From contig JAGRNR010000009.1 of the NCBI GenBank assembly GCA_020440645.1, positions 5,092-69,091 of the forward strand: DNA of 64,000 nt, written 5' to 3'. Below, one piece after another: positions 1 to 64,000 of this stretch. This DNA comes from a bacterium (GTDB taxonomy: Bacteria > 4484-113 > JAFGCY01). The notes beneath the pieces were generated by a model. The model did no database searches. It had not been told where the DNA came from and saw only the letters and a list, made by a program, of their open reading frames with translations. The translations under genes were made by a program, and so were the position numbers. Every line of letters starts with the position of its first letter. Within the stretch, counting starts at the first letter, position 1.

Positions 1-1580
1 ACATAGACGAACTGGTGGTACATCGAGGCCGGGGCCACGCCGATGAACTGGCCCTTCAGGCCCTGCGGATGGTGCGGGGCTGAGTAGAGCTGGGTCATGC
101 CTAGCATGCTGCCGCCGGTGCTGCCGATGCTGCCATTGCACCATTCCTGCGTGTTGAGCCAGTCAAATGTGTCAACGCCGTCGCGCGGCTCAAGCATGTC
201 CTCCCCTTCCAGCGGGATGGACAGGTTGCCCTCGCTTTCATAGCGGCCACGCATGTCCTGTGTCACCAGTGCGTAGCCGGCATTGTTCATCTCCTCCGCC
301 AGCGGCAGGTAGACCGAGGGGTCCTTGCCATAGGGTGTGCGGACCAGCATCACCGGCCAGGGCCCGCTGCCGGACTGCGGCAGGTAGACATGCGTTGACA
401 GGCGGACTCCATCCGACATCCGCACCTTGTAGGCCGCAGGGCGCATCTGCTGCACCGGTTCCACATAGACCACGCGGCTCGCCACATTGGCAAGCCCATT
501 GCCGTCAGTCACGCGCACGCTGACCCGCCAGGCCCCACTGCCGCCGAAACTGTGGTCCACCGTCGGCGTTGCTCCGGTGGCAGTCTCAAAACTGCCGTTG
601 CCATCCAGGTCCCAGTCGTAGGCCGCGATCCCGGCCTCCGCACTGCTGCCGGATGCATCGAAGCGCCACTCACCGGGTGCCGCGAGGCTCAGTTCAGACG
701 GCAGCTCGCTCCCGTCCAGCATCACACCCGGCCCACCGGCGGAGACACTGGCAGGATTGCCAGCATCCCCCGCTGTCCCGCTCAGTTCGTCAAAGGGCCG
801 GACGCGGAAGCTGTACTGCCCGGCCTGTGGCACCTGCAGCTCGAAGTAATAGCGCACCGGCCGGTAGGGGTCCGCCACCTGGCTGCCCTCGGGGAAGGCG
901 GCGCTGCGCCAGACCGTGAACGGCATGCTGTCGTCAACCGGGTTTGGCAACTGGCTGAAGCCGGACTCGCCGGGCTGCTGCCATTCAATGACATATGCGC
1001 TGATGCGGGAATGCCAGTTCTCCGCAATCACCTGCACGTCAGCTTCGGAGATGGTCCCGTCCCGGTTGGCATCAACCCGCGCCATCCGCCAGTTGGCAGC
1101 TCCACTGTCCGCCGGCGGGATGTCACGGCCCTGGTCATCCCACCAGTAGCCCTGCGGCCAGCCCTGCTCGCCGTGGTATACCCGCGGGTCACGGTAGTCG
1201 ACGGACTTCGAGTGGTGCGCCTCGAGCGCGTCCAGGTCCGCCTTGTCAACGGTGCCGCTCAGGTCGGCGTCACCGGCCAGCACCTCCGTCCAGGACAGCA
1301 GCAGCGTATAGCCCGAACCGTCAGCGCGGGTCTGCTCCGCCACCATGTCAAACACACTCGCATGCGGGGCCGTCGGCGCGGCATGCTCCACGGACAAGGG
1401 CTCCAGCCCCAGCCTCGAGAACTCCGCATCCAGCCGCGACTCAAGCTCGCGGCGGACATCGGGGGGTGTCGGGTCAGGCGTGTTGCCAACGGGGGCAGCG
1501 CTGCCGCCACCGCAGGAGGCAGTTGCCAGGCACAGCAGTCCCGTGGCCAGCAGGCCAAGTCTGTATTTGTTTGCTTCCAT
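1..1580 (-). CDS. Lipoprotein with dockerin-like Ca-binding repeats, a PKD domain and a CocE/NonD (S15-type) alpha/beta hydrolase domain; the C-terminus runs off the window
   Basis: Absent from the ORF track because no stop lies inside the window. My reverse-strand translation from the ATG at 1580 stays open to base 1. Motifs: MEANKYRLGLLATGLLCLATASCGGG (signal plus Cys), DANRDGTISEADVQVI (dockerin/EF-hand-like loop), YDWDLDGNGSFE...VSVRVTDGNG (PKD), and PWPVMLVRTPYGK, GYALVTQDMRGRYESEG, WCNGSIGSTGGSMLG (CocE/NonD-type). The + strand ORFs 167..523 and 552..1631 look like antisense shadows. Confidence 0.8.
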   Translation of the reverse strand, partial: MEANKYRLGLLATGLLCLATASCGGGSAAPVGNTPDPTPPDVRRELESRLDAEFSRLGLEPLSVEHAAPTAPHASVFDMVAEQTRADGSGYTLLLSWTEVLAGDADLSGTVDKADLDALEAHHSKSVDYRDPRVYHGEQGWPQGYWWDDQGRDIPPADSGAANWRMARVDANRDGTISEADVQVIAENWHSRISAYVIEWQQPGESGFSQLPNPVDDSMPFTVWRSAAFPEGSQVADPYRPVRYYFELQVPQAGQYSFRVRPFDELSGTAGDAGNPASVSAGGPGVMLDGSELPSELSLAAPGEWRFDASGSSAEAGIAAYDWDLDGNGSFETATGATPTVDHSFGGSGAWRVSVRVTDGNGLANVASRVVYVEPVQQMRPAAYKVRMSDGVRLSTHVYLPQSGSGPWPVMLVRTPYGKDPSVYLPLAEEMNNAGYALVTQDMRGRYESEGNLSIPLEGEDMLEPRDGVDTFDWLNTQEWCNGSIGSTGGSMLGMTQLYSAPHHPQGLKGQFIGVAPASMYHQFVY

Positions 1581-1627
1581 TCCGCTCGTCCAGCCTTCCG
1601 ATCTATTCCGCCTGCCGGCGGGCCATC

Positions 1628-3922
1628 CTAGTCATCCATGCCCAGCAGCTTCACGGTCTCCCGCGGGCCGGGCACATTGAGCCCTGTTTCCAGCAGCACG
1701 GCGATGCAGTCAACACTGCCCCCGCGCAACGCCCGGGCCAGCAGCTCCTGCTGCCGCTCCGGCGAAAGCTCCGTTCCTTCCTGCCCGGCCAGTGCGGCCA
1801 GCAGGTCACTGCGGTCAAGGTCGATGCAGCAGGCCATCGCGCCCAGCAGCGCATCCGGCGTTGACAATTCAGCCACCTGCGCGACCAGCTCGCGCTCAAC
1901 CCCGGGCCAGCACACGATCGTGCCCAGCAGGTCCGGCAGCATGTCGTCCCGGCCGGTCCAGGCGTCCGACAGCCCCGGATGCTCCGGGTTGTAGATCGCC
2001 AGCAGCACCTTCAGCACCGCCTGGTTCTGGCGGGAGCGCTCGGCATCCGGCATGAGCTCCGTGCCGGCAGCCCGTCCCTGGGTGGCGAAGTAGTCCAGCC
2101 CGCGGCCGGGGTCGGCCCCGAGCTGCAGCAGGTAGCGTACGTTGTCAATCCGGCCGGCACTGCAGGCGCTCACAAGCGCCGTCATCCCGGCGGAGCTGCG
2201 GCGCTCGACCGGCGTGCCGTAATCCAGCAGGGCCTGCAGGAAGCGGCGGTCCTCCAGCTTGGCGGCTTCCATCAGCGCCTGGTCCTGGGCCTCCTCCAGC
2301 CAGTGCTGGTCATGGGGCAGCACGCTGAACAGGAATTCCAGCAGGTCGAGGTTCTGGCGCTTGACGGCCACCGTCAGCGAACTGTCAACGGTCAGGTTCT
2401 CACTGATCAGCAGTTCCTGGTCAAAGAATGCCTTGCCTAGCTCGCTGTCCATTCCAAGCATTACAAGTGCCTGCATCAGCGGGGCCCGCCCGCTGGCAAT
2501 CACCGCCTTGAGCGCAGCCTTGTTGCCAGCCTGCCCGGCCAGCAGCATGCCCTTCTCCAGTTCGCGGTTGGCCTGCTCTTCAGTCAGTCCGAGCTTCGCC
2601 ACCGCATCATTGAATTCGGCGACTCGGCCGAGGGCCACGAGTGCCACCGGCTGCGGGGACTGCGCCTTCGCCAGCCAGGCCGTTGCCAGTTCATCACGGC
2701 CGTTGAGGATCGCGATGTGCAGCGCACTGCGGGACAGGAAGTTCTCATGCAGCGGGTCAATCCCGAGCTGGCTGAGCTCCTGCAGTTCCTTGTCACTGAG
2801 CAGGCCGTTGAGCAGCAGCAGGTTCAGTGCATTGTTGCCATCGCCGTCAGTGGCATTCAGGTCGAGACCCATGCGCCTCAGCATCTGGAAGTAGCGCAGG
2901 TCGTCAATTGCGGTGCAGACCGCGTATTCCTCGCCGGTCAGCTGGTCCAGTTCCTTCAGGCGCTCATCCAGCAGGCCCTTCAGCGCGCCTTCGCGTTGCA
3001 GCTTCTCCAGCAATTCAGTTGTGGTCATCGCAAGTGCACGGCGCGACAGTTCCAGCCGGGCGGCCCCGAGCAGCGGGGCTCGCATCTCCAGGCTGCGGCG
3101 CTGGCCACGGTAGGCCCGGCAGATGGAGACCAGTGGCTGGCGCGATCCGGCCGCGGCATAACGTGCCACATCGAAGCCATTGCTGCTGAGCAGCTTGAGC
3201 TTCGCCGCGTCCGACAGGCAGGCCCCGAGCAGTTCATCTCCGGCGGAGCTGTAGTCCCAGTGTGTGCCCGCTTCCAGCAGGCGACTGAGCTGCTCCGTAC
3301 TGGCGACCGGCACGATCCGGCTTATGAATGCAGTCCATTCCGCCGGGTCCGTGCTGGGCTTGCCCACTTCGAGCAGGCGGCCGAGCAGCTCAGGGTCAAT
3401 TCCTCCCGGCCGCTGCAGCATTTCGCCGGCCACGCCACTGCCGAGTAGCGCTCCACGCCCGGCCAGCAGTGCAGCCATGCCGTCGTTCCCGCTGTGCAGA
3501 GCACTGACCAGCAAGCGGTCCAGCCGCAGCTGTTCGAGGGTGCGGGGATAGGAATCAAGCAGCGTCTCCACCGCGTCCGCATTGTCCAGGACGACGGCGA
3601 GGCTAAGCAGGTCGGCCCCGAGCAGTTCAGTATCCGCAGTTACCGTTCCATTCAGGCAGTCCTCACGGAATGCCGGCGACCAGGCAAGGAAACCATCGAG
3701 CATGCTGCGCTCAGATGCGTCCAGATCCAGGCTTCCGGCACTGCCTATTTGCGCCTGCAGTACGTATGAGAGTCCATTGCCCCTGTCCGCGAGGTCGAGC
3801 TGGCCGATATGGGCCACTTCGGACTGGGACTCGCTGTACTGCGCTGCCAGGGAATTGCCGGCAGCAATAATTACCATGACGCAGGAAAGCAGTAACATGC
3901 GCAAAATCGCATGTCTTTGCAT
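1628..3922 (-). CDS. Secreted ankyrin-repeat protein (about 764 aa)
   Basis: ORF track gives 1628..4021. I prefer the ATG at 3922 (MQRHAILRMLLLSCVMVIIAAGNSLAAQ, a Sec signal) because a TAGAAT hexamer at 3950..3945 lies inside the longer ORF. ANK repeats include SRSALHIAILNGRDELATAWL and GMTALVSACSAGRIDNVRYLLQLGADP. Confidence 0.8.
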   Translation of the reverse strand: MQRHAILRMLLLSCVMVIIAAGNSLAAQYSESQSEVAHIGQLDLADRGNGLSYVLQAQIGSAGSLDLDASERSMLDGFLAWSPAFREDCLNGTVTADTELLGADLLSLAVVLDNADAVETLLDSYPRTLEQLRLDRLLVSALHSGNDGMAALLAGRGALLGSGVAGEMLQRPGGIDPELLGRLLEVGKPSTDPAEWTAFISRIVPVASTEQLSRLLEAGTHWDYSSAGDELLGACLSDAAKLKLLSSNGFDVARYAAAGSRQPLVSICRAYRGQRRSLEMRAPLLGAARLELSRRALAMTTTELLEKLQREGALKGLLDERLKELDQLTGEEYAVCTAIDDLRYFQMLRRMGLDLNATDGDGNNALNLLLLNGLLSDKELQELSQLGIDPLHENFLSRSALHIAILNGRDELATAWLAKAQSPQPVALVALGRVAEFNDAVAKLGLTEEQANRELEKGMLLAGQAGNKAALKAVIASGRAPLMQALVMLGMDSELGKAFFDQELLISENLTVDSSLTVAVKRQNLDLLEFLFSVLPHDQHWLEEAQDQALMEAAKLEDRRFLQALLDYGTPVERRSSAGMTALVSACSAGRIDNVRYLLQLGADPGRGLDYFATQGRAAGTELMPDAERSRQNQAVLKVLLAIYNPEHPGLSDAWTGRDDMLPDLLGTIVCWPGVERELVAQVAELSTPDALLGAMACCIDLDRSDLLAALAGQEGTELSPERQQELLARALRGGSVDCIAVLLETGLNVPGPRETVKLLGMDD

Positions 3923-3944
3923 CACATCAGCATTATTACCGGAA

Positions 3945-3950
3945 ATTCTA
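3945..3950 (-). promoter_or_regulatory. Putative -10 box (TAGAAT on the minus strand), 22 nt upstream of the ATG at 3922
   Basis: The + strand reads attcta. The same hexamer recurs upstream of many genes in this window. Confidence 0.4.
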
Positions 3951-4170
3951 GGGATGAAACCTAATGCGCATTTACACCCGCCATGGATGTTGATTTTCCC
4001 AACATTTAACTTCTGCCCCATCGCAAACCCGGAATTAACCGGTCTGATGAGAATGTAATGTGTCGAGCGCTGGTATGGTCTATTGGACCGTGTAACTCCC
4101 TTCCGGAGCTTTATCGCTAACAGGCATGCAATATGCCGTGGTGCTGATGCAACCTGCTCGTCAGGCTTGA

Positions 4171-4911
4171 ATGAAAATGCTTAGCTATTCCAGGGCCCAA
4201 TGGTACGTGGATCTGATGGATCCAATGGCGGAAGCCCTCAACCAGCTTGATGTGGATCGATTCAATGAATTGCGCGCCCGTGCACTTGCAATCATCTCCA
4301 CTGAGGAAATGGACCGTGACATGGCCGATGCCATCGACATTGTCGTTTCCTACCTGGGTTTCCTGCGCCATGTGGCGTTCCGTGAGAATGGTGAGGCTGA
4401 ACGGGATTACCCGCAGGCTCGTGAAAGGCTGCTGCGCCGGACCCACGGCCCGGAAAGCGACCTGACCCGCCGGCGCTATTACCTGCAGTTGCGCATCATC
4501 GCGGACAACATGAAGCTCGAGCCGCTGCAGATCAATGAGTTCCGCAGCCTGTTCTCAGACCTGGACTTCCATGAGATGCATACCGAGCAATGGTATTTCG
4601 CATCGAATTTCGCCTTCCGGCACAAGGACCTCGAAACCATCTCGCGGGCCTACGAACAGTTCCTGCTGTATCGCGACGAGCACGACAATGAGCTGTTCCA
4701 GTGGGTGCGCCTGAGCGTGATGTACCGCCTGCTCAGGCAGGAGGTCCAGCCGCGGCACATTGAAAAGCTGCTGCTGAGCATCCGCACCTCGGCGAATGCG
4801 CGCGAGGTGCGCTCGCTGCTGCTGCCTGAGATCGAGCGCCAGCAGTTGATGACCCCCGAGCTAGAAGCGCTGCTGGAGCGGACCCAGGACCAGCTGGACA
4901 TGTCCCGCTGA
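4171..4911 (+). CDS. Hypothetical cytoplasmic protein (246 aa), helical-repeat-like
   Basis: Clean ORF from ATG 4171 to TGA 4909..4911 with no competing ORF. No motif I recognise. Third codon positions are less GC-biased than in the neighbouring genes. Confidence 0.6.
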   Translation: MKMLSYSRAQWYVDLMDPMAEALNQLDVDRFNELRARALAIISTEEMDRDMADAIDIVVSYLGFLRHVAFRENGEAERDYPQARERLLRRTHGPESDLTRRRYYLQLRIIADNMKLEPLQINEFRSLFSDLDFHEMHTEQWYFASNFAFRHKDLETISRAYEQFLLYRDEHDNELFQWVRLSVMYRLLRQEVQPRHIEKLLLSIRTSANAREVRSLLLPEIERQQLMTPELEALLERTQDQLDMSR

Positions 4912-4971
4912 TTTCCCACAGCCCAGCGTGCTTTGAAACAATCATGCCTGACTGGGATATGATTAATGAGA

Positions 4972-4999
4972 GGCAGGGACGGACCGCAGATCCCCTGCC
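4972..4999 (+). terminator. Stem-loop downstream of the 4171..4911 gene (ggcaggg, 14 nt, ccctgcc); no U-tract
   Basis: A 7-bp inverted repeat read directly from the sequence, 61 nt after the stop. Confidence 0.25.
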
Positions 5000-5020
5000 G
5001 GCGGGCCGGTCTGGGTAGGC

Positions 5021-6244
5021 ATGATCATCTTCGAAGTCATTCGCATGGCACTGCGCGGTGTGCGCGCCAATCTGCTGCGTTCAATGCTCACCACACTCGG
5101 CATCGCCGTCGGCGTGGGCTGCGTCGTGACGCTGATCGCCTACAGCGCTGGCAACACCAAGCAGCTGCTTGACCAGTTCAGCGGCTTCGGCACCAAGTCG
5201 ATGACCGTCTCGCTGGACAACTTCAACGGCAGCACCGCCATGCGGCTTGACCTCGAAGATGCCGCGGCCCTGCGCCGGGAGATCCCGGTGCTCGAAGTGG
5301 CGGCTGCGGTGATGTTCTTCAGCAATGTCGACCTCGACCTCAACGGCGCGGTCAAGACCGGCGTCACCCTCACCGCCGTCGAACCGCAGTATTTCAAGGC
5401 CCGCACCTTCGAGCTCTCCAGCGGGCACTACTTCAACCAGAATGACAACCTCTCACTGGCTCCGCTGGCGGTGATCGGTGCCAACGTGAAGGACGAGCTG
5501 TTCATGAACCTCGACCCGGTCGGACAGCAGCTGCTGATCCAGGGCAAGCCCTTCACCGTGATCGGCGTGATGGCACGGCGTGACGAGGGCCGCCACGGCG
5601 GCAGCAATGACGAGGTGCTGATCCCGCCCCATACCGCAATCGTCGAGTTCCCGACGATGGACCCGATGGTCAACATTGACATCGAGGTCAAGGACGAGAA
5701 GTACCTTGAGTTCGCGAAGACCCGCGTGACCGAAGTGCTCGAGGGCCGCCACCCGGAAATCGTGCTCGCCAAGAACGAGCGCTGGAGCCCGCTCAACGTC
5801 TGGATGTTCAACGACTGGCTGAAGCGCCGCACAGCCGCTGCCAACTCGATGTCGCGCTTCCTGCTGGTGATCGGCCTGCTGTGCCTGACCATCGGCGCCG
5901 TCGGTGTGATGAACATCATGCTCGTGGCGGTCGAGGAGCGCACGCTGGAGATCGGCCTGCGCAAGGCGCTCGGTGCCACCCGGGCGGGGATCATCGGCCA
6001 GTTCCTGAGTGAGGCGCTGATCGTCTGCCTCAGCGGCGGGGCGATCGGGCTCGGCGTTGCCATCGTGGCCTGCGCCAAGATGGCGGCGATGCCCGAGGAT
6101 GCCAACGTACCCGATCCGCTGCTCACGCAGAACCTGATGATCGGCTCGATCCTCGTTTCACTGGTGATCGCACTGGCGGCCGGCACCTGGCCCGCCGTGC
6201 TCGCATCCTCCACGGACCCGATCGAGTCCCTGTCCTACGAGTAA
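5021..6244 (+). CDS. ABC transporter permease, MacB/FtsX type (MacB periplasmic core domain plus FtsX domain)
   Basis: N-terminal ALRGVRANLLRSMLTTLGIAVGVGCVV, a large extracytoplasmic loop, and C-terminal VMNIMLVAVEERTLEIGLRKALGATRAGIIGQFLSEA, the typical FtsX-family signature. TAA stop at 6242..6244. Confidence 0.9.
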   Translation: MIIFEVIRMALRGVRANLLRSMLTTLGIAVGVGCVVTLIAYSAGNTKQLLDQFSGFGTKSMTVSLDNFNGSTAMRLDLEDAAALRREIPVLEVAAAVMFFSNVDLDLNGAVKTGVTLTAVEPQYFKARTFELSSGHYFNQNDNLSLAPLAVIGANVKDELFMNLDPVGQQLLIQGKPFTVIGVMARRDEGRHGGSNDEVLIPPHTAIVEFPTMDPMVNIDIEVKDEKYLEFAKTRVTEVLEGRHPEIVLAKNERWSPLNVWMFNDWLKRRTAAANSMSRFLLVIGLLCLTIGAVGVMNIMLVAVEERTLEIGLRKALGATRAGIIGQFLSEALIVCLSGGAIGLGVAIVACAKMAAMPEDANVPDPLLTQNLMIGSILVSLVIALAAGTWPAVLASSTDPIESLSYE

Positions 6245-6247
6245 GCC

Positions 6248-7495
6248 ATGTCCACCATCGAGATCATGCTGGCCTGCGTCAAGTCCATCTCCGCGAGGTG
6301 GAACCGCAGCCTGCTGACCGTGCTCGGCGTGGTGGTCGGGGTCGGCACCGTGGTGCTGCTGCTGGCATACGGTGCCGGGCAGAAGGCCGAGCTGCTGGCA
6401 CGCTATGAGGACTGGGGCGCCAATGAGATCCGCGTCAACATCCGCGGGCGCTGGGGCCGTGGCAACTGGATGTCCGAGCGCGAACGCCTGACACCCGGCG
6501 ACCTGGACGCCATCCTGAAGGACTGCGGTGCGGTCTCGCGCGCCGAGCCCTCCGTTGACACCGAAACCACCGTCCGCCTTGGCTCATATGAGCTGGAGGA
6601 GGTCGAGGTGCTCGGTGTCGGCCCTGACTACTTCGACATCCTTGGCGAGGAACTGGTCACCGGCGAAGCCTTCGGCGCCGAGGAGAACGTGCTGCGCGAG
6701 AGGGTCTGCATCATCAACACCACGATGCAGAAGGAGCTGTTCTTCGGCGCCCCGGCGCTCGGGCAGTTCATTGACATTGCCGGCCGGCGCTTCCGCATCG
6801 TCGGCACGATTGACTACGAGGAGGGCCGCCGCGCTGAGCCGACGGCCTTCATGCCCTACCTGACCTTCACGGACCGCACCTTCATCAACCAGCGCGGGCT
6901 CGGTGAGATCGTTGCCAGCGCCGTCAGCAGCAAGCATGTGAAGCTGGCGGCCCAGCAGATCGAGGAGCTGATGTACCTGCGCCACCCGCGCATCGAGAAG
7001 CCGGATGAAAGCGAGATCCGTGGCTGGTGGGACAAGCCGATCCGCGTGATGTACTCCGAGGAGCTGCGCAGCCAGCGAGAGGCCACCGCCGACAGTTTCG
7101 GCCAGTTCCTCGCGGTGATCGGCTTCCTCTCGCTGCTGATCGGCGGCGTCGGTGTGATGAACATCATGCTCGTGACGGTGCACCAGCGCACCGCGGAGAT
7201 CGGCCTGCGCAAGGCGCTCGGGGCCAAGCGCGAGGACATCCTGCGCCAGTTCCTCGCTGAAGCGGTGCTGATCAGCTTCAGCGGCGGGCTGATCGGGCTC
7301 GGGGCCGCCTGGATGGGCGCGAAGATCCTTGCCAACATGCCGGAGGATGCCCAGGTGCCGGACCCGGTGATCTCACCGCTGATCATCTTCATCGCCTTTG
7401 CGGTGACAGTCGGCACCGGCGTGTTCTTCGGCTACTACCCGGCCTGGCAGGCCTCACGCCTCGACCCGATCGAGGCCCTGCGCAGCAGCCGCTGA
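6248..7495 (+). CDS. ABC transporter permease, MacB/FtsX type (second, paralogous copy)
   Basis: VMNIMLVTVHQRTAEIGLRKALGAKREDILRQFLAEA. Same architecture as the upstream gene, with only a 3-nt gap between them. Confidence 0.9.
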   Translation: MSTIEIMLACVKSISARWNRSLLTVLGVVVGVGTVVLLLAYGAGQKAELLARYEDWGANEIRVNIRGRWGRGNWMSERERLTPGDLDAILKDCGAVSRAEPSVDTETTVRLGSYELEEVEVLGVGPDYFDILGEELVTGEAFGAEENVLRERVCIINTTMQKELFFGAPALGQFIDIAGRRFRIVGTIDYEEGRRAEPTAFMPYLTFTDRTFINQRGLGEIVASAVSSKHVKLAAQQIEELMYLRHPRIEKPDESEIRGWWDKPIRVMYSEELRSQREATADSFGQFLAVIGFLSLLIGGVGVMNIMLVTVHQRTAEIGLRKALGAKREDILRQFLAEAVLISFSGGLIGLGAAWMGAKILANMPEDAQVPDPVISPLIIFIAFAVTVGTGVFFGYYPAWQASRLDPIEALRSSR

Positions 7496-7511
7496 ATACC
7501 ACCCTGCTTGC

Positions 7512-8879
7512 CTAGCCGTCCCCGCTGTCCATTCCCGCCTCATTCTCTCCGCGGCTGGCCTGCTCCGGCGCACTGGGCCGCCTGAGCGGCTGGGGCAGGT
7601 CGGAGGATCCACCACGGCGTAGCTCCTGCGGGATGTCGGACGGTCCGTCCATCTTGTGCAGGTACAGCGACTGGCTCGGGAAGGCGAAGTCAACGCCGAT
7701 CTCGGCAAACAGGTCCATGATGCGCAGCATCAGGTCCTCGCGGATGATCAGGTAGTCCGCCCAGACAGCCGTATTGGCAAAGCAGTACACGAGGATATCC
7801 AGCGAGCTGGCACCGAAGTCGGTGAAGTGCACCAGATGGAAGCGCTGGTCGATGCCGCTGTGCTTTTCGATGATGTCGCGAATGCCATCCACGGCCTTGC
7901 GCAGCCTGGTGGCATCCGCGTCATAGGTGATGCCGATCGTCAGGTTGATGCGGCGCATGTCGCGCACGCTGAAGTTCTGGATGTTCTCGTTGGTGACGAT
8001 CTTGTTCGGCACGCTGACAACGGTCTTGTCAAAGCAGCGGATGCGCGTGGAGCGGATGCCGATCTCCTCCACGTCGCCCTCCACGCCGGCCATCTTGATC
8101 CAGTCCCCGCGCTTGAACGGGCGGTCCATGAAGATCATGAAGCTGCCGAAGATGTTGGCAACGGTGTCCTGCGCGGCGAAGGCCAGCGCCAGGCCGCCGA
8201 TGCCGACACCGGCCAGCACTGCGGTGATGTCCCCGCCCCAGCTCTGCACGCAGGTCAGGATCACCAGCAGGATGATCAGCACCTTGGCGGTGTCGCGGAT
8301 CATCGGGATGAACTGCCCGTCCAGTACGCTCGTGCTGTCCGGCCGCTCCTTCTGGCTCAGCCAGCTCAGCGCGACCTCGACGACGCGGAACAGGATCATG
8401 CCGACGTTGACGATCAGCCAGGTTGTCAGCAGCGACCACACGATCGCATTCGCGCGGCCGGGCAGGTCGATGAAGGCGAAGGCCAGGAACAGGCCCCAGA
8501 TCATCACGAAGGTGCCGATCTGCTTGCGCAGTGCGGCCAGGACCCGGTCGTCATACTTCGTCTCGGTACGTTCAACGATCGGCTTCAGGTAGCGGTCCAT
8601 CACCTTCTTCGCGATCTGGCTGATGAACAGTGCCAGCAGCAGGAAGAATGCCGCGGCCAGCAGCCCGAAGGCGTTGAGGCCGAAGACGGTGGTGTTGTTG
8701 AGCTGCCTGTAGGTGCTGGTCACGTTGGCGCCCAGCACGCGTTCTATCAGTTCGTTGGTCTTCTGGCGGGTTTCCTGGCGAGCGCTGTCCGAATCCGGCA
8801 CCAGCAGCGGTATCTGTGCCTGGCCCTCCTGCGAGTCCGCCTGTGCGTTGTCAGTGCTCTGCTGGAGAAGTAGGAGCAT
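7512..8879 (-). CDS. Mechanosensitive ion channel, MscS family
   Basis: IFGSFMIFMDRPFKRGDWIKMAGVEGDVEEIGIRSTRIRCFDKTVVSVPNKIV (MscS beta-domain). The track ORF extends to 9119 but overlaps deoC. The ATG at 8879 is preceded by a perfect TATAAT and a 6-nt spacer. Confidence 0.85.
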   Translation of the reverse strand: MLLLLQQSTDNAQADSQEGQAQIPLLVPDSDSARQETRQKTNELIERVLGANVTSTYRQLNNTTVFGLNAFGLLAAAFFLLLALFISQIAKKVMDRYLKPIVERTETKYDDRVLAALRKQIGTFVMIWGLFLAFAFIDLPGRANAIVWSLLTTWLIVNVGMILFRVVEVALSWLSQKERPDSTSVLDGQFIPMIRDTAKVLIILLVILTCVQSWGGDITAVLAGVGIGGLALAFAAQDTVANIFGSFMIFMDRPFKRGDWIKMAGVEGDVEEIGIRSTRIRCFDKTVVSVPNKIVTNENIQNFSVRDMRRINLTIGITYDADATRLRKAVDGIRDIIEKHSGIDQRFHLVHFTDFGASSLDILVYCFANTAVWADYLIIREDLMLRIMDLFAEIGVDFAFPSQSLYLHKMDGPSDIPQELRRGGSSDLPQPLRRPSAPEQASRGENEAGMDSGDG

Positions 8880-8885
8880 GCGGCC

Positions 8886-8891
8886 ATTATA
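8886..8891 (-). promoter_or_regulatory. -10 box TATAAT, 6 nt upstream of the mscS-family ATG at 8879 (leaderless configuration)
   Basis: The minus strand reads TATAAT ggccgc ATG. Confidence 0.55.
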
Positions 8892-8928
8892 CAGTCGGTA
8901 TTTCTGGCAGCGCTGCTGCGGCAGGCCA

Positions 8929-8934
8929 TACAAT
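8929..8934 (+). promoter_or_regulatory. -10 box TACAAT, 6 nt upstream of the deoC ATG at 8941 (leaderless configuration)
   Basis: The + strand reads TACAAT gtcaac ATG. It is divergent from the mscS promoter within a 61-bp intergenic region. Confidence 0.55.
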
Positions 8935-8940
8935 GTCAAC

Positions 8941-9612
8941 ATGTTCATGCGACCGCCCGCTGATGCTGCATTGCACACGAGGCTTGACCAGGCATTCCTC
9001 AAGGCCGACCCGGCTGCCACGGTGGAGGCCCTGCGTGCCCAGGTGGAATTGGCAACACGCCTGCAGCTGCGCAGCCTGTGCGTGCCGCCGCTGCTGGCCG
9101 GCACGGTGAAGAAGCACAACCCGCAGCTCAGGGTATCGACCGTGGTGGCCTATCCGCTCGGGCTGGAAAGCGCCAGCTGCAAGTACTTCTCGATCGAGGA
9201 ACTGATGGAGCAGGGCATTGACGAGTTCGACGTCGTGCTGGACCTGTTCGCGCTCGTGAATGGCAACATGGCGAAGCTGGCGGCCGAGGCCGGCAAGCTC
9301 GGCACGCTCTGCCGCCGCCAGCAGCGGATGCTGAAGGTGATCATCGAAACCCCGATCCTCAATGAGGCTCGCATCACTGAAGTGGTACACGTGCTGCGCG
9401 ATGCCCCGGTGGACTGCGTCAAGACCAGCACCGGCTACGGCCGCGATGCCACGAAAGTCGAACATGTGGAGCTGATCCGCCGGGAACTGGGCGACGACAG
9501 GCTCGTGAAATGCAGCGGCGGAGTGCGCAGCAGGGAGGATGCCCTGCGGATGGTGGATGCCGGTGCGGACATCATCGGCACCAGCAGCGCCGAGGCGATC
9601 CTCGCTTCCTAG
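8941..9612 (+). CDS. deoC: Deoxyribose-phosphate aldolase
   Basis: KVIIETPIL, VDCVKTSTGYG (Schiff-base Lys context), VKCSGGVRS and AGADIIGTSS. The track ORF starts at 8713, but homology begins at MFMRPP (8941). Confidence 0.9.
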   Translation: MFMRPPADAALHTRLDQAFLKADPAATVEALRAQVELATRLQLRSLCVPPLLAGTVKKHNPQLRVSTVVAYPLGLESASCKYFSIEELMEQGIDEFDVVLDLFALVNGNMAKLAAEAGKLGTLCRRQQRMLKVIIETPILNEARITEVVHVLRDAPVDCVKTSTGYGRDATKVEHVELIRRELGDDRLVKCSGGVRSREDALRMVDAGADIIGTSSAEAILAS

Positions 9613-10070
9613 ACCCCGATCTCCTCGCGGTCCATGCCGACCTGCTCCATCAGCGGGAATGCCATCCAGTACAGCAGGCAGGTGAATACGGCAGCGACGC
9701 TGCTCATCACCCCGGCCGGCCAGCGGTGGAAGTCATTGCTGAAGGTGAAGTACAGCCACATCCCGCCCAGGATCAGGCAGACAACGCCGGCGATTGCGAG
9801 GAAGCGGCTCGTGCCGCTGCTTTCCAGCGTGAACTGCCAGCGTTCATGGTCGCTCGTATCCATGTCCCAGTAGACCACGCCCAGCAGCAGCTGGTAGATT
9901 CCGCCGAGCACCAGCGCCCAGCTGCACATGTAGCTGAAGCCGATGATGCCGTGGTTGAAGCCCTTGAAGATCACCACCGTGTCGGCGGCGTCAATCCAGG
10001 GCAGGCGCGGCCCATTGACCAGCACGAATGCCGTGCAGACTATCGCAGCTATCAGGTAGAGGCTTCGCAT
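9609..10070 (-). CDS. Hypothetical integral membrane protein (153 aa, about 4 TM)
   Basis: Hydrophobic segments, for example LYLIAAIVCTAFVLV and FLAIAGVVCLILGGMWLYF. TAGAAT lies 8 nt upstream of the ATG at 10070. The gene overlaps the deoC stop by 4 nt, convergently. Confidence 0.65.
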   Translation of the reverse strand: MRSLYLIAAIVCTAFVLVNGPRLPWIDAADTVVIFKGFNHGIIGFSYMCSWALVLGGIYQLLLGVVYWDMDTSDHERWQFTLESSGTSRFLAIAGVVCLILGGMWLYFTFSNDFHRWPAGVMSSVAAVFTCLLYWMAFPLMEQVGMDREEIGV

Positions 10071-10078
10071 CCCGTTTG

Positions 10079-10084
10079 ATTCTA
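10079..10084 (-). promoter_or_regulatory. -10 box TAGAAT, 8 nt upstream of the ATG at 10070
   Basis: The minus strand reads TAGAAT caaacggg ATG. Confidence 0.45.
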
Positions 10085-10116
10085 TCCCGGAATCCGCTTG
10101 AATTCCGTGACACTAT

Positions 10117-11271
10117 TCAGACATTGTCCATGCCCACGGTGTTCCCGCCGCCCGGTCCAAGCGCATCCAGCCAGTCACAGAAAGCCTCCAGCTCCTGCAC
10201 GCTGATCTCATGGCCCCCATCAAAGCTGAAGCGGGTCACGGGGCAGCCCTGTTCCTCGAGGAAGTCCGCCAGCATCTCGCTTTCAGCCGGCTTCACGGCG
10301 CTGTCGCGCAGGCCATGCCCCGAGAACACCGGAAAATCGAGTTCGCGGCGCGGCAGTTCGTCATTCACCGCGAGCGTGGTGCTGAAGCAGGCCAGCGCGT
10401 CATACTGCCCGCTGCGGGTCAGGGCGCAGTAGCTCGCCAGCATCCCGCCCTGGCTGAAGCCGGCCAGCACCACAGGGCCGATGCGGAAATGCTCTCGCAT
10501 CCTGGCAACCACATTGCCGACGTACTCCGCATTCTGTTCGAGGTACTGCAGGCGCAGCTCATCGCTGAGGCTGCCCGGCCACCAGATGCGCGAGTCCTGG
10601 TGGTCGCTGAACACCGGGTAGGCCGCCGCCGGGGCCGCCATGATGTAGTCCCTGTGCGGCATCTGCTGGCGCCAGGCAGCGATGTTCTCCGGCGTACCGG
10701 TTGCCCCGTGCAGCATCACCACGAGCGTGTATTCGCGCTCGCTGTCAAAGTCTTCCGGCAGGAAGTAGCGCACGCTGCCCATGCTGCCCATCGGCACTAG
10801 CAGCGTCTCACCCATCTGCTCGCGGTAGCGCAGCTCACGGCTGCGCAGCACCTCGGCCGCCATCCGGAAGCTGTAGTCCTCGCGCACGTTGTCAAAGCGC
10901 GGGTCGTCAATCCGGGCACTGATGTTGCGCAGCCCGGCCTCCTGTGCGAGGCGCAGTGCATCCGATGCCAGGCTGGCCCGCCCGAGCTGGCCATAGCAGC
11001 CAGCCAGGCGCAGCAGCACCTCGAAATTCGAGGCATCGGACTGCAGGGCCGCGATGTAGCAGGCCGCAGCCTGTTCCAGTTCGCCCTGGTTCTCATGCTG
11101 CAGGCCCATCAGCACATAACTGGCCCGGTCGTTGTCCAGTACGGTGAGCGCATCCCCGGCCAGCGGGTCAATCTCATCCGGGCTCAGGTATTCCCACTGC
11201 GCGTGTGCCACCGACAGTGACAGCAGTGCGGCAAGCAGGGCCAGCATGGCAATCCGGTGGATCATCTTCAT
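10117..11271 (-). CDS. Secreted TPR plus alpha/beta hydrolase (phospholipase/carboxylesterase-like esterase)
   Basis: Signal MKMIHRIAMLALLAALLSLSVAHAQ, preceded by GGAGGAA directly before the ATG at 11271. TPR-like N-terminal half. Nucleophile elbow VLAGFSQGG and C-terminal GGHE. Confidence 0.8.
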   Translation of the reverse strand: MKMIHRIAMLALLAALLSLSVAHAQWEYLSPDEIDPLAGDALTVLDNDRASYVLMGLQHENQGELEQAAACYIAALQSDASNFEVLLRLAGCYGQLGRASLASDALRLAQEAGLRNISARIDDPRFDNVREDYSFRMAAEVLRSRELRYREQMGETLLVPMGSMGSVRYFLPEDFDSEREYTLVVMLHGATGTPENIAAWRQQMPHRDYIMAAPAAAYPVFSDHQDSRIWWPGSLSDELRLQYLEQNAEYVGNVVARMREHFRIGPVVLAGFSQGGMLASYCALTRSGQYDALACFSTTLAVNDELPRRELDFPVFSGHGLRDSAVKPAESEMLADFLEEQGCPVTRFSFDGGHEISVQELEAFCDWLDALGPGGGNTVGMDNV

Positions 11272-11311
11272 TTCCTCCACTCCCCCCTGGAGCATTATGA
11301 CAGCCGCAGCT

Positions 11312-12352
11312 TCAGTGGCGTGACCCGAGCTCTGACAGGATCTGCTTCAGGTCCGCCAGGCAACGCTGCTGCCCCGCCGGGCTGCGTCCGTCCACCTTGC
11401 GCACCAGGTCAAACCACGAGTAGGCCAGCACGTTGTCAGCCCCGGCATTGAAGCCGGCCTGCACCATCGCGCGCATCTGCTCGAGCGTCGGGAAGCTGGC
11501 GGAATTGCTGCCCTTGCCGTACATCCGCCAGTCGAAGCTCTGGAACACGAGGATCAGCGGCTGCGATGGCTTGCGCAGCTCATTGGCGCGGCGCACCAGT
11601 GCGTCCACCTCGTAGCTGATCGCCTCGATGCTGTGGCCATCATCCAGCCAATGCGCACCGACGGGGTAGCAGTCCACCATCACCCAGTCGCAGCAGTCGC
11701 GGATCATGCTGCGCATGCTCTGCTCGAACTGCTCATCATGCTGGAGGTAGTCCGGGGTGCCGTGCGGATAGTTGCGGCTATCAAAGCGCCGGTTCATCTC
11801 ATGGCGGTCCGGCAGCTGGTTCCAGACGCAGATCTGCGGCCGGTCGGGGTCGATGCGGCGGATGCTCTGGTACAGGTCGCGCATCTGCCCAAGCGACAGG
11901 CTGTATTTCTCCGTGCCGTCCACCCCGCTGAGCATCGGCAGGATCTCATCATGCACATACCAGGCCCCGATCTGCTCCTCGTTGCGCAGGGCCTCGACCT
12001 CAGCCAGCGCCCTGGCAACCTGTACGGAGGATGTGCGCGGGGTAGCACCTTCGAGGGCATTGAACAGGCTGTAGCCGATGCTGATCCCCTCGCGCCTGGC
12101 AATCGCCATGTAGGCATCGAAGTTGTCACGGTCGGCCGGGCCTTCCGGCCACTGCAGCGCGTAGTCAATCACGAAATTGACACCGCTGTCGGACAGCTCG
12201 CTGAACTGCTCGTTCACCTGAAGCAGGTTCCAGCAGCCCATCGAGATGTAACAGCCCACGAGCCGGTTGGGGTCTGGTGTGCTGTTGGCAGCCAGCGCCC
12301 TGCCACCGTTCAGGCAGGCGATCAGGATCAGGCTGGCCATCAGGGTCCTCAT
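11312..12352 (-). CDS. Secreted TIM-barrel glycoside-hydrolase-like protein
   Basis: Signal MRTLMASLILIACLNGGRALA. An alternating beta/alpha pattern with AWYVHDEI and LILVFQSFDW, resembling acid/base and nucleophile strands. The family is not assignable by eye. Confidence 0.55.
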   Translation of the reverse strand: MRTLMASLILIACLNGGRALAANSTPDPNRLVGCYISMGCWNLLQVNEQFSELSDSGVNFVIDYALQWPEGPADRDNFDAYMAIARREGISIGYSLFNALEGATPRTSSVQVARALAEVEALRNEEQIGAWYVHDEILPMLSGVDGTEKYSLSLGQMRDLYQSIRRIDPDRPQICVWNQLPDRHEMNRRFDSRNYPHGTPDYLQHDEQFEQSMRSMIRDCCDWVMVDCYPVGAHWLDDGHSIEAISYEVDALVRRANELRKPSQPLILVFQSFDWRMYGKGSNSASFPTLEQMRAMVQAGFNAGADNVLAYSWFDLVRKVDGRSPAGQQRCLADLKQILSELGSRH

Positions 12353-13452
12353 TGCTTTTGGTTGAGCTTGCGCATCACGACTTCAGTGGTGCCGGTCGGG
12401 ATGTTGGCAATCAGCATGTCGCCGCTGCGGCGCACAGAGCTGACCGGCTTGCCGTCGGCCAGCACCTCGGCCTGCTCCCAGTCAGCCGGGACGGCGCACT
12501 GCACGGAGATCACGTCCCAGTAGTTCTGGTAGTCCGGCAGCTGGCTGATCTTCGCAATCATGTAGTCCTTATCGAAATCAAGCAGTTCCAAGGTGAACTG
12601 CCGGCTCTCCAGCATGTAGCGGGCCACATTCCTGATCGGGGCCACCCAGACACGGTCCCCGAAAGATGCGAGGTACTCGTAATGTTCGACGAAGTCGTTG
12701 TAGGGGCGCGGACTCCAGCCCACACCGGGCTCGCCCGCCTCACCGATGCCGTGGCACTGCTCGATCATCCAGCCCTGCTTGCTGATGGCAAGGTCCGTCG
12801 TGCTGTTCCACATCCACATTGGCAGGATGTCCTGGTTGGCCCAGCTGTAGAGGTGCATCAGCGGCGGGTTGGCGGAGCAGTTGCGCTGGGCGATGTCCTC
12901 CCTCTCCTGCGGGCCACTGCGGGCGAACATGTATCCGAACTCAGCAGCGGTGTGGAAATTGCCGTAGTGGTACTGCTCATAGGGGTAGATCAGGGTATCC
13001 ACCTGGTCCAGGCCCTCGATGTTATCGAGCAGGAACCGGTGGCAGGTGCCGATCTCATCGCGCACCACTTCCTCGCTGCTTTCCGCCATGTTGAGGTGCG
13101 TCTTCGAATGGTTGGCGATCTCATGCCCATCGTCGAAGGCTTGCTGCAGCTGTTCCTTCCAGCCCTTGCGCTTGACGATGGTGGTGGAGACGATGCCGAG
13201 CGTGACCTTCCAGCCGTACTTGTCCCACAGCGGCATGCCCCGCTCCCAGTGGTCCAGCGAGCCGTCGTCGAAGGTCAGGCTGACCGCACCCTCCGCGCCG
13301 TTGTACCAGCGGCAGATTTCCGGCTTCGGGCGCCATCGCTCATCAGTCTGGGGCACCTGGTCCTTCTGCGGGATCACGATGATGTCTCCCTGGGCCAGCG
13401 CAGTGCCGCCCAGCAGCAGCATCAGCAGTAAAAGGGATAGTGTCTGTCTCAT
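12349..13452 (-). CDS. Polysaccharide deacetylase (CE4 / NodB domain), secreted
   Basis: VSLTFDDGSLDHW (TFDDG motif) and ANHSKTHLNM (His motif). Signal MRQTLSLLLLMLLLGGTALAQ. ATGA overlap with the downstream gene. Confidence 0.85.
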   Translation of the reverse strand: MRQTLSLLLLMLLLGGTALAQGDIIVIPQKDQVPQTDERWRPKPEICRWYNGAEGAVSLTFDDGSLDHWERGMPLWDKYGWKVTLGIVSTTIVKRKGWKEQLQQAFDDGHEIANHSKTHLNMAESSEEVVRDEIGTCHRFLLDNIEGLDQVDTLIYPYEQYHYGNFHTAAEFGYMFARSGPQEREDIAQRNCSANPPLMHLYSWANQDILPMWMWNSTTDLAISKQGWMIEQCHGIGEAGEPGVGWSPRPYNDFVEHYEYLASFGDRVWVAPIRNVARYMLESRQFTLELLDFDKDYMIAKISQLPDYQNYWDVISVQCAVPADWEQAEVLADGKPVSSVRRSGDMLIANIPTGTTEVVMRKLNQKQ

Positions 13453-13470
13453 AGGCGTTGTCGGCTGGAG

Positions 13471-13476
13471 ATTCTA
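13471..13476 (-). promoter_or_regulatory. Putative internal -10 box TAGAAT, 18 nt upstream of the deacetylase ATG at 13452
   Basis: The minus strand reads TAGAAT ctccagccgacaacgcct ATG. It sits immediately after the hairpin at 13480..13495. Confidence 0.35.
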
Positions 13477-13479
13477 CCC

Positions 13480-13495
13480 GCGGACAGCCGTCCGC
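13480..13495 (-). terminator. Short GC hairpin (gcggac agcc gtccgc) after the 13531..15027 gene; no U-tract
   Basis: A 6-bp stem with a 4-nt loop, read directly, 36 nt after the stop. Confidence 0.25.
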
Positions 13496-13530
13496 GCTTC
13501 AAATATGGATGGACTCGAAGCTAATTCCGT

Positions 13531-15027
13531 TCAGCGGAAGGGGTAAACAGGCACCTTGATCGGTGAGATCAGGTCGGCTTCCTTGCGCAGGATATTCGTC
13601 ACCACCGGGTAGGAACTGTGCCAGAACGGGAAACCGGTCGAACCCTGCACCTCTCGGCCGTAGAAGCTGCGGTTGATCTGCAGCGTAAGCTTGGTGTCCG
13701 CCGGGCCCATTGCCTTGCCGAACTCGGTCATCTCGCCTGCCATGTAGTAACTGTTGTAGTGGGTTTCCTTGCGCACGATGGCCGGGATTACCAGCGGCAG
13801 GTCGTGTCGGCGCATCTTGTCCTTGCCACTGTCGGTCAGCTTGAATTCGAAGTCCGCGAGGATCTGGACGGAAGGATCCGGACGAACGGTCACCACATCA
13901 AACCAGTAGGTGAAGGTGCTCGGGCGGCTGCCCTGCATCACGTCCATTTCCATGTAGTCGGTACGGGGCACGAACAACATGCCGCCCGGTGCCACGTCAT
14001 CCGCGTCCGTCAGCACGAAGAATTCGTCCTCGCCATCCTTGCACAGCAGGTAACCGGAGCCGGTCAGGTCCCAGTCCTTTCCATGCTTTTGCTTGTACAG
14101 CTCAAACAGCCACCAGGGCACATCAGTGACATCGCCGAAGTCCACGAAGTAACGACCGATCCAGTGGGTCCAGTCCACCCCGAAGATCTCTTCAAGCCGG
14201 TCCCGCAGTTCCTCATCCGTCGGGGATGCCAGGGTATTGAATTCAGCACAGATCGTGCGCCCACCCTGGTCGAGGAAGCCCTCGATTGCGGTGATCTCCT
14301 CAGGTTTCATGCCTCCGTAGATCTTCGGTGAGTAGATCGTATGTGCGATGTTATCGCCCCAATAGTCGCTGCGGAACTGCCAGTAGTCAGCGCTGTAGAC
14401 GCCATAGCTGTCACAGATGTAAAGCAGGTCACGGTCCGCAAGATCGGCGGAGTCGATGTAATCAAATCGCCAATGTACATCATTCTTGAGGCGGGCATCC
14501 TCCGCGGGATTGCTGCTGCTTGGCACCGGCCCGACGAAGTTCGGGTTGAATTCCTGCGAGAACATCGCGTTTTCCTGCTCAGGGGGCGCAAGGATCCTGT
14601 CATCCGGCGGCGGGTAGAAGCCGGTGTAGTCCAGGTCCTCCGCATAGAAGCGGTTGTCGGTCTGCTTGGTCGGGTCGACGAACTTGTTATTGGTCAGCAG
14701 CCAGAACAGGCCGCGGTGTTCGCGGTAGTCCTGGAACGGCACCGTCTTGTCCACGATCATCATCTTGAGCGGGATGTCCGGCGTACGCTCCCAGAACAGG
14801 TGCGGAATCAGCACGCAAAGGTAGATGATCAGCGCCAGGATCAGGATCGTGTGCAGGCGCCGGCTCGTGATGAAGGCCACAAGAAAGGGCTTCTTGCGCG
14901 GCTTGCCGATGCCTTCAGCTTCGCGCCGGTGGCGGGCCTTGCGGTCCGGCGGCGGCACGAGCGTGGCAGTGGCCGTTCCACCCGGCTGCTGCTCCTCCTG
15001 GTTGTCTCCCTTAATCAGGTCACTCAT
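13531..15027 (-). CDS. Single-pass membrane-anchored protein of unknown function (498 aa), partner of the GT2 synthase
   Basis: Basic N-terminus, one TM (LHTILILALIIYLCVLIPHLF), then a large Trp/Tyr/Asp-rich extracytoplasmic domain. No motif I recognise. A 23-nt gap separates it from the GT2 gene. Confidence 0.7.
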   Translation of the reverse strand: MSDLIKGDNQEEQQPGGTATATLVPPPDRKARHRREAEGIGKPRKKPFLVAFITSRRLHTILILALIIYLCVLIPHLFWERTPDIPLKMMIVDKTVPFQDYREHRGLFWLLTNNKFVDPTKQTDNRFYAEDLDYTGFYPPPDDRILAPPEQENAMFSQEFNPNFVGPVPSSSNPAEDARLKNDVHWRFDYIDSADLADRDLLYICDSYGVYSADYWQFRSDYWGDNIAHTIYSPKIYGGMKPEEITAIEGFLDQGGRTICAEFNTLASPTDEELRDRLEEIFGVDWTHWIGRYFVDFGDVTDVPWWLFELYKQKHGKDWDLTGSGYLLCKDGEDEFFVLTDADDVAPGGMLFVPRTDYMEMDVMQGSRPSTFTYWFDVVTVRPDPSVQILADFEFKLTDSGKDKMRRHDLPLVIPAIVRKETHYNSYYMAGEMTEFGKAMGPADTKLTLQINRSFYGREVQGSTGFPFWHSSYPVVTNILRKEADLISPIKVPVYPFR

Positions 15028-15050
15028 ATCCAGTCACTTGCTCCCGTGGA

Positions 15051-16490
15051 TCAGGATCCTGCGGTACGGAATCCACCGCGCCGGATCGCACCCCACAGCT
15101 TGCGGAAGCCGCCGAGGTACTCAAGCATGGCCTGCAGGCGCCAGATCGCATTGATCTGGCGGAAGCCGAAGTTGTACAGGAAGCCGCCCCAGAGCAGCTT
15201 GAACAGGTCGGATGTCCGCTGGTAGCGGTGGAAGCTGAGCTCCTCCACGAGCACCGTGATCACGGTGAACATGAAGCCCAGTGACATGCTCAGCAGGATG
15301 AACATCAGCATCCATTCCAGCGAGAGCACACCGGCCCACCAGAAGATCACGATCAGCACGTAGCCGAACAGCTCGACGATGCAGCCCAGCATCTCGAATA
15401 TAAGGTAATAGGGCATGCCGAACATGCCCAGTGCGCCGAAGCGCGGGTTGAACATCATTTCGCCGTTGTAGCGCAGGCTGTCCACCAGGCCCTTCTGCCA
15501 GCGGCGGCGCTGGCCGGCGAGGCTCTTCATGTCCTCCGGCACCTCGGTCCAGCAGACCGGGTCCGGGTTGAAGAACATCTTGAATTCCTGCCGCTTCTTC
15601 TTGAAGATGCGGTTGAGGCGCACCACCAGCTCCATGTCCTCGCCGATGGTGTCCTCGCGATAGCCGCCGACCTCGATCACGGACTCCTTGTGGAACATCC
15701 CGAAGGCACCGGAGATCAGCAGCACCACACCCATCTGGGCGAAGGCGATGCGGCTGGAGAGGAATGTCATCAGGTACTCGACCGTCTGGGCCAGTGCCAG
15801 CCAGTTGGTGGCGATGTTCACTTCCTTGACGCGGCCGTAGTCCACCACGCAGTTGTTCGCCACGCGGATCACACCGCCGACGGCGATCATCGTGTCCGGA
15901 TGCTCAATGAAGGGACGCATCGTCTTCAGCAGGGCGTCGGAGTCGAGGATCGAATCCGCGTCCAGCGTACAGAAGTAGGGGTACTGGCTGACGTTGATGC
16001 CCACGTTGAGCGCACTGCTCTTGCCGCCGTTGGGCTTGTCCACCACCACGAGGTTAGGGTGCATGCGGCTTTCGTAGATCGCCTTGACCGGCTCGGTCTC
16101 GATCTTGCGCTGGTAGATCTTGCTCACCGGCACGAGGTCGAAGGCCTCAATCAGCACCTGCATGGTGTTGTCCTTCGAGCCGTCGTTGACCACGATCACC
16201 TCGAACTGCGGGTAATGCAGGGTCAGGAGCGAGCGCACCGACTCCATGATCACCTTCTCCTCGTTGTAGGCGGGACAGAGGATGCTCACGGGCTTGGTCA
16301 GCGATGTCTTGAACAGGGCGTGCAGGTCCACCACATTCACATAGTGGCGGTAGCGGCCGAGGTTCATGATGCCGATCAGGAAGAATGCAATATACGAAAT
16401 GATCAGGCCGAGGGTGTACAGGATGAAGAACCCCGAGAGCCAGAGGATAACGATGATCGCATAGCTGTTATCAAGGTCATAGCCAAACAT
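15051..16490 (-). CDS. Processive family-2 glycosyltransferase (PgaC/IcaA/cellulose-synthase-like polysaccharide synthase)
   Basis: ILCPAYNEE, VVNDGSKD, CTLDADS, GAFGMF, GEDMEL and QRRRWQKG (the QxxRW processivity motif), with TM helices at both ends. Confidence 0.9.
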   Translation of the reverse strand: MFGYDLDNSYAIIVILWLSGFFILYTLGLIISYIAFFLIGIMNLGRYRHYVNVVDLHALFKTSLTKPVSILCPAYNEEKVIMESVRSLLTLHYPQFEVIVVNDGSKDNTMQVLIEAFDLVPVSKIYQRKIETEPVKAIYESRMHPNLVVVDKPNGGKSSALNVGINVSQYPYFCTLDADSILDSDALLKTMRPFIEHPDTMIAVGGVIRVANNCVVDYGRVKEVNIATNWLALAQTVEYLMTFLSSRIAFAQMGVVLLISGAFGMFHKESVIEVGGYREDTIGEDMELVVRLNRIFKKKRQEFKMFFNPDPVCWTEVPEDMKSLAGQRRRWQKGLVDSLRYNGEMMFNPRFGALGMFGMPYYLIFEMLGCIVELFGYVLIVIFWWAGVLSLEWMLMFILLSMSLGFMFTVITVLVEELSFHRYQRTSDLFKLLWGGFLYNFGFRQINAIWRLQAMLEYLGGFRKLWGAIRRGGFRTAGS

Positions 16491-17629
16491 CAGTTATCAC
16501 CCTCCGTGTCACGGCTTCCCGGCAGCTCCCGCTCCCGGCTCGGGGTGGCGGCGGATTCAAGCTGCTCTTCCCCGAAGAAGCGGCTGAGGTTACCGTTGGA
16601 CCGCTCGAGCTGGTAATTGGCCACATCCCTGGCGAAGTCATCATCATCACGCCGGGCCTGGTGCAGGATCTCACCACCTCTGCGTCCATAGGCCGCCAGT
16701 GACTGGGCTGCGTTGCGGCGTACCCAGTAGCTCGGGTCGGACAGCGCATCCCGCAGGATCGGCAGGCCGTCCTTGACCTGCATGGTGCCCAGTGCCTTGA
16801 CGGCCTGGGCCCGGATCTCCCAGGAACGGTCCTTGGAAAGCCGCAGGAACTCGGGGATGCTGCGCGGGGAGGCGATCTTGCCCATCGACTTGATGGTGCG
16901 GATCACCTTTTCCTTATGGGAAGAGCGCAGCACCTCATGCAGCTGGTCCACCAGCCGGTATTCCTGCAGGTCGCCGACAAGGTCAATCGCCATCAGCTTG
17001 GACTCAAGGGCGAAATCCTGGTGCTCCAGCATCTGCTTGAGGGGGACAATGGCCTGGCCGCGCATCTTCTGCACAATTTCCACCAGGCGGGTGGTTTCCA
17101 TCAGTTCGGGCCGGTTGAGGATGCTCAATAGAGCGGTGCCGGCCTCGGGCGTACCAATCATTCCCATGCTGCGCGCGGCGGTGAAGCGTACTTCCATCCG
17201 CTTGTCGCGCAGGTTGTTTGACAGGATCGGCACCGTTTCCTTGAGTCCGTAGATGCCAAGCTGCATCGCGGCGATGTCACGGATGCGCCAGTCCCAGTTA
17301 TTGAGACGGCGGGCGGTGCGGTTGAGCAGTTTCAGGCGGTCAGCGAGGGTCAGGAGCTTCTTGCGCTCCGAGCCTGTCAGCTGGCGCAGCATCCCGAGGA
17401 TCATCTCCTCAGCGAGGTCGACGTGGTTGCCGATGCTGGAGATCATTTCCTCAATGGAGCTGTCACCGCTGAGGTAACGGGCGAACACGGGCAGGAGCTC
17501 GGCGCGGCGGTTGCTGGCCCATGTGTTGTGGCTGGCCGACATCATCCGCTGAACGACGATGATCAGGAACAGCAGCGCTGAGTTGAGGAAAATTCCCGCA
17601 ACCAGATATTGCACGCTGTCAGCAAACAT
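16490..17629 (-). CDS. N-terminally TM-anchored HEAT-repeat protein
   Basis: N-terminal TM VAGIFLNSALLFLIIVV. Repeated pattern D..WR.R..AA..LG (IRDIAAMQLG, EVRFTAARSMG, EIRAQAVKALG, WVRRNAAQSLAA). A 1-nt overlap with the GT2 start. Confidence 0.8.
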   Translation of the reverse strand: MFADSVQYLVAGIFLNSALLFLIIVVQRMMSASHNTWASNRRAELLPVFARYLSGDSSIEEMISSIGNHVDLAEEMILGMLRQLTGSERKKLLTLADRLKLLNRTARRLNNWDWRIRDIAAMQLGIYGLKETVPILSNNLRDKRMEVRFTAARSMGMIGTPEAGTALLSILNRPELMETTRLVEIVQKMRGQAIVPLKQMLEHQDFALESKLMAIDLVGDLQEYRLVDQLHEVLRSSHKEKVIRTIKSMGKIASPRSIPEFLRLSKDRSWEIRAQAVKALGTMQVKDGLPILRDALSDPSYWVRRNAAQSLAAYGRRGGEILHQARRDDDDFARDVANYQLERSNGNLSRFFGEEQLESAATPSRERELPGSRDTEGDN

Positions 17630-17697
17630 TGGTTAACCCCGCTCCGATCCTTTCTTTTTCCGGGCGATGCCCCGCCCGTCACTCCAACATTAGTACG

Positions 17698-18111
17698 TCA
17701 GCCTGCCTGTGCAGTACCTCTGACATGCTTCAGGGCGTTGTACAGTCTCGCAATCAGCACGTTGATGCTGAACGGGATGGTGACGTAGTCGACGCATCCC
17801 AGCCGGAACGCATTGAGAATGTCATCCTCATCCTCCCGGGCGCTGATCACGATCATCGCCCCGGGTTCGTTGACCTTCTCACGCTGCTGGATCTCCCTCA
17901 TCACCTGAAATCCATCCAATTTCTGGATGAGGATATCTATCAACAACAGGTCAAAGGTTTCCCGCTCCATCTGGTCGAGCGCTTCAATGCCGTCAACGGC
18001 CCGACTGACCCTGAAGCCCTGCCGTTCCAGCTTGTATGACAGAATGCCAAACAGACTGTCATCCTCGAGTACGACAAGGATCTTCGGGTTGGAGACTGGG
18101 GTAGAATCCAT
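17698..18111 (-). CDS. Stand-alone response-regulator receiver domain, atypical (conserved Lys replaced by Ile)
   Basis: KILVVLEDD, DLLLIDILIQKLDG (phospho-acceptor Asp context), IVISA, then DYVTIPF where canonical receivers have KPF. The start is set at ATG 18111 because TAGAAT (18163..18158) lies inside the longer track ORF. Confidence 0.8.
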   Translation of the reverse strand: MDSTPVSNPKILVVLEDDSLFGILSYKLERQGFRVSRAVDGIEALDQMERETFDLLLIDILIQKLDGFQVMREIQQREKVNEPGAMIVISAREDEDDILNAFRLGCVDYVTIPFSINVLIARLYNALKHVRGTAQAG

Positions 18112-18157
18112 TCCCAAAATCACCTTTCGATAGTATGTGCCCTGATTTGAGCGACTG

Positions 18158-18163
18158 ATTCTA
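18158..18163 (-). promoter_or_regulatory. Putative -10 box TAGAAT, 46 nt upstream of the receiver gene
   Basis: The + strand reads attcta. It is followed by AAAGGTGA (SD-like) about 10 nt before the ATG at 18111. Confidence 0.4.
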
Positions 18164-18342
18164 CCACACACATATTTATATGTGAAACGATTTGATTGTA
18201 CATAATGTAATCTTAGTTTAACTAAAGTTTAATAATAGACAATATGAACAGTCAGTTTTCCCTGACTGTCAACACTAAGTGCAAGCACCTTGTTAATACA
18301 TGGTTTATCATTCTGGCAATACTCTGCTGCGCGGAGGAGCAC

Positions 18343-20775
18343 GTGTCTCACACAACCCGGAACTTGAAACTTGTCGCAATTGCGTTGACAATTTGCATGC
18401 TTGCTGCGACTGAATCTCAGGCAGCACCTGATGTGCCAACACGTGCCGGCGAGAACTTCCTCGAGATCCGCCAGCCGGATGGAAGCTACAAACCGATCTT
18501 CGTGAAGGGTATGAGCCTGTCTGCGGCACTTCCCGGCAAGCACCCCAGTGAATTCCCACACGACGAGCAACTCTTCCGGGACTGGCTGAAGAAACTGGCG
18601 GACATGAACTGCAATGTGATCCGCCTTTATACAATTCTGCCGCCCGAAGTCTATCGCGCCCTGCGCTACCACAACACCACCTATCCGGACCAGACCATCT
18701 GGCTGATCCAGGGCTGCTGGGTCACTCCGCCGACGGACCCCGACTACGATTTCTGGGGCCAGAAGTTCAACGATGAAGTTGAGCTGAACTCGCGCCATGC
18801 AGTAGACCTGGTCTATGGAAATGCGAACTTTGATGACAGGCCGGGCTGGACGGGCGGCCGCTATGACGCGGATGTGTCCCCCTGGCTGCTGGCCTGGCTG
18901 TGGGGCCGCGAGTGGGAACCCGATGACATCGAGCGCTTCCACGAGCTGACCAACCGCCGCGAGTACAAGGGCCGCTACATCAGCGCGATCGATAAGCAGC
19001 CGATTGACTGCTGGCTGGCCAAGATGTGCGATTACGCCGTTTCCTACGAAATGGACCAGTACAACAAGCAGCACCCGATCACCTACAGCTCATGGCCGGT
19101 GACTGACCCGATGGAGCATGTCAGCGAGAGCAAGCTGTCCGTCAACTCGGCCGAGAATGAGGGCCGCGTGGACATCTTCAGCAGTGACACGATCCAGATG
19201 ACCGTGAAGGACTTCACCGTCTCGCCGGACTTCAAGGCCGGTGTGTATGCCTCATACCATATTTATCCTTACTGGCCCGACTTCTTCGACAATGAGGTCG
19301 AGTACAGCCTGTGCAAGGACCGCTTCGGGGTCAGCAACTACTACGGTTACCTGACCCACCTGAAGGAGCATTACGGCACGATGCCGCTGCTGGTTGCCGA
19401 GTATGGCCTGCCCAATGGTCCGATGCCGGCGCACAAGCAGAAGCAGGGCCTGCACCACGGCGGCCACTCCGAGGAGGAAGTGATTGACGGCATGGAACGG
19501 CTGACCTATGACATCTGGGACAGCGGCTGCGCCGGTGCGATCGTGTTCGCCTGGATCGATGAGTGGTTCAAGAAGACCTGGATCTGGGCTGATTTCTATG
19601 ACCCCTGGGATGACCGCCGGCTTTGGTACAACCAGTATGACCCGGAGGAGAACTACGGCATGATCGCCCTGCTGCCCGGCGAGGGTGGCCCGAACAACAC
19701 GCTCAGCGGCAATGACGCTGAGTGGGAGGATGTCAGCGTCCTGCCCGGCGATTCGGTGGCCGTCGCTGACAACGCCCCGGTGATCACGAGCGTCAAGGCG
19801 ATGCATGATGAAGGCTGGTTCCACCTGCGCATCCGGCTGGACAACTTTGATGACTGGGACTTCGACAAGACGGAGCTGAGCATCGGTTACGACATCCTCG
19901 ACAGGCTGGGTGGCAACTTCGCCTGGCCCGGCCCGCTGAAGTTCCTCAGTGACAGCGGCCTGGAGACCGTAGTGCAGATCAAGAGCGGCCAGGCCTACAT
20001 GTACCAGACCGAGACCTGGCGCTTCTGGCGACCCTTCAATGATGAGGTGTCCAAGTCCATCTCGCTCGGTGAGGCCAAGCCGCACTACCTGCAGATGGAG
20101 GAGAACCGCTGGAGCTGGTTCGAGCCCTGGGTGGAAACCAACATCTACCGGCTCGGGCGTGACGGGACCTTCTTCCCGTCCCAGTCCTTCAAGCTCAACC
20201 CGCTGCCGCGCGGCACCCTGATCGAGGGCCAGCCGCGATACACCCAGCAGGCAATCTGGAACTCCGACCCCGATAGCAAGGTAGTGGAGATCCGCATGCC
20301 CTGGATCCTGCTCGGTTTCGTCGGCCCGCACCAGCGTCGCGTGTTGCAAAGCGATATCGACGAGCCCTCGAAGAATTCAAGTGTGGTGACTGATGGCATC
20401 GGCGTGGGACTGGCGATGTCCAGCGCGCGCGGTGATGCGCTTGCGGTCTGGCCCGGCATGGATGTCTATGACGCGGACGACCCAAACAGCATCCTCAGCT
20501 CACAGTTCGACGGCTGGAACCGCATCCTGACCAGCAAGAGCGGGATCTACACCTGGGACGAGTGGGGCGTGGAGGATATCCGGTACCACGGACGCATCAA
20601 GCCGATCTATTACGCGATGCGTGACCTGTTCGGAAGCATTGAACAGGTGCGACCACTTTGGAAGGATGGGCCGCAGCGCCAGCCGGTTCCGGATGGCACG
20701 GAGATGCCGGAGACGCCTCCGCTGGCTGAGCCCCTCAAGATCGACCACGCGGCGATCCTGCGCCAGCAGAACTGA
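18343..20775 (+). CDS. Secreted TIM-barrel glycoside-hydrolase-like protein (about 810 aa)
   Basis: GGAGGA at 18333..18338, then 4 nt, then the GTG at 18343, giving VSHTTRNLKLVAIALTICMLAATESQA (signal). The track start at 18244 adds 33 AT-rich, atypical codons. Motifs CNVIRLYTILPPEVY, LLVAEYGLPNG and FAWIDEWFKKTW resemble GH clan-A strands. Confidence 0.7.
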   Translation: MSHTTRNLKLVAIALTICMLAATESQAAPDVPTRAGENFLEIRQPDGSYKPIFVKGMSLSAALPGKHPSEFPHDEQLFRDWLKKLADMNCNVIRLYTILPPEVYRALRYHNTTYPDQTIWLIQGCWVTPPTDPDYDFWGQKFNDEVELNSRHAVDLVYGNANFDDRPGWTGGRYDADVSPWLLAWLWGREWEPDDIERFHELTNRREYKGRYISAIDKQPIDCWLAKMCDYAVSYEMDQYNKQHPITYSSWPVTDPMEHVSESKLSVNSAENEGRVDIFSSDTIQMTVKDFTVSPDFKAGVYASYHIYPYWPDFFDNEVEYSLCKDRFGVSNYYGYLTHLKEHYGTMPLLVAEYGLPNGPMPAHKQKQGLHHGGHSEEEVIDGMERLTYDIWDSGCAGAIVFAWIDEWFKKTWIWADFYDPWDDRRLWYNQYDPEENYGMIALLPGEGGPNNTLSGNDAEWEDVSVLPGDSVAVADNAPVITSVKAMHDEGWFHLRIRLDNFDDWDFDKTELSIGYDILDRLGGNFAWPGPLKFLSDSGLETVVQIKSGQAYMYQTETWRFWRPFNDEVSKSISLGEAKPHYLQMEENRWSWFEPWVETNIYRLGRDGTFFPSQSFKLNPLPRGTLIEGQPRYTQQAIWNSDPDSKVVEIRMPWILLGFVGPHQRRVLQSDIDEPSKNSSVVTDGIGVGLAMSSARGDALAVWPGMDVYDADDPNSILSSQFDGWNRILTSKSGIYTWDEWGVEDIRYHGRIKPIYYAMRDLFGSIEQVRPLWKDGPQRQPVPDGTEMPETPPLAEPLKIDHAAILRQQN

Positions 20776-20801
20776 CCGTTGTCAATTCCAGGTTAAGCAA
20801 T

Positions 20802-20821
20802 GTGCCGGAGCAATCCGGCAC
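20802..20821 (+). terminator. Hairpin gtgccgga gcaa tccggcac (8-bp stem, GNRA-type loop), 27 nt after the stop at 20775
   Basis: Perfect inverted repeat read directly. No U-tract follows. Confidence 0.35.
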
Positions 20822-20863
20822 GGGAATGCGCGCACGGCCGGCGCCGGTCAAATCCGCATCTAA

Positions 20864-20974
20864 TCAGAGCAAGTGGCGCCAGTTGCTGAAGAACACGTAC
20901 CAGCAGCCGTTAAATATCCCAGCAACCACGACCGCGATCAGGATGTAGAGCAGGGTATCCCTGGCTATCCGCAT
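20864..20974 (-). CDS. Small hydrophobic peptide (36 aa), not in the ORF track
   Basis: My translation is MRIARDTLLYILIAVVVAGIFNGCWYVFFSNWRHLL, with one TM. TATACT (20986..20981) sits exactly 6 nt upstream of the ATG, the same leaderless geometry seen at about 9 other genes. Confidence 0.45.
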   Translation of the reverse strand: MRIARDTLLYILIAVVVAGIFNGCWYVFFSNWRHLL

Positions 20975-20980
20975 CCGATC

Positions 20981-20986
20981 AGTATA
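20981..20986 (-). promoter_or_regulatory. -10 box TATACT, 6 nt upstream of the small-ORF ATG at 20974
   Basis: The minus strand reads TATACT gatcgg ATG. Confidence 0.45.
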
Positions 20987-20988
20987 GT
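20983..20988 (+). promoter_or_regulatory. Putative -10 box TATAGT for motA, overlapping the divergent minus-strand -10
   Basis: The + strand reads TATAGT, 36 nt before the GTG at 21025, which is preceded by GGAAGG (21015..21020). Confidence 0.35.
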
Positions 20989-21024
20989 CCATCGGGCAGC
21001 TCGAGCCGGCTGCCGGAAGGTGTC

Positions 21025-21825
21025 GTGGAATCCACGGGATGGCTCACGGCAATGGATATTGCAAGCCTTGTAGGAGTGCTGATCTGCTTCGGCGGAGTGT
21101 TTGCAGGCTTCTCGATCGAGGGCGGGTCACCGACGCAGCTGATGGCTATCAGCGCTGCATGCATCGTGTTCGGCGGAGCCGGCGGGGCCACGATGGTGGC
21201 CTTCCCGCTGTCTACCTCGATCAACCTCTGGAAGGTGATCATGCAGTGCTTCATGCGCCCCAAGGTCGACCCGATCCCGGTGATCAAGAAGTTTGTCGAG
21301 TTCTCCGAGAAGGTGCGCCGCGAGGGCCTGCTTGTGCTGGAAGAGGATGCCAACAACGAAAGCGACCCCTTCCTGCGCAACGGCCTGCAGCTGGTGATCG
21401 ATGGCAATGACACCGAACTCGTGAAGGACATCCTGCATACGGACATCAAGTTCGTGGAGGAGCGCCACCACGTCGGCCAGGCCTACCTGCAGACGATGGC
21501 GGGCTTCACGCCGACCTTCGGGATCGTGGGCACCGTGATGGGCCTCGTGCTGGTGCTGTCAAACCTCTCCGACCCCGGCAGCCTCGGCCCGATGGTGGCG
21601 GCGGCATTCATCGCCACGCTCTATGGGGTGGGCAGTGCCAACGCCCTTTTCCTGCCATGGGCCTCCAAGCTGAAGATTGCCAGCAAGGAGGAGGTGCTCG
21701 TGCGCGAGATCATGGTGGAGGGCATCCTCTCGATCCAGGCCGGTGACAACCCGCGCATCGTGCAGGAGAAGCTCGCGGCATTCCTGCCGCCCAAGGAGCG
21801 TTCCCACGTCAAGCAGGAAGGCTGA
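21025..21825 (+). CDS. motA: Flagellar-type stator protein MotA (MotA/TolQ/ExbB channel family)
   Basis: TPTFGIVGTVMGLV and ATLYGVGSANALFLPWASKL (the two conserved Pro contexts). The cytoplasmic loop VRREGLLVLEED has an Arg and a Glu 8 residues apart, as in the FliG-contacting pair. An alternative start is the ATG at 21052 (MDIASLVG). Confidence 0.85.
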   Translation: MESTGWLTAMDIASLVGVLICFGGVFAGFSIEGGSPTQLMAISAACIVFGGAGGATMVAFPLSTSINLWKVIMQCFMRPKVDPIPVIKKFVEFSEKVRREGLLVLEEDANNESDPFLRNGLQLVIDGNDTELVKDILHTDIKFVEERHHVGQAYLQTMAGFTPTFGIVGTVMGLVLVLSNLSDPGSLGPMVAAAFIATLYGVGSANALFLPWASKLKIASKEEVLVREIMVEGILSIQAGDNPRIVQEKLAAFLPPKERSHVKQEG

Positions 21826-21851
21826 CGGGGAAGCCCCGCGAGGAGTGATAC

Positions 21852-22784
21852 GTGTACATACCACAGGCACCACAAGGCAATGAAGGCGGCGATGAGCGCT
21901 GGCTGATCAGCTATGCTGACATGATCACGCTGCTCACCGTCGTGTTCATCATCCTGTTCTCGATGTCCAACATCGAGATGGAGAAGTTCAAGGCCCTCGC
22001 CGAGAGCATGACGGACGGCATGGGTGCCAACCGCAAGAGCACCACACTTGACCCCGAGCAGAGCATCGGGGAGGACGCCAGCACGACACCGATTGACATC
22101 GGCACGATCAGTGGCGGCGAGTCGCCCTCGATCCTGTTCCCCGAGCACCAGACCCCGATCCAGATCTTCCGCTTCCGCCGCATCATGGAGGGCGAGAACG
22201 GGGATGAGGGACTGCTGGAGAAGCTGCGCGACATCCTTGACAACGAAGCCCGCCGGGAAGGCGAGCAGATCATGCAGGAATTCGGGCACGACGAACGCGT
22301 CAGCATGCGCTTCACGGAACGCGGCATCGTGCTGACCTTCCTTGACGACCAGCTGATGTTCGACAGCGGCAGCGCCGACATGAAGCCGGGATTCCGTAAT
22401 GTGCTGGCAGCCCTCGGCTCGGAGCTGAACCGCCTGCCGAACTCGGTCGAGGTGCTGGGCCACACGGATGACCGGCCGATTGCCAGTGCCCGCTACCCCA
22501 GCAACTGGGAACTGTCAGCCGCACGCGCGGCAAGCGTTGCCAGGCTACTGATCGCCAATGGATTCCCGCGGGACAAGGTCAGCGTGGCCGGCTATGCCGA
22601 CACCCATCCGCTGGCGGGCAACGACAGCGTGCATGGGCGGGCCGCCAACCGCCGGGTGGAAATCGTGATCCTGCGGGGCTATAACGAACCGGCCGCGGAT
22701 GACACGGAGGAACCGGCCCAGCCGCTAGTCGGGCCACAGCCCAGCCCGGGCATGCCGGTGCACAGCCTGGGGGCGGGACACTGA
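21852..22784 (+). CDS. motB: Stator protein MotB with an OmpA-like peptidoglycan-binding domain
   Basis: AGGAG at 21841, then 6 nt, then the GTG at 21852. WLISYADMITLL (conserved channel Asp). GHTDDRPI...NWELSAARAASVARLL...NRRVEIVIL (OmpA-like). Confidence 0.9.
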   Translation: MYIPQAPQGNEGGDERWLISYADMITLLTVVFIILFSMSNIEMEKFKALAESMTDGMGANRKSTTLDPEQSIGEDASTTPIDIGTISGGESPSILFPEHQTPIQIFRFRRIMEGENGDEGLLEKLRDILDNEARREGEQIMQEFGHDERVSMRFTERGIVLTFLDDQLMFDSGSADMKPGFRNVLAALGSELNRLPNSVEVLGHTDDRPIASARYPSNWELSAARAASVARLLIANGFPRDKVSVAGYADTHPLAGNDSVHGRAANRRVEIVILRGYNEPAADDTEEPAQPLVGPQPSPGMPVHSLGAGH

Positions 22785-22785
22785 G

Positions 22786-23097
22786 ATGGAGGATGCATGG
22801 TACAGCAGGAACTGGTTCAGGCTGGTAGTCCTGCTGCTGCCGGTCTGCCTGGTCGTGCTGCTGGCCTGGGGCTGCCCAGGCGGGGAAGGCACCGGGTTTG
22901 GCCAGAATTTCATGGACGTTGCCAGTACCGGGCACAGCACGATTGACGACTACCGCTACGTGGCGGACAGCAGCCGGCACCTGTACTGGCCTAACACGCC
23001 GAAGTACCGCAACCGGATCAGGAGAGAGGACCGCGTGTACATCCTTGACTATGACACGCTCAAGGAGTTCCACGGCTACAAGCCGGGAGAGAAATAG
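22786..23097 (+). CDS. Small lipoprotein of unknown function (103 aa)
   Basis: FRLVVLLLPVCLVVLLAWGC (signal plus Cys). It starts 1 nt after the motB stop. Confidence 0.6.
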   Translation: MEDAWYSRNWFRLVVLLLPVCLVVLLAWGCPGGEGTGFGQNFMDVASTGHSTIDDYRYVADSSRHLYWPNTPKYRNRIRREDRVYILDYDTLKEFHGYKPGEK

Positions 23098-23165
23098 GAC
23101 ACAAGTTCGAAAACTGCAGGTTATAGATACTGTTGAGTTGAACCCCCGAAGAGAGGGATTTTTAT

Positions 23166-24071
23166 ATGGCTGACAATCAGGCAATTGACGTTGATGAGGT
23201 GCAGGAAAGCAAGCCTGCCAAGAAGGTCCGCAAGGCTGCGGGCGGAGGCGCAAAGCCGCCGCTGATGATGATCGTCTCACTGGCGGTCGCGGTGGCAGCC
23301 ATCGCCTTCAGCGCACTGCTGTTCATGCAGCTAAACGGGCTGAAGGCAAAGCTGGAGGACAGCGGCACACTGGCAGTGCCCGGCGAGGAGGATGCGATGC
23401 ACGCCGACGACGGGCATGGAGAGCACGGGGATTCCCCCGACAACTTCGTGATCCCGGCGGAGGGCGTGCTGTACGAGCTCGGCGAGTTCAAGACCAACAC
23501 CGCTGACAACGAGTTCGTGCAGATGAACGTGATCCTCGAGATTGACAGCCTCTACGACCGCCATGAATGGGAGGTCTACGAGGCGATGATGGAGAAGTAC
23601 GACAGCGGCGTGCAGCTCTACCGCAACTACCAACTCGGCCTTGACGAGGAGGGCAACCCGAAGGACGGGGGCAAGGGCGGACATGCCGCCCTGCCACCGG
23701 AGGATGTCCAGCAGTTGGACCCGGCGCCGGCCGATGGCCCGGTGGAGGTTGTCACTGCAGCGGCGGGCAGCACGGACGGGGTGGAGGTGGTGCCGGCGAT
23801 GCACGGCGCCCCGAAGGAGGCCCCGCCGCCGGAGATGCCGGAGCTGCCGGAGAAGCCGCGCTCGATCATGGAGATCCGCCTGATGGAGAATGAATCGCGC
23901 ATCCGTGACATGATCATCGACGAGATCGCGCGCACGGTGTCCGACGACTTCATCCGCCCGAGCGGCAAGGACCTGTTCAAGGACAACATCCGCATCAAGA
24001 TCAATGACATCATCGGCGAGCAGTACGGCCGGGTGACCGAGGTGCTGCTGCCCAACATCGTCAGTTCATAG
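23166..24071 (+). CDS. fliL: FliL-like stator-associated protein with a long acidic/Pro-rich insertion
   Basis: One TM (LMMIVSLAVAVAAIAFSALLF). FliL-like blocks YELGEFKTNTADNEFVQMNVILEI and ESRIRDMIIDEIARTVSDDFIRPSGKDLFKDNIRIKINDII...VTEVLLPNIV are split by roughly 100 extra residues. Confidence 0.65.
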   Translation: MADNQAIDVDEVQESKPAKKVRKAAGGGAKPPLMMIVSLAVAVAAIAFSALLFMQLNGLKAKLEDSGTLAVPGEEDAMHADDGHGEHGDSPDNFVIPAEGVLYELGEFKTNTADNEFVQMNVILEIDSLYDRHEWEVYEAMMEKYDSGVQLYRNYQLGLDEEGNPKDGGKGGHAALPPEDVQQLDPAPADGPVEVVTAAAGSTDGVEVVPAMHGAPKEAPPPEMPELPEKPRSIMEIRLMENESRIRDMIIDEIARTVSDDFIRPSGKDLFKDNIRIKINDIIGEQYGRVTEVLLPNIVSS

Positions 24072-24082
24072 GAGGGCCTGCG

Positions 24083-25750
24083 ATGAGGGGAAGGAGCCTG
24101 TGGGCTGCACTGGCGGCCCTCGCGCTTGCGCTGGCCGGTTGCGGCGGCGGTGCACGCTACATACAGTTCAGTCCGCAGGAGCAGACCGTCACCAGGCTGC
24201 AGAGTGACGGTGGGCGGATCACGGCGATCATCCAGCCGGGCACCCTGGCTGACGACGTGGAGATCGCGCTGCGTGACCGCAGCGAGGGCGACCGCGGACT
24301 GCCCGGAGTGGAGGGCCGCAGCCTGGCAATCTCCTTCGAGATCAGCGGCAGCATGCCGGCCCCGCCGGTAGAGACAGCTGATGATGGCAGTGCAGCGGTT
24401 TCCGCGGTACAGGGACGCTTCATCCCGGTCGAGCTGAGTGGCAGCATTGAGATCGAACTGGCGCTGGCCAGCGCCTGGCCGCTGGCAACGCCGCTCGATG
24501 TGCAGTCGTGGAATGAGTCCAGCCAGCGCTACGAGGAGGCCGGCCTGTCCGCCAGCCTGGCGGAAGGCGGCCTGAGCCTGAGCTTCAGCATCACGAACTT
24601 CGGGCGCTATGCACTGTACGGCCCGCTGCCGGTGGAGTATCCGCTGGCGGCACCACCGGCACCACGGTTATCTGCCGCATCCACGCAGCTGCGCGGCCTC
24701 GAATGGGACAGCGTGCCTGGTGCGGCGGGCTTCAACCTGTACCGCAGTGCGGCCGGAGAGGAATCCTTCAGCAAGCTCAATGAGGAACTGCTGCAGGCCG
24801 GCAGCCATACGGACATCCTGCCTACAGCCGGTGGATATGAGTACGCACTCAGCGTGCTGCGTGACAACGGCATCGAAAGTGAGTTGTCAGCCGTGCTGGC
24901 CAGTCCGGCGGTGGACTTCGACCTGCTGCGCGAGTTCATGAGCCCGCAACTTGATGCACCGGGCAGCCTGCTGTTTGATGCTGCCAACCGGCGCCTGCTG
25001 GTCTGCGACGAAGCGGATCCGGCCCTGTTGGCCTTCGATGAGGAGGGCCACCTGCTGCGCCGCATAGACAAACTGGGCAGTGCCGCAATGCGTGAGCCGG
25101 CAGCGCTGGCAATCGACCCCGGCACCGGCGAGGTGTACCTCTGTGACAATGGCTACAGCCAGGTGTTCCGGCTCAACAGCCAGCTTGACTTCCGCTCCAA
25201 GTTCGGCGCGGGTGGCAATAGCCCGGCCGAGTTCGATGTACTGAGTGGCATCTGCTGCGATGGCGAACGGATCGTGACTCTGGACAGCGGACGCAACCTG
25301 CTTTCGACTTTCACCCCGCTTGGCGTCTACCTGGACGCGCCATTGGATCCGCTGGATGCACAGCTTGCGTTGGCCGGGGCATCCGGCATCCTGCTCATGC
25401 CCGATGGCGGCATGGTGCTGGCCGATACTGGCAATGACCGTGTGCTGCTGCTCGACAGTGAGTTCGCCGCTTCCGCCGAACTGGCCCGCCCTGCCGGCAA
25501 CGGAACACTCACTGCGCCACGCGCTGTGGTGGCTGATGTATTCGGCCGCCTGTTCGTCAGCGAACCTTCGATGGGACGGGTGAGCGTGTTTGACAGCAGC
25601 GGGGAGTACAGCTTCCAGTTCGGCAGCGATGGCCTGCTCAATGTGGAGTTCGGTGCCGCAGGTCCGACGGGGCTGGCCTATGACCCGGCGACGGGCTACC
25701 TGTATGTCAGCGACCCCTCGGCTGGGCGGATCGCGGTGTTCGCCAGCTAG
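24083..25750 (+). CDS. Lipoprotein with an FN3-like domain and an NHL-repeat beta-propeller
   Basis: MRGRSLWAALAALALALAGCGGG. NHL-like repeats PAALAIDPGTGEVYLCDNGYSQVFRL, LADTGNDRVLLLD, LFVSEPSMGRVSVFD and PTGLAYDPATGYLYVSDPSAGRIAVF. GGAGGG lies 7 nt before the ATG. Confidence 0.85.
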   Translation: MRGRSLWAALAALALALAGCGGGARYIQFSPQEQTVTRLQSDGGRITAIIQPGTLADDVEIALRDRSEGDRGLPGVEGRSLAISFEISGSMPAPPVETADDGSAAVSAVQGRFIPVELSGSIEIELALASAWPLATPLDVQSWNESSQRYEEAGLSASLAEGGLSLSFSITNFGRYALYGPLPVEYPLAAPPAPRLSAASTQLRGLEWDSVPGAAGFNLYRSAAGEESFSKLNEELLQAGSHTDILPTAGGYEYALSVLRDNGIESELSAVLASPAVDFDLLREFMSPQLDAPGSLLFDAANRRLLVCDEADPALLAFDEEGHLLRRIDKLGSAAMREPAALAIDPGTGEVYLCDNGYSQVFRLNSQLDFRSKFGAGGNSPAEFDVLSGICCDGERIVTLDSGRNLLSTFTPLGVYLDAPLDPLDAQLALAGASGILLMPDGGMVLADTGNDRVLLLDSEFAASAELARPAGNGTLTAPRAVVADVFGRLFVSEPSMGRVSVFDSSGEYSFQFGSDGLLNVEFGAAGPTGLAYDPATGYLYVSDPSAGRIAVFAS

Positions 25751-27348
25751 AGCCGGCAGTCCAGCAGCAGCACGGTGATGTTGTCTGGCCCGCCGGCTGC
25801 ATTGGCGGCGTCCACCAGCGCCTGGGCCGTGACAGCCAGGCTGGCCTGCGCATTGGCGGCCAGCACGGCGGCGATCTCAGAGTCGCGCAGCGCATCACTC
25901 AGCCCGTCACTGCAGATGAGCAGGCGTTCGCAGGGGCCGGGGCGGAAGCTGTAGACATCGGCCTGGATCTCCAGCCCGTCGCCACCGAGGCAGCGAGTGA
26001 TCACGTTCTTGCGCGGATGGTCGAAGGCCTCATCCTCGCTCACGCTGCCGTTGTCAACCAGCTCCTGCACGAAGCTGTGGTCACGGGTGATGCGCTTCAG
26101 CGACTGCGCCGTGACCAGGTAGCAGCGGCTGTCCCCGACATTGAACACCGCCGAGCTGGCGGTCGTGTCACTGCTGAGCGTGCTGCCGGAGCCGAGCATC
26201 ACGAAGCCGCACAAGGTGGTGCCCATCCCGGCCAGCGCGGCATCGATCGCCGAGCGCTCGATCAGGGCACGGTTGATGCCGGGGATGATCGTGGCCAGCT
26301 GCATTGGCAGCACGCCGGTGTCCTGCGTCCTGGTGCTGGGTGCCGTCAGCGCGGCCTGCAGCTGCTGGCGCAGCATGGCCAGCGCAAGCGAACTGGCGAT
26401 CTCCCCGCTTTCATGACCCCCCATCCCGTCGGCCACGGCGGCGATGCTCAGCGAACTGCCGATTGCACTGTGCTGGCGCATGTCCAGCATCAGCCAGGCG
26501 TCTTCATTGTGCTGGCGCCGCATGCCGTTGTCAGTGGTGGCATGGCCCTCGAGCCTGATCCGGTGCAGGCAGCGCTGGATCTCGCTTGCCAGCATGCCGA
26601 GGCTCAGGCCAGCATTATTCTGCAGGCCGTCCAGCAGCCTGTCCAGTTCAGTCGCGATGTTTGCGGCGGGCAGCAGTTTCGGTGCCGCCAGCAGGCTGTC
26701 AACGAGCGGCCTGAGCAGGGTGACGATCTCCGAGGCGTCCGTCGGCTCTCCGGGCTGCAGTTCGCCAAAGCCCGTGAAGCGCAGTTGCCAGCCTGCCGGA
26801 GCGGTGTCCAGCCTGCGGCAGAAGCCCAGCGCATCCGCATTCAGCCGCCAGCCAAGTCCGCCGGCCTCGCAGCGCGCGAAACCTGTCGCCAGGTCATGCA
26901 TTGCATTCAGGATGTCAAGTACGCGCACGCGCAGCTGGCCGGACTCGATGCCCGCGGAGAATTCGCGGAAGCCCAGGTCCACCGGCTCGAGCGCGGCACT
27001 GAGTACAGCCGTGTCGTCAGCCAGCAGGTCACGCAGGCCGAACATTGCACCGCCCTCCAGCAGGATGCCGGGCAGTGCGTCAGCGACTGCACCGCCCTGC
27101 TCCAGCACCAGCTTGAGGAATCCGTCGGCAGCGTCCCCGGTTCCGATGCTGACGCGCTCCAGGCGCATGCCGTCCCAGCGCTGGATGGTCTCGCTCTCCT
27201 CGCGGTAGCTTGCGACATTGATCAGCGGGTCCGTCGGGTCGTCATCGGCAGGCATGGACGGAGCGGCAGCCGCGGCATCATGTGCAGCGGCCTGCTGGGC
27301 CGGCTCCTCATCTTCCCTGCGCCTGAACGGGTTCCACGACATCTGCAT
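25747..27348 (-). CDS. PP2C-family Ser/Thr phosphatase with an unknown N-terminal domain of about 280 aa
   Basis: NEDAWLM, AVADGMGGHESGEIAS, NVGDSRCYL, LTRDHS, LLICSDGLSD and GGPDNITVLLLD. Confidence 0.9.
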   Translation of the reverse strand: MQMSWNPFRRREDEEPAQQAAAHDAAAAAPSMPADDDPTDPLINVASYREESETIQRWDGMRLERVSIGTGDAADGFLKLVLEQGGAVADALPGILLEGGAMFGLRDLLADDTAVLSAALEPVDLGFREFSAGIESGQLRVRVLDILNAMHDLATGFARCEAGGLGWRLNADALGFCRRLDTAPAGWQLRFTGFGELQPGEPTDASEIVTLLRPLVDSLLAAPKLLPAANIATELDRLLDGLQNNAGLSLGMLASEIQRCLHRIRLEGHATTDNGMRRQHNEDAWLMLDMRQHSAIGSSLSIAAVADGMGGHESGEIASSLALAMLRQQLQAALTAPSTRTQDTGVLPMQLATIIPGINRALIERSAIDAALAGMGTTLCGFVMLGSGSTLSSDTTASSAVFNVGDSRCYLVTAQSLKRITRDHSFVQELVDNGSVSEDEAFDHPRKNVITRCLGGDGLEIQADVYSFRPGPCERLLICSDGLSDALRDSEIAAVLAANAQASLAVTAQALVDAANAAGGPDNITVLLLDCRL

Positions 27349-27383
27349 TCTGCTCCGGGCCGCTAGCGGCCAGCCACACGGAG

Positions 27384-27389
27384 TATACT
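27384..27389 (+). promoter_or_regulatory. -10 box TATACT, 6 nt upstream of the plsY GTG at 27396 (leaderless configuration)
   Basis: The + strand reads TATACT tcccgc GTG. Confidence 0.5.
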
Positions 27390-27395
27390 TCCCGC

Positions 27396-28061
27396 GTGCC
27401 CCTATATTACTTGACAGTGCTGGCGCTCGCCGGGTTCCTGAGTGGATCCCTGCCCTTCGGCTGGCTTGTGGCGCGGCTCGGGGGCATGGACATCCGCAAG
27501 CATGGCAGCGGCAACATCGGCATGACCAATGTCTGGCGCGTGATGGGCTGGAAAGCGGGCCTGACTGTGCTGCTGCTGGACGTGGCCAAGGGCCTGCTGC
27601 CCGTGCTGCTGGCCGGGCGCCTGATGGACACCGTCAACCCACCGGGGCTGACGATCAGTGGCCGCGCCTGGCTGCTGCTGATCACCGGGCTGGCCGCGAT
27701 CCTCGGGCATACATTCACGCCCTGGCTGAAGTTCAGGGGCGGCAAGGGTGTCGCCACCAGCCTCGGTGTGCTGATCGCGCTCTACCAGTTATGGGTGTTG
27801 GCGCCGCTTGGCGTATTCCTGCTGGCGCTGGCAATCACGCGCATGGTGAGTGTCGGCAGCATCCTCGCCGCACTGAGTGTGGGCATCCTTGCGGTGGCCG
27901 TGCCGGCACTCAGGCCCTACATGGCGTTTGGCATCCCAGTGGCTCTGCTCGTGATCTGGACGCACCGCAGCAACATCCGCCGCATCCTCGACGGCACGGA
28001 AAGCCGCGTCGGCAGCGGGAAGAAAAAGCCCGCAGCGGAGTCAACCCAGGCGGATCAGTAG
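27396..28061 (+). CDS. plsY: Glycerol-3-phosphate acyltransferase PlsY
   Basis: GSLPFGWLVARL, HGSGNIGMTNVWRVMG and GHTFTPWLKFRGGKGVATSLG. Confidence 0.95.
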   Translation: MPLYYLTVLALAGFLSGSLPFGWLVARLGGMDIRKHGSGNIGMTNVWRVMGWKAGLTVLLLDVAKGLLPVLLAGRLMDTVNPPGLTISGRAWLLLITGLAAILGHTFTPWLKFRGGKGVATSLGVLIALYQLWVLAPLGVFLLALAITRMVSVGSILAALSVGILAVAVPALRPYMAFGIPVALLVIWTHRSNIRRILDGTESRVGSGKKKPAAESTQADQ

Positions 28062-29755
28062 ATCCCGGCGGAGTGGATCGAATCCAGCATTGCCGAATAG
28101 CCCGCTGACATATGCATCAGCCAGTTCGGATAGATGCCGAGGAAGATGATCGCAGCGCCGAGTGGCAACAGCACGATGGCCTCACGCAGCGGCACACGGC
28201 CCTTCGCCGACTCCGGTGCATCCCCCGGCAGCGTGCGCTGCAGCAGGCTGATCATGTACACCGCGCTCGTCAGCACGCCGATCACCGCCAGGGCCGAGAG
28301 GATCTGCAAAAGCAGGCTGCCGTCGATGCTGCCAACCAGCACCGTCTGCCAGCCCGGCCCGTTCTCGAACGCGCCCATTAAGCTGTACAGCTCGCCCCAG
28401 AAGCCGGCCAGCGCCGGGAAGCCCATGCCGGCGAAGGCCGCCAGCGAAAGCATGCCCGCCAGGAGCGGGGCCGCGCTGCCCAGCCCAGCGATCTCATGCA
28501 CGTTGCGTGTGCCGTAGCGCCGCTCGATGCTGTCCGCCAGCAGGAACAGCGTGGTGATGATCACGCCGTGGCCCACCATGTGGTAGATCGCGCCGGTCGT
28601 TGCCAGCGGGTTCATTGCGCTGCAGCCGAGGATGATGAAGCCCATGTGGCTGATCGAGCTGTAGGCGATCATGCGCTTGATGTCGGTCTGTACCAGCGTG
28701 ACAGCCGCGCCCCAGACGATGCCGATCACCGCCAGCGTGGCAACCACCGGGCCGATCGCGTAACCCTGGTCCGGCAGCGCCCAGTACAGCACGCGCAGGA
28801 ATGCGTATGTCCCGCTCTTGAGCATCACCGCCGCGAGGATCACCGACATTTCCGCCGGGGCCTGGGTATGGGCCGGCGGCAGCCAGGTGTGCAGCGGGAA
28901 CAGCGGTGCCTTGACGGCGAAGGCCACGAGGAAGCCGAGGAAGATCCACATCCTCAGCCAGGGCACGACATCCGTATAGCCCTCGTTCAGCAGGAAGGTT
29001 GCCAGGTTCGGGATCTGGAAGCTGTAAACGCCGGCGCTGATCACCTTGCAGATGATGAGCGACATCAGCATGAACACCGAGCCGGCCATGGTGTACACGA
29101 AGAAGCGGATCGCGGCGCGCGCCGCCTTCTCGCGGTCCTTGCCCCAGCCGCCGATCAGCACGTACATCGGGATCAGCATCCATTCCCAGAACAGGTAGAG
29201 CAGCACGAAGTCCAGCGCCACGAAGGAGCCGATCAGGCCGACCTGCATGAACAGGGTCAGCGCGAGGAATTCCTTCACCCGCTCCGTGCGGTACCAGCCC
29301 CAGATGATGATCAGTGGCAACAGCGCACAGGTCATCAGCACCAGTGGCAATGACAGGCCGTCGATGCCGACGTCGTAGTGCACGCTGAAGCTGCGGCTCT
29401 CGCCGATCTTGATCGCCATCCATTCGATGTCCTGGCGGTACTGGAAGCCCGGGAACTCCGCCTGGAAGGGCGTGTACTGCCCGAGCGGCTTCAGGTCCTG
29501 CACGTTCTGCGAAGTGTCCGTGTATCCGGCGTAGGGCCGCCAGCTGGTTGCACTTTCGGGCAGCCCGGTCAGCAGCAGCACCGCAAACAGCAGGCTGAGC
29601 AGCGAGAACACCAGGGCCACGATCTTGATTGGCAGGATCTTCTTCTTCGGGATCAGGCAGACCAGCAGGCAGCCGACCAGCGGGGCCAGCATCATCTGGG
29701 TGATGGGGTTGCTGATCCACGAGATGAAGCCTATGAAACTCTGCGTCTGGTCCAA
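28055..29755 (-). CDS. nuoM: Complex I antiporter-like subunit, NuoM/ND4 homologue
   Basis: LYLFWEWMLIPMYVLIGGWG, FAVKAPLFPLHTWLPPAH, VMLKSGTYAFLR, AYSSISHMGF and GFWGEL. TTG start at 29755, preceded by GGGAGGT 8 nt upstream, directly after the nuoL TAG. Confidence 0.9.
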   Translation of the reverse strand: MDQTQSFIGFISWISNPITQMMLAPLVGCLLVCLIPKKKILPIKIVALVFSLLSLLFAVLLLTGLPESATSWRPYAGYTDTSQNVQDLKPLGQYTPFQAEFPGFQYRQDIEWMAIKIGESRSFSVHYDVGIDGLSLPLVLMTCALLPLIIIWGWYRTERVKEFLALTLFMQVGLIGSFVALDFVLLYLFWEWMLIPMYVLIGGWGKDREKAARAAIRFFVYTMAGSVFMLMSLIICKVISAGVYSFQIPNLATFLLNEGYTDVVPWLRMWIFLGFLVAFAVKAPLFPLHTWLPPAHTQAPAEMSVILAAVMLKSGTYAFLRVLYWALPDQGYAIGPVVATLAVIGIVWGAAVTLVQTDIKRMIAYSSISHMGFIILGCSAMNPLATTGAIYHMVGHGVIITTLFLLADSIERRYGTRNVHEIAGLGSAAPLLAGMLSLAAFAGMGFPALAGFWGELYSLMGAFENGPGWQTVLVGSIDGSLLLQILSALAVIGVLTSAVYMISLLQRTLPGDAPESAKGRVPLREAIVLLPLGAAIIFLGIYPNWLMHMSAGYSAMLDSIHSAGIY

Positions 29756-31918
29756 CTACTCGTACCTCCCGAGGAAGCTCTGAATGATGCGCCGCAGTGT
29801 CTCGTTGAGCGGGAAGGAGACGACAATGCACATCAGCACGGCACCCAACAGCAGCACGAACATGTAGTTCTGGATCTGCCCGTTCTGCCAGTAGCGGCCG
29901 TGCAGCCGCTTGATGATCCACCAGATCTCGCAGCACCACCAGCGGATGCCGTCGACGAAGTGCAGGTCAAGCCAGGCACTGGCATTGGCCAGCCCACGGC
30001 CGCCGCGCCCGATGCGCGTTGACAGCCAGTCGATCAGGCGGATGTCTGAAATGCCTGCAAGAATTGCGAGGAACTCGCCGAAGCCGCCCACCAGTCCCGT
30101 GAAGAAGGGCTTCAAGTACAGCCCCTCGCGGAAGAATCCGGTCACGCCTGTCAAGAGCGGGGTCGGGCTGGCCAGCCCGCGCTCCGAGGCGGAGACGAAT
30201 CCAAGCACTGCGCCGGCCAGCACCAGCACGACCGAGAGGCCGGCGGCCAGTGGTTCGAAGTTGCCTGCCCATTGCAGGTCGTGCAGCCGGCCCTCGAAAT
30301 AGGCGCGGTAGGATGGCCAGAAGGCGGCGATGCCGATGCTGCCGATGAGCGCCAGCAGGATGGAAATCACAGTCGGTCCGGCCCAGCCATTGCCTGCGGA
30401 CGCTTGCTCCGCCAGGCCATTGGCAGCCTCCTTGCCGGGGGAAGGCATCAGCCCGCTCAGCAGGCGCGCACAGTAGGCTGCGGTAAAGGGAATCGATGCG
30501 ATCAGCAGCAGCGCTCCGGCCTGCCAGTAACCCGGCATGGCGGGCATTGTGCTTGCCAGTGCGTTGCCACCGTAGTCCTGTCCGGCGCGGGACAGCAGCG
30601 CGGAGAGGATCTGGTCCTTGCCGAAGTAGCCCGCCAGCCCGATCACACCGGCCAGGCTCAGGCCGGCCGGCAGCAGGGCCAGCCAGAACAGCTGTCCGCT
30701 GGCGGGGGACTGCCTAAGGTCGTCAAAACTCGGTTCGTCGTCATTATGTGTTGCCTGGGCCTCATGCCAGCGCGCCACCACAATGCCGACCGCAAGGAAC
30801 AGCGCGGCCTTGAACCAGGCATGTGCCAGCAGCTGGAATCGCGCGGCCTCCATCGCCAGCGCCCCGCTGCCCATCACGCACAGCCCAAGCTGGCTGACCG
30901 TGCTCCAGGCCAGCAGCTTCTTCGGCTGCTGCTGGCAACAGGCCACGATCGAGCCCATGAGCATCGTCAGGCCGCCGAGCATCACCGCCCAGGCCAGCGG
31001 GGCCACGTACCAGCCGGGGTTGCCACTGTCCGCCTGCACCGGCACGACAGTTCGCCCGAACAGCAGGTCACTGGCCAACAGCGGCCCGGCCGCCACCAGA
31101 GTTGCACTGTGCAGCAGGGCACTGACCGGGGCCGGGGCCACCATCGCATCCGGCAGCCAGAATGACAGCGGCAGGAGTGCTGCCTTGCCGAGCACGGCCA
31201 GCAGGACTAATAGTCCGGCCACGATCATCCAGTTCACGGCGGACAGCTGGTCCGGTACATGCTGTGCCACCCAGCCGATGCTGACCTGGCTGAGCTGCAC
31301 CATGTGCACACCGAAGCGGCCGAAGCCGAACATGAAGATGAAGATCGCGAACAGCAGCCCGAAGTCCGTGGCGCGCGTCGTCCAGAAGGCCTGGCGCGCT
31401 GCCCGGTTGGCCTCCGGCGTGCCCTTGTGGCGGATCAGCAGGTAGCCGGCGAGGCCCATCATTTCCCAGGCGATGTACAGCAGGATCAAAGTGTCACTGA
31501 CGAGGAACAGCAGCATTGAGCCGCAGAAGAATGTCAGCAGCGCATGGAATTGCGCGGCCTTCGGGTCAGCGCGCCGCTCGCGGATTGCATACAGCAACAC
31601 CGCCACGCCGATCAGGCAGGTTGTCAGGATGAACAGCACCTGCGTGTAGTCCGCGCGCAGGGCCAGCGGGATCGGCGGGAAGGCGCGGATCTCCGTGGTG
31701 TAGCCGCTGATCCAGTTGACCATCCATACCGCGCGGCCGGTCTCGGCATCCAGTCCCGCATTGACGGCGAGCGCCATCCCGGCACTGGCCACAAGCGACA
31801 GCACGCCGAGCAGGGCCGTGACGACGGCCGGCACACGGCGCATGAGCAGGCCCGCCCCCGCCGCCAGCAGCGGCAGAAGCGCGATCAGCGGCAGCAGTCC
31901 CTGCATCTCAGGCACCAC
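29756..31918 (-). CDS. nuoL: Complex I antiporter-like subunit, NuoL/ND5 homologue with a C-terminal lateral-helix region
   Basis: AWEMMGLAGYLLI, GKAALLPLSFWLPDAMVAPAPVSALLHSATLVAAG, HAWFKAALFLAVG and C-terminal FVDGIRWW...LHGRYWQNGQIQNYMFVLLLG. AGGAGG at 31927..31922 precedes in-frame GTG codons at 31918 and 31915. Confidence 0.9.
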   Translation of the reverse strand: MVPEMQGLLPLIALLPLLAAGAGLLMRRVPAVVTALLGVLSLVASAGMALAVNAGLDAETGRAVWMVNWISGYTTEIRAFPPIPLALRADYTQVLFILTTCLIGVAVLLYAIRERRADPKAAQFHALLTFFCGSMLLFLVSDTLILLYIAWEMMGLAGYLLIRHKGTPEANRAARQAFWTTRATDFGLLFAIFIFMFGFGRFGVHMVQLSQVSIGWVAQHVPDQLSAVNWMIVAGLLVLLAVLGKAALLPLSFWLPDAMVAPAPVSALLHSATLVAAGPLLASDLLFGRTVVPVQADSGNPGWYVAPLAWAVMLGGLTMLMGSIVACCQQQPKKLLAWSTVSQLGLCVMGSGALAMEAARFQLLAHAWFKAALFLAVGIVVARWHEAQATHNDDEPSFDDLRQSPASGQLFWLALLPAGLSLAGVIGLAGYFGKDQILSALLSRAGQDYGGNALASTMPAMPGYWQAGALLLIASIPFTAAYCARLLSGLMPSPGKEAANGLAEQASAGNGWAGPTVISILLALIGSIGIAAFWPSYRAYFEGRLHDLQWAGNFEPLAAGLSVVLVLAGAVLGFVSASERGLASPTPLLTGVTGFFREGLYLKPFFTGLVGGFGEFLAILAGISDIRLIDWLSTRIGRGGRGLANASAWLDLHFVDGIRWWCCEIWWIIKRLHGRYWQNGQIQNYMFVLLLGAVLMCIVVSFPLNETLRRIIQSFLGRYE

Positions 31919-31953
31919 CCACCTCCTGCTGTGTCGTCGTCATCTGCAAGTCG

Positions 31954-32439
31954 TCAATCCTTCATCAGGTTGGCATCATCAAGCATGATGCTCTTCTTCA
32001 TGCGGTAGAAGGCGATGATGATCGCCAGCCCGACCGCAGCCTCAGCCGCAGCAACGATGATCACGAATATCGAGAACACCTGGCCCATGTTCGTCATCAC
32101 GGATTCCTCCGCGGTGAACGAGGCCAGGGTGGATTTCGGTCCGTAGTAGAAGTTGAACGCGCTCATGTTGATGTTGACGGCGTTGAGCATCAGCTCCAGC
32201 GCCAGCAGCATCCCGATCGCATTGCGCCGCGCGATCACGCCGTACAGCCCGAGGCAGAAGATGAACGCGCTGAGCACGAAGTACTGGTGGTAGTCCACGT
32301 TGGTGAACCACACCATCGGCGTGTCGCCACTTGAGGCGAACCACTGGCGCGAGGCGAACTCGATCGCCTGGATGATCGGCGCCAGGCCCTCGCTCGCCAG
32401 CGAGCCACCCTCGGACTGTTGCAGCAGCAGCAGTAACAT
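31954..32439 (-). CDS. nuoK: NuoK/ND4L homologue, extended (161 aa versus about 100)
   Basis: RRNAIGMLLALELMLNAVN and VAAAEAAVGLAIIIAFYR. The ATG at 32439 overlaps the nuoJ stop (TGATG). The track ORF (to 32652) is over-extended. Confidence 0.85.
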   Translation of the reverse strand: MLLLLLQQSEGGSLASEGLAPIIQAIEFASRQWFASSGDTPMVWFTNVDYHQYFVLSAFIFCLGLYGVIARRNAIGMLLALELMLNAVNINMSAFNFYYGPKSTLASFTAEESVMTNMGQVFSIFVIIVAAAEAAVGLAIIIAFYRMKKSIMLDDANLMKD

Positions 32440-33485
32440 CAGTCCTTCCTCACCAGGATGATCGCGCCGAGCATCGCCATGAGCAGGAGCACGCTGGCCA
32501 CTTCGAAGGGAAGTGTGTACGTTGCCATCAGCGACCAGCCGATGGCCTGGGTATTGCTTGTCAGTACTGCCGCACTGGGCGGGAACTCGGTGTTCTGCGG
32601 GAACTGCATGAACATCCCGACGAGCGCCATGAAGCCGAACAGCATCGTGCACAAAAGCGCGGCCCAGGGGCTCAGGTCAGTGTTCTGCCTGAGCTCGGTG
32701 CCGATGATGTTCTGGCTGACCATGATGCCGAACAGGAACAGCACCATGATGCCGCCGATGTAGATGATCACCTGCACCATCGCGAGGAACTCAGCGTTGA
32801 GCAGGATGAAGTAGCCGGCCACGCCGAACAGCGAAAGGATCAGCATCAGCGCGGAGTGGAACACGTTGCGCATCGTTACGCAACCGATGCCGCCGCCGAC
32901 CACGCCCGCCGTGAACAGCCAGAAGAAGAAGTTCAGCAGCCTGAGCGCGGGCACGCTGAGTGCCAGCATGCCCCAGAAGAAGGCGATGAAGCCAACGACT
33001 GTGAGGATTGCCAGCAGGCGCCGGTGGTCATGGAAGCGGTGCAGCGAAAGCTGCACGCAGGCGATCGTGCCGCCGACCAGCCCGAGGATCAGCATATTTG
33101 AAAGGTTGACAACCAGCGGCTGGAACAGCAGGGAGCTGATCACGAACACCGCCAGGCCAGCGCTGGCTGCCACCCGCAGCAGTCCGGCCTCCGCCGGCAG
33201 GCGGTTGAACAGCATCAGGTTCAGCAGGTAGAAGCCGGCGAGCATGCTGGCGCCCACCAGGATGCGTGCGTCCAGCTGCAAGGCCGCGGACCAGTCCAGT
33301 TTTCCACCCAGCGCTGCCAGCGGGGCGGCCAGCAGCGCCACAAGCACCGCGATCCCGGCCGTTGCCAGCAGCTGGCGGAAGATGCCGTCCAGCCGGTTGA
33401 CGAGCAGTCCGGCGGCCGCCAGCAACGCGGCCAGCAGGGCCACATTGCGCAGCAGCATAAGGGCGGCGGGCAGGCTGGTTTCCAT
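32439..33485 (-). CDS. nuoJ: NuoJ/ND6 homologue with an N-terminal multi-TM extension of about 170 aa
   Basis: The C-terminal half carries RNVFHSALMLILSLFGVAGYFILLNAEFLAMVQVIIYIGGIMVLFLF and PFEVASVLLLMAMLGAI. The N-terminal half is extra hydrophobic helices. Confidence 0.85.
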   Translation of the reverse strand: METSLPAALMLLRNVALLAALLAAAGLLVNRLDGIFRQLLATAGIAVLVALLAAPLAALGGKLDWSAALQLDARILVGASMLAGFYLLNLMLFNRLPAEAGLLRVAASAGLAVFVISSLLFQPLVVNLSNMLILGLVGGTIACVQLSLHRFHDHRRLLAILTVVGFIAFFWGMLALSVPALRLLNFFFWLFTAGVVGGGIGCVTMRNVFHSALMLILSLFGVAGYFILLNAEFLAMVQVIIYIGGIMVLFLFGIMVSQNIIGTELRQNTDLSPWAALLCTMLFGFMALVGMFMQFPQNTEFPPSAAVLTSNTQAIGWSLMATYTLPFEVASVLLLMAMLGAIILVRKD

Positions 33486-34480
33486 CAGGAACTCACCTCC
33501 CCGCGTGGCCGCCTGAGCGGCAGCACCAGCGCCTCGCGATTGGCAACCGGCATCGCCCAGCGCTCCTCGAACACGACGAGCGGGGTGCCGTCCGCGCGCT
33601 TCAGTTCGCCCAGCGCGGGATCATGGTCATAGCGTCCGAGGTCAACGAACAGCACCGTCGGCTGCCCGGGGGCCTGCGCGATTGCACCGCTGCCATCGGC
33701 GGCGATGATGCGCAGCGCTTCCTCCTCAGTCAGTGAGTCGACATTCAAGAGCGGCACGCCGCGGTAGGCCGCCGGCAGCTTCGGCCGGCTGCGCGGATAG
33801 TCCTCGGTGAAGGGCTCGCTCGAAGCCATCCGGGCGGTCTCGCGGAAGCCGGTCAGCACGGAGGTGCCGTAGCGGTGCACGCGGTTGCTGAAGAACCAGA
33901 ATTGGCTGAAGCCGGTTGCAAGGTAGCTCAGGTTGAGCACGAACACCAGGAACCAGAACAGCGCCCAGAGCATGAAGTAGCCGAGCTGGAACTTGAACAC
34001 GGGGAGGCTGCCGGTCTCGCGCCAGATGGCGAAGCCCTCGCCGCTGAGCAGAAGCGTCAGGTTCGGCGTGTCGGCAATGCCCTTCACGCTCATCTTCGGG
34101 TGGATGCGGTCCAGCGGGTCGAATTCCACGATGAAGAAGAACAGGATGATCACGAACAGCAGCAGACGCCAGAGCGTGAAGTCGCGCACCATCCAGCGGC
34201 TGTACTTCACAAGCGCGCCGGATGCCCACCAGAAGAAGCCGAGAATCGCCGGCAGGGCCAGCAGCAGGCCGCTAGCAGTGAACCACATCAGAGAGTACTG
34301 CTCGGAGGGCTGCTTGGAGGCATAGTCGTCAAACAGCGCGCCGTATTTCGTGTAGACGAACACCAACGTGAACCAGGACACGGCGATGAAGCCATAGAAC
34401 TTGAACCAGTCCATCGCGGTGTAGCCGAACCAGCGCTTCGGCAGCGGATGGTGGATTGTCAGGTCATGCCCGTCAGGCAT
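33485..34480 (-). CDS. Unknown polytopic membrane protein with a soluble C-terminal domain (331 aa), embedded in the complex I-like operon
   Basis: The ATG at 34480 (MPDGHDL) overlaps the upstream stop by 8 nt, and its own stop overlaps the nuoJ ATG (TGATG). Trp/Phe-rich TM segments. No cysteine at all, so it is not a NuoI ferredoxin. Confidence 0.75.
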   Translation of the reverse strand: MPDGHDLTIHHPLPKRWFGYTAMDWFKFYGFIAVSWFTLVFVYTKYGALFDDYASKQPSEQYSLMWFTASGLLLALPAILGFFWWASGALVKYSRWMVRDFTLWRLLLFVIILFFFIVEFDPLDRIHPKMSVKGIADTPNLTLLLSGEGFAIWRETGSLPVFKFQLGYFMLWALFWFLVFVLNLSYLATGFSQFWFFSNRVHRYGTSVLTGFRETARMASSEPFTEDYPRSRPKLPAAYRGVPLLNVDSLTEEEALRIIAADGSGAIAQAPGQPTVLFVDLGRYDHDPALGELKRADGTPLVVFEERWAMPVANREALVLPLRRPRGEVSS

Positions 34481-34943
34481 GCTGCACCTCCTCCACCGTT
34501 TCCGGCTCGTTGGCAGCACTGCCGCCCGCTCCTGCTGCGGCGATGTTGCGCAGCTGGGCATGGTGCCCGGGCGCCGTCACCACGAACCAGTAGAGGAAGC
34601 CGGGCAGCAACAGCAGCACCGGCCGCAGTGTGAACTGCAGTTCGTACTGCAGCCACAGCGAATACAGGCAGCCGCAGGCCGCGAAGCTCCACAGCAGGGA
34701 AGCGATGCCGGGCCGCCGCCTGAACCAGGGGTTGATCCAGGCCGCATTGCGCGCCGGCGTCAGCGGCAGCACCGCCAGCAGCAGGCCGATTGCCAGCAGG
34801 GCCAGCGGGCCGAACCACTGCGTTGTCAGCACGGGTGCCACTCCAAGCACGATGCGCAGGTACAGGCCCCAGGCCCCGGCGGCCACGAGCAGCAGCTCTC
34901 CGAGGAGATGCAGCAGGTTCTGGCTGGTTGACAGCATCCTCAT
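34473..34943 (-). CDS. Unknown small membrane protein (156 aa, about 4 TM), embedded in the complex I-like operon
   Basis: The ATG at 34943 overlaps the nuoH stop (ATGA). Sequence MRMLSTSQNLLHLLGELLLVAAGAWGLYLRIVLGV... The track ORF (to 35042) is over-extended into nuoH. Confidence 0.7.
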   Translation of the reverse strand: MRMLSTSQNLLHLLGELLLVAAGAWGLYLRIVLGVAPVLTTQWFGPLALLAIGLLLAVLPLTPARNAAWINPWFRRRPGIASLLWSFAACGCLYSLWLQYELQFTLRPVLLLLPGFLYWFVVTAPGHHAQLRNIAAAGAGGSAANEPETVEEVQHA

Positions 34944-36715
34944 CCGGTCCAGCTCACCTCCCGGCGGGGCTGCGGATGTCGGCGCTGCACGAACAGGATG
35001 CGCCAGGCCATCAGGAGGATGAACAGGCCGAAGAACAGGCACAGCACGTTGTAGCCCCAGAAGAAGGCCTTCTCGGGGACTGTCATCACCGCCAGTGCTT
35101 CAGCTGTTGTCAGCGTCTGGTACTGGGTGACGCGCTGCAGGGCGGTCACGTCGACATCGGAGACGGCCAGCTGGTTCGCGCTGAACCAGGGATGGCGGTT
35201 GACGACGCCGAGCGCGGTGGCCGCCATCACGACCACGCTGGCCGGCAGCAGGAACTTCCAGGAGAAGAACATGATCTGGTCCACGCGGATGCGCGGCATC
35301 GTGGAGCGCGCCCATATGAAGAAGAAGCACACGGCGTAGGTCTTCAGCAGGAACCAGAACAGGCTCGTCAGCCACAATCCGTCGGGGCCGAGGAACATCG
35401 GGCCCTTCCAGCCGCCGAAGAAGCAGACGGTCATGATCGCGCTGACGATGAACACGTTGGAGTACTCGGCGACATAGAACAGCGCGAAGCGCATCCCGCT
35501 GTACTCCACCAGGTAGCCGCCCAAGAGCTCGTTCTGCGCTTCCGGCAGGTCAAAGGGCGGGCGGTTGGTCTCGGCAAGGCTGACAACGAGGTAGATGATG
35601 AAGGCCGGGAACAGCGGCAGGATGCCCCAGGTCATCGTCTGGCGCTGCACGATCTCCGTCAGGTTCAGCGAACCGGCAAAGATGGCAACGCACAGCAGGC
35701 TCATCAGCATCGGGATTTCGTAGGTCAGCAGCATCGCGGCCTCGCGCATCGCGCCGACCAGTGCATATTTGTTGTTGGAGGCGTAGCCGGACATGATCAC
35801 GGCCACGAGGAACATCGCAAAGTCGGCGATGATCAGGAGCAGGCCGACATTCAGGTCCTGGATCATGTAGTAGATGATCTGCCCGTCGACAGCCGCCACG
35901 CCGAACGGGATCACCACCCAGCTCAGGAGCGCCGGCAGGTAGACGAGGATCGGCGCGATCAGGTACAGCAGCTTGTCAGCGCTGAGCGGAACGGTGTCTT
36001 CCTTGAAGAAGATCTTGATCGTGTCGTAGAAGCCCTGGCGCCAGTAGTAGCGCAGCATGTAGCTCATGTAGAGCACGAAGGCGACCACGGTGCACAGCAC
36101 GGTGAGCTGCGGCAAAAACGGGATGTGCGCCTTCGGGATGAAGCCCAGCAGGAGAGCGACGAGCATGCCACCGCAGGACGCGAGGGATGGCCAGGCCAGC
36201 AGTGACAGCAGCGTTGCCAGGAAGCGCCAGACGGAGGTCTGCGCGGCCTGCATCCGGCCGAGCGCTGGCAGGATCATCAAGCGGTTGATCAGCCCCATCA
36301 TGCCCACGGCGAAGAACAGGATGATCCAGCCGCCGAACTGTTGCCAGCCGGCGGTGCCGCCGGTCCAGTAGTTGATGCCGTACAGCAGCGCGGGCAGGCC
36401 GATCAGCACGCCGATCTGCAGGAAGATCCGCCGGAAGCGCTGCGGGGTGACCTCGCCGTACTCCTGCGGGCCGCGGCGGCCCTGCATGCGCGCCATCAGG
36501 CGGCGTTCCCAGACCTGCAGGCCGATGGTGATCATCAGCTCCAGGAGGAAGATCAGCAGGAGCGCCGTCACCAACATGATGCCGTTGGCAACCTCCGGGC
36601 TGAAGCGCAGGCCGGGCAGCGGCTCGGTGTTGAGCCAGGCGCGCATCGCCTCCCAGACGGTGCGGGCCTCGTCCATGTCGTAGCGCTGCTGCAGGATTGC
36701 CAGCATCGGGAGCAT
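34940..36715 (-). CDS. nuoH: NuoH/ND1 homologue, enlarged (591 aa) by a multi-TM insertion after TM1
   Basis: WERRLMARMQGRRGPQ, then about 170 inserted residues, then IKIFFKED, SLAETNRPPFDLPEAQNELLGGYLVEYSG and ARSTMPRIRVDQ. The ATG at 36715 overlaps the nuoD stop (TGATG). Confidence 0.85.
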   Translation of the reverse strand: MLPMLAILQQRYDMDEARTVWEAMRAWLNTEPLPGLRFSPEVANGIMLVTALLLIFLLELMITIGLQVWERRLMARMQGRRGPQEYGEVTPQRFRRIFLQIGVLIGLPALLYGINYWTGGTAGWQQFGGWIILFFAVGMMGLINRLMILPALGRMQAAQTSVWRFLATLLSLLAWPSLASCGGMLVALLLGFIPKAHIPFLPQLTVLCTVVAFVLYMSYMLRYYWRQGFYDTIKIFFKEDTVPLSADKLLYLIAPILVYLPALLSWVVIPFGVAAVDGQIIYYMIQDLNVGLLLIIADFAMFLVAVIMSGYASNNKYALVGAMREAAMLLTYEIPMLMSLLCVAIFAGSLNLTEIVQRQTMTWGILPLFPAFIIYLVVSLAETNRPPFDLPEAQNELLGGYLVEYSGMRFALFYVAEYSNVFIVSAIMTVCFFGGWKGPMFLGPDGLWLTSLFWFLLKTYAVCFFFIWARSTMPRIRVDQIMFFSWKFLLPASVVVMAATALGVVNRHPWFSANQLAVSDVDVTALQRVTQYQTLTTAEALAVMTVPEKAFFWGYNVLCLFFGLFILLMAWRILFVQRRHPQPRREVSWTG

Positions 36716-37866
36716 CACTTGTCGACCTCCCCGATCATGATGTCGAGGCTGCCGTAGATCACGAACAGGTCCGCCAGCAGGTAGCCGCGGCACAGCTCGT
36801 CCAGCAGGAACAGGTGGTACAGGCTCGGCGCACGCAGGTGCATGCGGCTCGGGCGGTTGCTGCCGTCGCTGACGAGTGTCAGGCCGAGCTCGCCGCGCGG
36901 GCTCTCGACCGCCGTGTAGACCTCGCCGCGTGAGACCTGCATCGCAGCGAAGTCTGGGCTGACATCCGCCGCCCGCAGCTCGCCGTTGTCAATGTAAGCC
37001 AGGCAGTGCTCAATGATGCGCAGGCTCTCGCGCATCTCGACGAAGCGCACGCGGTAGCGGTCCAGCACATCGCCATACTCGCCGGTCGGCACATGCAGCT
37101 CCAGCTCGCCGTACATCGCATAGGGCTGGTCGCGGCGCAGGTCATGCGCGATCCCGCTGCCGCGCAGCACGGGCCCGGTGGCACCGTGCTCGAAGGCGAA
37201 CTCGGGCTCGAGCGTGCCGATCAGCTCGCTGCGGTTGACCCAGATCGCGTTGTCAGAGAAGAAGTCCTCGTATTCATCCAGCCGGCCCTGGAACCACAGG
37301 CAGAATGCCCGCACATGGCCGCTGAAGTCCTCCGGCGGGGCAGTGCGCACGCCGCCGGGCACGATCCAGCCGTGGTGGTGGCGGTGCCCGCTGAGCATCT
37401 CCAGCAGGTCGAGCAGCATCTCGCGCTCGCGCAGCGAGATGAAGATCGGGGTGTAGGCGCCGGCCTCCAGGCCGAGGTTGCCAAACCAGAACAGGTGGTT
37501 GCCGATCCGGCTCAGCTCCAGCACAAGGGTGCGCAGCCACTGCGCACGGGCCGGAACCGTGATCCCCTCGATGCGCTCGATGGCGTCCGCCACCAGCCAG
37601 TCCGCATTGCTGCCGGCCAGCCACTCGCAGCGGGACAACAGCCCCGCCGCCTGGGCGTAGTTGCGCTGGGTCACCAGCTGCTCCACGCCGCGGTGCATGA
37701 AGCCGACCTCCGGCGTGATGCGCTCGATCAGCTCGCCGTCCGCCTGTACCCGCAGTTCCAGCGGGCTCGGCAGGCTCGGATGCTGCGGGCCGACGGAGTA
37801 GACCAGCTTCTCGGTCAGCAGCGGGTCGCGGCGGATCTCGACACGGCGATCAGAGCTGCGCGTCAT
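36715..37866 (-). CDS. nuoD: NuoD / 49-kDa / NiFe-hydrogenase-large-subunit-like protein lacking quinone-ligand and NiFe-ligand residues
   Basis: GPQHPSLPSPLEL (canonical GPQHPxxHGVLRL), GFMHRGVE, SRCEWL (canonical RxDY), REREMLLDLLE, SPRGELG, RAPS and C-terminal DIMIGEVDK. GGGAGGTG lies 6 nt before the ATG at 37866. Confidence 0.85.
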   Translation of the reverse strand: MTRSSDRRVEIRRDPLLTEKLVYSVGPQHPSLPSPLELRVQADGELIERITPEVGFMHRGVEQLVTQRNYAQAAGLLSRCEWLAGSNADWLVADAIERIEGITVPARAQWLRTLVLELSRIGNHLFWFGNLGLEAGAYTPIFISLREREMLLDLLEMLSGHRHHHGWIVPGGVRTAPPEDFSGHVRAFCLWFQGRLDEYEDFFSDNAIWVNRSELIGTLEPEFAFEHGATGPVLRGSGIAHDLRRDQPYAMYGELELHVPTGEYGDVLDRYRVRFVEMRESLRIIEHCLAYIDNGELRAADVSPDFAAMQVSRGEVYTAVESPRGELGLTLVSDGSNRPSRMHLRAPSLYHLFLLDELCRGYLLADLFVIYGSLDIMIGEVDK

Positions 37867-38431
37867 CAAGCACCTCCCGCATCGCCGCGTCCGCGCGCTG
37901 TTTCAGCACGTTTTCAGCGTAGTTCTCATGTGAGGCAGCCCTGAACTCCCGCCTGAGCGGGAAGCCCTGCAGCTGCGGGTCGAGGATCAGGCCAATGAGG
38001 TTAGGGTTGCCGGCGAAGGGGATGCCGAAGAACTCGAAGATCTCGCGCTCCATCAGCTCCGTGGCCCGCCAGATCAGGCTCAGGCTGGGGTGCACGCTCT
38101 GCCCGGCATAGGCCGGCGCGGCCTCGCTGTCCTCCCCGCCCGGATCCGTTGCCGGGGGATTGCCCTCCAGCAGGGTGAATTTCCATTTCAGTGTGAGGCT
38201 GACGTCATGCCGCCTGCCGTGCCTGAGCGTCAGGTAGAGGTGGAAGTCCGGCCCGCCGAGGTGGTTGGCGGTCATGTTCAGCGCACGGATGAAGCCGATG
38301 TTCTTCAGCTGGCGGCAGACCAGCGGCAGCTGGCCGCTGTCCGTCAGGATCGCCCAGCCGCGGGCGGGGTCCAGCAGCAGCACATCACCGCAGTCCTCAC
38401 GGATCTGACCGGCAAGCTCATCAGGGAGCAC
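37850..38431 (-). CDS. nuoC: NuoC / 30-kDa subunit homologue
   Basis: SLSLIWRATELMEREIFEFFGIPFAGNPNL and GFPLRREF. GGAGG lies 5 nt before the GTG at 38431. The track uses the TTG at 38434. Confidence 0.8.
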   Translation of the reverse strand: MLPDELAGQIREDCGDVLLLDPARGWAILTDSGQLPLVCRQLKNIGFIRALNMTANHLGGPDFHLYLTLRHGRRHDVSLTLKWKFTLLEGNPPATDPGGEDSEAAPAYAGQSVHPSLSLIWRATELMEREIFEFFGIPFAGNPNLIGLILDPQLQGFPLRREFRAASHENYAENVLKQRADAAMREVLDDAQL

Positions 38432-38537
38432 CAAGTCCTCCCCATCCTGGCTGGATTACGGCAATCGGCATACAGGTATAAACGATCAAAAGCCCCACAG
38501 CGTTACCTTATACATACAAAATGCAAAGGCTTTTGTA

Positions 38538-38543
38538 ATTCTA
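38538..38543 (-). promoter_or_regulatory. Putative -10 box TAGAAT in the AT-rich region upstream of nuoC
   Basis: The + strand reads attcta, about 106 nt upstream of the nuoC start. It implies that nuoC..M is transcribed separately from nuoAB. Confidence 0.35.
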
Positions 38544-38689
38544 GCCGATGGGGCAGCGCTGATCACCGCCTGCAGGCAATTGGTTGAAGGGCGTGTGGGT
38601 CTGCCAGCCCAATTGTTAACAGCGGGAAAATCAAAGTAAAGTCCCGATTCAATTAGTTGATTCATTATCTTGCGAGCCTGGATAATTTC

Positions 38690-38695
38690 TATAAT
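38690..38695 (+). promoter_or_regulatory. Putative -10 box TATAAT for the membrane-protein/histidine-kinase pair
   Basis: The + strand reads TATAAT, 54 nt before the ATG at 38750. Confidence 0.35.
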
Positions 38696-38749
38696 TCAAA
38701 TCGTCAGACCCAGTCTGTACCGGTTGAATTCAAGATTCCAGGTCAAGGC

Positions 38750-39025
38750 ATGCCACAGCAGCATGAATTAATTACTGCAATCCTCGGACTTGGCGTGTTG
38801 TTGCTGATGATCGTGCAACGCCGCCAGCTGCGGCTCATCCCTGACTACCGCTGGCTGTTCCTCTCCTACTGCCTGATCCTGCTGGCCTGGCTGCTGACCA
38901 TTGCGGAAGATTACTGGCTGCCGGTCTACATGAACCTGCTGGAGCATATCTGTTACCTGGCCAGCGCAGCGCTGGTCGCCTGGTGGACACAGAAGTTCCT
39001 CAGAAGGGAAGCGCCACAGCAATGA
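38750..39025 (+). CDS. Small 3-TM membrane protein resembling the kinase sensor membrane domain
   Basis: MPQQHELITAILGLGVLLLMIV... The segment IPDYRWLFLSYCLILLAWLL parallels RRDYLWCLIILLVVLGL in the kinase. ATGA overlap with the kinase start. Confidence 0.6.
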   Translation: MPQQHELITAILGLGVLLLMIVQRRQLRLIPDYRWLFLSYCLILLAWLLTIAEDYWLPVYMNLLEHICYLASAALVAWWTQKFLRREAPQQ

Positions 39026-40836
39026 GCATGCTGCTGACGGTGTTTGACCTGCTGAGCCTGCTGGCCGTGCTGTCTGCACTGTGGCTGGCGGCAGCCAGGC
39101 GGATTGCCGGCCTGCGGCGTGACTACCTGTGGTGCCTGATCATCCTGCTGGTGGTGCTGGGTCTCAACTTCCTCAGCAACCTGCTGGACAACAGCGGGCT
39201 GAGCCCCTGGCTGGAGCGCTTCGAGGACTACCCCGGACTGCTGCAGCCGGTGTTCTGGGGCATCCTCCTGATGAGCCTGGTGCAGGACCGCGCCCTGCGC
39301 CGCACCGAGCTCTCTGAACAGCGGCTGCGCGGCCTGCTGGACGCGATGCGTGACGGGGTTGCCACTATTGACCCGGGTGGCGTGTTCCGCTTTGCCAACC
39401 CGGCGGCCGCGGAAATCCTCGGGGTTGCCCACGGCAGCCTTAGCGGCCGCAGTCTGGACGAGTTCTGGCTGGCTACCGAATCGCATACTTGCCGGATGCT
39501 GCCACATTCCCCGGGCCAGGATTACAGCGCCTACGAATGCGGCATCCGCCATGGCAGCGGCGACAGCCTCGTGCTGCTGCTGCAGGTCTCGCCGATCCCG
39601 GGCCAGCCCCGCCAGCGCCTGCTGTTCATGCATGATGTGACCCCGCTGCGCCGGGCCGAGCACAGCCTGCAGCAGGCCCAGGCCCAGCTCGGACAGGCCC
39701 AGCGGCTGGAGGCGATCGGCACGCTGGCCAGCGGCATCGCCCATGACTTCAACAACATCCTGTTCGCGATTTCCGGCAACAGCCAGATCGCGCTGGATAC
39801 TGAGGGACTGACCGTCGATGCGCGGGAGAGCCTGCGCGAGATCGACACCGCCAGCCGCCGCGCCTCCGACCTGGTGGCGCAGATCCTCAACTTCAGCCGC
39901 AGCGAGAAGAGCCGGACACGGGACCTGTTGCCACTTCCGGTTGTCAAGGAAGTGCTGCGCCTGCTGCGCTCCACCGTGCCGCCGCAGGTCAGCATCCAGC
40001 TCAGCCATGACGAATCGACGTGCCGGATCCATGCCGACCCGACCGACCTGCACCAGCTGCTGATGAACCTCTGCACCAATGCGATCCAGGAGATGGCGGT
40101 GGAGGGCGGGACGCTGCGGGTCCGGTTGGAGTGCAGCAATCCACCGCCGACACTGGCCGAGCGGGGAATGCTGCAGCCTAAACCACACCTGATGCTCAAG
40201 GTCAGTGACACGGGGGGCGGTATTCCACCGGATGCGCTGCCGCACATCTTCGAGCCCTTCTTCACGACCAAGCCAAGCGGTGAGGGCACCGGTCTAGGGC
40301 TGTTCGTTGTCAGCGGGATCGTCAAGCGCCTGCAGGGACAGATCGAGATTGACAGCGAACCGGGCCATGGCAGCAGCTTCACGGTCTGGCTGCCGCTGTC
40401 CAGCGGGGCCGCTGATGCCGACGATGCCGGGCCGGGGCAGGCCACCGGCCGCGGCCGGGGCCGGCTGCTGGTGGTTGACGACGAGCCGGCGGTCAACCGG
40501 GTGCTGGCGCTGATGCTCGGCCAGCTCGGCTACAAGGTGACAACCTATAGCGACAGCTACCGCGCGCTCAGTGAGTTCCAGACCAACCCGGAGCAGTACG
40601 ACCTGCTGCTGTGCGACATCTCGATGCCGGGCCTGCGCGGCGATGAACTGGTGAAGCGGATACGCTCCGTTCGCCCAGGCCTGCCGGTGGTGCTGTGCTC
40701 CGGCAATCCGGATGTTCTGCCTCCGGGCAGTGCAACTGAACTGGGTGTGCATGCAGTGCTTAAGAAACCGGTTGACAAGCCACAGCTGGCGGATTGCATC
40801 GCCGAGGCACTTGGCAGTAACCGTGCACAGGCCTGA
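39022..40836 (+). CDS. Hybrid sensor histidine kinase (TM sensor, PAS, HisKA, HATPase_c, receiver)
   Basis: LASGIAHDFNNIL (H box), LMNLCTNAIQE (N), DTGGGIP (G1), GTGLGL (G2). Receiver RLLVVDDEP...LLLCDISMPG...VLKKPV. Confidence 0.9.
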   Translation: MSMLLTVFDLLSLLAVLSALWLAAARRIAGLRRDYLWCLIILLVVLGLNFLSNLLDNSGLSPWLERFEDYPGLLQPVFWGILLMSLVQDRALRRTELSEQRLRGLLDAMRDGVATIDPGGVFRFANPAAAEILGVAHGSLSGRSLDEFWLATESHTCRMLPHSPGQDYSAYECGIRHGSGDSLVLLLQVSPIPGQPRQRLLFMHDVTPLRRAEHSLQQAQAQLGQAQRLEAIGTLASGIAHDFNNILFAISGNSQIALDTEGLTVDARESLREIDTASRRASDLVAQILNFSRSEKSRTRDLLPLPVVKEVLRLLRSTVPPQVSIQLSHDESTCRIHADPTDLHQLLMNLCTNAIQEMAVEGGTLRVRLECSNPPPTLAERGMLQPKPHLMLKVSDTGGGIPPDALPHIFEPFFTTKPSGEGTGLGLFVVSGIVKRLQGQIEIDSEPGHGSSFTVWLPLSSGAADADDAGPGQATGRGRGRLLVVDDEPAVNRVLALMLGQLGYKVTTYSDSYRALSEFQTNPEQYDLLLCDISMPGLRGDELVKRIRSVRPGLPVVLCSGNPDVLPPGSATELGVHAVLKKPVDKPQLADCIAEALGSNRAQA

Positions 40837-40884
40837 CGGGCGGGCGCGTCAGTGCTTTGTGATATACATGGGGAGGAGGCAGGC

Positions 40885-41250
40885 ATGGCGAAGAAGAAGT
40901 TCGAGGATGTGGACCCGCAGGTGCTGGCGGCCTACATGAAGATGATCGGGGGCGTTGAAGGGGTCGAGGCCAAGGGGGCCGCCGCGCCGTACACCTCCCT
41001 GAATGGCAATATGTACTCCAGTATCTCGAAGTTCAACGAGATCGGCCTGCGGCTGGCGAAGGATGAGCGCGAGGCCTTCCTCGAGAAGTACGACACCCGG
41101 CTCTACCACTCCATCCCCGGATATGTGCAGCGGGAGTATGTCACCGTGCCGCCTGCACTGTTTGGCAACACACGCACTCTGCGCAGCTGGTTCCGGAAGT
41201 CCTACGACTACGTCTCATCACTGCCGGCGAAGCCCACGAAGAAGAAGTAG
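40885..41250 (+). CDS. Small cytoplasmic protein (121 aa), possibly TfoX-N/YjbR-like fold (tentative)
   Basis: GGAGGAGG at 40872..40879, 5 nt before the ATG at 40885. Sequence MAKKKFEDVD...PYTSLNGNMYSSISKFNEIGLRLAKDEREAFLEKY...REYVTVPPALF...LRSWFRKSYDYV. Confidence 0.55.
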   Translation: MAKKKFEDVDPQVLAAYMKMIGGVEGVEAKGAAAPYTSLNGNMYSSISKFNEIGLRLAKDEREAFLEKYDTRLYHSIPGYVQREYVTVPPALFGNTRTLRSWFRKSYDYVSSLPAKPTKKK

Positions 41251-41313
41251 CGGGAAGGATTTCGGCGCTCGCTTGTCGGCAGTAGCGGGCGCGCTTGGCG
41301 ACGCCATGGAGTG

Positions 41314-41471
41314 ATTGCCGCGAAGCAATGAGTGATGGTGTGTTGGTCTGCAGACCAACAGGGCCCTGTGGCTCTCAAGAGCCACACTCCGCCGCGTGCG
41401 CGCAGCCACGCGGAAAGCCCCTCTGCAATGAGCAATGCGGAGCAAGCAATGAGCCCGACGACACTCATTGC
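41314..41471. repeat. Cluster of five hairpins/palindromes with recurring GCAATGAG motifs in a 490-bp non-coding gap between convergent genes
   Basis: Hairpins: attgc..gcaat (41314..41329); a perfect 20-bp palindrome tgttggtctgcagaccaaca (41341..41360); tgtggctct ca agagccaca (41367..41386); ccgcgtg..cacgcgg (41392..41413); gcaatgag..ctcattgc (41446..41471). The motif gcaatgag occurs at 41325, 41425 and 41446. Confidence 0.6.
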
Positions 41472-41741
41472 CAGACTCTGCGGCTCTGCGTTCACCAATA
41501 TCGCTCCACCCCAGCCGCATTGCCAACCAAGTGCAGGCTAGCCTCAGCCCAGTCAAACTGGAGAATTGTCAACACAGAGCCACCGAGCGCACAGAGTTTT
41601 CTGATCAGCTCCAGTCCCCGCATTTCCCTGACTTCGCTGCATCCCCTCCCAATCGCGGCTGGGCCGCGCCGGTTCTTCCGGTAACCCTGACCCTTGTTCT
41701 TCAGGTTGACTGATTCACTGGGAAATCCGAGACGAGCCAGT

Positions 41742-42539
41742 CTATGAATACAGAAGATCCTCAAAATCCTCCGTCAGCTCTCCATGGAAAGTAGGGTAGT
41801 CAACCCTCCGGACATTGCGCCGCCATGGTCGCGGCCCCAGCTCGCTGCTTGTAAGCAGCTTGAGGTGAAGCGGATCGACATCTGTTGCCAGGCTGCATTC
41901 CGATCCGATGATCCCGTCTTTGTCCATGAAGTCCGTGTTTGGCCAGATATTGAAACTGCGACCGGATGACGTCCGGATCGAAGTCGGATTGAAGCCCATG
42001 GCAATCTCCATGGCATTGTAGCTTTCCCTGCGGATATCCAGCGGCAGGGCAAACCTTGACTGCTCAACATGCGCTGCATCCGACAATGCAGACTCTCCCT
42101 TTTGCCATTCGGGAAGGGGCATCGAGGCACTCAGGATGACAAAGGCCTTCTCTTGCCAGACGCCCGCATGATCCCTGACACAGCATGGGAACATCAGCCA
42201 CTTCATCCGCCGTTGAAACGCCGCGAATCCCACGCTGCCAATGTTCAGCAGCAGTTCCGCAAGCACTTTCGCCGGTTTCTCCATACCGGCATCCCAGGAC
42301 CTGGCCTTATCCAGGCAGCCTGCCGGAATTCTGAGCAGAAATCCCGATGCATGATCGAGATACCAGTCGGCATTGCATCTGGTGCAGATGTGCAGGATTC
42401 CGCGTTGCCAGCTTTCCCTGCGGATGATGAGCTTGTGCAGTTTGAAGTATGGGGTTTCCTCCCGGACACTTGCAGGAGGATCAGGATCCCAGGGGAGTGA
42501 TTCCCTGACCTGACAAGGGCAGCTGGCCTTGATACTCAT
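41742..42539 (-). CDS. Hypothetical Cys-rich protein (265 aa), lower GC, 19 nt downstream of nuoB
   Basis: Clean ORF MSIKASCPCQVRES...HICTRCNADWY..., with possible Zn-ribbon-like CPC/CxxC pairs. Codon third positions are visibly less GC-rich than in the neighbours. Confidence 0.6.
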   Translation of the reverse strand: MSIKASCPCQVRESLPWDPDPPASVREETPYFKLHKLIIRRESWQRGILHICTRCNADWYLDHASGFLLRIPAGCLDKARSWDAGMEKPAKVLAELLLNIGSVGFAAFQRRMKWLMFPCCVRDHAGVWQEKAFVILSASMPLPEWQKGESALSDAAHVEQSRFALPLDIRRESYNAMEIAMGFNPTSIRTSSGRSFNIWPNTDFMDKDGIIGSECSLATDVDPLHLKLLTSSELGPRPWRRNVRRVDYPTFHGELTEDFEDLLYS

Positions 42540-42558
42540 GGTTCATGGTAATGCGATC

Positions 42559-43011
42559 CTACCGCCACGCAAACCGCTCATCCAGCGCACCCGAGAGGAT
42601 GCGCTCCCGGAGCGCGATGATGCCGTCGATCAGCTGCTCGGGCCGCGGCGGGTCGCCCGGCACATAGATGTCCACTGGTACGATGCGGTCCACTCCCCCG
42701 TCCACCGCATAGCTGCCGTCGAAGGGCGCGCCGCTGATCGCCCCCGCGCCAAACGCCATCACGAAGGCCGGGTCGGCCATCGAGGCATGCAGCCGGCGGA
42801 TCACCGGGGCCATCTTGTTGTTGACGACGCCGGCCACGATCAAAAGGTCCACCTGGCGCGGGCTGGGGCGCATCACCTCAGAGCCGAAGCGCGCGATGTC
42901 ATAGCGCGGCGAGATCGCGCTGAACAGTTCCAGCGTGGCGTAGTCCAGTCCGAGCATCAGCGGCCACAGGGAATGGGCACTGGCCTCGCGGATGAGGTCC
43001 TTCAGACCCAT
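42559..43011 (-). CDS. nuoB: NuoB / PSST / hydrogenase-small-subunit-like protein with no cysteine (N2 cluster ligands all replaced)
   Basis: SLWPLMLGLDYATLELFS (canonical SLWPxxFGLACCAIEMM), SPRQVDLLIVAG, NKMAPVIRRL, FGAGAISGAPF (canonical MGACASSGG) and VDIYVPGDPPRPE (canonical VPGCPPRPE). There are zero Cys in 150 aa. Confidence 0.85.
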   Translation of the reverse strand: MGLKDLIREASAHSLWPLMLGLDYATLELFSAISPRYDIARFGSEVMRPSPRQVDLLIVAGVVNNKMAPVIRRLHASMADPAFVMAFGAGAISGAPFDGSYAVDGGVDRIVPVDIYVPGDPPRPEQLIDGIIALRERILSGALDERFAWR

Positions 43012-43400
43012 TCCAGCGCTCCCTTGCGGTAGGCATAGGCCCAGCCGACGAGCAGGATGCCGAGGAACACGAACATCTCGCCCAGTGAGGCGGCCCCGAT
43101 CGGCGTGAAGGTGATGTCGTCATTGCCGAACACCAGCAGCCGGAAAGCGGTGGCCCAGGGGAAGATGAACATGATGTCCACGTCGAACATGAGGAACACG
43201 ATCGCGAGGATGTAGAAGCGGATGTTGAAGCGCACCAGCGCATCGCCGGTGGCCTGCGCGCCGGATTCATAGCTCAGGCGCTTGAGGAAGTTCGGCCGCC
43301 GCGGACGCCACAGGTTCAGGAAAGCGAATGCCAGCCCGATCAGCACCGCCCCGCCCAGCAGGAAGAGTGCCACCCAGTTGTACTGTCCAACGGTGTTCAT
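43002..43400 (-). CDS. nuoA: NuoA/ND3 homologue
   Basis: LSYESGAQATGDALVRFNIRFYILAIVFLMFDVDIMFIFPWA. A 10-nt overlap with nuoB. Confidence 0.85.
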   Translation of the reverse strand: MNTVGQYNWVALFLLGGAVLIGLAFAFLNLWRPRRPNFLKRLSYESGAQATGDALVRFNIRFYILAIVFLMFDVDIMFIFPWATAFRLLVFGNDDITFTPIGAASLGEMFVFLGILLVGWAYAYRKGALEWV

Positions 43401-43430
43401 GTCTCACTTGCGGCAGCAGGCCGCTCCCTG

Positions 43431-43436
43431 ATTATA
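43431..43436 (-). promoter_or_regulatory. Putative -10 box TATAAT, 30 nt upstream of the nuoA ATG
   Basis: The + strand reads attata, in the 53-bp gap after the upstream lipoprotein gene. Confidence 0.4.
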
Positions 43437-43453
43437 GGCCAGAGCGGGCAGGC

Positions 43454-45553
43454 CTAGTTCACGGTGATGAACTTGTAGGCGATGCCCGTTTCCCCGAGCG
43501 AATCCGTCACCCGCACGGCAAGTGTGTAGAATCCGGGTGAGTTGAGGGTAGTGTTGATCGTGCTGTTCTCGAAGGTGGCTTCGAAGAAGCCGTCACCGTC
43601 CAGGTCATAGTCATAGATAACCGACAGCCCGTCCTCATCGTCCGAGCTCAGGCTGGCATCCAGCATTACCAGCACCGGTGCAAACCCAGTGTCCGGTGAT
43701 CCAGTCAGCACGGCGTTGGGCGGATGGTTCTCCAGACAGGTCAGCTTGTAGGCGCCCGGGCCGGTCTCGATGGCGGAACCGGGCACGAACACCTTCAGGT
43801 AGTAGCGCCCGGCGGCCGGCAGGCTGAAGTTGATGTATTCACGGTCCACGTTGTCAATCGATTCAATCAACGGAACGACCAGGTCTGACTCATGGTACAG
43901 AGCCAGTGAAAGGTCGACCGTCGCCGAACTGAAGTCCACCCAGAAGCTGGCGGTGGTGGCCCGGTCGGCATCGATCGCGTACCAGTCCTCGGTGTCGCTG
44001 CCGCCGACGCTAGCACTCCAGTCGCGGATATGCTTCGCGTAGTTGAGGAAACCGCCGAGGCTGTCCGCCTCCGTCTCGGCATTGTTGGGCTCAGTCTCCT
44101 GCGGGTCCACCCCGTTTGACACGATCACCTTCAGGCTGGCGGTGGCCTCCCGCTCACCACTGTCGGTGATGCGCACCGTTGGCGTGAATTCGCCGGGCAG
44201 CGTGTAGGTGATGTCACCACCGGGGTTCAGGCCGAGGTCATAGTCAAACGTGCCGTCACCCTCGAAGTCCCATTCGTACTTGACGATGTCATTGTCGGGG
44301 TCCACGAGGCCGCTGGTGTCGATGTAACGGATGATTCCGTTCTGCAGGCAGTAGTAGTCGATGCTCAGTTCAGCAGTGGGCGGGTTCTCACCGCTGATCG
44401 GCGTGATCGTGACATCCGTCGTGGCCGTGGCACTTTCCCCGAAGAAATCGATCACCATCACCCCGACGGTGAAGGTGCCGGCCTCGATGAATTCGCGGTA
44501 GGCGAAGGGGACCGGGGTCTGCAGCTCATGGAACCCGTCGTCGTCAAGGTCCCAGCGGTAATTGACGATGCCGCCATCCGGGTCCATGCTGTTGAAGGCG
44601 TCAAAGTTGATGGCCTGGGGCAGCGGACCGCCGTTCGGCAAGGCCACGATGTCCGCGATCGGTGGCAGGTTGCCCGGTTCACCGGTCACATTGATCGTGG
44701 CGGTGGCTTCGCCGGTGCCACCTTCGTTATCAACCACGCGCAGGGTGCAGGTGAAGGTGCCGACATGGTCGTAGTCGTGGCTGGGGGTCGGCCCGAGGTC
44801 ACCGGGTGTGAAGTAGATTGGGTCCTCGAATGACCAGTGGTACTCGGCGATCGTGCCATCCAGGTCGGAGCTGGCGGAGCCGTCAAACCCTGTGGTGAAG
44901 AAGTACTGGCCGCTGTCCTGGGCCACGGTGAAGCTGGCGGTCGGGGCGAAGTTGCCACCGAGCCGCACACGGGTCAGCTCGAAGCTGCCGCTGCCGGTCA
45001 GCAACACGCAGCAGTAGATCGCGTCGAAGTTCGAGAAATAGCCGTCCAGCGAGCCGAAGTCGAAGTGGTCATCGTCATTGCCAAGCTGCCATTTCCAGCG
45101 GCCGCTGCCGTAATCCGTGATGCCGACGTAGTACTCGCCGGAGTCCGGGCGCACGCCCCACTGCAGGTCGACCTGAGCCTCCCTTGCGAATCCCGGCAGG
45201 TGGTAACCGTAGATGCCCCAGCTCACATCCAGCTTCGGCGGGTTGGCGGCGGGGTCCCAGTCCGGGGCCATCAGCAGGCTGTCCCCGAACACGATCGCAT
45301 TCTCGCGGCTGCCGGGCGTGATGATCTCCGCACCCTTGCGGATGTAGTCCGCCGGTGTATCACTGAAGCTGCGCCCAACGGCGGGCAGCTCGGCCGGGGC
45401 TGGAAGCTGGGCAAGCAGGTCCTGCGGCAGTTCAACCGGACCGGACTGGCGCTCAGGCGTGGCAGCCTTTTCCTGCAGGTTGGCAGCGCCGGATGAACAG
45501 GCTGCCAGGCAGAATAGGCAGCCTGCCAGCAGAAGGGCAAATGAAGCACGCAT
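43454..45553 (-). CDS. Paralog 1: lipoprotein with a conserved unknown N-domain, PKD repeats, a PPC (pre-peptidase C-terminal) domain and a terminal PKD
   Basis: MRASFALLLAGCLFCLAACSSG. N-domain motifs VSWGIYGY and RWKWQLG...LRLGGNFAP. PKD examples YHWSFEDP..., YRWDLDDDGFHE and YEWDFEGDGTFD. PPC motif ETEPNNAETEADSLG...DWYAI...GRYYLKV. Confidence 0.85.
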   Translation of the reverse strand: MRASFALLLAGCLFCLAACSSGAANLQEKAATPERQSGPVELPQDLLAQLPAPAELPAVGRSFSDTPADYIRKGAEIITPGSRENAIVFGDSLLMAPDWDPAANPPKLDVSWGIYGYHLPGFAREAQVDLQWGVRPDSGEYYVGITDYGSGRWKWQLGNDDDHFDFGSLDGYFSNFDAIYCCVLLTGSGSFELTRVRLGGNFAPTASFTVAQDSGQYFFTTGFDGSASSDLDGTIAEYHWSFEDPIYFTPGDLGPTPSHDYDHVGTFTCTLRVVDNEGGTGEATATINVTGEPGNLPPIADIVALPNGGPLPQAINFDAFNSMDPDGGIVNYRWDLDDDGFHELQTPVPFAYREFIEAGTFTVGVMVIDFFGESATATTDVTITPISGENPPTAELSIDYYCLQNGIIRYIDTSGLVDPDNDIVKYEWDFEGDGTFDYDLGLNPGGDITYTLPGEFTPTVRITDSGEREATASLKVIVSNGVDPQETEPNNAETEADSLGGFLNYAKHIRDWSASVGGSDTEDWYAIDADRATTASFWVDFSSATVDLSLALYHESDLVVPLIESIDNVDREYINFSLPAAGRYYLKVFVPGSAIETGPGAYKLTCLENHPPNAVLTGSPDTGFAPVLVMLDASLSSDDEDGLSVIYDYDLDGDGFFEATFENSTINTTLNSPGFYTLAVRVTDSLGETGIAYKFITVN

Positions 45554-45608
45554 CTTTATTCCTCACTGCGCCCGGATACTCTCCAGCAAGCTGGAGGGGC
45601 AGCACAGA

Positions 45609-45614
45609 ATTCTA
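45609..45614 (-). promoter_or_regulatory. Putative -10 box (gTTAGAATTCTGTGC) for paralog 1
   Basis: It lies 55 nt upstream of the ATG at 45553. GAGGAATAAAG ATG supplies the SD. Confidence 0.4.
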
Positions 45615-45675
45615 ACTGAAAGAATCACCAAACTGAGCTTCGCGGCAAGCAGGTCCCAGCTACCCCTGGCACGGT

Positions 45676-47790
45676 TCAAATGGGTAAGGCAGTTACTATG
45701 ACGAAGTCTGTATCCGCGAGGCCCCACTCATCGATTACGCGCACGCTGACGACGATTGCACCGGGTACTGTGATCTGCGTGTCATAGGTGGGCTGGAACT
45801 GGCCGGTCACTTCAAAGATCCCGTCACCGTCGACATCAAACTGGTATTCAGTGATGTAGCCCATCTCAACTGTGCTGGCAGATGCATCCAGCGAAATGTC
45901 AAATGGAACCGACCCAACGAGCGGATCAGCGGACAAAGCGGCGTGCGGGCCGTCATAGTTGCGGCAGCGGAATGTGTAGTCACCGGGGCCCTTCGCCAGT
46001 GCTGAGGGATCTATGCTCACACGGATCAGGTACTGGCCGGCGGAGGGCAGCACGAACTTGAGGATTTCACTATCCAAGATGCCGTGTGCGCTGGCCAATG
46101 GGTTGTCGGTGTCGCCGGCGGAATACAGGTCCAGGCGCATGTCTATCTCGCTGCGGAGGAAATCCGCGACGAACGCCACTGGACCGCTGCGGTCGGATTC
46201 GAAGGAGTACCAGTCCGCGCTGTCGCCGCCGCCCTCATCCAGTGAGCCCTTCCAGTTGCAGATCCCCTTGGAGTAGTTCATGAAGCCGGTGAACTCCTCG
46301 GCCTCGCCCGGGGTACCGTTGGGTTCAGTTTCAGCCAAGCCGGAATTCGGCCCGATCCGCAGCGGTATGCTGGCAACGTCTGTCCGGCCGCCGCTGTCCG
46401 TCACGCGGAATGTCGCGTTGAAAGTCTGCCCTGTCTGGGCATAGGTCGCAACGAATTCCTCACCGGGGGCGAAAGAATAATCGAATATGCCATCACCCTC
46501 CAGGTCCGTCTCGAACGAGACGATGTCATTGTCGGGGTCGCTGCTCTCGCTCCAGTCTATCCTGAAGGCACCCGGTGAGTTGAAGCTGTAGTCGGACTTG
46601 ACGACGATGGTCGGCGGCTCAGTACCATCAACCGGGTCAATCACCACCGTGGTTGAGGCGGTGCTAAAGCTGCCCTGGTTGTCAATCGCCATCACGGACA
46701 CCTCATAGCTGCCGGGTACGGCGAAGAACCACTTCTGCACGGCACTGCCAAAAACCTCGAAATGCCCGTCTCCGTCGAAGTCGAAACGGTAGCCGGCTAT
46801 CGAGCCGTCCGTGTCGCTGCTGCCGCTGCAGTCGAAGTTGATCCACTGCGGGACCGGTCCACCGCTGGTGTCAGGCACGATCGAGGCAAGCGGTGCAGCG
46901 TTGCCATCCACCAGGGCGACCGAAATCGGGATGCTGAGCTCGGCGGTGGCTCCCTCATTGTCCGTCAGGCGCAGTGTGCAGGTGTACTCGCCCGCGTGGT
47001 CGTAAGTCCAGAAAACCACCGGGGCCGGGTACCGGAAATCCGTGTAGACCGGATCCTCCATTGACCATTCGTAGCCTGCAATGCTGCCGTCCGGATCGTG
47101 GCAACCCGAGGCGTCGAACTGGACCTCCAGAGAGCCTGTTCCACTGGTCTGGTTCGGGATCAGGCTGGCCACGGGCGGCAGGTTCTCCCCCAGACGCAGC
47201 CGGCTGAGATTGAAGTTGCCCTTGTCCGCGACCAGGATGGTGAAATAGATGTCGCCATTCCCGGAGAAGTAGCCGTCAAGGCTACCGAAATCAATGATGT
47301 CCTGATCCGTGCCCTGGAACCATTGCCAGCGATTGCTGCTGAAGTCGCTGACACCGATGTAGTGGCGCGCTCCGTCCGGCCTGGGGCCTTCCCACAGTAC
47401 CTGCAGTTCCGGCTGGCGCTGGAAATCAGTGATGTTGAAACCTTAAATCGCCCAGCTCAGCTCACGTGTCGGCGGCTCGGCCACGGGCTCGTAATCAGCA
47501 ACCATCACAAGCATGTTCCCGACAATGCTCGCATTGGCGAATGCATCAGGCTGATAAGTCTGATATCCATCCCGCAGGAAGTCCTCCGGGACATTGCTGG
47601 CGCTGCGCTGCTGCTGAGGCAGGCTGTCCAGTCCCGGCAGCCCGTCAGCCAGCGAGGGACTGAGCTGTACAGCCTCAGCCTGCGCGGAAACGGGCAGGTC
47701 AGCCGCCTGCTCCGGATGGGCCGGCTGGCTGCTGCATGAAGCCGCGAGCAGCAGGCAGCCTGCGCACGCGATGGCGAGAAGAGCTTTCAT
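45676..47790 (-). pseudogene. Paralog 2 of the PKD/PPC lipoprotein family, interrupted by a single in-frame TAA (47445..47443)
   Basis: Track ORFs 47443..47790 and 45676..47172 are in the same frame (2115 nt, 705 codons). My translation across the gap reads LSWAI*GFNITDFQ...YIGVSDFSSNRWQWFQG...LRLGENLPP, aligning with LSWGIYGFNIADYQ...YIGVSDYSSGHWQWRQG...LRLGGNFPP of paralog 3. The stop replaces a Tyr conserved in all three other paralogs. Confidence 0.8.
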
Positions 47791-47843
47791 CTTTATTCCT
47801 TGAACCTGCCTGGTTCCTTATGGCAGTGCAGGAGGCTGGGAAA

Positions 47844-47849
47844 ATTCTA
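47844..47849 (-). promoter_or_regulatory. Putative -10 box TAGAAT for paralog 2
   Basis: It lies 53 nt upstream of the ATG at 47790. AAGGAATAAAG ATG is nearly identical to the paralog 1 leader end. Confidence 0.4.
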
Positions 47850-47903
47850 CTCGATCAGTCTCAATCATTGACTTTCCCAGTAAAGCAATCCGCCAGCGAT
47901 CAT

Positions 47904-49997
47904 TCAGGGGGCGATGCCCGTCACTGTCACCGTGGCGATTGACTCCATTCCCAGCATGTCCTGTACCTTGACGCCGAGCTCCTGCGGTCCTTCCCAGCTG
48001 ACGGTGCCAGTACCGAGCCATCCGCCGGGCTCGCTCTCGAAGATCCCGTCGCCATCCATGTCAAAGAAGTAGATCAGGCCCTCCAGGTAACGGTCATAGC
48101 TGCGGCCCGCGTTGAGCACAACCTCGGTCCCCGTCTCCACTACCGTTGCGGAGGCCGTGACAAAAGCCACCGGCTTGGAGGGGTCCCAGAAGTCCAGCTT
48201 GTAGCCGCTGTCCTGCCCGGCCTCGCCTGCCTGCTTCGTGAACACGCGCAGGAAGTAGTCCCCCGGCGCCGTAATGAGAACGGACATAAACTCGTTGTCG
48301 GTATCCGAGTAGCTGAAGAACAGCGGGTTCACCAGGTCAAGAGGGCTGTACATCTCAATGTCCATGTCCATGAAACTGTGCGTGAAGATCAGGTTGAACC
48401 ACAGCTGGCCGTTGTGCGCGGCATGGATCACATACCAGTCCTCGGTATCCTCAGCGAACTTGAGCTGGCCGGGAAAGTCGCGCACCCGCACACACTCGTT
48501 GCCAAAACTGCCCAGGCTGATCGCCGTCTCCGGGCTGTCATTCGGTTCTACCTCCGGCTGGCCGGAGAATGGCGTGACCATCACTGGACAGGTTGCCGTG
48601 TCACTGCGTCCGCCGCTGTCAGTGACCCTCACGGCGACGTTGAACACGCCGCCATCCTGGGAATAGGTCACGTTATTCACGGGATCGAGCCCTGAATCAA
48701 CGTCGAACGTGCCGTCACCCTCGAAGTCCCATTCGTACTTCACGATGTCATTGTCAGGGTCATAGGATCCCTGTGCGGTGAAGTACCGTGCACCCGCAGT
48801 GTTGTCATACCAGTAGACGGCCTCCAGCTTTGCCACCGGAGGCTCCGTGCCCTCCACGGGCAGCACCTCGATCTGCATCGTGGCCGTGTCGACGGCACCG
48901 AACTCATCAATCACCATCACGCTGGGGTTGTAGGTGCCGGCTGCGATGTACAGAGCCTTGAACACCGGGCTGCCAAAAGTGAACTGCTCGAAGTACCCGT
49001 CCTCGTCAATGTCCCAGCGGAATGTCATGAAACCGTTCTCCGGATCCGTGCTGTCCTGTGCATTGAGCGTGACGGAAAGCGGAACCAGGCCGGATACCAC
49101 ATCAGATTCAGAGTAGATATCGGCCACAGGCGGGTCATTGCCAGGCACGGCGGTGACGCTGATCGGAATGACAAATTCCGTCATTCCGCCTTCGAGGTCA
49201 TGCGCCCTGCCTATGCAGTCGTACTCGCCGACATGGTCATACTCCCAGTACAGGAACGGACCGGCGGGCTCGAAGATCGGCCCACCCTCGGCGGACCATT
49301 CAAAGAAGGTCAGAGTGCCATCCGGATCGTAGCTGGCTGAGGCATCGATGTTGACCGTCAGCTTGCCCTGGCCGCTGTCGTTGTCAATCGTGTAGTCGAT
49401 CACGGGCGGGAAGTTGCCGCCGAGGCGCAGCCTGCTGAAGGTGAACTGGCCCTCCGTTGCCAGCAGCACCACCACATACAGGTCGCCGTTGGCAGAGAAA
49501 TAGTCAGCCAGCCCCGGGAAGTCCACGGTCCCGTCCGCCGTACCCTGGCGCCACTGCCAGTGTCCGCTGGAGTAATCACTGACCCCGATGTAGATGCCGG
49601 AGCTGGCGGGCGCAGTGCCATTCCACTTTGCCTGGATCTCCGTGCCGCGCTGGTAGTCTGCGATGTTGAAACCGTAGATCCCCCAGCTCAGTCCATGCAT
49701 CGGCGGGTCGCCCTGCGGATCATAGGTCGGGCTCATCGAGAGCTTGTCACCGGTCACCTCGGCATTCATCTTCGCCGATACCTTGTAGATGTCGGCTCCC
49801 GTGCGGATGCAGGCTTCCGGCGTATTGCTGGTACTGCGCTGCATGGCAGGCAGGGCAGAAATGGCCGGCAGCTGCGATTCAAGCTGCGGCAGGACAGCGT
49901 CGCCTGCCGGTTGGTTTACCTGGCCGCCACTTCCGCTGGAGCAGGCTGCCAGCAGCAGCATCGCTCCGGCCAGCAGGCCACTGAGCTGTCTGAACAT
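47904..49997 (-). CDS. Paralog 3: lipoprotein with the unknown N-domain, PKD repeats, PPC and a terminal PKD
   Basis: MFRQLSGLLAGAMLLLAACSSGSGG, LSWGIYGFNIADYQ, FRWDIDEDGYFE, YEWDFEGDGTFD, and EVEPNDSPETAISLG...DWYVIHA...GDYFLRV. Confidence 0.85.
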   Translation of the reverse strand: MFRQLSGLLAGAMLLLAACSSGSGGQVNQPAGDAVLPQLESQLPAISALPAMQRSTSNTPEACIRTGADIYKVSAKMNAEVTGDKLSMSPTYDPQGDPPMHGLSWGIYGFNIADYQRGTEIQAKWNGTAPASSGIYIGVSDYSSGHWQWRQGTADGTVDFPGLADYFSANGDLYVVVLLATEGQFTFSRLRLGGNFPPVIDYTIDNDSGQGKLTVNIDASASYDPDGTLTFFEWSAEGGPIFEPAGPFLYWEYDHVGEYDCIGRAHDLEGGMTEFVIPISVTAVPGNDPPVADIYSESDVVSGLVPLSVTLNAQDSTDPENGFMTFRWDIDEDGYFEQFTFGSPVFKALYIAAGTYNPSVMVIDEFGAVDTATMQIEVLPVEGTEPPVAKLEAVYWYDNTAGARYFTAQGSYDPDNDIVKYEWDFEGDGTFDVDSGLDPVNNVTYSQDGGVFNVAVRVTDSGGRSDTATCPVMVTPFSGQPEVEPNDSPETAISLGSFGNECVRVRDFPGQLKFAEDTEDWYVIHAAHNGQLWFNLIFTHSFMDMDIEMYSPLDLVNPLFFSYSDTDNEFMSVLITAPGDYFLRVFTKQAGEAGQDSGYKLDFWDPSKPVAFVTASATVVETGTEVVLNAGRSYDRYLEGLIYFFDMDGDGIFESEPGGWLGTGTVSWEGPQELGVKVQDMLGMESIATVTVTGIAP

Positions 49998-50036
49998 GCG
50001 CTTGTCCTCGCACTTTACCGGGTTCCGTCCGCACAG

Positions 50037-50042
50037 ATTCTA
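50037..50042 (-). promoter_or_regulatory. Putative -10 box (gTTAGAATCTGTGC) for paralog 3
   Basis: It lies 39 nt upstream of the ATG at 49997. The extended motif is shared with the paralog 1 promoter. Confidence 0.4.
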
Positions 50043-50091
50043 ACCCAGGACAAACCAGGACAAGCAGTTGCATCGCAGTCCGGCCTGCAGC

Positions 50092-52914
50092 CTAGGCTTC
50101 CGGCAGGACCTCCATCATGTAGTCCTGCTCGAGCTTCGGGTTCGAGCTGGCCCACACGTAGGCATTGATGTAGTAGGTACCGGGCGCGGTGAAGTTGTAC
50201 GTGATCGACTCGTTGTCAGTGGTGCTTGTCGATGAGCCGATCTGGGACGTGCCGTCGGTGTCATACAGCTTCAGGTCGAGGTCGGACAGCGCATCGGTGA
50301 AGTACATGTTGATCACATAGCTGCCCGGTGTCACGATCTGGATCTTCATCCAGTCCGACTCGTCGCCATCCAGCGGCCCGTCCGGCCCGAGGTTGCCGAA
50401 CCAGCCGGTGAAGTCCGTGCCGGGGAACATGTTGCCGGTCAGGTAGTCGTCATTGTCCTCAACCTCGTCGTAGGTCAGGCTGACCGAGATATCCACCGAG
50501 TCGGTGCCACTGGCACCGTACTGGTCCGTCACGCGCACCATCGCGCTGACTGTGCCGGCCGAGTAGTAGGTATGGGTCACGAAGGGGTCGGTGGTGGTCT
50601 CGTCCCAGGTGCCGTCTCCGTTGTAGTCCCACTCGAACTTCGTCAGGTCATGCCCGTCCGGGTCGGTGCTGCCGCTGGCATCGAAGTCCACCACAAGCGG
50701 GGCCTCGCCACTCAGCGGGCTGGCGGTCAGGACCACATTCGGGTTGCCGTTGATCGAGTTGACGTTTACGGTCTTCGTCACCTTGCCACCCTGGTCGTCG
50801 GTCACGCGCACCTTGACCGCCACCGTGCCGGAAACCGTCATGTCGCCCATGAAGACTGAGGTCGTGCCGGTGTCCTGCTCGAAGCTGCCGTTGCCATCGA
50901 CGTCCCACTCGTACTTGGTGATCGTGCCGTCCGGGTCGTAGCTGCCCGTCGCATCCAGCGTGACCGGGAAGGGCACGTTGCCACTGAGCGGGCTGACGTT
51001 GAAGGTGACCACCGGCAGGCGGTTCACGCTGGCATCGAAGGTGTAGTCCGCCGGACCGCGGTCAGTCGCGCTGGCGTAGATGTAGATCCGGATGAAGTAG
51101 GTGCCGGTCTTGTCAGCCGGGATCGAGTAGCTGATCGACTCCGTGTTGCCCGTGCCGGTGGAGGATGCCACCGAGGTGCTCAGGTCGGATTCATGGAACA
51201 GGCGGATGTCAATGTCAGCCTCGGCATCGATGAAGGCCAGGTTCAGCTGCACCTCCAGTGGCTCGGGTGCCGCGAACACAAGCCAGTCCTCCTCGCTGCC
51301 GTCATAGCCGCCCACTCCGAGGTTGCCACGCCAGCCCTGGATGCCCTTCGCATAGCCGCCATAGCCCGGCAGCTGGTCAGCGGAAGCGCTGTCGTCATTC
51401 GCCTCGGTCTCGTGGTAGTTGCCGGCGCTGTCAACGATGAGCGTGGCCTGGAAGGTGTCATTCAGGCCGCCGCTGTCGGTCACGCGCAGGACCGGGGTGT
51501 AGGTGCCGATGCCGGGGTAGGTATGCTGGGCAGTGGCCGTGCCGCCGTTGTCAAGCTCGTAGGTTCCGTCACCGTCCCAGTCGAACTCGTACTTGACGAT
51601 GTCGTCGTCCGGGTCAGTAGAGACGGAGGCGTCGAAGTTGAACACGCCGTCATCGGTGCGGAAGCCGTAGTCCACCAGCATCAGTGCGTCCGGCGGGCTC
51701 TGCACCCCGACCTCCATCACCTCGATCAGCAGGTTGTCAGTCGCCGTGCTGCCGAGGTCGTCAGTCACGCGAAGCTTGATGTCGTAGCTGCCTGGATCGT
51801 TGAACGTTGTCGATGTGCTGTCGACCACGCCGGTGTCCTTCTCGAAGCTGCCGTTGCCGTCGAGGTCCCATTCGTACTTGACGATCGTGCCGTCCGGGTC
51901 GGAGCTGCCTGTGCCGTTGAACAGCACGGTGAGCGGTGCGGAACCGGTGGTCTTGTTGGCGCCGAGCACCGCCGTCGGCGGGTCGTTGTCAATGACAGGG
52001 GTGACGCTGACAACGGTCTCCGCGATGCGCTGGGCGCCCTCATTGTCAGTCAGCTGCACGCGCACGAGGAAGTTGCCTGTCTGGTTGTAGACATGCTGCG
52101 TGGTCTGGTCGGTACCGGGGGCACCGAAGCCGTCACCGGTGAAGTCCCATTCGAAGCTTGTGATGTCGCCGTCGATGTCATAGCTCGCACTGGCGTCGAA
52201 GTTGACGGTCAGCGGCACGGTGCCGCTGGTCGTGTCAGCCTGCAGGTCCGCCACCGGTGCGATGTTGTCACCGAGGCGCAGCTGGCCGAGGCTGTAGCTG
52301 CCCTGCCCGGTCAGCACCACGGCGATGTACAGGGTGTCCGTCGGGGAGAAGAAGTCCGCCAGGTTGCCGAAGTCCATCGCCGTGCCGGCGGCCGGTCCCT
52401 GGAACCACTGCCAGCGGCCGGCATCGAAGTTGCTGATGCCGATGAAGTAGTTGCCGGCGGGCGGCGTGGTGCCATCCCACCACAGCTGCAGGGTGCCGGG
52501 GCTGACATAGCCGGTCAGGCCGAAGCCGTAGACCGCCCAGGCCAGGTCGCTGGTGGGCGGGTTGGCGGTGCGCACCCAGTCCGGCGTCATCACGAGGAAA
52601 TCCCCGTCCACACTGGAGAAGGACTTCATTTCCGGCGTGATCAGCTGCGAACCAAAGCGGATGAAGTCCTCCGGCGCATTGCTCGAGCTGCGCTCGACGG
52701 CCGGCAGGTCTGAAAGGTCCGGCACCCCGTCCATGGCCACGGTGATCTCCGGCGCGGGCTTGGCATGTTCGATGCTGTATTCGAGGACCGGCTGTTCCTC
52801 ATTGAACTCGAACTTCTCGCGCTTGAAGAGTACCTGGTCTCCGCCCGACCCGCCTCCGCAGGAGGTGAGCAGGATTGAGACGGCGATGGCCCAGACATAT
52901 AGTGCATTTCTCAT
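50092..52914 (-). CDS. Paralog 4 (940 aa): lipoprotein with the unknown N-domain, PKD repeats, PPC, two further PKD and a second PPC
   Basis: MRNALYVWAIAVSILLTSCGGGSGG, LAWAVYGFGLTGY, FEWDFTGDGF, YEWDLDGNGSFE, YEFDWDGDGTYE, and two PPC blocks (ETEANDDSASADQL... and EVEDNDDYLTGN...). Confidence 0.85.
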   Translation of the reverse strand: MRNALYVWAIAVSILLTSCGGGSGGDQVLFKREKFEFNEEQPVLEYSIEHAKPAPEITVAMDGVPDLSDLPAVERSSSNAPEDFIRFGSQLITPEMKSFSSVDGDFLVMTPDWVRTANPPTSDLAWAVYGFGLTGYVSPGTLQLWWDGTTPPAGNYFIGISNFDAGRWQWFQGPAAGTAMDFGNLADFFSPTDTLYIAVVLTGQGSYSLGQLRLGDNIAPVADLQADTTSGTVPLTVNFDASASYDIDGDITSFEWDFTGDGFGAPGTDQTTQHVYNQTGNFLVRVQLTDNEGAQRIAETVVSVTPVIDNDPPTAVLGANKTTGSAPLTVLFNGTGSSDPDGTIVKYEWDLDGNGSFEKDTGVVDSTSTTFNDPGSYDIKLRVTDDLGSTATDNLLIEVMEVGVQSPPDALMLVDYGFRTDDGVFNFDASVSTDPDDDIVKYEFDWDGDGTYELDNGGTATAQHTYPGIGTYTPVLRVTDSGGLNDTFQATLIVDSAGNYHETEANDDSASADQLPGYGGYAKGIQGWRGNLGVGGYDGSEEDWLVFAAPEPLEVQLNLAFIDAEADIDIRLFHESDLSTSVASSTGTGNTESISYSIPADKTGTYFIRIYIYASATDRGPADYTFDASVNRLPVVTFNVSPLSGNVPFPVTLDATGSYDPDGTITKYEWDVDGNGSFEQDTGTTSVFMGDMTVSGTVAVKVRVTDDQGGKVTKTVNVNSINGNPNVVLTASPLSGEAPLVVDFDASGSTDPDGHDLTKFEWDYNGDGTWDETTTDPFVTHTYYSAGTVSAMVRVTDQYGASGTDSVDISVSLTYDEVEDNDDYLTGNMFPGTDFTGWFGNLGPDGPLDGDESDWMKIQIVTPGSYVINMYFTDALSDLDLKLYDTDGTSQIGSSTSTTDNESITYNFTAPGTYYINAYVWASSNPKLEQDYMMEVLPEA

Positions 52915-52959
52915 GAGGAATTCCTCTGGTTTCAGCGTGGAATACGGGTAAACATGCTG

Positions 52960-52965
52960 ATTTTA
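52960..52965 (-). promoter_or_regulatory. Putative -10 box TAAAAT for paralog 4
   Basis: It lies 45 nt upstream of the ATG at 52914, in the AT-rich divergent region shared with the S8 protease gene. AGAGGAA SD lies 6 nt before the ATG. Confidence 0.3.
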
Positions 52966-53103
52966 CCGGATTTTATGGTGACACATGTGAAAGATTAATT
53001 GTGTACCGCCGGTCGGTTTCATCTCAATTTGAAGTACCCTTGAAATTGTGGAAGAATTGTAAGAGGGCAGGCAAGCATGCCTGTCCGGCTGGCTGGACAA
53101 GCA

Positions 53104-56100
53104 ATGAAACGAAGCATCTTCACTCCTATGATCCTGTTTGTGCTGCTGATTGGCGCATGCGCCTCACAGCAGCAGCTCAGTGCTGAACCGGGTGCAGGCG
53201 GCACTACGGTGTTCGATAACGACGCAGGCAGCCCGGGCCTCGTGGATGACCCCGGCATGCTGGCCCTGCCCGGTGAGCCGGGCAACCTGGCCGGACTGCG
53301 CAATGTCGCGGACCCGGAGGCTGAGCTGGAACTGCCGCGGCGCACGGCGCGGGCCGGGCAGGACTTTGCCGCCAACCGCCTGGTGGTGGTCTGGGAGAAC
53401 CAGCCGGACCCGGCGGTGCAGCAGCAGTACATGGGCGGCGGCCCGCAGGCGGACCTCAGGCGGGCGACGGACAACCATCCGCTGGTGGACCACCCCTTCT
53501 ACCGCCGTGTCAGCCACAACTTCGCCCAGCACTACGGCCTCAGTGAGTTCGGCCGGGTGTTCTACAAGGATGTCAACTTCACTGCATATGAAGTGCCCGG
53601 CCTGACGGATGTCAGCCAGCTGGACGCGCTGATGCAGAAGCTGCTCAGCGAGAACCGGGGCCTCGTGCGCGAGGTGAACTACGACTTCTACGTGGACATC
53701 AGCCAGACGGTGGAAACTGAGCCGGTGCCGCTTGATCAGGAGCGCATCCAGCAGGTCATCCAGTCCTCTCCGGCTGCACCACAGCGCATGCGTGAGCAGA
53801 ACCGCAGCACGAGCGCTGCCCCGAATGACCCGATGCACCTGAACCTGAGCGGCAGCGACGGCGGCACCTGGGCAAACTGGCGCATCGGTGCGGTCGACGG
53901 CCAGGCCTGGGACAGCGGGGTGGGCAGCCATGACGTGGTGGTGGCGGTGGTGGACACCGGTGTGCGCTACACGCATGAGGACCTCGCTGACAACGCGATC
54001 GAGCCCGCCGCGGAATTCCCGTACAACGAACCGGGCATCCTGACGGACGTGATCAACAAGGACAACGACCCGTTTGACGACCACGGCCACGGCACCTACT
54101 GCTCCGGCATCGTCGGCGCCGTTGGCAACAACGGGCTCGGGCTGGCCGGTGCCAACCAGCAGGTCAGCATCCTGCCGGTCAAGGTGCTCAGCGGCGGCGG
54201 CAGCGGCAGCGAGACCCAGGTGGCGGAAGGCATGCTGCTGGCGGACTACCTCGGGGCGGACATCATCAGCATGTCGCTCGGCGGGGATTTCCCGGACCGC
54301 ATCATGCAGCTGGCCGCCAAGCAGTGCGACAGTGACGGAGTGCTGGTGGTGGTGGCCGCCGGCAACAACAACTGGGGCGGGCTGTTCTACCCGGCCTACT
54401 ACCCGGAATGCCTCGGGGTCGGTGCGACCACACTTGTCAACGACTCCAATGACCAGGACTTCAGCCAGGTGGACGGCGAGATCCCGACGGCTGACCGGTA
54501 CGACGCGCGCGCCAACTTCTCCAACTACGGCAGCTGGGTGGACATCGCTGCCCCCGGCGTGCAGGTGCGCTCGACATCAAACGGCTCGGACACTTCATAC
54601 GGCGCAAGTGGTGCCGGCACCAGCTTCGCCTGTCCCTACGTGGCCGGCTGCGCAGCGCTGCTGTGGGCGCATATGGGGCCGGACAAAAGCAACCATGAGG
54701 TGCGCGGCATGCTGCAGGGCAGTGCCACCGTGATGGACCACCTCAACAACGGTGCCAACCCGCGCGGCTTCATTGACAACGACACCAACGGCACGGTGCG
54801 CTTCGTGAACGTCTGGGAGGCGATCAAGCTGTACGATGCCGGGCCCTATGAAGCGCCGGCTGTCAGCTGGACCAGCCCGCTGGAGGGAGCGAGCGTCAGC
54901 GGCCTGACCGACCTGCAGCTGGAGATCACGGGCGGCAGCGGCAACATCCTAAAGGTGTCCTTTGAGACCCCGACGCGGCACCTCGGCACGGTGACCGAGG
55001 AGACTGGCGGCTTCTGGCAACTGAGCTGGGACAGCGCGTTTGAGTTCAACGGCGGGCAGACCATCACGGCGACGGTGACGGACGACGTCGGGCACATCAT
55101 CAGCCTGCCGCTGCATGTCAACTGTGACAATGCGCACATCGTGCCGGAGTGGCAGGAGGGCTTCGACGGCCTGGCGGATGACACGCTGCCGGCGGGCTGG
55201 TCCGTGCTGGATGGCAACGCCGGTACCAACAACACCATCTGGGGCGCTGACAACTCAGATGGTGGCGATGCCTCCCCTTCGATGCACTCCAGCGGCAGCA
55301 CGGGGAACTACGCCCCCAACAGCAATGACTGGCTGTATGCGCCGGTGATCGACCTGACAGGCGTTGCCAGCGCCTCGCTCGAGTTCAACTACCTGCACCG
55401 GATGGCCAATGACGGCGGTTTCCTGTTCATCACGGCGGATGACGAGACCTACGCCGGCGACGGATTCTTCGGCGGTGGCAACCCGGACTGGGACAGCTAC
55501 AGCTTTGACCTGACGCCGTTTTGCGGCGCGGAAGTGCGCATCTTCTGGGTGATCGACTGCAATGGCGGCAACCAGGCCGGCGGGATGTGGATTGACGACG
55601 TGCACATCACCGTGCCGGAGGGCACGCCGCCGACCGTCAGCATAGACAGCCCGCTGGCCAATGCCAGCGTGGACGGCATCGTGGACGTGCAGCTGACCCT
55701 GAGCGATGATACGGTGGCGGTCGAACTGATCGGCCTGCCGGTCAGTGCCCCGCCGCTGCTGTTTGACAGCATCCCGGACAACGACCCCGAGAACCCGACG
55801 AAGACATTCACGGCCACATGGGACAGCCGCCAGACCGGCACCGGAAATGTGCTGCTGCGCGCGCGGGCCTATGATGATGAAAGTGACAACGGCGGGCTGG
55901 ATGACCTGGCGGCCGAGGACAGCGTGGTGCTGGACGTGACAAACCCCGTGGCCGGCCCCGGCTGGCTGGAGGACTTCGAGGATGTGGTGGACCTCGGCGG
56001 GACTGACAACGGCCAGCCGGATGGTGCGTGGTTCCGTATCGGCGCTGACCCGGTGCGCTGGCGTACGGGCCTGCAGGCCCCCTGGCGCGGCCTGGGCCAC

Positions 56101-56775
56101 GCCTACTTCGGCCCTGATGGCGGCGGAGACTATGGCAACGATGAACTGGGCTGGCTGTACAGTCCGCTGATTGATCTGGCTGCTGCGGCCCGCCCGCGGA
56201 TCCGCCTGCAGCACAGCCTCGACGTGGACGCTGCCAATGCCGACCGTGCAGTGGTCTACATGGTGCGTTATAACGGCAGTGAGGTGCTGGAAGCCAACCT
56301 GTTTGAACAGCGCAATGACACTGCTGGTTACCAGCCGCTGCTGTTCAACCTTGACGGGATGTCCCAGCAGCCCTTCCGCCTGCTGTTCCTGTTCGACTCC
56401 GATGGCAACAGCCAGGCCGGCAGCGGCTGGAGCCTGGATGACATAGAGGTAATGGATGCTGATCCCTTCCTGCTAGGCCTGACTCAGCCGCGCGGCTATC
56501 CCGGCCAGACGGTGGTGCTCAATGGCAGCAACTTTGGGGTGCTGCAGGAGGACAGCTTCGTCAGCTTCCGCAGTGAGGGTGGCGGCAGCACGCTTGCAAC
56601 AGTCAGCTCATGGAGCAATACGGAAATCAGCGTGGTCGTGCCGCCGGATGCTGATAGTGGCGATGTGTTCGTGACCGTGCTGGGCTTTGAAAGCAATGCG
56701 CGCCACTTCAGCCGGCTGCTGGACCCGACTGAGCTGACCGGCATCGGACAGTTCAGCCTGTCTGACGGCATCTGA
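53104..56775 (+). CDS. Subtilisin-family (S8) serine protease lipoprotein with Ig-like, two choice-of-anchor-J/MAM-like domains and an IPT/TIG domain (1223 aa)
   Basis: MKRSIFTPMILFVLLIGACAS. Catalytic triad contexts VAVVDTGV (Asp), HGHGTYCSGIVGA (His) and GTSFACPYVAGCAALL (Ser). C-terminal DWLYAPVIDL and GWLYSPLIDL blocks, then the TIG-like GQTVVLNGSNFG...GDVFVTV. Confidence 0.9.
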   Translation: MKRSIFTPMILFVLLIGACASQQQLSAEPGAGGTTVFDNDAGSPGLVDDPGMLALPGEPGNLAGLRNVADPEAELELPRRTARAGQDFAANRLVVVWENQPDPAVQQQYMGGGPQADLRRATDNHPLVDHPFYRRVSHNFAQHYGLSEFGRVFYKDVNFTAYEVPGLTDVSQLDALMQKLLSENRGLVREVNYDFYVDISQTVETEPVPLDQERIQQVIQSSPAAPQRMREQNRSTSAAPNDPMHLNLSGSDGGTWANWRIGAVDGQAWDSGVGSHDVVVAVVDTGVRYTHEDLADNAIEPAAEFPYNEPGILTDVINKDNDPFDDHGHGTYCSGIVGAVGNNGLGLAGANQQVSILPVKVLSGGGSGSETQVAEGMLLADYLGADIISMSLGGDFPDRIMQLAAKQCDSDGVLVVVAAGNNNWGGLFYPAYYPECLGVGATTLVNDSNDQDFSQVDGEIPTADRYDARANFSNYGSWVDIAAPGVQVRSTSNGSDTSYGASGAGTSFACPYVAGCAALLWAHMGPDKSNHEVRGMLQGSATVMDHLNNGANPRGFIDNDTNGTVRFVNVWEAIKLYDAGPYEAPAVSWTSPLEGASVSGLTDLQLEITGGSGNILKVSFETPTRHLGTVTEETGGFWQLSWDSAFEFNGGQTITATVTDDVGHIISLPLHVNCDNAHIVPEWQEGFDGLADDTLPAGWSVLDGNAGTNNTIWGADNSDGGDASPSMHSSGSTGNYAPNSNDWLYAPVIDLTGVASASLEFNYLHRMANDGGFLFITADDETYAGDGFFGGGNPDWDSYSFDLTPFCGAEVRIFWVIDCNGGNQAGGMWIDDVHITVPEGTPPTVSIDSPLANASVDGIVDVQLTLSDDTVAVELIGLPVSAPPLLFDSIPDNDPENPTKTFTATWDSRQTGTGNVLLRARAYDDESDNGGLDDLAAEDSVVLDVTNPVAGPGWLEDFEDVVDLGGTDNGQPDGAWFRIGADPVRWRTGLQAPWRGLGHAYFGPDGGGDYGNDELGWLYSPLIDLAAAARPRIRLQHSLDVDAANADRAVVYMVRYNGSEVLEANLFEQRNDTAGYQPLLFNLDGMSQQPFRLLFLFDSDGNSQAGSGWSLDDIEVMDADPFLLGLTQPRGYPGQTVVLNGSNFGVLQEDSFVSFRSEGGGSTLATVSSWSNTEISVVVPPDADSGDVFVTVLGFESNARHFSRLLDPTELTGIGQFSLSDGI

Positions 56776-57900
56776 TCACAGGCTGTCCGGGCCGAATGGG
56801 ACTACAGCATCGCCGTCAATCCAGTGCAGGCCATGCTCGCCGGTGCCCACCCAGGTCCGGCCCGCCTTGTCACGCTGGACCGTCATGGTGAATGCGCCAT
56901 TGCAGATCGGATACTTGTGCACCTTGCCGGCGGCGTACTGCCAGACTCCATCAGTGCCGCAGGCCAGCCACATCGTTCCGTCCGGATCCTGTGTGACTGA
57001 GGCAAAGTAACTGAAGTTGTCAGCATTGTCAGTGCCTGCATCCGGCAGGCCCGGCAGCTTGCTGTAGGCAAGCTGGCTGAATCCAGCTTCCAGCCTGGCT
57101 TCAGCGGAGAACTCAAAGCGCTGCCGCGTGTTACAGATCCAGAAGGCGCCATCCCGGTCCTCGAAGATGGAGCGCAGGCCGAAGTTTCCGCCAGCCGGGG
57201 TGTTCACCAGTTCGTCCTCGTACAGCCAGCTGAACTCCCGGCCATCCCAGCGGCAGGCTCCAAGCGAAGCCGTCCCGAACCAGACATTGCCAGCTCGGTC
57301 CCTGTAAATGGTGTAGACACCGGCCGGGTCATAGCCGAGGTTCGGGTTGCGCCTGCGGTAATCCTCCAGTCCGGGAGCCGGCGGCAGATGCAGGCTTATC
57401 AAGCTGTCGCCATCAAACAGGCAGGGATTGTTCCTCGCAGGGTCCAGGATCAGCCAGACCTGCTTGGGCCCTGGTTTGAGGGTGCCCCAGTCCTGGCCGT
57501 AGTCAACAGGTTCAAGCAGCGAGAAGTTCTGTCCATCGAAGCGTGAAAGGCCCCTAGTGGTGGTGATCAGCAGGCCGCCGGAGCCGTCGCCAGTGATGCC
57601 CCGCACATTGTTGCCAGCCAGGCCGTCGGCTTCCGTGTAGTTCGTGATTTCCTGCCCGGCGATCCGGAACAGGCCGCTTTCCGTGCAGCCCAGCCAGTAA
57701 ACGCCATCCGGGTCCTGGTGGATGCACCAGGCGCCCGATCCCACTTCATTGACAATCCGGCCCGGCTGGGAAACGCCTTCGCTGGCAACAGCCGGACTGG
57801 CCAGCGGGCGCTGAGCCCGGGCCAGCAGGTAAACGGATAAGACCAGCAGCAGTGGCAGGACGAGGCCAGCAATGCGCCAGGCTTGGGGTTTATTGGACAT
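56776..57900 (-). CDS. Membrane-anchored beta-propeller protein (two-component-regulator-propeller-like repeats)
   Basis: MSNKPQAWRIAGLVLPLLLVLSVYLLARA, with repeats such as GVYWLGCTESGLFRI, GLLITTTRGLSRFDG, NVWFGTASLGACRWDG and TMWLACGTDGVWQY. The track ORF (to 58209) is over-extended. TACAAT lies 8 nt before the ATG at 57900. Confidence 0.75.
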   Translation of the reverse strand: MSNKPQAWRIAGLVLPLLLVLSVYLLARAQRPLASPAVASEGVSQPGRIVNEVGSGAWCIHQDPDGVYWLGCTESGLFRIAGQEITNYTEADGLAGNNVRGITGDGSGGLLITTTRGLSRFDGQNFSLLEPVDYGQDWGTLKPGPKQVWLILDPARNNPCLFDGDSLISLHLPPAPGLEDYRRRNPNLGYDPAGVYTIYRDRAGNVWFGTASLGACRWDGREFSWLYEDELVNTPAGGNFGLRSIFEDRDGAFWICNTRQRFEFSAEARLEAGFSQLAYSKLPGLPDAGTDNADNFSYFASVTQDPDGTMWLACGTDGVWQYAAGKVHKYPICNGAFTMTVQRDKAGRTWVGTGEHGLHWIDGDAVVPFGPDSL

Positions 57901-57908
57901 CACAGCGG

Positions 57909-57914
57909 ATTGTA
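57909..57914 (-). promoter_or_regulatory. -10 box TACAAT, 8 nt upstream of the ATG at 57900
   Basis: The minus strand reads TACAAT ccgctgtg ATG. Confidence 0.45.
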
Positions 57915-57965
57915 TGCGCTGCTGGGTGATCAAGGTCTGGATTGGCATCCCAGTCTGGGCTGAAG

Positions 57966-57971
57966 TAGAAT
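57966..57971 (+). promoter_or_regulatory. -10 box TAGAAT, 6 nt upstream of the ATG at 57978 (leaderless configuration)
   Basis: The + strand reads TAGAAT ctatgc ATG. Confidence 0.5.
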
Positions 57972-57977
57972 CTATGC

Positions 57978-60308
57978 ATGGGACAGAAACTTCTGAGCTG
58001 GCTTGCGCGGTGCAGCGCGCTAGCCCTTCTGCTCGCTGGCTGCAGCAATGACAGCGGCAATGCATGGAAACAGAGCGCACAGAATACTGCGAATGCCAGG
58101 CCACCCGTGGCGGGAGAGATCCGTTACCAGCCGCGCAGCATGGTTGAGATCGCCAGTCTGCTGGATGAGCTGCCTGTCCAGGACATGACTGAGGAGCAGC
58201 AGGATGCACTGGCCTTCATCCGCGCCACCGATGCAGATGACGTTGATGGGATCAGGCAGCTGCTTGCGGATGGCCGGGATGCCGCCGCGCAGGTTGGCGA
58301 TGTGACGGCGCTGCACTTCGCCGTACGCAATGGCAATAGCCGGATCATCAAACTGCTGCTGGATGCGGATGACAACCGCGACTACGGACTGCCCGGCGGT
58401 GACGAGCTGACGATGGAACTGGCCTGCCGGGGCATGGATGACAAGGTGCTGGCGGTACTTGTCGAGAATGGCCTGCAGATCAGTTATACGAATTCAGATG
58501 ACTGGAGAATCCAGGACCTGGATTATTCGTCCAACCCGCAGATGCTGGATTATCTGCTTGCAGACAGGCCTGAGGACTACGTCTTTGCCGAGATGATCAG
58601 GAAGGCCTGCTTCAGCTCCAACCCTGATTATCTGCGTCACATGCTGGTCCGCTTTGGCGACATCCGGAAGGAGCCGTTCATGTTTGACGATGCATTGCAC
58701 AACACAGAAATGATGCAGGTGATGATTGACAAGGGCCTTACGATTGAACTTCGGGAATCCAGCATGAAGTATGAGGACGATAAGAATCCACGAAACGTAG
58801 TGGGTAGCTTAGCGCTCAGTGAAGCATTGACGTCAATCATTTCTCCAGGGAAGTACCCCCGCGCCATCCCGGAGATTCCTGCACGCTCCTCAAGTGTTGC
58901 TGAGATACTGCAATTCCTGCATGCTAACGGTGCTCAGTTCGATGCAGCCGGTGAGAAGCATCAGCCCTGGGTCAACCAGATTCTAATGACACCAGACTTG
59001 GAAATCATGCTGTCAATGAAAGACCTTGGCTACGACATCATCGCCTGGGCGAAGCAGGATGACGGCTTTAGTGAATCTCTGGCCTACTTCTGCGGTGCCG
59101 TTGAATATGGGGAGCGGCATCCGGAACTGAGTGCTGCGGAAGTACTTGACCAGCTGCAGTCCCTGGGCATCGACATCAGGCAGGAAAGCATCGCCCTACA
59201 TCTGATGTTGACTTCCATGGAAGCCGGCAATGAGGAAATCATGGCTGAGCTGTTGAGCCGCGGTGTGCCTGTCAGTCTGGCCATGGCTGCTGCGATGGGC
59301 GACGTGGATTCTGTTGGCAAACTGTATGCAGCGGCCGGGGATACCGAGAGAACGAATGCGGCTGGCTACGCTGCCCGGTTTGGGCATTCTGATGTGTTCG
59401 AGCTGCTTGTCAGCCTAGGCGCGGAGATTGAATTGGCTGACATGCTGAGGATGGACAGGGCGGACCTGCTGGAGTCCGAGCTGGAATCCGGCCGGGATCC
59501 TGACGACCTGCTGGATGAGAGTCTGGCCGGGATCCCTCCACTGATGATGATCACGGATGAACCAGTATATGCAACAGCATTGCAGCAAGCCTGCGCCTCA
59601 AATGATGCATCTGTTGTCAGACTGTTGATTGAACATGGTGCCGCAGTGCAGCGGGACACTGAAAGCGGCACACTGCTGCCATTGCTTATGCGGATATGCA
59701 TGAAAGAGGATTCCGCTGCCGCGCTGGAAGTTCTACTTGATGATGGCATTCTCTCTTCGGCGGAAAGTTACGGCAAGGCCATCGACCATGCCTTCCTGTC
59801 CGGCAGTTTCGCCTGTGCAGCGCTGCTGATGGATCTTGCCCCGGCGGACTGGCAGGACTGGTCATTGTCCGATCCCGCTCGCAGCTATGCTGACAACTTC
59901 CCGGTAGCGGATGCAGGGCAGATCGATATACTCAAGGGCCTTGCAGCGGATGGCGGGCAGATGGACACGGTCAACCTCGGATTGCTGACGGAACTCAGCC
60001 AGTTAGCTGCCAACCATGATGCGTACAATGTCTATGGAGAGGCCCAGCCTGTCGCCAACATTCAGAATGTGCGCCTGTGGCTGGAAGCAGGGGCGGATCC
60101 TAATGCAAATGATGGCCCATCCAGCCCGCTGAATGACAGCAGCAATGGCGTAATGGAGCTTGCCGTGCGCAGTGGCAATGCGGAGCTGCTAAGCCTGCTT
60201 GTCGAATATGGCGGCTCTATGCCTCCCGCCAGCGAACTGGCGCCTTTGCTGCTGAAGGATTACCTACTCGGTGAGATCAGGCTGAGCTACGGTTCCCTGC
60301 AGTACTGA
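57978..60308 (+). CDS. Ankyrin-repeat lipoprotein (776 aa)
   Basis: MGQKLLSWLARCSALALLLAGCSND (lipobox). ANK repeats VTALHFAVRNGNSRIIKLLLDA, AAGYAARFGHSDVFELLVSLGAEI and TALQQACASNDASVVRLLIEHGA. Confidence 0.85.
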   Translation: MGQKLLSWLARCSALALLLAGCSNDSGNAWKQSAQNTANARPPVAGEIRYQPRSMVEIASLLDELPVQDMTEEQQDALAFIRATDADDVDGIRQLLADGRDAAAQVGDVTALHFAVRNGNSRIIKLLLDADDNRDYGLPGGDELTMELACRGMDDKVLAVLVENGLQISYTNSDDWRIQDLDYSSNPQMLDYLLADRPEDYVFAEMIRKACFSSNPDYLRHMLVRFGDIRKEPFMFDDALHNTEMMQVMIDKGLTIELRESSMKYEDDKNPRNVVGSLALSEALTSIISPGKYPRAIPEIPARSSSVAEILQFLHANGAQFDAAGEKHQPWVNQILMTPDLEIMLSMKDLGYDIIAWAKQDDGFSESLAYFCGAVEYGERHPELSAAEVLDQLQSLGIDIRQESIALHLMLTSMEAGNEEIMAELLSRGVPVSLAMAAAMGDVDSVGKLYAAAGDTERTNAAGYAARFGHSDVFELLVSLGAEIELADMLRMDRADLLESELESGRDPDDLLDESLAGIPPLMMITDEPVYATALQQACASNDASVVRLLIEHGAAVQRDTESGTLLPLLMRICMKEDSAAALEVLLDDGILSSAESYGKAIDHAFLSGSFACAALLMDLAPADWQDWSLSDPARSYADNFPVADAGQIDILKGLAADGGQMDTVNLGLLTELSQLAANHDAYNVYGEAQPVANIQNVRLWLEAGADPNANDGPSSPLNDSSNGVMELAVRSGNAELLSLLVEYGGSMPPASELAPLLLKDYLLGEIRLSYGSLQY

Positions 60309-60317
60309 GCCTTTCGC

Positions 60318-60530
60318 CTAGTCTTCCTTCGCCGCTTCCAGCTTGCGCAGGCGGATGTCCATTTCCGCGATCTGCTCGCGCATCTGCAGCAGCAGGTCGG
60401 CGGCGTTCGAGATGCCCTCGCCGAGTTTCTGGCAGTAGTCCTTGATGCGTTCGATGTCGGCGCGCTGGCCCTCGAGGCTGTCCTCGCCGAGCTCGACGCC
60501 GTCCGGGTCCTTGTGGTCCTGTTCGCTCAT
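60318..60530 (-). CDS. Small acidic coiled-coil protein (70 aa), unknown function
   Basis: GGAG lies 5 nt before the ATG at 60530. Heptad-like C-terminus LLLQMREQIAEMDIRLRKLEAAKED. Confidence 0.55.
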   Translation of the reverse strand: MSEQDHKDPDGVELGEDSLEGQRADIERIKDYCQKLGEGISNAADLLLQMREQIAEMDIRLRKLEAAKED

Positions 60531-60544
60531 ATGTGCTCCAGTGG

Positions 60545-60573
60545 CCGCCCGCCGCAGCGCGCACGACGGGCGG
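60545..60573 (-). terminator. GC hairpin (ccgcccg, 15 nt, cgggcgg) after the M28 peptidase gene; no U-tract
   Basis: A 7-bp inverted repeat read directly, 31 nt after the stop at 60604. Confidence 0.25.
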
Positions 60574-60603
60574 AGGGATAGGTTAGCAGACGCCCCGCCG
60601 GAC

Positions 60604-62484
60604 CTAGCCGCGGCCCTTCAGCTCAGCGCTGAGCGTGAGCTCTGCCCCGTCGCGCACCACCACGAGCTCCACCACATCGCCGGGCTTGTGCTCCTCCAGC
60701 GCGTAGGTGAAGTCGTAGATGTTGCGGATCACGGCGTCGCCAAGCTTCACCAGCCGGTCACCGGCCTGCAGGCCGGCCTCGCTTGCCGGGCTGTTCTGGC
60801 GAACTCCGGCCAGCAGCACACCGTCGCCACCGAGGTAGCTGTAATCCGGGATCGTGCCGAGGCTGACCTTGTAGCCGCGCCCGGTGTCCACCTCGCCGGA
60901 GCCCTGGCGGTTGATCTGCGGTGAGAGGTCCTCGGTGAAGGTCAGCTTGCCGTCCAGCGCGTTGAGTTCGTCAATCACGCCGCTGACAATCCCGACCACC
61001 TGCAGCGCCCCCTCGTAGTTCAGCAGGTCAGCGGTGTCCGCCGGGGTGTGGTACTGCTCGTGCAGGCCGGAGAAGAAATTCAGCACCGGCAGCTGCTTGG
61101 TGTAGAAGGCGGTGTAGTCACTGCCGCCCACGCCGTCGTCAAAGCGCTTGACTTCAAGCCCGCTGGCAGCGGAGGCACTGTCGAGGATGCCGGCCCATTC
61201 CTCCGCACTGCCCAGCCCCTGCACGGTGATCACCTGGTCCTTCACGCGGCCGATCATGTCCATGTTGAGCATCGCCACGCAGTTGTCGAGCGGCACCGTG
61301 GCATTGCGCACGTAGTGCAGCGAGCCGAGGATGCCGAGCTCCTCACCACTGAAGCAGATGAACAGGATGCTGCGGCGGCTGCCATGCTCGGAGAAGTGCC
61401 GCGCCAGTTCGAGCACGCCGGCGGTGCCGCTGGCGTTGTCATCCGCGCCGTGGTGGATCCGGTCATGCCAGTCCAGCGCGTTGAGTTCCTCAGGTGTGAG
61501 AGAGGTACGGGCCTCGCCATGGCCGAGGTGGTCATAATGCGCGCCGACCACGATGTACTCATCGGGCAGCTCGCTGCCGCGCAACAGGCCGACCACGTTG
61601 TCAGTCTTGCTGAAGGTGCGCTCGAGGTCAGTGTTGAGTTCCACCGTCAGGTAGCTCATGTCCAGGGTCTGCGGCATTAGCTCCGTATCCATTGTGTCCT
61701 GCATCTTCCCCAGGTCACCTTCCCAGAATGTCATCAGCTCCTGCAGGCGCCCGGCCTTGAGCTGCACCACCGGGATCGGCGCCTCGCCGTACACATCGCC
61801 GCTGCCAAGTTCCATCAGCGGGTCGCCCGGCTCCGCCAACCTATCATTCGGGCCGCTGACGACCACCAGCGCCGCGACCCCGTGGCGGTAGGCATTCTGC
61901 GCCTTGTAGCGCAGGTCGCCGTAATGTGACATCCGCCTGCCGGCAAACATCGCCTCGTCATCGGTCTGTGGCTCATGGCGCAGCACGGCGACGATCTTGC
62001 CCTTCACATCGAGGCCTTCGTAGTCGTCATAGCCGAAGTCCTCGGCGGTGATGCCGTAGCCTACGAAGATGATGCCGCTCGCGACCTGGCCGTCCGGGCA
62101 GAAGTGCAGCGGGGTCCAGTCCTTGCCGAGCTCCCATGCGGTGTTCTGGCCATGCGCGCCCCACTGGGCGGAGTTGCCATCCCCGAGCACCACGCCGCTG
62201 GTGAAGTCGAAGGGCTGCATGAAGCTGCCGTCAACACCGGCCGGTTCCAGCCCGCAGTCGATGAAGATGTCGGCGATGTAATGCGCCGCCTTTTCACCCC
62301 CGGGCGTGCCGCTCATGCGCCCTTCCAGCTCGTCGCTGGAGAGGTATTCGACTGCCTCGCGGTAGCGCAGCTCGTCGAAGGCGGCGGATGCACGGATGCT
62401 CGCCGCAAGCAGCAGCATCGTACACAGCAGGGTCAGCGCATTGAATGAAACTCGCATAGCCATACCTCGGACCAGTTGGTCCAC
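60604..62484 (-). CDS. Secreted M28-family metallopeptidase with a PA domain and a C-terminal PDZ domain
   Basis: GAHYDHLGHG, DDNASGTAGVLELARHF and FSGEELGILGSLHYV (M28 metal ligands). PDZ motif GVLLAGVRQNSPASEAGLQAGDRLVKLGD. TATAAT lies 7 nt before the GTG at 62484. Confidence 0.9.
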   Translation of the reverse strand: MDQLVRGMAMRVSFNALTLLCTMLLLAASIRASAAFDELRYREAVEYLSSDELEGRMSGTPGGEKAAHYIADIFIDCGLEPAGVDGSFMQPFDFTSGVVLGDGNSAQWGAHGQNTAWELGKDWTPLHFCPDGQVASGIIFVGYGITAEDFGYDDYEGLDVKGKIVAVLRHEPQTDDEAMFAGRRMSHYGDLRYKAQNAYRHGVAALVVVSGPNDRLAEPGDPLMELGSGDVYGEAPIPVVQLKAGRLQELMTFWEGDLGKMQDTMDTELMPQTLDMSYLTVELNTDLERTFSKTDNVVGLLRGSELPDEYIVVGAHYDHLGHGEARTSLTPEELNALDWHDRIHHGADDNASGTAGVLELARHFSEHGSRRSILFICFSGEELGILGSLHYVRNATVPLDNCVAMLNMDMIGRVKDQVITVQGLGSAEEWAGILDSASAASGLEVKRFDDGVGGSDYTAFYTKQLPVLNFFSGLHEQYHTPADTADLLNYEGALQVVGIVSGVIDELNALDGKLTFTEDLSPQINRQGSGEVDTGRGYKVSLGTIPDYSYLGGDGVLLAGVRQNSPASEAGLQAGDRLVKLGDAVIRNIYDFTYALEEHKPGDVVELVVVRDGAELTLSAELKGRG

Positions 62485-62491
62485 GGCTGCG

Positions 62492-62497
62492 ATTATA
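62492..62497 (-). promoter_or_regulatory. -10 box TATAAT, 7 nt upstream of the GTG at 62484 (leaderless configuration)
   Basis: The minus strand reads TATAAT cgcagcc GTG. Confidence 0.45.
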
Positions 62498-62564
62498 CAA
62501 TGCGCGCAAAGGCGGAAGGCCGATTCTGACTGAATGAATCGCTTATTCGTGAATCAATGGACGA

Positions 62565-62861
62565 TCACGCGACGGCTTCGCGGCCATCCGGCTGGAAGGC
62601 CCGCACCCCGGCCACACGCTCCAGGATGTTGCGGCAGAAGCATTCCACGAGCCAGTCCTCGCCCAGCTCGACATCCGCCTGCGACACCGTGAGCTGCGTG
62701 GATACGCGCGTCCAGCCGAGGTCTATCATCCAGCCGATGCGAAACTCCCCGCGCCGGCCATTGAAGGCCGCCCCGAGGCATTCGATGCGCTGGACCTCGA
62801 CGATTTCCTCAGTCATTACGGCACTTGTCTTTTGTGCCAGTTCCTCGAAAATTCCCAGCAT
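62565..62861 (-). CDS. Hypothetical small cytoplasmic protein (98 aa)
   Basis: Clean ORF. TAGTCT lies 6 nt before the ATG at 62861. No recognisable motif. Confidence 0.5.
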   Translation of the reverse strand: MLGIFEELAQKTSAVMTEEIVEVQRIECLGAAFNGRRGEFRIGWMIDLGWTRVSTQLTVSQADVELGEDWLVECFCRNILERVAGVRAFQPDGREAVA

Positions 62862-62867
62862 GCCAGC

Positions 62868-62873
62868 AGACTA
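62868..62873 (-). promoter_or_regulatory. Weak -10-like TAGTCT, 6 nt upstream of the ATG at 62861
   Basis: The minus strand reads TAGTCT gctggc ATG. Confidence 0.3.
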
Positions 62874-62948
62874 GCACTGCCGGAGCTGACCGTTAATACT
62901 GTTCACCGGGGATTGGCCGGGATTTGGCAATAGTTCAACCCGGCGCGC

Positions 62949-63620
62949 TCAGGGACGCGGCTTGTCAACCGGCTGTCCACGGTCCGGGCCGGGATCGGCC
63001 TTCTGCTCGCGCGCTTCTGCTGCCGCAGTGGCCGCCATTTCCGCCTTGCCCAGCGGCTCAAGCGGCACTTTCGGGCTGTCAATCGTCAGACCGGTGCGCG
63101 CCTCGAAGGAAGCTTCATCCAGCCAGCGCAGCTGCCAGTCCACGGCGCCATTGAACTCCGGGGGCAGCGCCGGCGGGCCGCCGACGAACAGGATGCTCGT
63201 GATGCGGTCCTCGCTGCGCAGCGAGGCGTGGAAATCCTCCGGGCTTTCCTGCCCGGCGATATGCAGGCTGCCCTCCAGCTTGAGGCGCTCGCCGATATGC
63301 GTCATCTGCAGGAACAGGTTGCCATGCCCGGTCTGCTTCGCATTGGTGTGCACGATCCAGCCGCGGGACTCGAAGCCGTCCGTCGGGTCCATCGGCACGC
63401 TGACCAGGTGCCTGCCGTCCACATGCGGCAGGAGCAGGCCGAAGCCGGTGGTCATCTCACTGTCGTCGACGTATTCCTCGACGATGAACAGCTGGCTGCC
63501 GACCAGCTTGCCGTCCTCATCGAGGCCGGCCAGCTCGAAGTAGCCCTGCTCGGGGTACTCGCAGGAACACAGCCCGCACAGCAGCATCAGAATCGCAGTT
63601 GAAAGGATGAAAGCCCGCAC
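62949..63620 (-). CDS. Lipoprotein of unknown function (223 aa)
   Basis: MRAFILSTAILMLLCGLCSC. TACAAT lies 6 nt before the GTG at 63620. Confidence 0.65.
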   Translation of the reverse strand: MRAFILSTAILMLLCGLCSCEYPEQGYFELAGLDEDGKLVGSQLFIVEEYVDDSEMTTGFGLLLPHVDGRHLVSVPMDPTDGFESRGWIVHTNAKQTGHGNLFLQMTHIGERLKLEGSLHIAGQESPEDFHASLRSEDRITSILFVGGPPALPPEFNGAVDWQLRWLDEASFEARTGLTIDSPKVPLEPLGKAEMAATAAAEAREQKADPGPDRGQPVDKPRP

Positions 63621-63626
63621 AGCGCG

Positions 63627-63632
63627 ATTGTA
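63627..63632 (-). promoter_or_regulatory. -10 box TACAAT, 6 nt upstream of the GTG at 63620 (leaderless configuration)
   Basis: The minus strand reads TACAAT cgcgct GTG. Confidence 0.45.
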
Positions 63633-63673
63633 ACTCAGCGCCGACGGGCTTTCGGTTTTCGGTCAGTTTTTGC

Positions 63674-64000
63674 CTAGTTGTCGATCACCTTGCGTACATG
63701 CTCGACCCAGTACTTGGTGGGCAGGATGTCGCCGGTGTCCTCCAGGGCATACAGGTCAATCTTCAGCAGGTCGCCGGCGAGGATGTCATCCGGGTTGAGC
63801 TTGCCTTCGGTGTCATTGATCTTGTCCCGGAACTCAAAGGGCGTGAACTCGGTGAAGTAGACCACCACGTCATTGGGCAGCGGCTTCTCGGTCTCACCGA
63901 CTTCCACAATCGCATTCGTGAGGAAGATCAGGCCGTTTTGGCTGTCGAAACCGGTCACCGTACCCTCGATCTCGATCTCGGGGCGGCTTTCGTAGGCATC
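63674..64000 (-). CDS. Hypothetical protein; the 5' end probably lies beyond the window
   Basis: Track ORF 63674..63958. The same frame stays open to base 64000 (DAYESRPEIEIEGT before VTGFDSQ), so the true start is undetermined. Confidence 0.5.
   Translation of the reverse strand, partial: DAYESRPEIEIEGTVTGFDSQNGLIFLTNAIVEVGETEKPLPNDVVVYFTEFTPFEFRDKINDTEGKLNPDDILAGDLLKIDLYALEDTGDILPTKYWVEHVRKVIDN

Follow-up and report, generated by a model that had tools for sequence, protein, structure and literature searches.

An 11-gene complex-I-like operon lies in the window, the 64-kb stretch of DNA analysed here, with the gene order A-B-C-D-H-ORF1-I*-J-K-L-M, I* being ORF2. A variable insert divides the operon here, but all of its genes are intact and each is under purifying selection. 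Coordinates and principal features are listed in Table 1.

Table 1. Features of the complex-I-like operon, in window coordinates.
Feature	Coordinates	Strand	Product	Assignment or basis
nuoA	43002..43400	-	132 aa	
nuoB	42559..43011	-	150 aa; four N2 cysteines replaced by Asp, Tyr, Gly, Asp	Alignment to T. thermophilus Nqo6 and family
nuoC	37850..38434	-	194 aa	Pfam/NCBIfam
nuoD	36715..37869	-	384 aa; quinone-site His replaced by Pro, Tyr by Trp	Pfam/NCBIfam, alignments
nuoH	34940..36715	-	591 aa	Pfam NADHdh 3e-97
ORF1	34473..34943	-	156 aa; four TM helices and acidic cytoplasmic tail	Clade-specific candidate accessory subunit
ORF2	33485..34480	-	331 aa	Anchor plus NuoI/TYKY-derived domain
ORF2 residues 1-197	33890..34480	-	Four-helix membrane anchor	Motifs FWWAxGAL, WRWFW, DPLDxIHP
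ORF2 residues 198-331	33485..33889	-	NuoI/TYKY-derived domain	All eight cluster cysteines replaced
nuoJ	32439..33485	-	348 aa; ~185 aa N-terminal extension	Pfam Oxidored_q3 at residues 199-344 only
nuoK	31954..32439	-	161 aa; both TM glutamates kept	TGATG coupling to nuoJ
nuoL	29756..31918	-	720 aa	NCBIfam NuoL model end to end, below cut-off
nuoM	28055..29755	-	566 aa	TIGR01972 450 bits, above cut-off

Two tightly coupled ORFs on the minus strand between nuoH and nuoJ had been described in the original prediction, and both are present as described. The nuoH stop and ORF1 start share ATGA, ORF1 and ORF2 overlap by 8 nt (ATGCCTGA), and the ORF2 stop and nuoJ start share TGATG; a GGAGG-like site precedes each of these three junctions. 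The bona fide nuo genes are coupled in the same manner, with TGATG also found at the nuoD/nuoH and nuoJ/nuoK boundaries. dN/dS values are 0.065-0.34 for ORF2 and 0.18-0.49 for ORF1, with the core nuo genes at 0.04-0.39, and GC3 is 0.86-0.88. The H-ORF1-ORF2-J gene order is kept in relatives at 44-80% identity, and members of the ORF1 and ORF2 families are found on the same contigs. Purifying selection and conservation in related loci thus hold for both ORFs, and by these measures they are real genes rather than chance products of a high GC content. The proposed check for co-occurrence with a cysteine-free NuoB was also positive, in all related loci with coverage of nuoB.

Because they are conserved and translationally coupled inside a nuo operon, both ORFs are plausible subunits. 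To that extent the proposal that they are produced stoichiometrically as extra subunits stands, although the new extra component is ORF1 alone.

ORF2 and the NuoI family

ORF2 contains no cysteine, as reported, and neither ORF has an Fe-S motif; in particular, the two CxxCxxCxxxCP motifs that supply the N6a and N6b ligands were not found in ORF2. Pfam and NCBIfam scans gave no match for either ORF at E <= 0.1, in keeping with the earlier failure to recognise a family, and the curated NuoI models (Pfam Fer4 types and NCBIfam NuoI) are among those that do not match ORF2 at this threshold. Direct profile-to-PDB searches with the full ORF2 family or its C-terminal domain return NuoI chains only weakly (E 0.15-2) and at the N-terminal motif only, where the matches are to NDUFS8 and NdhI. 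The protein is polytopic with a soluble C-terminal part, as first described, with four helices in the AF2 model (residues 22-45, 58-93, 95-120 and 166-220), but the cytoplasmic part is of ~130 aa rather than ~100 aa.

Several lines of evidence connect this cytoplasmic part to NuoI. In a MAFFT alignment the last 134 residues of ORF2 run colinear with NuoI/TYKY over the entire NuoI domain, with A, I, A, G and Y, L, L, D in place of the eight NuoI cysteines. An N-terminal helix followed by the NuoI motif 'xT..YP(E)....LP..(F/Y)RG' is present, a conserved 'RE.L' motif closes the ferredoxin-like domain of both ORF2 and NuoI, and the predicted fold is that of a 2x[4Fe-4S] ferredoxin-like (NuoI) protein. 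The ORF2 family comprises 43 homologues down to 44% identity, and a profile search of 1.84 billion proteins recovered only 27 cluster representatives. Two long homologues (P0032 and P0054) were considered as possible ORF1-ORF2 fusions, but their extra length is a ~130 aa insert within the anchor.

The link is also made through relatives that retain the clusters. Five proteins (P0062, P0066, P0068, P0067 and P0073) join an ORF2-type anchor, matched by the A1 profile at E values of about 7e-25 to 3e-13, to a canonical NuoI with both CxxCxxCxxxCP motifs, and genes for such anchored Fe-S-bearing NuoI proteins lie directly between nuoH and nuoJ. Their Fe-S-bearing domain matches PDB NuoI at E 4e-29, and hhalign of the C-terminal domains gives 93.3% (E 2.8e-7, 49 columns). 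An intermediate form, P0071, occupies the same H-J slot, matches the ORF2 profile over its full length (E 5e-14) and has half of the NuoI cysteines, retaining only 'CP' and 'CxxCxxC'. Read from these distributions, the anchor is older than the loss of the Fe-S clusters. The original prediction held that NuoI had been replaced by two unknown proteins; slot, motif, colinear domain, fold and anchored Fe-S relatives instead identify ORF2 as the NuoI orthologue.

We consider it probable that ORF2 is the operon's NuoI (TYKY/NDUFS8) in a derived form and that ORF1 is a likely accessory subunit, both within a conserved 11-gene derivative of complex I. In this reading a single long helix leads from the four-helix anchor of ORF2 to the N-terminal helix of NuoI and its 'PxTxDYP...LPxxYRG' strand, with the ferredoxin-like domain, all eight of its [4Fe-4S] cysteines replaced, predicted to come next. 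Judged from its ligand positions, ORF2 is unable to bind N6a or N6b in the known way, and electron transfer by the known route is impossible for it. Since these cysteines are replaced, ORF2 probably keeps only the structural role of NuoI, in which it would clamp NuoH to the NuoB/C/D module.

ORF1

The four or so TM helices noted earlier in ORF1 agree with both hydropathy and the AF2 model (pLDDT 84.6), for which no specific fold relative was found. Its two cysteines, C90 and C92, are at non-invariant columns. A profile search yielded 27 family members, and at the syntenic site the ORF1 HMM matches the window and loci L001-L007, is weak in L009, and has no match in L008 or L010-L016. In its distribution, ORF1 is a new protein confined to the cysteine-free clade (candidate phylum UBP7) with no detectable relatives outside it. 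Two possible origins within the operon were rejected: ORF1 does not appear to be a duplicate of the ORF2 anchor (hhalign against the ORF2 family, 2.7% probability), nor a split-off C-terminus of NuoH, the C-terminal extra helix of NuoH being present both with and without ORF1.

Inserted between nuoH and nuoI and translationally coupled to both, ORF1 most likely serves as an accessory subunit, which would be placed near NuoH and the ORF2 anchor. This assignment, resting on gene order and coupling, is plausible. It is unlikely that ORF1 is instead a small membrane protein unconnected with the complex, whose gene entered here because the nuoH/nuoI junction is prone to insertions. Such an origin would suit its absence from the loci with Fe-S-bearing NuoI and, within the clade itself, from L008, in which an MNT/HEPN-like (toxin-antitoxin-like) gene pair occupies the junction in its place, as well as its standing as the fastest-evolving gene of the operon and the lack of a fold relative. 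However, ORF1 overlaps both of its neighbours as core genes do, its position is constant in relatives as distant as about 28% identity, its dN/dS is below 0.5, and it co-occurs with ORF2 on shared contigs.

Redox sites and function of the complex

The loss of ligands extends beyond ORF2. At the former N2 site of NuoB the replacements are strictly conserved within the clade, in the motifs GLDYxTLE and PGDPP, and alignments to solved 49-kDa subunits and to locus L010 place Pro and Trp in NuoD at what we take to be the quinone-headgroup residues, His38 and Tyr87 in T. thermophilus numbering. Of the 12 cluster ligands and two quinone ligands, none remains in any clade member that covers the gene. 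No nuoE, nuoF or nuoG was found in the operon, the 64-kb window or the related loci, and no nuoN in the window or the related loci covering that region, such that the antiporter-like subunits are L and M only. The charged residues of the membrane arm are retained: NuoM has its TM5 Glu, TM7 Lys, TM8 Lys and TM12 Glu in a PDB alignment, and the NuoH TM5-6 loop 'ETNRPPFDLPEAxNEL' is kept. NuoH also has a clade-specific insert of ~138 aa after TM1 along with the C-terminal extra helix, as seen from a split PDB match and the family alignment. This appears to be a complex-I-like operon without any known redox centre, and a full-text literature search found no description of such a complex.

These features point to ion translocation independent of redox chemistry as the most likely function. 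A nearly even case can be made that it is a complex I derivative without redox cofactors, in which the Q-module (NuoB, C, D and the tethered NuoI) and the ion-translocation machinery are under selection and the coupling apparatus has been repurposed for pmf-driven transport, gating or sensing. Our working hypothesis, possible though tentative and drawn by analogy, is that there is no redox coupling and that the complex would be a pmf-linked cation/proton translocator resembling Mrp, because the redox ligands and N-module genes are missing and the antiporter-like and E-channel charged residues are kept. The cofactor-free peripheral module would then be a structural or gating element, and a new ligand or cation site might be formed by the Asp-Tyr...Asp that is strictly conserved where N2 was once bound.

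An improbable alternative is a complex that has remained a redox enzyme, either with cofactors that are not Cys-ligated, for example at the Asp-Tyr...Asp of the N2 site, or with canonical NuoB, NuoI and N-module proteins encoded elsewhere. The strict conservation of the N2-site replacements and the strong purifying selection on the Q-module would be expected of such an enzyme, and the gene searches covered the window and related loci. Yet the 12 cluster and 2 quinone ligands are lost together across the clade, a redox partner gene is absent in and beside all of the loci, and the NuoB and NuoI homologues encoded in the operon itself are under selection, which makes substitution in trans less likely. 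A loss of NuoI, with its slot taken by two new, unrelated membrane proteins as extra subunits, is very improbable: the blank family scans, the missing cysteines of ORF2 and the non-significant direct PDB matches would fit, but the colinear domain, hhalign result and predicted fold of ORF2, and the tie through P0071 to Fe-S-bearing NuoI with the same anchor and slot, argue against it. Least credible is a decaying, non-functional remnant of complex I, to which the loss of every redox ligand and the split of the operon here might point, but whose genes would hardly all be intact, with core dN/dS of 0.04-0.39, transport residues retained and the same architecture across a clade spanning 44-100% identity.

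The way in which redox chemistry at the quinone site of complex I drives its remote proton pumps is debated. A lineage with the full coupling architecture minus the Fe-S clusters and quinone ligands would be a natural separation-of-function variant, and would reveal the structural contribution of the peripheral module and NuoI apart from electron transfer. Proteins of the ORF2 type carry the annotation 'hypothetical', and operons of this type are likely scored as 'complex I present', which could mislead metabolic reconstructions of UBP7. Complex I has been proposed to originate from an antiporter and a hydrogenase. The loci described here can be set in a series from Fe-S-bearing anchored NuoI, through a half-degenerate form, to cysteine-free NuoI with ORF1, suggesting a stepwise conversion of an oxidoreductase that would be the reverse mirror of that proposed origin.

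Comparison with known systems

NuoI, also named Nqo9, TYKY, NDUFS8, NdhI, HycF, MbhN or MbsN, is the complex I subunit that carries 2x[4Fe-4S]. ORF2 shares with it the slot between nuoH and nuoJ, the N-terminal helix and 'T..YP....LP..FRG' strand, the colinear domain and the predicted fold, but differs in the replacement of the eight cluster cysteines, the N-terminal fusion of a four-helix anchor of ~200 aa and the lack of a match to curated models. Also close to ORF2 are the rare Fe-S-bearing TM-NuoI proteins of metagenomic bacteria (P0062, P0066 and P0068; loci L010 and L013-L016). These loci have the four-helix anchor, an A-B-C-D-H-I*-J-K-L-M operon without nuoN, and the NuoK loop insert in common with the window. 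Unlike the window, they have no ORF1, NuoH insert or NuoJ extension, and in L010, in which all three genes are covered, NuoI has its eight cysteines, NuoB its four N2 cysteines and NuoD its His and Tyr.

The proton-path charges of respiratory complex I (NuoM Glu/Lys, NuoK Glu and the NuoH TM5-6 loop) are shared by the window, whereas its N2 cysteines, NuoD His/Tyr, NuoEFG and third antiporter-like subunit are not. The 11-subunit enzymes that lack NuoEFG, cyanobacterial and plastid NDH-1 and Fpo, resemble the window in having no N-module genes and in the types and order of nuoA-D and nuoH-M, although they have N2, N6a and N6b, a quinone or methanophenazine site and three antiporter-like subunits, where the window has no cluster ligands and L and M only.

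[quoted passage not shown] Its MrpA/MrpD-type subunits have the same Lys/Glu pattern as NuoM, and the likeness proposed here is one of functional analogy. Mrp has no hydrogenase-like peripheral module and does have MrpE, F and G, a composition that differs from that of the window. The Ehr complexes are complex-I/hydrogenase relatives of unknown function in which the catalytic subunit is without the expected metal ligands (PMC6349859, PMC7894505), their named subunits being EhrA, EhrC, EhrL and EhrS (PMC7894505). Ehr is Ech-like in composition, whereas the operon in the window is of the Nuo type, with NuoA, C, J and K and a 49-kDa-type NuoD.

Identity of ORF2

The two membrane-protein ORFs between nuoH and nuoJ, ORF1 (156 aa) and ORF2 (331 aa), are genuine genes. 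For ORF2, 43 homologues were found (lowest identity 44%), and an ORF1 profile recovers 27 proteins on contigs shared with ORF2 homologues; among named genomes, UBP7-labelled MAGs come closest, one of them the complete genome CP060262.1 (97% identity). The dN/dS values are 0.065–0.34 for ORF2, 0.18–0.49 for ORF1 and 0.04–0.39 for the core nuo genes, and GC3 is 0.86–0.88. Both ORFs, with values below 0.5, are thus under purifying selection. As the original prediction had described, ORF2 contains no cysteine (ORF1 has two), and scans of Pfam and NCBIfam gave no match for either protein.

ORF2 is very probably NuoI fused to a four-helix anchor, because profile matches, gene position, an intermediate (P0071), domain comparison by alignment, and fold all point to it; the earlier view that two unknown proteins replace NuoI is corrected to this extent. 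The ORF2 family alignment has a stretch, VLTGFRETAR..PVT.DYP....LP..YRGVP.L, that resembles the NuoI/TYKY N-terminus. Searched against 1.84 billion cluster representatives, the family profile matched only 27 proteins. The distant matches P0062, P0066, P0068, P0067 and P0073 (E 7e-25 to 3e-13) extend over the membrane part and the NuoI-like motif, which is followed by a canonical NuoI domain (CxxCxxCxxxCP twice) that matches solved NuoI/NDUFS8 chains at E 4e-29. The genes of these Fe-S-bearing proteins adjoin both nuoH and nuoJ; locus L010 reads A-B-C-D-H-I*-J-K-L-M, where I* is the membrane-anchored NuoI, and partial loci L013–L016 agree over the stretch covered. P0071, a half-degenerate form from locus L011, matches the ORF2 profile over its full length (E 5e-14) and keeps only the cysteines of '...CP...' and 'CYFCGLC'. 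The order of events is anchor fusion first and loss of cluster ligands later.

When the C-terminal parts of the ORF2-type and Fe-S-type proteins were compared profile to profile, the probability was 93.3% (E 2.8e-7), and in a multiple alignment with a solved NDUFS8 fragment ORF2 is colinear across the whole NuoI domain. A Thr, an Arg-Gly, a Leu, an Asp and the Arg of the terminal 'RE.L' are invariant, and in ORF2 the eight NuoI cysteine positions are occupied by A, I, A, G and Y, L, L, D. With an AlphaFold2 model of ORF2 (mean pLDDT 80), the six best Foldseek matches were NDUFS8 four times, then HycF (probability 0.99–1.0 for these five) and then MbsN (0.30). The anchor helices span residues 22–45, 58–93, 95–120 and 166–220, the last of which leads on to the N-terminal helix of NuoI. 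Given this number of helices and the basic N-terminus, the NuoI-like domain would lie on the cytoplasmic side, where its role needs it to be. Two ORF2 homologues, P0032 and P0054, have an additional ∼130-aa insert within the anchor, a further sign of an evolutionarily plastic hydrophobic periphery of the complex.

ORF1 and the operon

The tight coupling reported around ORF1 and ORF2 (ATGA, the 8-nt overlap ATGCCTGA, and TGATG) reads as described, with a GGAGG-like site upstream of each junction; TGATG coupling likewise occurs at nuoD/nuoH and nuoJ/nuoK.

ORF1 is a four-TM protein whose C-terminal tail is acidic, and its basic TM2–TM3 loop suggests an N-in, C-in topology. No specific fold relative was recovered for ORF1, and kinship with the ORF2 anchor was rejected, the two being unrelated. 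Its family is encoded between nuoH and ORF2 in the window and in related loci L001–L007; in L009 a divergent four-TM protein at this junction matches weakly (E 0.004). It was not found in any Fe-S-bearing locus, nor with the ORF1 HMM in the 21-kb locus L008. At its usual site in L008 (∼9370–10004) we recognised by eye, from sequence motifs, a nucleotidyltransferase (MNT-like) and HEPN/DUF86-like pair. ORF1 is best read as a candidate accessory subunit, given its gene order, its overlap coupling and its co-occurrence with ORF2. Its absence from L008, with another gene pair in its place, fits a hitchhiking gene that is no subunit, which we consider unlikely; going by L008, ORF1 may be dispensable.

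A variable insert of ∼4.1 kb (ORFs at 38657–42539) sets nuoA-nuoB apart from nuoC-M. In L004, from a 97%-identical genome, nuoB and nuoC lie much closer together and the sequence between them matches the 265-aa ORF, and nuoA-D form one unbroken run in L001 and L006–L009. Four large PKD-repeat proteins, two of them with PPC domains, lie in a row beside the operon, followed by a 1232-aa subtilase.

Coordinates of the operon and adjacent genes in the window
Feature	Position	Strand
nuoM	28055-29755	minus
nuoL	29756-31918	minus
nuoK	31954-32439	minus
nuoJ	32439-33485	minus
ORF2, 331 aa	33485-34480	minus
ORF1, 156 aa	34473-34943	minus
nuoH	34940-36715	minus
nuoD	36715-37869	minus
nuoC	37850-38434	minus
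Insert: 122-aa TM ORF	38657-39025	
Insert: PAS-HisKA-HATPase-REC hybrid kinase	38983-40836	
Insert: TfoX_N-like ORF	40852-41250	
Insert: 265-aa Cys-rich ORF, without family	41742-42539	minus
nuoB	42559-43011	minus
nuoA	43002-43400	minus
PKD-repeat protein	43454-45553	minus
PKD-repeat protein	45676-47172	minus
PKD-repeat protein	47904-49997	minus
PKD-repeat protein	50092-52914	minus
Subtilase	53077-56775	

Redox sites and transport residues

Compared with T. thermophilus Nqo6, the four cysteines of the NuoB cluster N2 are replaced by Asp-Tyr, Gly and Asp, identically (GLDYxTLE, PGDPP) across the UBP7-clade loci covering nuoB; L011 has Ser-Glu, Gly and Ser, and L010 keeps all four cysteines. In NuoD, Pro stands in place of the quinone-site His (Ala, Thr or Val in relatives) and Trp in place of the Tyr; L010 keeps both His and Tyr. 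The co-occurrence with Cys-free NuoB that had been proposed as a check is borne out, ORF2-type NuoI pairing with it wherever covered, and the disabled NuoD site likewise accompanies ORF2-type NuoI wherever that gene is covered. Neither the window nor any related locus contains nuoE, nuoF, nuoG or nuoN; NuoL matches its model end to end, lateral-helix region included, despite the lack of nuoN in the operons (28055–43400; L001–L016). The known ligands of N2, of the NuoI clusters N6a and N6b, and of the quinone headgroup are all lost. The former N2 site might now serve as a polar or metal site, or be mere structural filling. Its conserved Asp-Tyr...Asp leaves room for a non-Cys cofactor, and an enzyme still redox-active, by such ligands or by partners in trans, is a distinctly improbable alternative.

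The transport residues are retained: TM5 Glu, TM7 Lys, TM8 Lys and TM12 Glu in NuoM, the 'ETNRPPFDLPEAQNEL' loop in NuoH, and both glutamates in NuoK. NuoH of the Cys-free clade carries an insert of ∼70–170 aa between TM1 and the first amphipathic helix, a region that in complex I lines the quinone-cavity entrance; the window copy (∼138 aa, residues ∼88–226, ∼36038–36454) is hydrophobic. NuoJ has a hydrophobic N-terminal extension of ∼185 aa in the window (residues 1–185, ∼32931–33485), ∼60 aa in L001 and 130–150 aa in L008 and L009. Neither addition is present in L010 or L011. NuoK appears to have an N-terminal extension and an extra TM2–TM3 loop stretch, 'GPKSTLASFTAEESVMTNMGQ', which would predate cofactor loss since Fe-S-bearing loci have it too.

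Proposed role and relation to known systems

With its subunits identified and transport residues kept, the operon is under purifying selection throughout, which contradicts a decaying relic, a reading with almost no probability. We tentatively favour a transport function, as a possibility somewhat short of even. ORF2 would keep the structural role of NuoI, bridging NuoH and NuoB/NuoD and reinforced by its membrane anchor, and ORF1 would pack alongside NuoH and that anchor. Electron transfer would have given way to redox-independent ion translocation, in its simplest form a pmf-linked, Mrp-like cation/proton exchanger, and the cofactor-free peripheral module could be a structural or gating element.

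A full-text literature search of incomplete coverage turned up neither a TM-anchored NuoI nor a Nuo-type complex without Fe-S clusters; such an operon is of real interest to bioenergetics. ORF2 is homologous to NuoI by descent, but because the defining cofactor motifs and matches to curated models are missing, we class it as a NuoI variant that is new, degenerate and membrane-anchored, rather than a functional NuoI. The operon itself is Nuo-type, not of the Ech/Ehr or Mrp type, and whereas NDH-1 and Fpo have the cluster ligands, it has lost them all.

Follow-up and report, generated by a model that had tools for sequence, protein, structure and literature searches.

What can a complex I still do once the residues that hold its Fe-S clusters and its quinone are gone? 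This question is raised by an operon in the window (the whole stretch of DNA analysed here, 64,000 nucleotides long), whose NuoD homologue had been described in an earlier note as lacking the quinone head-group ligands of complex I and as not being a hydrogenase either. The operon has the composition NuoA-B-C-D-H-X-I*-J-K-L-M, where I* denotes a derivative of NuoI and X a small membrane protein, and it comprises the following genes:

43002..43400, minus strand: nuoA, 132 aa (Pfam PF00507, E 1e-27)
42559..43011, minus strand: nuoB, Cys-free, 150 aa (NCBIfam NuoB NF005012, 163 bits, cut-off 116)
37850..38434, minus strand: nuoC, 194 aa, overlapping the nuoD start (Pfam PF00329, E 1e-15, C-terminal half only)
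36715..37869, minus strand: nuoD homologue, 384 aa from a TTG start, with an ATG at 37866
34940..36715, minus strand: nuoH, 591 aa, its ATG overlapping the nuoD stop by 1 nt (Pfam PF00146, E 3e-97)
34473..34943, minus strand: gene X, small membrane protein of ~4 TM helices, 156 aa, with an ATGA overlap with the nuoH stop
33485..34480, minus strand: nuoI derivative (NuoI*), 331 aa, identical to P0121 / MCB1186391.1, which is annotated 'hypothetical protein'
32439..33485, minus strand: nuoJ, 348 aa (Pfam PF00499 on residues 199-344)
31954..32439, minus strand: nuoK, 161 aa, its ATG overlapping the nuoJ stop (Pfam PF00420)
29756..31918, minus strand: nuoL-like antiporter subunit, 720 aa (NCBIfam NuoL NF005141, E 1e-75, below cut-off)
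28055..29755, minus strand: nuoM-like antiporter subunit, 566 aa (TIGR01972, 451 bits, cut-off 264)

The stop/start overlaps point to translational coupling of the operon genes. Its last gene is nuoM, with no nuoN after it and a downstream neighbour on the opposite strand, and L and M are the only antiporter-like subunits encoded. Operon content is kept across seven loci with NuoD identity down to 43-65%, reading frames are intact in all seven, and nuoE, nuoF, nuoG and nuoN are absent from all seven operons. Orthologues of nuoC occur in loci L001-L004; in the window, a ~4.1 kb insertion lies between nuoB and nuoC, and its two unknown ORFs gave no usable Pfam match at E up to 10. The operon of locus L082 carries an inserted toxin-antitoxin pair.

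Identifying the family of the NuoD homologue is a prerequisite for reading its substitutions. The protein matches NCBIfam NF004739 with 386 bits (cut-off 360) and PF00346 with E 2e-80; the end coordinate given previously, 37866, is that of the ATG one codon downstream of the TTG start (ORF 36715-37869). Its best solved-structure matches (phmmer, PDB) are complex I 49-kDa subunits, NDUFS2 included (E ~1e-84), followed by weaker matches to the MBS large subunit (1e-61), MbhL (4e-44) and HycE (5e-32). The AF2 monomer model, which has low confidence in the beta1-beta2 loop and the C-terminus, superposes on complex I 49-kDa chains with a TM-score of ~0.77. By identity, canonical NuoD proteins are the closest relatives outside the clade (43-46%). 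As judged from sequence and predicted fold, the homologue is a true NuoD-type protein, and each of the blocks listed as conserved in the earlier note (GFMHRGVE, REREMLLDLLE, SPRGELG and RAPS) is found in it. The C-terminus reads SLDIMIGEVDK, and the hydrogenase motifs (RxCGxC at the N-terminus, DPCxxC at the C-terminus) are missing, as previously claimed; the four Cys stand at 81, 190, 289 and 360, and no CxxC occurs anywhere. An assignment to group 4 [NiFe] hydrogenases or to Ehr was dropped on the missing NiFe Cys motifs and on MbhL and HycE matches weaker than those to NuoD.

At the quinone site, residues 27-39 of the homologue read GPQHPSLPSPLEL and residues 79-84 read SRCEWL. Both phmmer and MAFFT alignments confirm that the quinone-binding His is replaced by Pro34 (codon 37768-37770, minus strand) and the Tyr by Trp83 (codon 37621-37623, minus strand). 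Specifically, the phmmer alignment to mouse NDUFS2 is gap-free in this region and sets GPQHPAAHGVL against GPQHPSLPSPL and FDRLDYVS against LSRCEWLA, so that His 92 faces Pro34 and Tyr 141 faces Trp83 (numbering of the 463-residue deposited chain); H224 and Y273 of E. coli NuoCD align with the same two residues in MAFFT. We take these mouse and E. coli residues to be the counterparts of Thermus H38 and Y87. In Thermus, H38 and Y87 are the quinone ligands (PMC4758237). No His or Tyr equivalent is shifted by a few residues, as the one His in the neighbourhood is H30 of QHP, which is conserved universally, and the 7 residues on either side of W83 include no Tyr. Canonical residues do not return among the orthologues either: His and Tyr are kept in 75/75 canonical homologues compared vs 0/39 clade members.

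In all NuoD orthologues, about 40 in number (56-95% identity), the Tyr site is occupied by Trp and the His site by a small residue that varies (P, V, A, T, I, C or S). Altogether 22 NuoD columns are unlike canonical proteins, including those of the beta1-beta2 loop and the Tyr loop and the replacement of Asp by Glu at 135. New residues are invariant in the clade at P36, S79 and W83 and nearly so at E82, E135 and Cys81 (36/39), and Trp83 together with Pro36 may plug the former head-group pocket or change its shape. A 3-His metal site newly formed by NuoD GHRHHHGW with D23, Y24 and D120 of NuoB was considered and is out because H162 (18/39) and H166 (31/39) are not conserved.

NuoD and FpoD variants in which one or both head-group ligands are absent, as here, have been described from Sulfolobus, Nautiliales, Desulfurobacteriales and Fpo, those of Sulfolobus, Nautiliales and Fpo in Fe-S-containing complexes (PMC4758237). 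Since variants without H38 or Y87 are known, the NuoD substitutions alone are unremarkable, and what matters is the total loss of Fe-S ligands. The replacing residue also differs, being Ile in the known variants and an invariant Trp in the window clade. Complexes with such NuoD or FpoD proteins are still oxidoreductases, in which N2 of NuoB and the clusters of NuoI are retained.

We show that the ligands of these clusters are gone from the window operon. NuoB, previously noted as Cys-free, does have a Cys count of zero, all four N2 ligands being lost: C45, C46, C111 and C140 of T. thermophilus Nqo6 align with Y24, A25, G90 and D120 (phmmer, chain 2fug_6), and an Asp (D23) stands in place of Ala beside the N2 ligand positions. 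The same ligand-loss pattern is found in L001-L004, L082 and L083, while all four N2 Cys are present in 146 of the nearest 150 NuoB representatives. The NuoI* gene occupies the exact place of nuoI, between nuoH and nuoJ, and encodes an N-terminal membrane domain of ~215 aa followed by a C-terminal NuoI-like domain, with zero Cys in the whole protein. Searches of PDB sequences by phmmer and with a family profile HMM returned nothing meaningful for NuoI*. Its relationship is indicated by hhalign against 40 canonical NuoI (P 3e-5), by Foldseek, in which the six best PDB matches are all NuoI-family subunits, and by a homologue in locus L084 that bridges the two groups in BLASTP (E 5.6e-13 to the window NuoI*, E 1e-11 to canonical NuoI). 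Neither CxxCxxCxxxCP motif (clusters N6a and N6b) is present in any of 22 aligned family members. By its sequence, NuoI* is a membrane-anchored NuoI without any of the eight Cys. The earlier statement that the catalytic interface has no recognisable chemistry left is therefore upheld in a stronger form than claimed, since NuoI* also lacks both 4Fe-4S motifs.

A rare sister lineage, L084 (ENA ERZ27262642, contig k141_265788; proteins P0171 and P0318), bears on the order of these losses. Like the window, it has an A-B-C-D-H-I*-J-K-L-M operon with a Cys-less NuoB, a NuoD without the His and Tyr, and a membrane-anchored NuoI. Unlike the window, it has E, D, G and S at the NuoB ligand positions and Trp and Ile at the NuoD sites, its NuoH is without the large insertion, there is no X gene, and its NuoI* retains four Cys: from motif 1 the CP Cys, from motif 2 the CxxCxxC. 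These four Cys are the ligand set of exactly one 4Fe-4S cluster. As read from these sequences, L084 looks like an intermediate stage of a stepwise loss, with N2 gone and the Cys set of one NuoI cluster left.

The membrane arm was examined through residue retention scored in E. coli numbering. Kept residues are E144, D178, K229, H254, H338, K342, K399 and D/E400 (D400 in the window) in NuoL; E144, K234, K265, H322, H348 and E407 in NuoM; E36 and E72 in NuoK; Y59 and E80 in NuoJ; D79 in NuoA; and E36, R37, D63, E157, D213, E216, E220, E228, K274, R291, R293 and K303 in NuoH. Among the residues checked, the only exceptions are NuoH E218 (Gln or Ser), NuoA E81 (Asp) and NuoL H334 (Gln in the window and part of the clade). 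Canonical-conserved columns are retained at 22/24 in NuoA, 24/26 in NuoJ, 32/35 in NuoK, 51/60 in NuoM, 64/77 in NuoH and 82/153 in NuoL. Purifying selection acts on all operon subunits: dN/dS ranges from 0.05 to 0.38 across the Nuo subunits, is ~0.15 for both NuoD and NuoB, and reaches ~0.55 for gene X. NuoL is the most diverged Nuo subunit (dN/dS ~0.36). Its unusual divergence and the change of H334 to Gln count against the combined reading preferred below.

Several subunits carry additional membrane segments. NuoH has, between TM1 and the conserved Q-x-x-AD-x-x-K loop, an insertion of ~140 aa with ~4 extra TM helices by hydropathy, on either side of which its phmmer matches to canonical chains form two stretches, and it has an additional TM helix at the C-terminus. 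NuoJ has, in this sub-lineage, an N-terminal extension of ~180 aa with ~5 TM helices (hydropathy). NuoK is extended by ~40 aa at its N-terminus. Gene X is fast-evolving and its position is conserved in most clade loci; homologues occur in L002-L004, and the genes at the X position in L001 and L083 are alike to each other but not to the window X (BLASTP). The X protein, the NuoI* membrane domain, the NuoH insertion and the NuoJ extension gave no usable Pfam match at E up to 10.

Overall, the closest known architecture is the minimal 11-subunit complex I (NuoA-D, H-N; Nuo11, NDH-1-like), with which the window shares homologous A-B-C-D-H-I-J-K-L-M in the same gene order, a NuoD above the NCBIfam cut-off, and the membrane-arm proton-pathway residues bar the three exceptions. 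In contrast to it, the window complex 1) is without the N2 ligands, the NuoI cluster ligands, the quinone His and Tyr, and NuoN, and 2) has a NuoI fused to a new membrane domain, extra TM helices in NuoH and NuoJ, and the added subunit X. Ehr and MBS are members of the same superfamily, and in them too the large subunit has lost the ancestral catalytic ligands (PMC6349859). However, they descend from group 4 hydrogenases and keep Fe-S clusters and redox function (shown for MBS, otherwise assumed), whereas the window NuoD is closest to NuoD proteins (E 1e-84) and B and I* are without any Cys.

We consider it very probable that the complex is redox-dead but functional, and likely that it is still an ion translocator. 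That it is specifically a cation/proton antiporter is a tentative proposal, made by analogy, to which we give somewhat less than an even chance. The combined reading that we prefer, an evenly balanced call, is a redox-dead complex I derivative that has remained an ion translocator, its most plausible role being cation/proton antiport in the manner of Mrp. Lacking redox energy, the membrane arm could work only downhill or by exchange. The driving energy would be supplied by protons flowing inward through L and M, and the trigger would no longer be quinone chemistry but a cation (perhaps Na+) that binds near the former quinone/E-channel site. The NuoH, NuoI and NuoJ side forms the 'heel' of canonical complex I; here, the ~15 extra TM helices contributed by the insertion in NuoH, by X, by the membrane domain of I* and by the extension of NuoJ would build or shield a new substrate path at the heel. 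The B-C-D-I* stub may persist as a cofactor-free structural or gating cap, in which the NuoB Asp at 23 and 120 may replace the negative charge of the lost cluster beside the retained NuoD Arg80. The constraint on the cofactor-less NuoD and NuoB (dN/dS 0.15) exceeds what a passive cap would need, which hints at a specific role for the stub. Roberts and Hirst reportedly described, in 2012, Na+/H+ antiport by deactive mitochondrial complex I.

The likeness to Mrp is one of function rather than of family. Mrp (also Mnh, Pha or Sha) is redox-independent and has two NuoL/M-type antiporter-like subunits and a NuoK-like subunit, and L, M and K of the window match the MrpA, MrpD and MrpC NCBIfam models, below cut-off. 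Mrp is without homologues of NuoH, A, B, C, D and I, whereas the window complex has NuoH, A, B, C, D and I*. Because these subunits are present and the Mrp-specific MrpB, E, F and G were not found, the window complex is not a member of the Mrp family and the resemblance is functional only; a Na+-site signature was likewise not detected. As judged from sequence, it descends from a true complex I, not from Mrp.

An alternative that we regard as unlikely is a conformational machine that consumes pmf, in which proton flow via L, M and the E-channel would move the remodelled quinone cavity and the heel helices to power other processes, in which, for example, a hydrophobic or isoprenoid-like ligand or a different solute is extracted, flipped or transported; or the pocket may be a redox-state sensor that gates ion flow, binding quinone or quinol without catalysis while Trp83 stacks against the ring. 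The constraint on NuoD and NuoB equals that of the core membrane subunits, and the invariant Trp83, Pro36 and Ser79 with the near-invariant Cys81 (36/39), Glu82 and Glu135 suggest a specific site, not a filled-in hole. None of the ~15 novel TM helices grouped on NuoH, X, I* and NuoJ is like a known family, which also suits such a machine. However, no conserved candidate substrate or partner gene lies beside the operon, the free variation at the His position argues against a precise ligand geometry there, and L084 has other residues (Trp and Ile) at both sites.

It is very improbable that the complex is still a redox enzyme, passing electrons to quinone or another acceptor via non-Cys cofactors or via Fe-S subunits encoded elsewhere that replace the stub or dock on it. 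Close to where N2 would be, NuoD does retain Arg80 and His165, and it has clade-specific C81, C289, C360 and H352; one cluster may remain in L084, and for 11-subunit complexes the genes of the electron-input module often lie elsewhere (PMC3144371). Yet no cubane could be bound in the conserved electron path, because NuoB and NuoI* have zero Cys, and NuoD has no CxxC, no 3-His site and neither quinone ligand. Because purifying selection acts on the B and I* genes of the operon itself, substitution by paralogues is unlikely. A non-functional remnant, whether a decaying operon or an inert scaffold without transport, is less probable still: every catalytic ligand is gone, inserted genes break the operon in some genomes (~4 kb between nuoB and nuoC here, the toxin-antitoxin pair in L082) and constraint on X and NuoL is fairly relaxed, but frames are intact in seven loci at 43-65% NuoD identity, every subunit has a dN/dS well under 1, and the proton-pathway residues, the invariant clade-specific residues and translational coupling are all retained, so that a pseudogene or decaying operon was rejected on dN/dS and residue retention.

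Returning to the redox-dead complex I derivative, we lean towards seeing in it the first natural complex I stripped of N2, both NuoI clusters, the quinone site and the input module while its proton-translocating arm is selected and intact; regressive evolution would have led to a cofactor-free secondary ion transporter or a pmf-driven conformational engine, with L084 showing the order of loss. No earlier description of an Fe-S-free complex I was found in the literature, within an incomplete coverage. The central open problem in complex I is the coupling of quinone chemistry to proton pumping at a distance of about 200 angstroms. With E-channel and antiporter modules but no redox chemistry, the window complex separates the two halves, and it can reveal the membrane arm's own action and the structural contribution of the peripheral stub. 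It also touches on the evolutionary link between Mrp, hydrogenases and complex I, suggesting that the path can run in reverse.

Database annotation names the operon genes 'NADH-quinone oxidoreductase subunit D/B' and calls NuoI* a 'hypothetical protein'; metabolic reconstructions would wrongly credit these uncultured bacteria with a respiratory complex I. One related genome of this uncultured lineage carries the label UBP7. Related MAGs come, according to their isolate names, from a saline activated-sludge plant and from Zodletone spring (PMC8495973).

The gene on which the analysis centres encodes a NuoD homologue from which both ligands of the quinone head group are missing.

36715-37869, minus strand: NuoD homologue, 384 aa, TTG start

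The earlier note had the gene end at 37866, which is an ATG one codon downstream of the TTG start (37869); its other boundary stands. Residues 27-39 read GPQHPSLPSPLEL, residues 79-84 read SRCEWL and the C-terminus is DIMIGEVDK, and the structural blocks listed as conserved (GFMHRGVE, REREMLLDLLE, SPRGELG and RAPS) are all found. The proposed Pro at the quinone-binding His and Trp at the Tyr were both borne out by a phmmer alignment to mouse NDUFS2 (the 49-kDa subunit), which is ungapped over both motifs and pairs these residues with Pro34 and Trp83, respectively. A MAFFT alignment with the E. coli reference likewise pairs NuoCD H224 with Pro34 and Y273 with Trp83; the role of the Thermus residues, H38 and Y87, is stated in PMC4758237. 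No shifted His or Tyr lies close enough to Pro34 or Trp83 to substitute for the lost residue. The hydrogenase signatures, also suspected to be missing, are absent because the only Cys of the protein (81, 190, 289 and 360) make no CxxC. Among PDB chains, phmmer matched 49-kDa subunits (NDUFS2, Nqo4, NuoD) at E ~1e-84 to 1e-56, with weaker matches to the MBS large subunit (1e-61), MbhL (4e-44) and HycE (5e-32), and the protein scores 386 bits against the NCBIfam NuoD equivalog (cut-off 360). Its AF2 model (pLDDT 67, pTM 0.72) cannot be relied on for the beta1-beta2 loop or the C-terminus; the top 50 Foldseek matches of this model are complex I 49-kDa chains only, with a TM-score of ~0.77.

A search of 5.8 billion proteins showed that the NuoD homologue belongs to a sharply bounded clade of ~45 orthologues (56-95% identity), outside which identity is at most 46% and canonical NuoD proteins start. 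We counted residues in 39 clade proteins (the window protein and 38 full-length members) and 75 canonical homologues. Trp occupies the Tyr position in 39/39 clade proteins, none having the canonical Tyr, and the other position is never His (P17, V10, A4, T4, others), while the canonical homologues have His and Tyr in 75/75 each. Of the 133 columns conserved at >=80% in canonical NuoD, 111 are also kept by the clade. Changes fall in the other 22 columns, among them the beta1-beta2 loop at 33-37 (THGVL to L-x-A-P-V), those at 58-67, the Tyr loop (DRxDY to SRCEW) and the single changes D135E, Y144W, R170V and D177E; among the replacements, P36, S79 and W83 are invariant, and E82 and E135 are invariant or nearly so. 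The dN/dS of nuoD is ~0.15 (window against L002 and L003, two clade loci with ~90% NuoD identity), and values for all operon subunits range from 0.05 to 0.55, with dS possibly affected by a strong GC3 bias. On this comparative evidence, the NuoD substitutions are neither chance nor decay.

The partner subunit is altered too, and the claim of a Cys-free NuoB holds, the window protein having zero Cys. The T. thermophilus Nqo6 residues C45, C46, C111 and C140 correspond to Y24, A25, G90 and D120, and the Ala preceding the first N2 ligand position is D23; this pattern of ligand positions is identical in 7/7 clade loci, and the dN/dS of nuoB is ~0.15. To gauge rarity, an exhaustive phmmer search was run against 1.84 billion cluster representatives. 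Among the best 150 matches, 146 have all four Cys, the other four being a truncated protein, a probable artefact and the only two Cys-less proteins, P0168 (the clade representative) and P0171 (from the sister-lineage locus L084). P0169, a 533-aa database protein in which a NuoB/NdhK-like segment is repeated with identical flanks, is missing the first Cys pair when aligned and probably reflects an artefact of assembly or gene calling, not a third Cys-poor lineage. With the NuoD His and Tyr and the NuoB N2 ligands all gone, the NuoB-NuoD interface has, as first supposed, no recognisable catalytic chemistry.

The remaining cluster-bearing subunit is represented by a gene at the usual nuoI position in the operon.

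33485-34480, minus strand: gene Y (NuoI*), 331 aa, identical to MCB1186391.1 ('hypothetical protein')

A membrane domain of ~215 aa makes up the N-terminal part of the protein, and a soluble domain the rest. An hhalign comparison of its family with 40 canonical NuoI proteins gave P 3e-5, and its alignment takes in the TxxYP...LPxxYRG motif as well as the regions of the two former clusters. Searched against the whole PDB with Foldseek, its AF2 model has as its six best matches MbhN, NDUFS8 (three), HycF and MbsN, all of them NuoI-family subunits, at weak E-values (0.1-2). The gene at the same position in L084 matches the window protein over both domains (BLASTP E 5.6e-13), and its C-terminal domain has a direct match to canonical NuoI (E 1e-11). 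By homology, then, the soluble domain is NuoI, the link through L084 being decisive. All eight NuoI Cys are lost in the window protein and its family, and the window protein contains no Cys at all.

L084 is itself informative. Its membrane-anchored NuoI (L084 13562-14626) keeps exactly four Cys, namely the 'CP' Cys of motif 1 (AAACP) and three in motif 2, whose CxxCxxC (RCYFCGLC) survives but whose closing CP does not. Together, these make up one cluster's ligands in a 2x[4Fe-4S] ferredoxin fold; the cluster would be isolated here because NuoB of the same operon is Cys-less (replacements E, D, G and S, unlike those of the clade). In its NuoD, Trp replaces the His and Ile the Tyr. The lineage is very rare (two 90% clusters found) and can be read as an intermediate stage; N2 would have been lost first and the NuoI clusters later.

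The key charged residues of the membrane arm are largely preserved. In E. coli numbering, the clade keeps NuoL E144, D178, K229, H254, H338, K342, K399 and D/E400; NuoM E144, K234, K265, H322, H348 and E407; NuoK E36 and E72; NuoJ Y59 and E80; and NuoA D79, with E81 replaced by Asp. NuoH keeps E36, R37, D63, E157, D213, E216, E220, E228, K274, R291, R293 and K303, E218 (to Gln or Ser) being the sole change among the residues checked. Canonical-conserved columns are kept at 22/24 in NuoA, 24/26 in NuoJ, 32/35 in NuoK, 51/60 in NuoM and 64/77 in NuoH, and retention in the same comparison is lower for NuoB (40/53), NuoD (83/114) and NuoL (82/153). Several parts have been added. NuoH carries an insertion of ~140 aa (~four helices) between TM1 and the quinone-cavity loop of canonical enzymes, together with one additional C-terminal helix, and X, the gene after nuoH, encodes a four-helix protein of no known family. 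NuoJ (32439-33485) has, in the window sub-lineage, an N-terminal extension of ~180 aa with ~5 TM helices, which L002 and L003 share and which L001 and L004 have in shorter form or not at all. NuoK (31954-32439), whose start appears to be the ATG overlapping the nuoJ stop, has an N-terminal extension of ~40 aa. Pfam searches at E up to 10 returned no match for the NuoH insertion, X, the NuoI membrane domain or the NuoJ and NuoK extensions.

Operon order, minus strand: nuoA, nuoB, ~4.1 kb inserted block, nuoC, nuoD, nuoH, X, Y, nuoJ, nuoK, nuoL, nuoM

Between nuoC and nuoK, stop and start codons overlap at most gene boundaries. The window operon lacks nuoE, F, G and N, and the gene after nuoM lies on the opposite strand. 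The operon content is uninterrupted in L001 (a 2.7-Mb ENA contig) and repeated in L002-L004, L082 and L083. The block separating nuoB from nuoC in the window (38435-42558) holds the following:

38657-39025, plus strand: small membrane ORF
38983-40836, plus strand: hybrid sensor kinase (PAS, HisKA, HATPase and receiver domains)
40852-41250, plus strand: TfoX_N-like ORF (weak, under the Pfam cut-off)
41742-42539, minus strand: 265-aa ORF, family not assigned, immediately after nuoB

L002 and L003, both close relatives, also have a gap between nuoB and nuoC (~5-7 kb), and the two genes are adjacent in L001 and L004. In L082, a nucleotidyltransferase/HepT-like toxin-antitoxin pair (L082 13956-14569) interrupts the operon after nuoH and before the gene for the NuoI derivative.

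Taken together, the results show an electron path, from the NuoI clusters through N2 to the quinone head group, with no ligands left, and a complex whose ion-pathway residues are intact and whose whole gene set is under selection. Because it would have no redox input, such a complex would be limited to exchange or to transport down a gradient. It may act as a cation/proton antiporter; the nearest working analogy is Mrp, in which modules of the same L/M/K type are used. The deactive form of mammalian complex I, too, reportedly carries out Na+/H+ exchange. A cation/proton antiporter would fit the habitats of related MAGs, which, from the isolate names, are a saline activated-sludge plant and Zodletone spring. 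The high constraint on NuoB and NuoD and the invariant or nearly invariant Trp83, Pro36, Ser79, Glu82 and Glu135 suggest a role for the cofactor-less B-D stub beyond mere ballast, possibly as a gate or as a ligand or cation site. The same constraint and near-invariant residues make a serious, if less likely, rival of a machine that uses the pmf to act on some other substrate, or of a regulator that senses quinone. Redox activity of a hidden kind is unlikely, given that two of the three cluster-bearing proteins are without any cysteine. A new 3-His metal site was considered and rejected, its residues not being conserved.

The complexes known to carry NuoD variants that lack H38 or Y87 keep their Fe-S clusters. 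Such variants are already known from Sulfolobus, Nautiliales and Fpo (PMC4758237), and Ehr complexes are without NiFe ligands but are hydrogenase-derived and presumed redox-active (PMC6349859). In the literature searched, with incomplete coverage, no description was found of a complex I homologue that lacks Fe-S ligands. The window complex fails four defining features of the complex I family. In public annotations, the NuoI derivative is a 'hypothetical protein' and the NuoD orthologues are 'NADH-quinone oxidoreductase subunit D', so automated metabolic reconstructions would credit these genomes with a respiratory complex I. The nearest genomes are MAGs of uncultured bacteria, one of which is labelled UBP7 (HKST-UBA03), and a near-identical NuoI*, UNM09594.1, occurs on a 4.1-Mb contig labelled Planctomycetales by NCBI.

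Elsewhere in the window, four consecutive minus-strand genes (43454-52914) encode large, apparently secreted paralogous proteins, followed by a subtilase.

43454-45553 and 45676-47172, minus strand: two of the paralogues, similarity judged by eye only
47904-49997, minus strand: PKD-repeat protein (Pfam: repeated PKD domains)
50092-52914, minus strand: larger protein with repeated PKD and also PPC domains (Pfam)
53077-56775, plus strand: subtilase, 1232 aa

Ankyrin-repeat proteins are uncommon in free-living bacteria; two large ones are encoded in the window (1628-4021 and 57978-60308), and L082 has a faint ankyrin match close to its operon.

Follow-up and report, generated by a model that had tools for sequence, protein, structure and literature searches.

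A complex I-derived operon devoid of the ligands of the iron–sulfur wire and the quinone site: a possible redox-independent ion translocator

The operon analysed here lies in a 64-kb stretch of bacterial DNA (hereafter, the window) and encodes relatives of the complex I subunits in the order nuoA-B*-C-D*-H-(X1)-I*-J-K-L-M, as eleven intact ORFs with coupled starts (Table 1). Judging from the sequences, NuoB* is devoid of the ligands for cluster N2, and NuoI* of those for clusters N6a and N6b. With the N2, N6a and N6b ligands and the quinone ligands missing, and with the N-module absent from the operon, the assembly would therefore be neither an NADH- nor a ferredoxin:quinone oxidoreductase. 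The first-pass annotation, which considered NuoB only, was too narrow, as the redox sites appear to be gone from the whole complex. The explanation that we prefer, with moderate confidence, is a complex I derivative that no longer carries electrons and may work as a redox-independent, Mrp-like ion translocator.

Table 1. Operon genes and replaced nuoB* codons, with their positions in the window
Feature	Position	Strand	Length (aa)	Pfam match (E-value)	Remark
nuoA	43002..43400	minus	132	PF00507 (9.8e-28)	TM2 acidic pair FDVD kept
nuoB*	42559..43011	minus	150	PF01058 Oxidored_q6 (1.8e-19)	0 Cys; NuoB/Nqo6 homologue without cluster N2 ligands
nuoB* codon D23	42943..42945	minus			GAC
nuoB* codon Y24	42940..42942	minus			TAC
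nuoB* codon A25	42937..42939	minus			GCC
nuoB* codon G90	42742..42744	minus			GGG
nuoB* codon D120	42652..42654	minus			GAC
nuoC	37850..38434	minus	194	PF00329 (1e-15)	
nuoD*	36715..37869	minus	384	PF00346 (2.1e-80)	49-kDa subunit
nuoH	34940..36793	minus	617 (longest ORF)	PF00146 (3.2e-97)	translation probably starts from the ATG at 36715, overlapping the nuoD stop
X1	34473..34946	minus	~157		small membrane protein
nuoI* (X2)	33485..34480	minus	331		from the ATG at 34480; between nuoH and nuoJ
nuoJ	32439..33485	minus	348	PF00499 (4.5e-38)	ATGA overlap with the nuoI* stop
nuoK	31954..32439	minus	161 (probable form)	PF00420 (4.4e-25)	ATG of this form overlaps the nuoJ stop
nuoL	29756..31918	minus	720	PF00361 (7e-46)	
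nuoM	28055..29755	minus	566	PF00361 (9.3e-69)	last operon gene

The ATG of nuoB* overlaps the nuoA stop (10 nt), and its product scored 70.2 bits against the Oxidored_q6 profile (cut-off 27). The top match among the PDB sequences was Nqo6 of T. thermophilus (2fug_6, 5.9e-38), with some 40 NuoB/PSST/NdhK chains ranking next; the values for the hydrogenase small subunits were 2.8e-23 (MbhJ) and 8.8e-22 (HycG). In the HMMER alignment, residue n of NuoB* corresponds to residue n+21 of Nqo6 up to residue ~97 and to n+20 beyond, such that D23, Y24, A25, G90 and D120 are paired with A44, C45, C46, C111 and C140, respectively. This formal alignment upheld the motif assignment of the first-pass annotation, whose blocks GLDYATLE, FGAGAISGA and VPGDPPRPE match the ORF letter for letter, and clearly bore out its central claim that none of the four N2 ligands is left. 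In their place, NuoB* has Y for C45, A for C46, G for C111 and D for C140. Its description of the substitutions as D-Y / G / D was right for G and D only: the tandem C45/C46 is represented by Y-A, and the Asp stands at Ala44. Reading of the ORF also confirmed that the 150-aa protein has no Cys at all; over such a length, the absence of Cys is by itself unremarkable by chance. When the AlphaFold2 model of NuoB* was compared with the PDB by Foldseek, the top 50 matches were NuoB/PSST/NdhK and nothing else, the N-terminal third of the model, including D23/Y24, being of low confidence (pLDDT 44–59).

We retrieved 352 NuoB homologues and scored their Cys status by motif matching. The majority (301/352) are canonical, in that the tandem Cys and the Cys of GCP are both present, one (P0044) is a hybrid with the CC kept but with G and D, and 50 are without the canonical Cys motifs; 47 of the latter fall into one clade with NuoB*. 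The 47 clusters of this clade (61–97% identity) share GLDY.T.E, G.GA[IV]SG and PGDPP; D23 and D120 show no variation, and the conservation of Y24 and G90 is 96% or higher. The boundary towards the canonical CC/C/C proteins is sharp, and the nearest canonical NuoBs, which bear the complex I-type tandem CC, are at most 59% identical to NuoB*. All the changes fixed specifically in the clade (F41L, A44D, C45Y, A47T, I48L, C111G and C140D) lie within the N2 pocket, and 39 fold-core positions are common to the clade and canonical NuoB. In the NJ bootstrap analysis (200 replicates, diagnostic columns taken out), the core NuoB* clade was recovered in 199/200 trees and a grouping of all Cys-less NuoBs in 25/200; the Cys-less NuoBs may have one origin or more. 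A rarer sister lineage, L085, has its own Cys-free NuoB with GLSEDALE / GSGAISG / PGSPP. Furthermore, stand-alone NuoB-like genes bearing the D-Y(H)/G/D signature were found outside nuo operons.

The identical 150-aa NuoB* (P0121) is present on 21 contigs, a closed genome of 4.11 Mb among them, in assemblies from NCBI, ENA and Logan, and D-Y-A/G/D is found in 9/9 near-identical variants. The dN/dS of nuoB* against two related species was 0.15, and the comparison with the closest strain gave 0 non-synonymous changes at a dS of 0.06. For nuoA, B*, C, D, X2, J, K and L, dN/dS ranged from 0 to 0.28, and for nuoH it was 0.04 against L001; a nuoH value of ~2.5, obtained against L003/L004, was discarded as an artefact of an indel and codon registration. 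Taken together, the conservation in the clade, the dN/dS values and the model fold support the earlier proposal of a folded, functional, Fe-S-free subunit, where we infer "functional" from selection and from the conservation of the operon.

The loss extends to the remaining wire in the peripheral arm. NuoI* consists of an N-terminal membrane domain of ~4–5 helices fused to a NuoI-derived domain. In the latter, none of the eight Cys remains that would form the CxxCxxCxxxCP motif pair of clusters N6a and N6b, and there is no conserved Cys in the 51 clusters of its family. Single-sequence and profile searches with NuoI* against the PDB sequences and Pfam gave no significant match; the homology to NuoI follows from hhalign (93% probability, E 2.8e-7 against canonical NuoI), from fold comparison and from the L085 NuoI, which bridges the two families by matching both the canonical NuoI HMM (4e-12) and the X2 family HMM (4.5e-22). 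The three-way alignment of canonical NuoI, L085 and X2 is colinear. The L085 protein keeps "ACP" and "CYFCGLC", that is, exactly four ligands of one [4Fe-4S] cluster. Since this lineage combines a Cys-free NuoB with a NuoI still bearing the ligand set of one cluster, the Fe-S clusters were probably lost stepwise; L085 suggests the order N2, N6a, N6b.

NuoD* has lost both quinone head-group ligands, His38 and Tyr87 in Nqo4 numbering. Compared with Nqo4, P34 is found in place of H38, W83 in place of Y87 and E135 in place of D139. The same pattern (H38 to P/A/T/V, Y87 to W and D139 to E) is present in 8/8 loci with a Cys-less NuoB vs. H/Y/D in 65/65 canonical loci, and the L085 NuoD bears W for H38 and I for Y87. 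Among the PDB sequences, NuoD* clearly matched complex I (2.6e-84) better than MbhL (4e-44) or HycE (5.4e-32).

The charged residues of the membrane arm (TM5 Glu, TM7 Lys, TM8 Lys/His, TM12 Lys/Glu, the two NuoK Glu and the NuoA pair) are kept where checked, in L, M, K, A and J. NuoL retains E152, D185, K245, H270 and K370, as well as the long C-terminal lateral helix and the last TM, NuoM retains E190, K282, K313 and E455, and both membrane glutamates are present in NuoK (LALELM, AAAEAAVG). The top 30 PDB matches of NuoL were all NuoL/ND5/NdhF (best 3.5e-42), and the top 32 of NuoM were all NuoM/ND4/NdhD (3e-73, vs. 7e-24 for NuoN), thus indicating that the two antiporter-like subunits are the orthologues of L and M, not N. 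No nuoN was found in the operon, whose end, right after nuoM, was seen in four loci (the window, L084, L085 and the JGI contig). The NuoH core, including ETNRPPFDLPEAQNEL, is conserved in the PDB alignment, and so is the TM5-6 loop, but with one Glu changed to Gln (PEAQNEL). Additional membrane segments are a ~140-aa insertion after TM1 of NuoH, a C-terminal NuoH extension with one more TM helix, and a lineage-specific ~118-aa N-terminal extension of NuoJ, the TM3 core of which is conserved. In NuoC, the match to the 30-kDa family is limited to the C-terminal half. X1 matched neither Pfam nor any Mrp family; its homologues were detected by tblastn in L005/L082 (31–38%), L081 and L082 carry genes for 145 and 163 aa at the corresponding site, and X1 is absent from L084 and the JGI locus.

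The gene order is common to the window, L005, L081, L082, L084, L085 and the JGI contig. The tblastn identities to L005/L081/L082 were 77–81% for A, 67–72% for B*, 61–69% for D, 57–73% for H and ~67% for J/K, and at the lower end 52% for M, 44% for L and ~40% for C. NuoA is thus the most conserved subunit and NuoC the least, and the subunits at the junction of the old Q site and the E-channel are conserved above L, M and C. Neither nuoE/F/G nor a ferredoxin/F420 docking module was found anywhere in the window (64 kb) or, for six further loci, up to 10 kb from the operon.

Among the known systems, the 11-subunit complex I (NDH-1, "Nuo11") provides the best PDB relatives (NuoB 6e-38, NuoD 3e-84, NuoH 1e-62, NuoM 3e-73 and NuoL 4e-42), and the operon shares with it the gene order A-B-C-D-H-I-J-K-L-M and the charged residues of the membrane arm. 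It differs from complex I in being devoid of the N2/N6a/N6b ligands and of NuoD His38/Tyr87, in encoding no NuoN within the operon, in having NuoI fused to a membrane domain and extra membrane segments in NuoH and NuoJ, and in the addition of X1. The cyanobacterial/chloroplast NDH-1 resembles the window operon in its 11-subunit core without NuoE/F/G, and the window subunits gave good PDB matches to NdhK, NdhH, NdhA, NdhD and NdhF; however, NDH-1 is fed with electrons by ferredoxin and has kept all three [4Fe-4S] clusters as well as its quinone site and NdhB (NuoN). [quoted passage not shown] Unlike them, the window proteins derive from true complex I and not from group 4 hydrogenases, as seen from the NuoD and NuoB scores. 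The papers on Ehr (PMC6349859, PMC10432482, PMC4758237) describe it as devoid of Ni-Fe ligands, assume that it is redox-coupled nonetheless, and report no loss of Fe-S clusters.

As a functional analogy, we favour Mrp (Mnh/Sha), which may be compared with the window complex in having no redox cofactors, exactly two antiporter-like subunits (MrpA and MrpD, similar to NuoL and NuoM), and a NuoK-like and a NuoJ-like element. The Mrp chains 7qru, 6z16 and 7d3u in the PDB were detected by the window L and M subunits, which are nevertheless far nearer to complex I (4e-42 and 3e-73) than to Mrp (~1e-21 to 1e-28). Unlike the window complex, Mrp has no homologues of NuoH, A, B, C, D and I and no peripheral arm. 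In Mrp, the Na+ path is formed by MrpB/E/F/G; no homologues of these subunits were found in the operon, where Pfam detected complex I families only and the small ORFs matched no Mrp family.

In this reading, the L-shaped assembly would still form, and its redox-dead peripheral arm (B*, C, D* and I*) would serve as a cap sealing the old quinone cavity and the E-channel. The driving force would be the proton-motive force instead of electron transfer. In its simplest form, the complex would be an Mrp-like cation/proton antiporter, the transport being a prediction only.

A plain antiporter has no obvious need for such a conserved peripheral arm, with NuoB* and NuoD* among the best-kept subunits, so the cavity may have acquired a new ligand. 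It is possible, though we consider it rather unlikely, that the old N2/quinone pocket now binds a ligand without redox function, which would arrive via the quinone tunnel and might be a lipid head group or a cation, either a metal or an organic one. The sealed pocket would in that case be lined by Asp/Tyr/Asp of NuoB* and Trp/Glu of NuoD*; and binding and release, replacing quinone reduction, might drive or gate protons through NuoH/A/J/K/M/L, making the complex a ligand-coupled transporter or sensor, proposals that we hold just as tentatively. The residues concerned (D23, Y24 and D120 of NuoB*, W83 and E135 of NuoD*) are polar or aromatic and near-invariant in the core clade; since mere space-fillers would more likely be hydrophobic, the polar or charged D23, Y24 and D120 hint at a new site. 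Within the complex, conservation is highest in the junction subunits A/B*/D*/H/J/K, and the stand-alone genes with the D-Y(H)/G/D signature suggest that it may have a function of its own. However, L085 bears S-E-D/G/S at the same NuoB positions and W and I in NuoD, so that no one site is common to all the Fe-S-free operons; moreover, the position of His38 in the beta1-beta2 loop is variable (P/A/T/V), and no conserved partner gene hints at a substrate.

The intact proton-path residues, with no chemistry to drive them, could also mean that the complex consumes the proton-motive force without any net ion exchange, so as to perform conformational work in the peripheral arm or to produce a signal there. 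The conserved peripheral arm and the extra membrane domains at the heel (those inserted in NuoH, anchoring NuoI* and extending NuoJ) would fit such a sensor or transducer, but no conserved output partner lies beside the operon, and the neighbouring histidine kinase is part of a lineage-specific insertion that L005 and L081 do not have, so we regard this as improbable.

Still less probable, in our opinion, is an oxidoreductase with a hidden cofactor, for instance a flavin accommodated by the flavodoxin-like fold of NuoB or a metal with Asp/Tyr as its ligands where N2 used to be. That fold is kept, the replacements are conserved carboxylates and a tyrosine, and the L085 NuoI bears one full cluster ligand set. 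Nevertheless, the core clade is without the three wire clusters and both quinone ligands, no electron-input module is present in the operon, and a lone site ~12 Å from the dismantled quinone pocket would have neither donor nor acceptor.

The simultaneous loss of several catalytic sites might suggest a decaying relic, that is, pseudogenes still free of stop codons, but there is very little chance of this given the intact ORFs with coupled starts, the same architecture across lineages 30–60% apart in protein sequence, the low dN/dS, the ~50 clusters each for NuoB* and NuoI* and the retained membrane-arm charges. That the missing Cys result from a sequencing or assembly artefact is hardly credible, as the identical protein comes from independent assemblies and one closed genome, two of the five codon changes require two substitutions each, and the changes are common to 47 clusters. 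The 21 identical contigs, the same replacements in the 47 clusters and the dN/dS of 0–0.28 thus allow us to conclude that NuoB* is neither an error nor a pseudogene.

To our knowledge, all characterised members of the complex I superfamily with a peripheral arm have in it an Fe-S wire ending at N2. In the literature within our reach, to which most subscription-journal papers do not belong, no description of an Fe-S-free complex I was found. A central question about complex I is how the chemistry at N2 and the quinone site drives proton pumping up to 200 Å away. The window operon represents a natural, selected variant in which the wire and the quinone ligands are deleted, whereas the subunits that form the cavity are conserved, as are the E-channel and two pump modules; if expressed and assembled, it would open the membrane arm and the junction to study without redox input and might be a living intermediate between complex I and the Mrp-type antiporters. 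It also calls for caution in annotation. In the NCBI/JGI records, such genes bear the name "NADH-quinone oxidoreductase subunit B", and metabolic reconstructions of the uncultured UBP7_A and its relatives (activated sludge and other metagenomes) would therefore include a respiratory complex I in error.

In L005, L081 and L085, nuoC/D are directly behind nuoB, whereas in the window a lineage-specific insertion intervenes. Two genes near nuoB* were considered and rejected. ORF265 (41742..42539), directly downstream of nuoB* and with a Cys-rich N-terminus, was discarded as a redox partner because, beyond the closest strain, it has only a counterpart of 22% identity in L004 and is absent elsewhere; the adjacent PAS-histidine kinase was discarded as a part of the system because it sits in the insertion and is missing from L005 and L081. 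Beyond nuoM, at the other end of the operon, lies a convergent plsY-like gene.

The Cys-less NuoB/Nqo6 homologue of the window, NuoB*, proved to be real and part of something larger than first noted, namely a conserved complex I derivative that is free of Fe-S clusters, has no quinone site and keeps two pump modules. The protein indeed lacks Cys, as the first-pass annotation had stated. It belongs to PF01058 (Oxidored_q6; 70 bits vs. a cut-off of 27 in Pfam), and phmmer against all PDB sequences gave T. thermophilus Nqo6 as the best match (5.9e-38), followed by about 40 NuoB/PSST/NdhK chains and then by the weaker hydrogenase small subunits MbhJ (2.8e-23) and HycG (8.8e-22), which upholds the motif assignment. 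The alignment has a single one-residue gap, so that the mapping is unambiguous: A44, C45, C46, C111 and C140 of Nqo6 correspond to D23, Y24, A25, G90 and D120. All four ligands of the [4Fe-4S] cluster N2 are thus replaced (C45Y, C46A, C111G, C140D), just as claimed, and the quoted blocks GLDYATLE, FGAGAISGA and VPGDPPRPE are exact. The tandem Cys, previously read as D-Y, are both lost but became Y-A, the Asp standing for the preceding Ala. The five codons are GAC, TAC, GCC, GGG and GAC, and those of A25 and D120 are two substitutions from any Cys codon. The SPRQ motif is kept; its Arg is the residue hydroxylated in mammalian PSST. AlphaFold2, run with 38 clade members, predicts the NuoB fold, and the top 50 Foldseek matches of the model in PDB are all NuoB/PSST/NdhK, in agreement with the folded subunit proposed earlier. 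The model is confident at residues 50-140 and poor at 11-50 (pLDDT 44-59), and in NuoB residues 11-50 pack onto NuoD and NuoH within the complex.

A search of 5.8 billion proteins revealed a sharply bounded clade: GLDY[ATCGS]T[LQ]E, G.[GN]A[IV]SG and PGDPP occur in 47 of the 48 best clusters (61-97% identity), and every match from rank 49 down (identity <=59%) has the canonical CC/C/C. In the clade, D23 and D120 never vary, and conservation of Y24 and G90 is at least 96%. The clade and canonical NuoB have 39 core positions in common; fixed differences at the N2 pocket or adjoining it are F41L, A44D, C45Y, A47T, I48L, C111G and C140D, with only five scattered conservative ones outside. The identical protein was recorded on 21 contigs from assemblies in NCBI, ENA and Logan, one of them the closed 4.11-Mb CP060262.1 ('Planctomycetales bacterium HK-STAS-UBP7_A-1', an activated-sludge MAG), and 9/9 near-identical variants keep D-Y-A/G/D. 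The window is a close strain of the CP060262.1 genome, with NuoA and NuoB 100% identical and the remaining subunits 90-99%. That the missing Cys are an artefact is hardly conceivable. In public records, these proteins go by the name 'NADH-quinone oxidoreductase subunit B'. The one exception among the 48 clusters, P0044 (ENA, 503-bp contig), retains CC but has G and D; its N-terminal third is canonical (GLACCAIEM) and the remainder clade-type (GSGAISGA, PGDPP), which points to a chimera assembled across the conserved RFGSEVFRPSPRQ block or, alternatively, to a genuine intermediate with two of four ligands.

Features of the operon and its surroundings in the window
Feature	Coordinates	Strand	Remarks
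MotA/MotB stator pair + FliL-domain protein	21025..24071		few kb from operon end
nuoM	28055..29755	-	566 aa
nuoL	29756..31918	-	720 aa
nuoK	31954..32439	-	
nuoJ	32439..33485	-	
X2 (NuoI*)	33485..34480	-	
X1	34473..34946	-	small membrane protein
nuoH	34940..36793	-	
nuoD	36715..37869	-	
nuoC	37850..38434	-	
Insertion between nuoB* and nuoC	38435..42558		~4.1 kb
Small membrane protein (in insertion)	38657..39025	+	
PAS-HisKA-HATPase-REC hybrid kinase (in insertion)	38983..40836	+	
TfoX_N-like ORF (in insertion)	40852..41250	+	
ORF265 (in insertion)	41742..42539	-	Cys-rich N-terminus, no Pfam match
nuoB*	42559..43011	-	150 residues, zero Cys; ATG start overlaps upstream nuoA stop by 10 nt
nuoA	43002..43400	-	
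Four paralogous secreted proteins	43454..45553, 45676..47172, 47904..49997, 50092..52914	-	multiple PKD_4 + pre-peptidase C-terminal domains
S8 subtilase	53077..56775	+	1232 aa

The operon ends with nuoM, facing a convergent plsY-like gene. The 64-kb window has neither nuoE, F, G or N nor a canonical nuoI, and none of these was found up to 10 kb away from the operon in six other loci. Judged by their PDB matches, the two antiporter-like proteins are NuoL and NuoM orthologues: L/ND5/NdhF chains fill the top 30 for the 720-aa protein, and M/ND4/NdhD chains (3e-73 vs. 7e-24 for NuoN) the top 32 for the 566-aa one. The content of the nuoB*-nuoC insertion varies among close relatives (L001, L003, L004), and the more distant L005, L081 and L085 have an uninterrupted operon without it, which marks it as lineage-specific baggage. 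In L082 and L084, nuoB and nuoC are separated by gaps or other small ORFs. Additional small ORFs also stand between nuoD and nuoH in L082, as does a 178-aa ORF in L084, where a nucleotidyltransferase/HepT-like toxin-antitoxin pair is inserted between nuoH and nuoI* (9391..10004 of GCA_020849855.1 JADZFO010000038.1).

The quinone site was found to be dismantled as well. In complex I, His38 and Tyr87 of NuoD (Nqo4 numbering) hydrogen-bond the quinone head group. The window NuoD is a strong 49-kDa homologue (2.6e-84), aligned with 2fug_4 at a constant +4 offset, and has P34, W83 and E135 in place of His38, Tyr87 and Asp139. Across all 73 fetched loci carrying nuoD, the 8/8 with a Cys-less NuoB show a variable H38 replacement (P/A/T/V) and invariant Y87W and D139E, whereas the canonical loci have H and Y in 64/64 with these columns present and D in 65/65. 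Loss of N2 and loss of the quinone ligands thus coincide perfectly. NuoD retains the HRG Arg and the His-rich GHRHHHG segment adjoining the old N2 site.

The gene X2 has no sequence match in Pfam or PDB, and its family (51 clusters, all annotated as hypothetical, about the size of the NuoB* clade) has no conserved Cys. We conclude that X2 is a NuoI derivative, NuoI*, because four lines of evidence agree. It sits where nuoI would, between nuoH and nuoJ. In hhalign against 24 canonical NuoI sequences from the fetched loci, its C-terminal part matched with 93% probability (E 2.8e-7), in an alignment that has the N-terminal helix of NuoI and the motif T..YP....P..RG in register. The homologue in L085, a locus of a rarer sister lineage, bridges the two, matching the canonical NuoI HMM (4e-12, covering both ferredoxin motifs) and the X2-family HMM (4.5e-22, full length) in a colinear three-way alignment. 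Finally, the top four Foldseek matches among 350,542 chains were HycF, NDUFS8, MbhN and MbsN. NuoI* fuses a membrane domain of about 4-5 helices to the N-terminus of the NuoI-derived part, and in the window it has ALRIIAADGSGAI and LGRYDHDPALGEL in place of the two canonical CxxCxxCxxxCP motifs.

The membrane arm, examined by sequence reading and PDB alignments, keeps its key residues: in NuoL, the TM5 Glu (E152), D185, TM7 Lys (K245), TM8 His (H270), TM12 Lys (K370) and the lateral helix with the last TM; in NuoM, E190, K282, K313 and E455; in NuoK, both membrane Glu; in NuoA, the FDVD pair; in NuoJ, the TM3 core; and in NuoH, the ETNRPPFDLPEAQNEL loop, with one Glu changed to Gln. Identity to distant clade members is 77-81% for A, 67-72% for B*, 61-69% for D, 57-73% for H, about 67% for J and K, 52% for M, 47-50% for I*, 44% for L, about 40% for C and 31-38% for X1; conservation is thus best around the old quinone-site/E-channel junction. 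In comparisons with two related species and one close strain, pairwise dN/dS of all scorable genes was 0-0.28; nuoH twice gave more than 2, which was disregarded as a script artefact. In NuoH, a membrane insertion of about 140 residues separates TM1 from TM2, and the C-terminus is extended by a stretch containing a further TM helix; NuoJ has, in the window lineage only, an N-terminal membrane extension of about 118 residues (L081 and L082 have a NuoJ of 227 aa). These additions, with X1 and the NuoI* anchor, much enlarge the 'heel' of the complex.

When 1.84 billion representatives were scanned in full with HMMER, the core clade appeared as a single 50% cluster (P0047), alongside P0187, a 158-aa Cys-free NuoB with GLSEDALE / GSGAISG / PGSPP. 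Its 85-kb contig (L085; ENA ERZ27262642 k141_265788) has the same operon, A-B-C-D-H-X2-J-K-L-M, with H38W and Y87I in NuoD. Its NuoI-like protein (13562..14626) retains exactly four Cys, in 'ACP' of motif 1 and 'CYFCGLC' of motif 2, which we take to be the ligand set of one cluster in 2x[4Fe-4S] ferredoxins (N6b in Nqo9, adjoining N2). This lineage resembles an intermediate stage in a stepwise loss of clusters, with N2, N6a and the quinone ligands gone and one cluster possibly left. Since its replacement residues differ, the D-Y/G/D set is no universal requirement of Fe-S-free operons. The survey for this set also yielded, besides the 47 clade clusters, P0342 and P0344 (GTDY/HCA.E / GSGAING / PGDPP), which share the D-Y(H)/G/D signature and miss three of four N2 ligands. 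Their genes stand alone, flanked by purA (adenylosuccinate synthetase) and a ROK-family gene, in L087-L091 (Logan runs SRR28923672-4, SRR22306547-8), with no nuo neighbours on contigs of up to 6 kb. Neighbour-joining of NuoB with the diagnostic columns removed (200 replicates) supported the core clade in 199/200 and all Cys-less proteins together in 25/200, and therefore fits a single or a repeated origin. P0185 (533 aa, representatives library) contains two to three identical NuoB/NdhK-core repeats with identical flanks; it is probably a read-through assembly of a tandem or circular template, unrelated to the Cys-less NuoB.

The assembly cannot be a quinone reductase: none of the three Q-module clusters has ligands left, the quinone head-group ligands are gone and the operon encodes no input module. 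The proton-pathway residue set is intact and the operon is under purifying selection; it would follow that the operon is maintained for some function that depends on the membrane arm as well as on the subunits forming the cavity. We tentatively prefer a redox-independent ion translocator analogous to Mrp, which likewise has two antiporter-like subunits: these may move ions without redox, and the dead peripheral arm may be retained because it seals the cavity and the E-channel. The main rival, with an appreciable minority chance, is that the arm is driven or gated by a new non-redox ligand bound in the old pocket, which invariant Asp/Tyr/Asp and Trp/Glu now line. A transducer or sensor driven by the pmf, for which the intact pathway residues would also serve, is unlikely, and a hidden redox cofactor, in a complex stripped of its known ligands, somewhat more so. 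That an operon under such selection is a decaying relic is very improbable, and an artefact recurring across 47 clusters is practically negligible.

By sequence, the system derives from true complex I, not from group 4 hydrogenases, Ehr or Mrp, although it does not share the defining redox features of complex I. Ehr is the closest precedent for a superfamily member with its catalytic site lost; Ehr complexes are described as being without Ni-Fe ligands and treated as still redox-coupled (PMC6349859, PMC10432482, PMC4758237). The full-text literature searched, with subscription journals mostly outside it, contained no description of a NuoB lacking N2 ligands or of a complex I devoid of Fe-S clusters.

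Near the operon end lie the MotA/MotB/FliL genes, whose adjacency is not conserved in other lineages. On the other side, the PKD_4 paralogues and the subtilase beyond them occupy the whole region 43454..56775, and PKD_4 proteins are encoded upstream of nuoA in L082 too.
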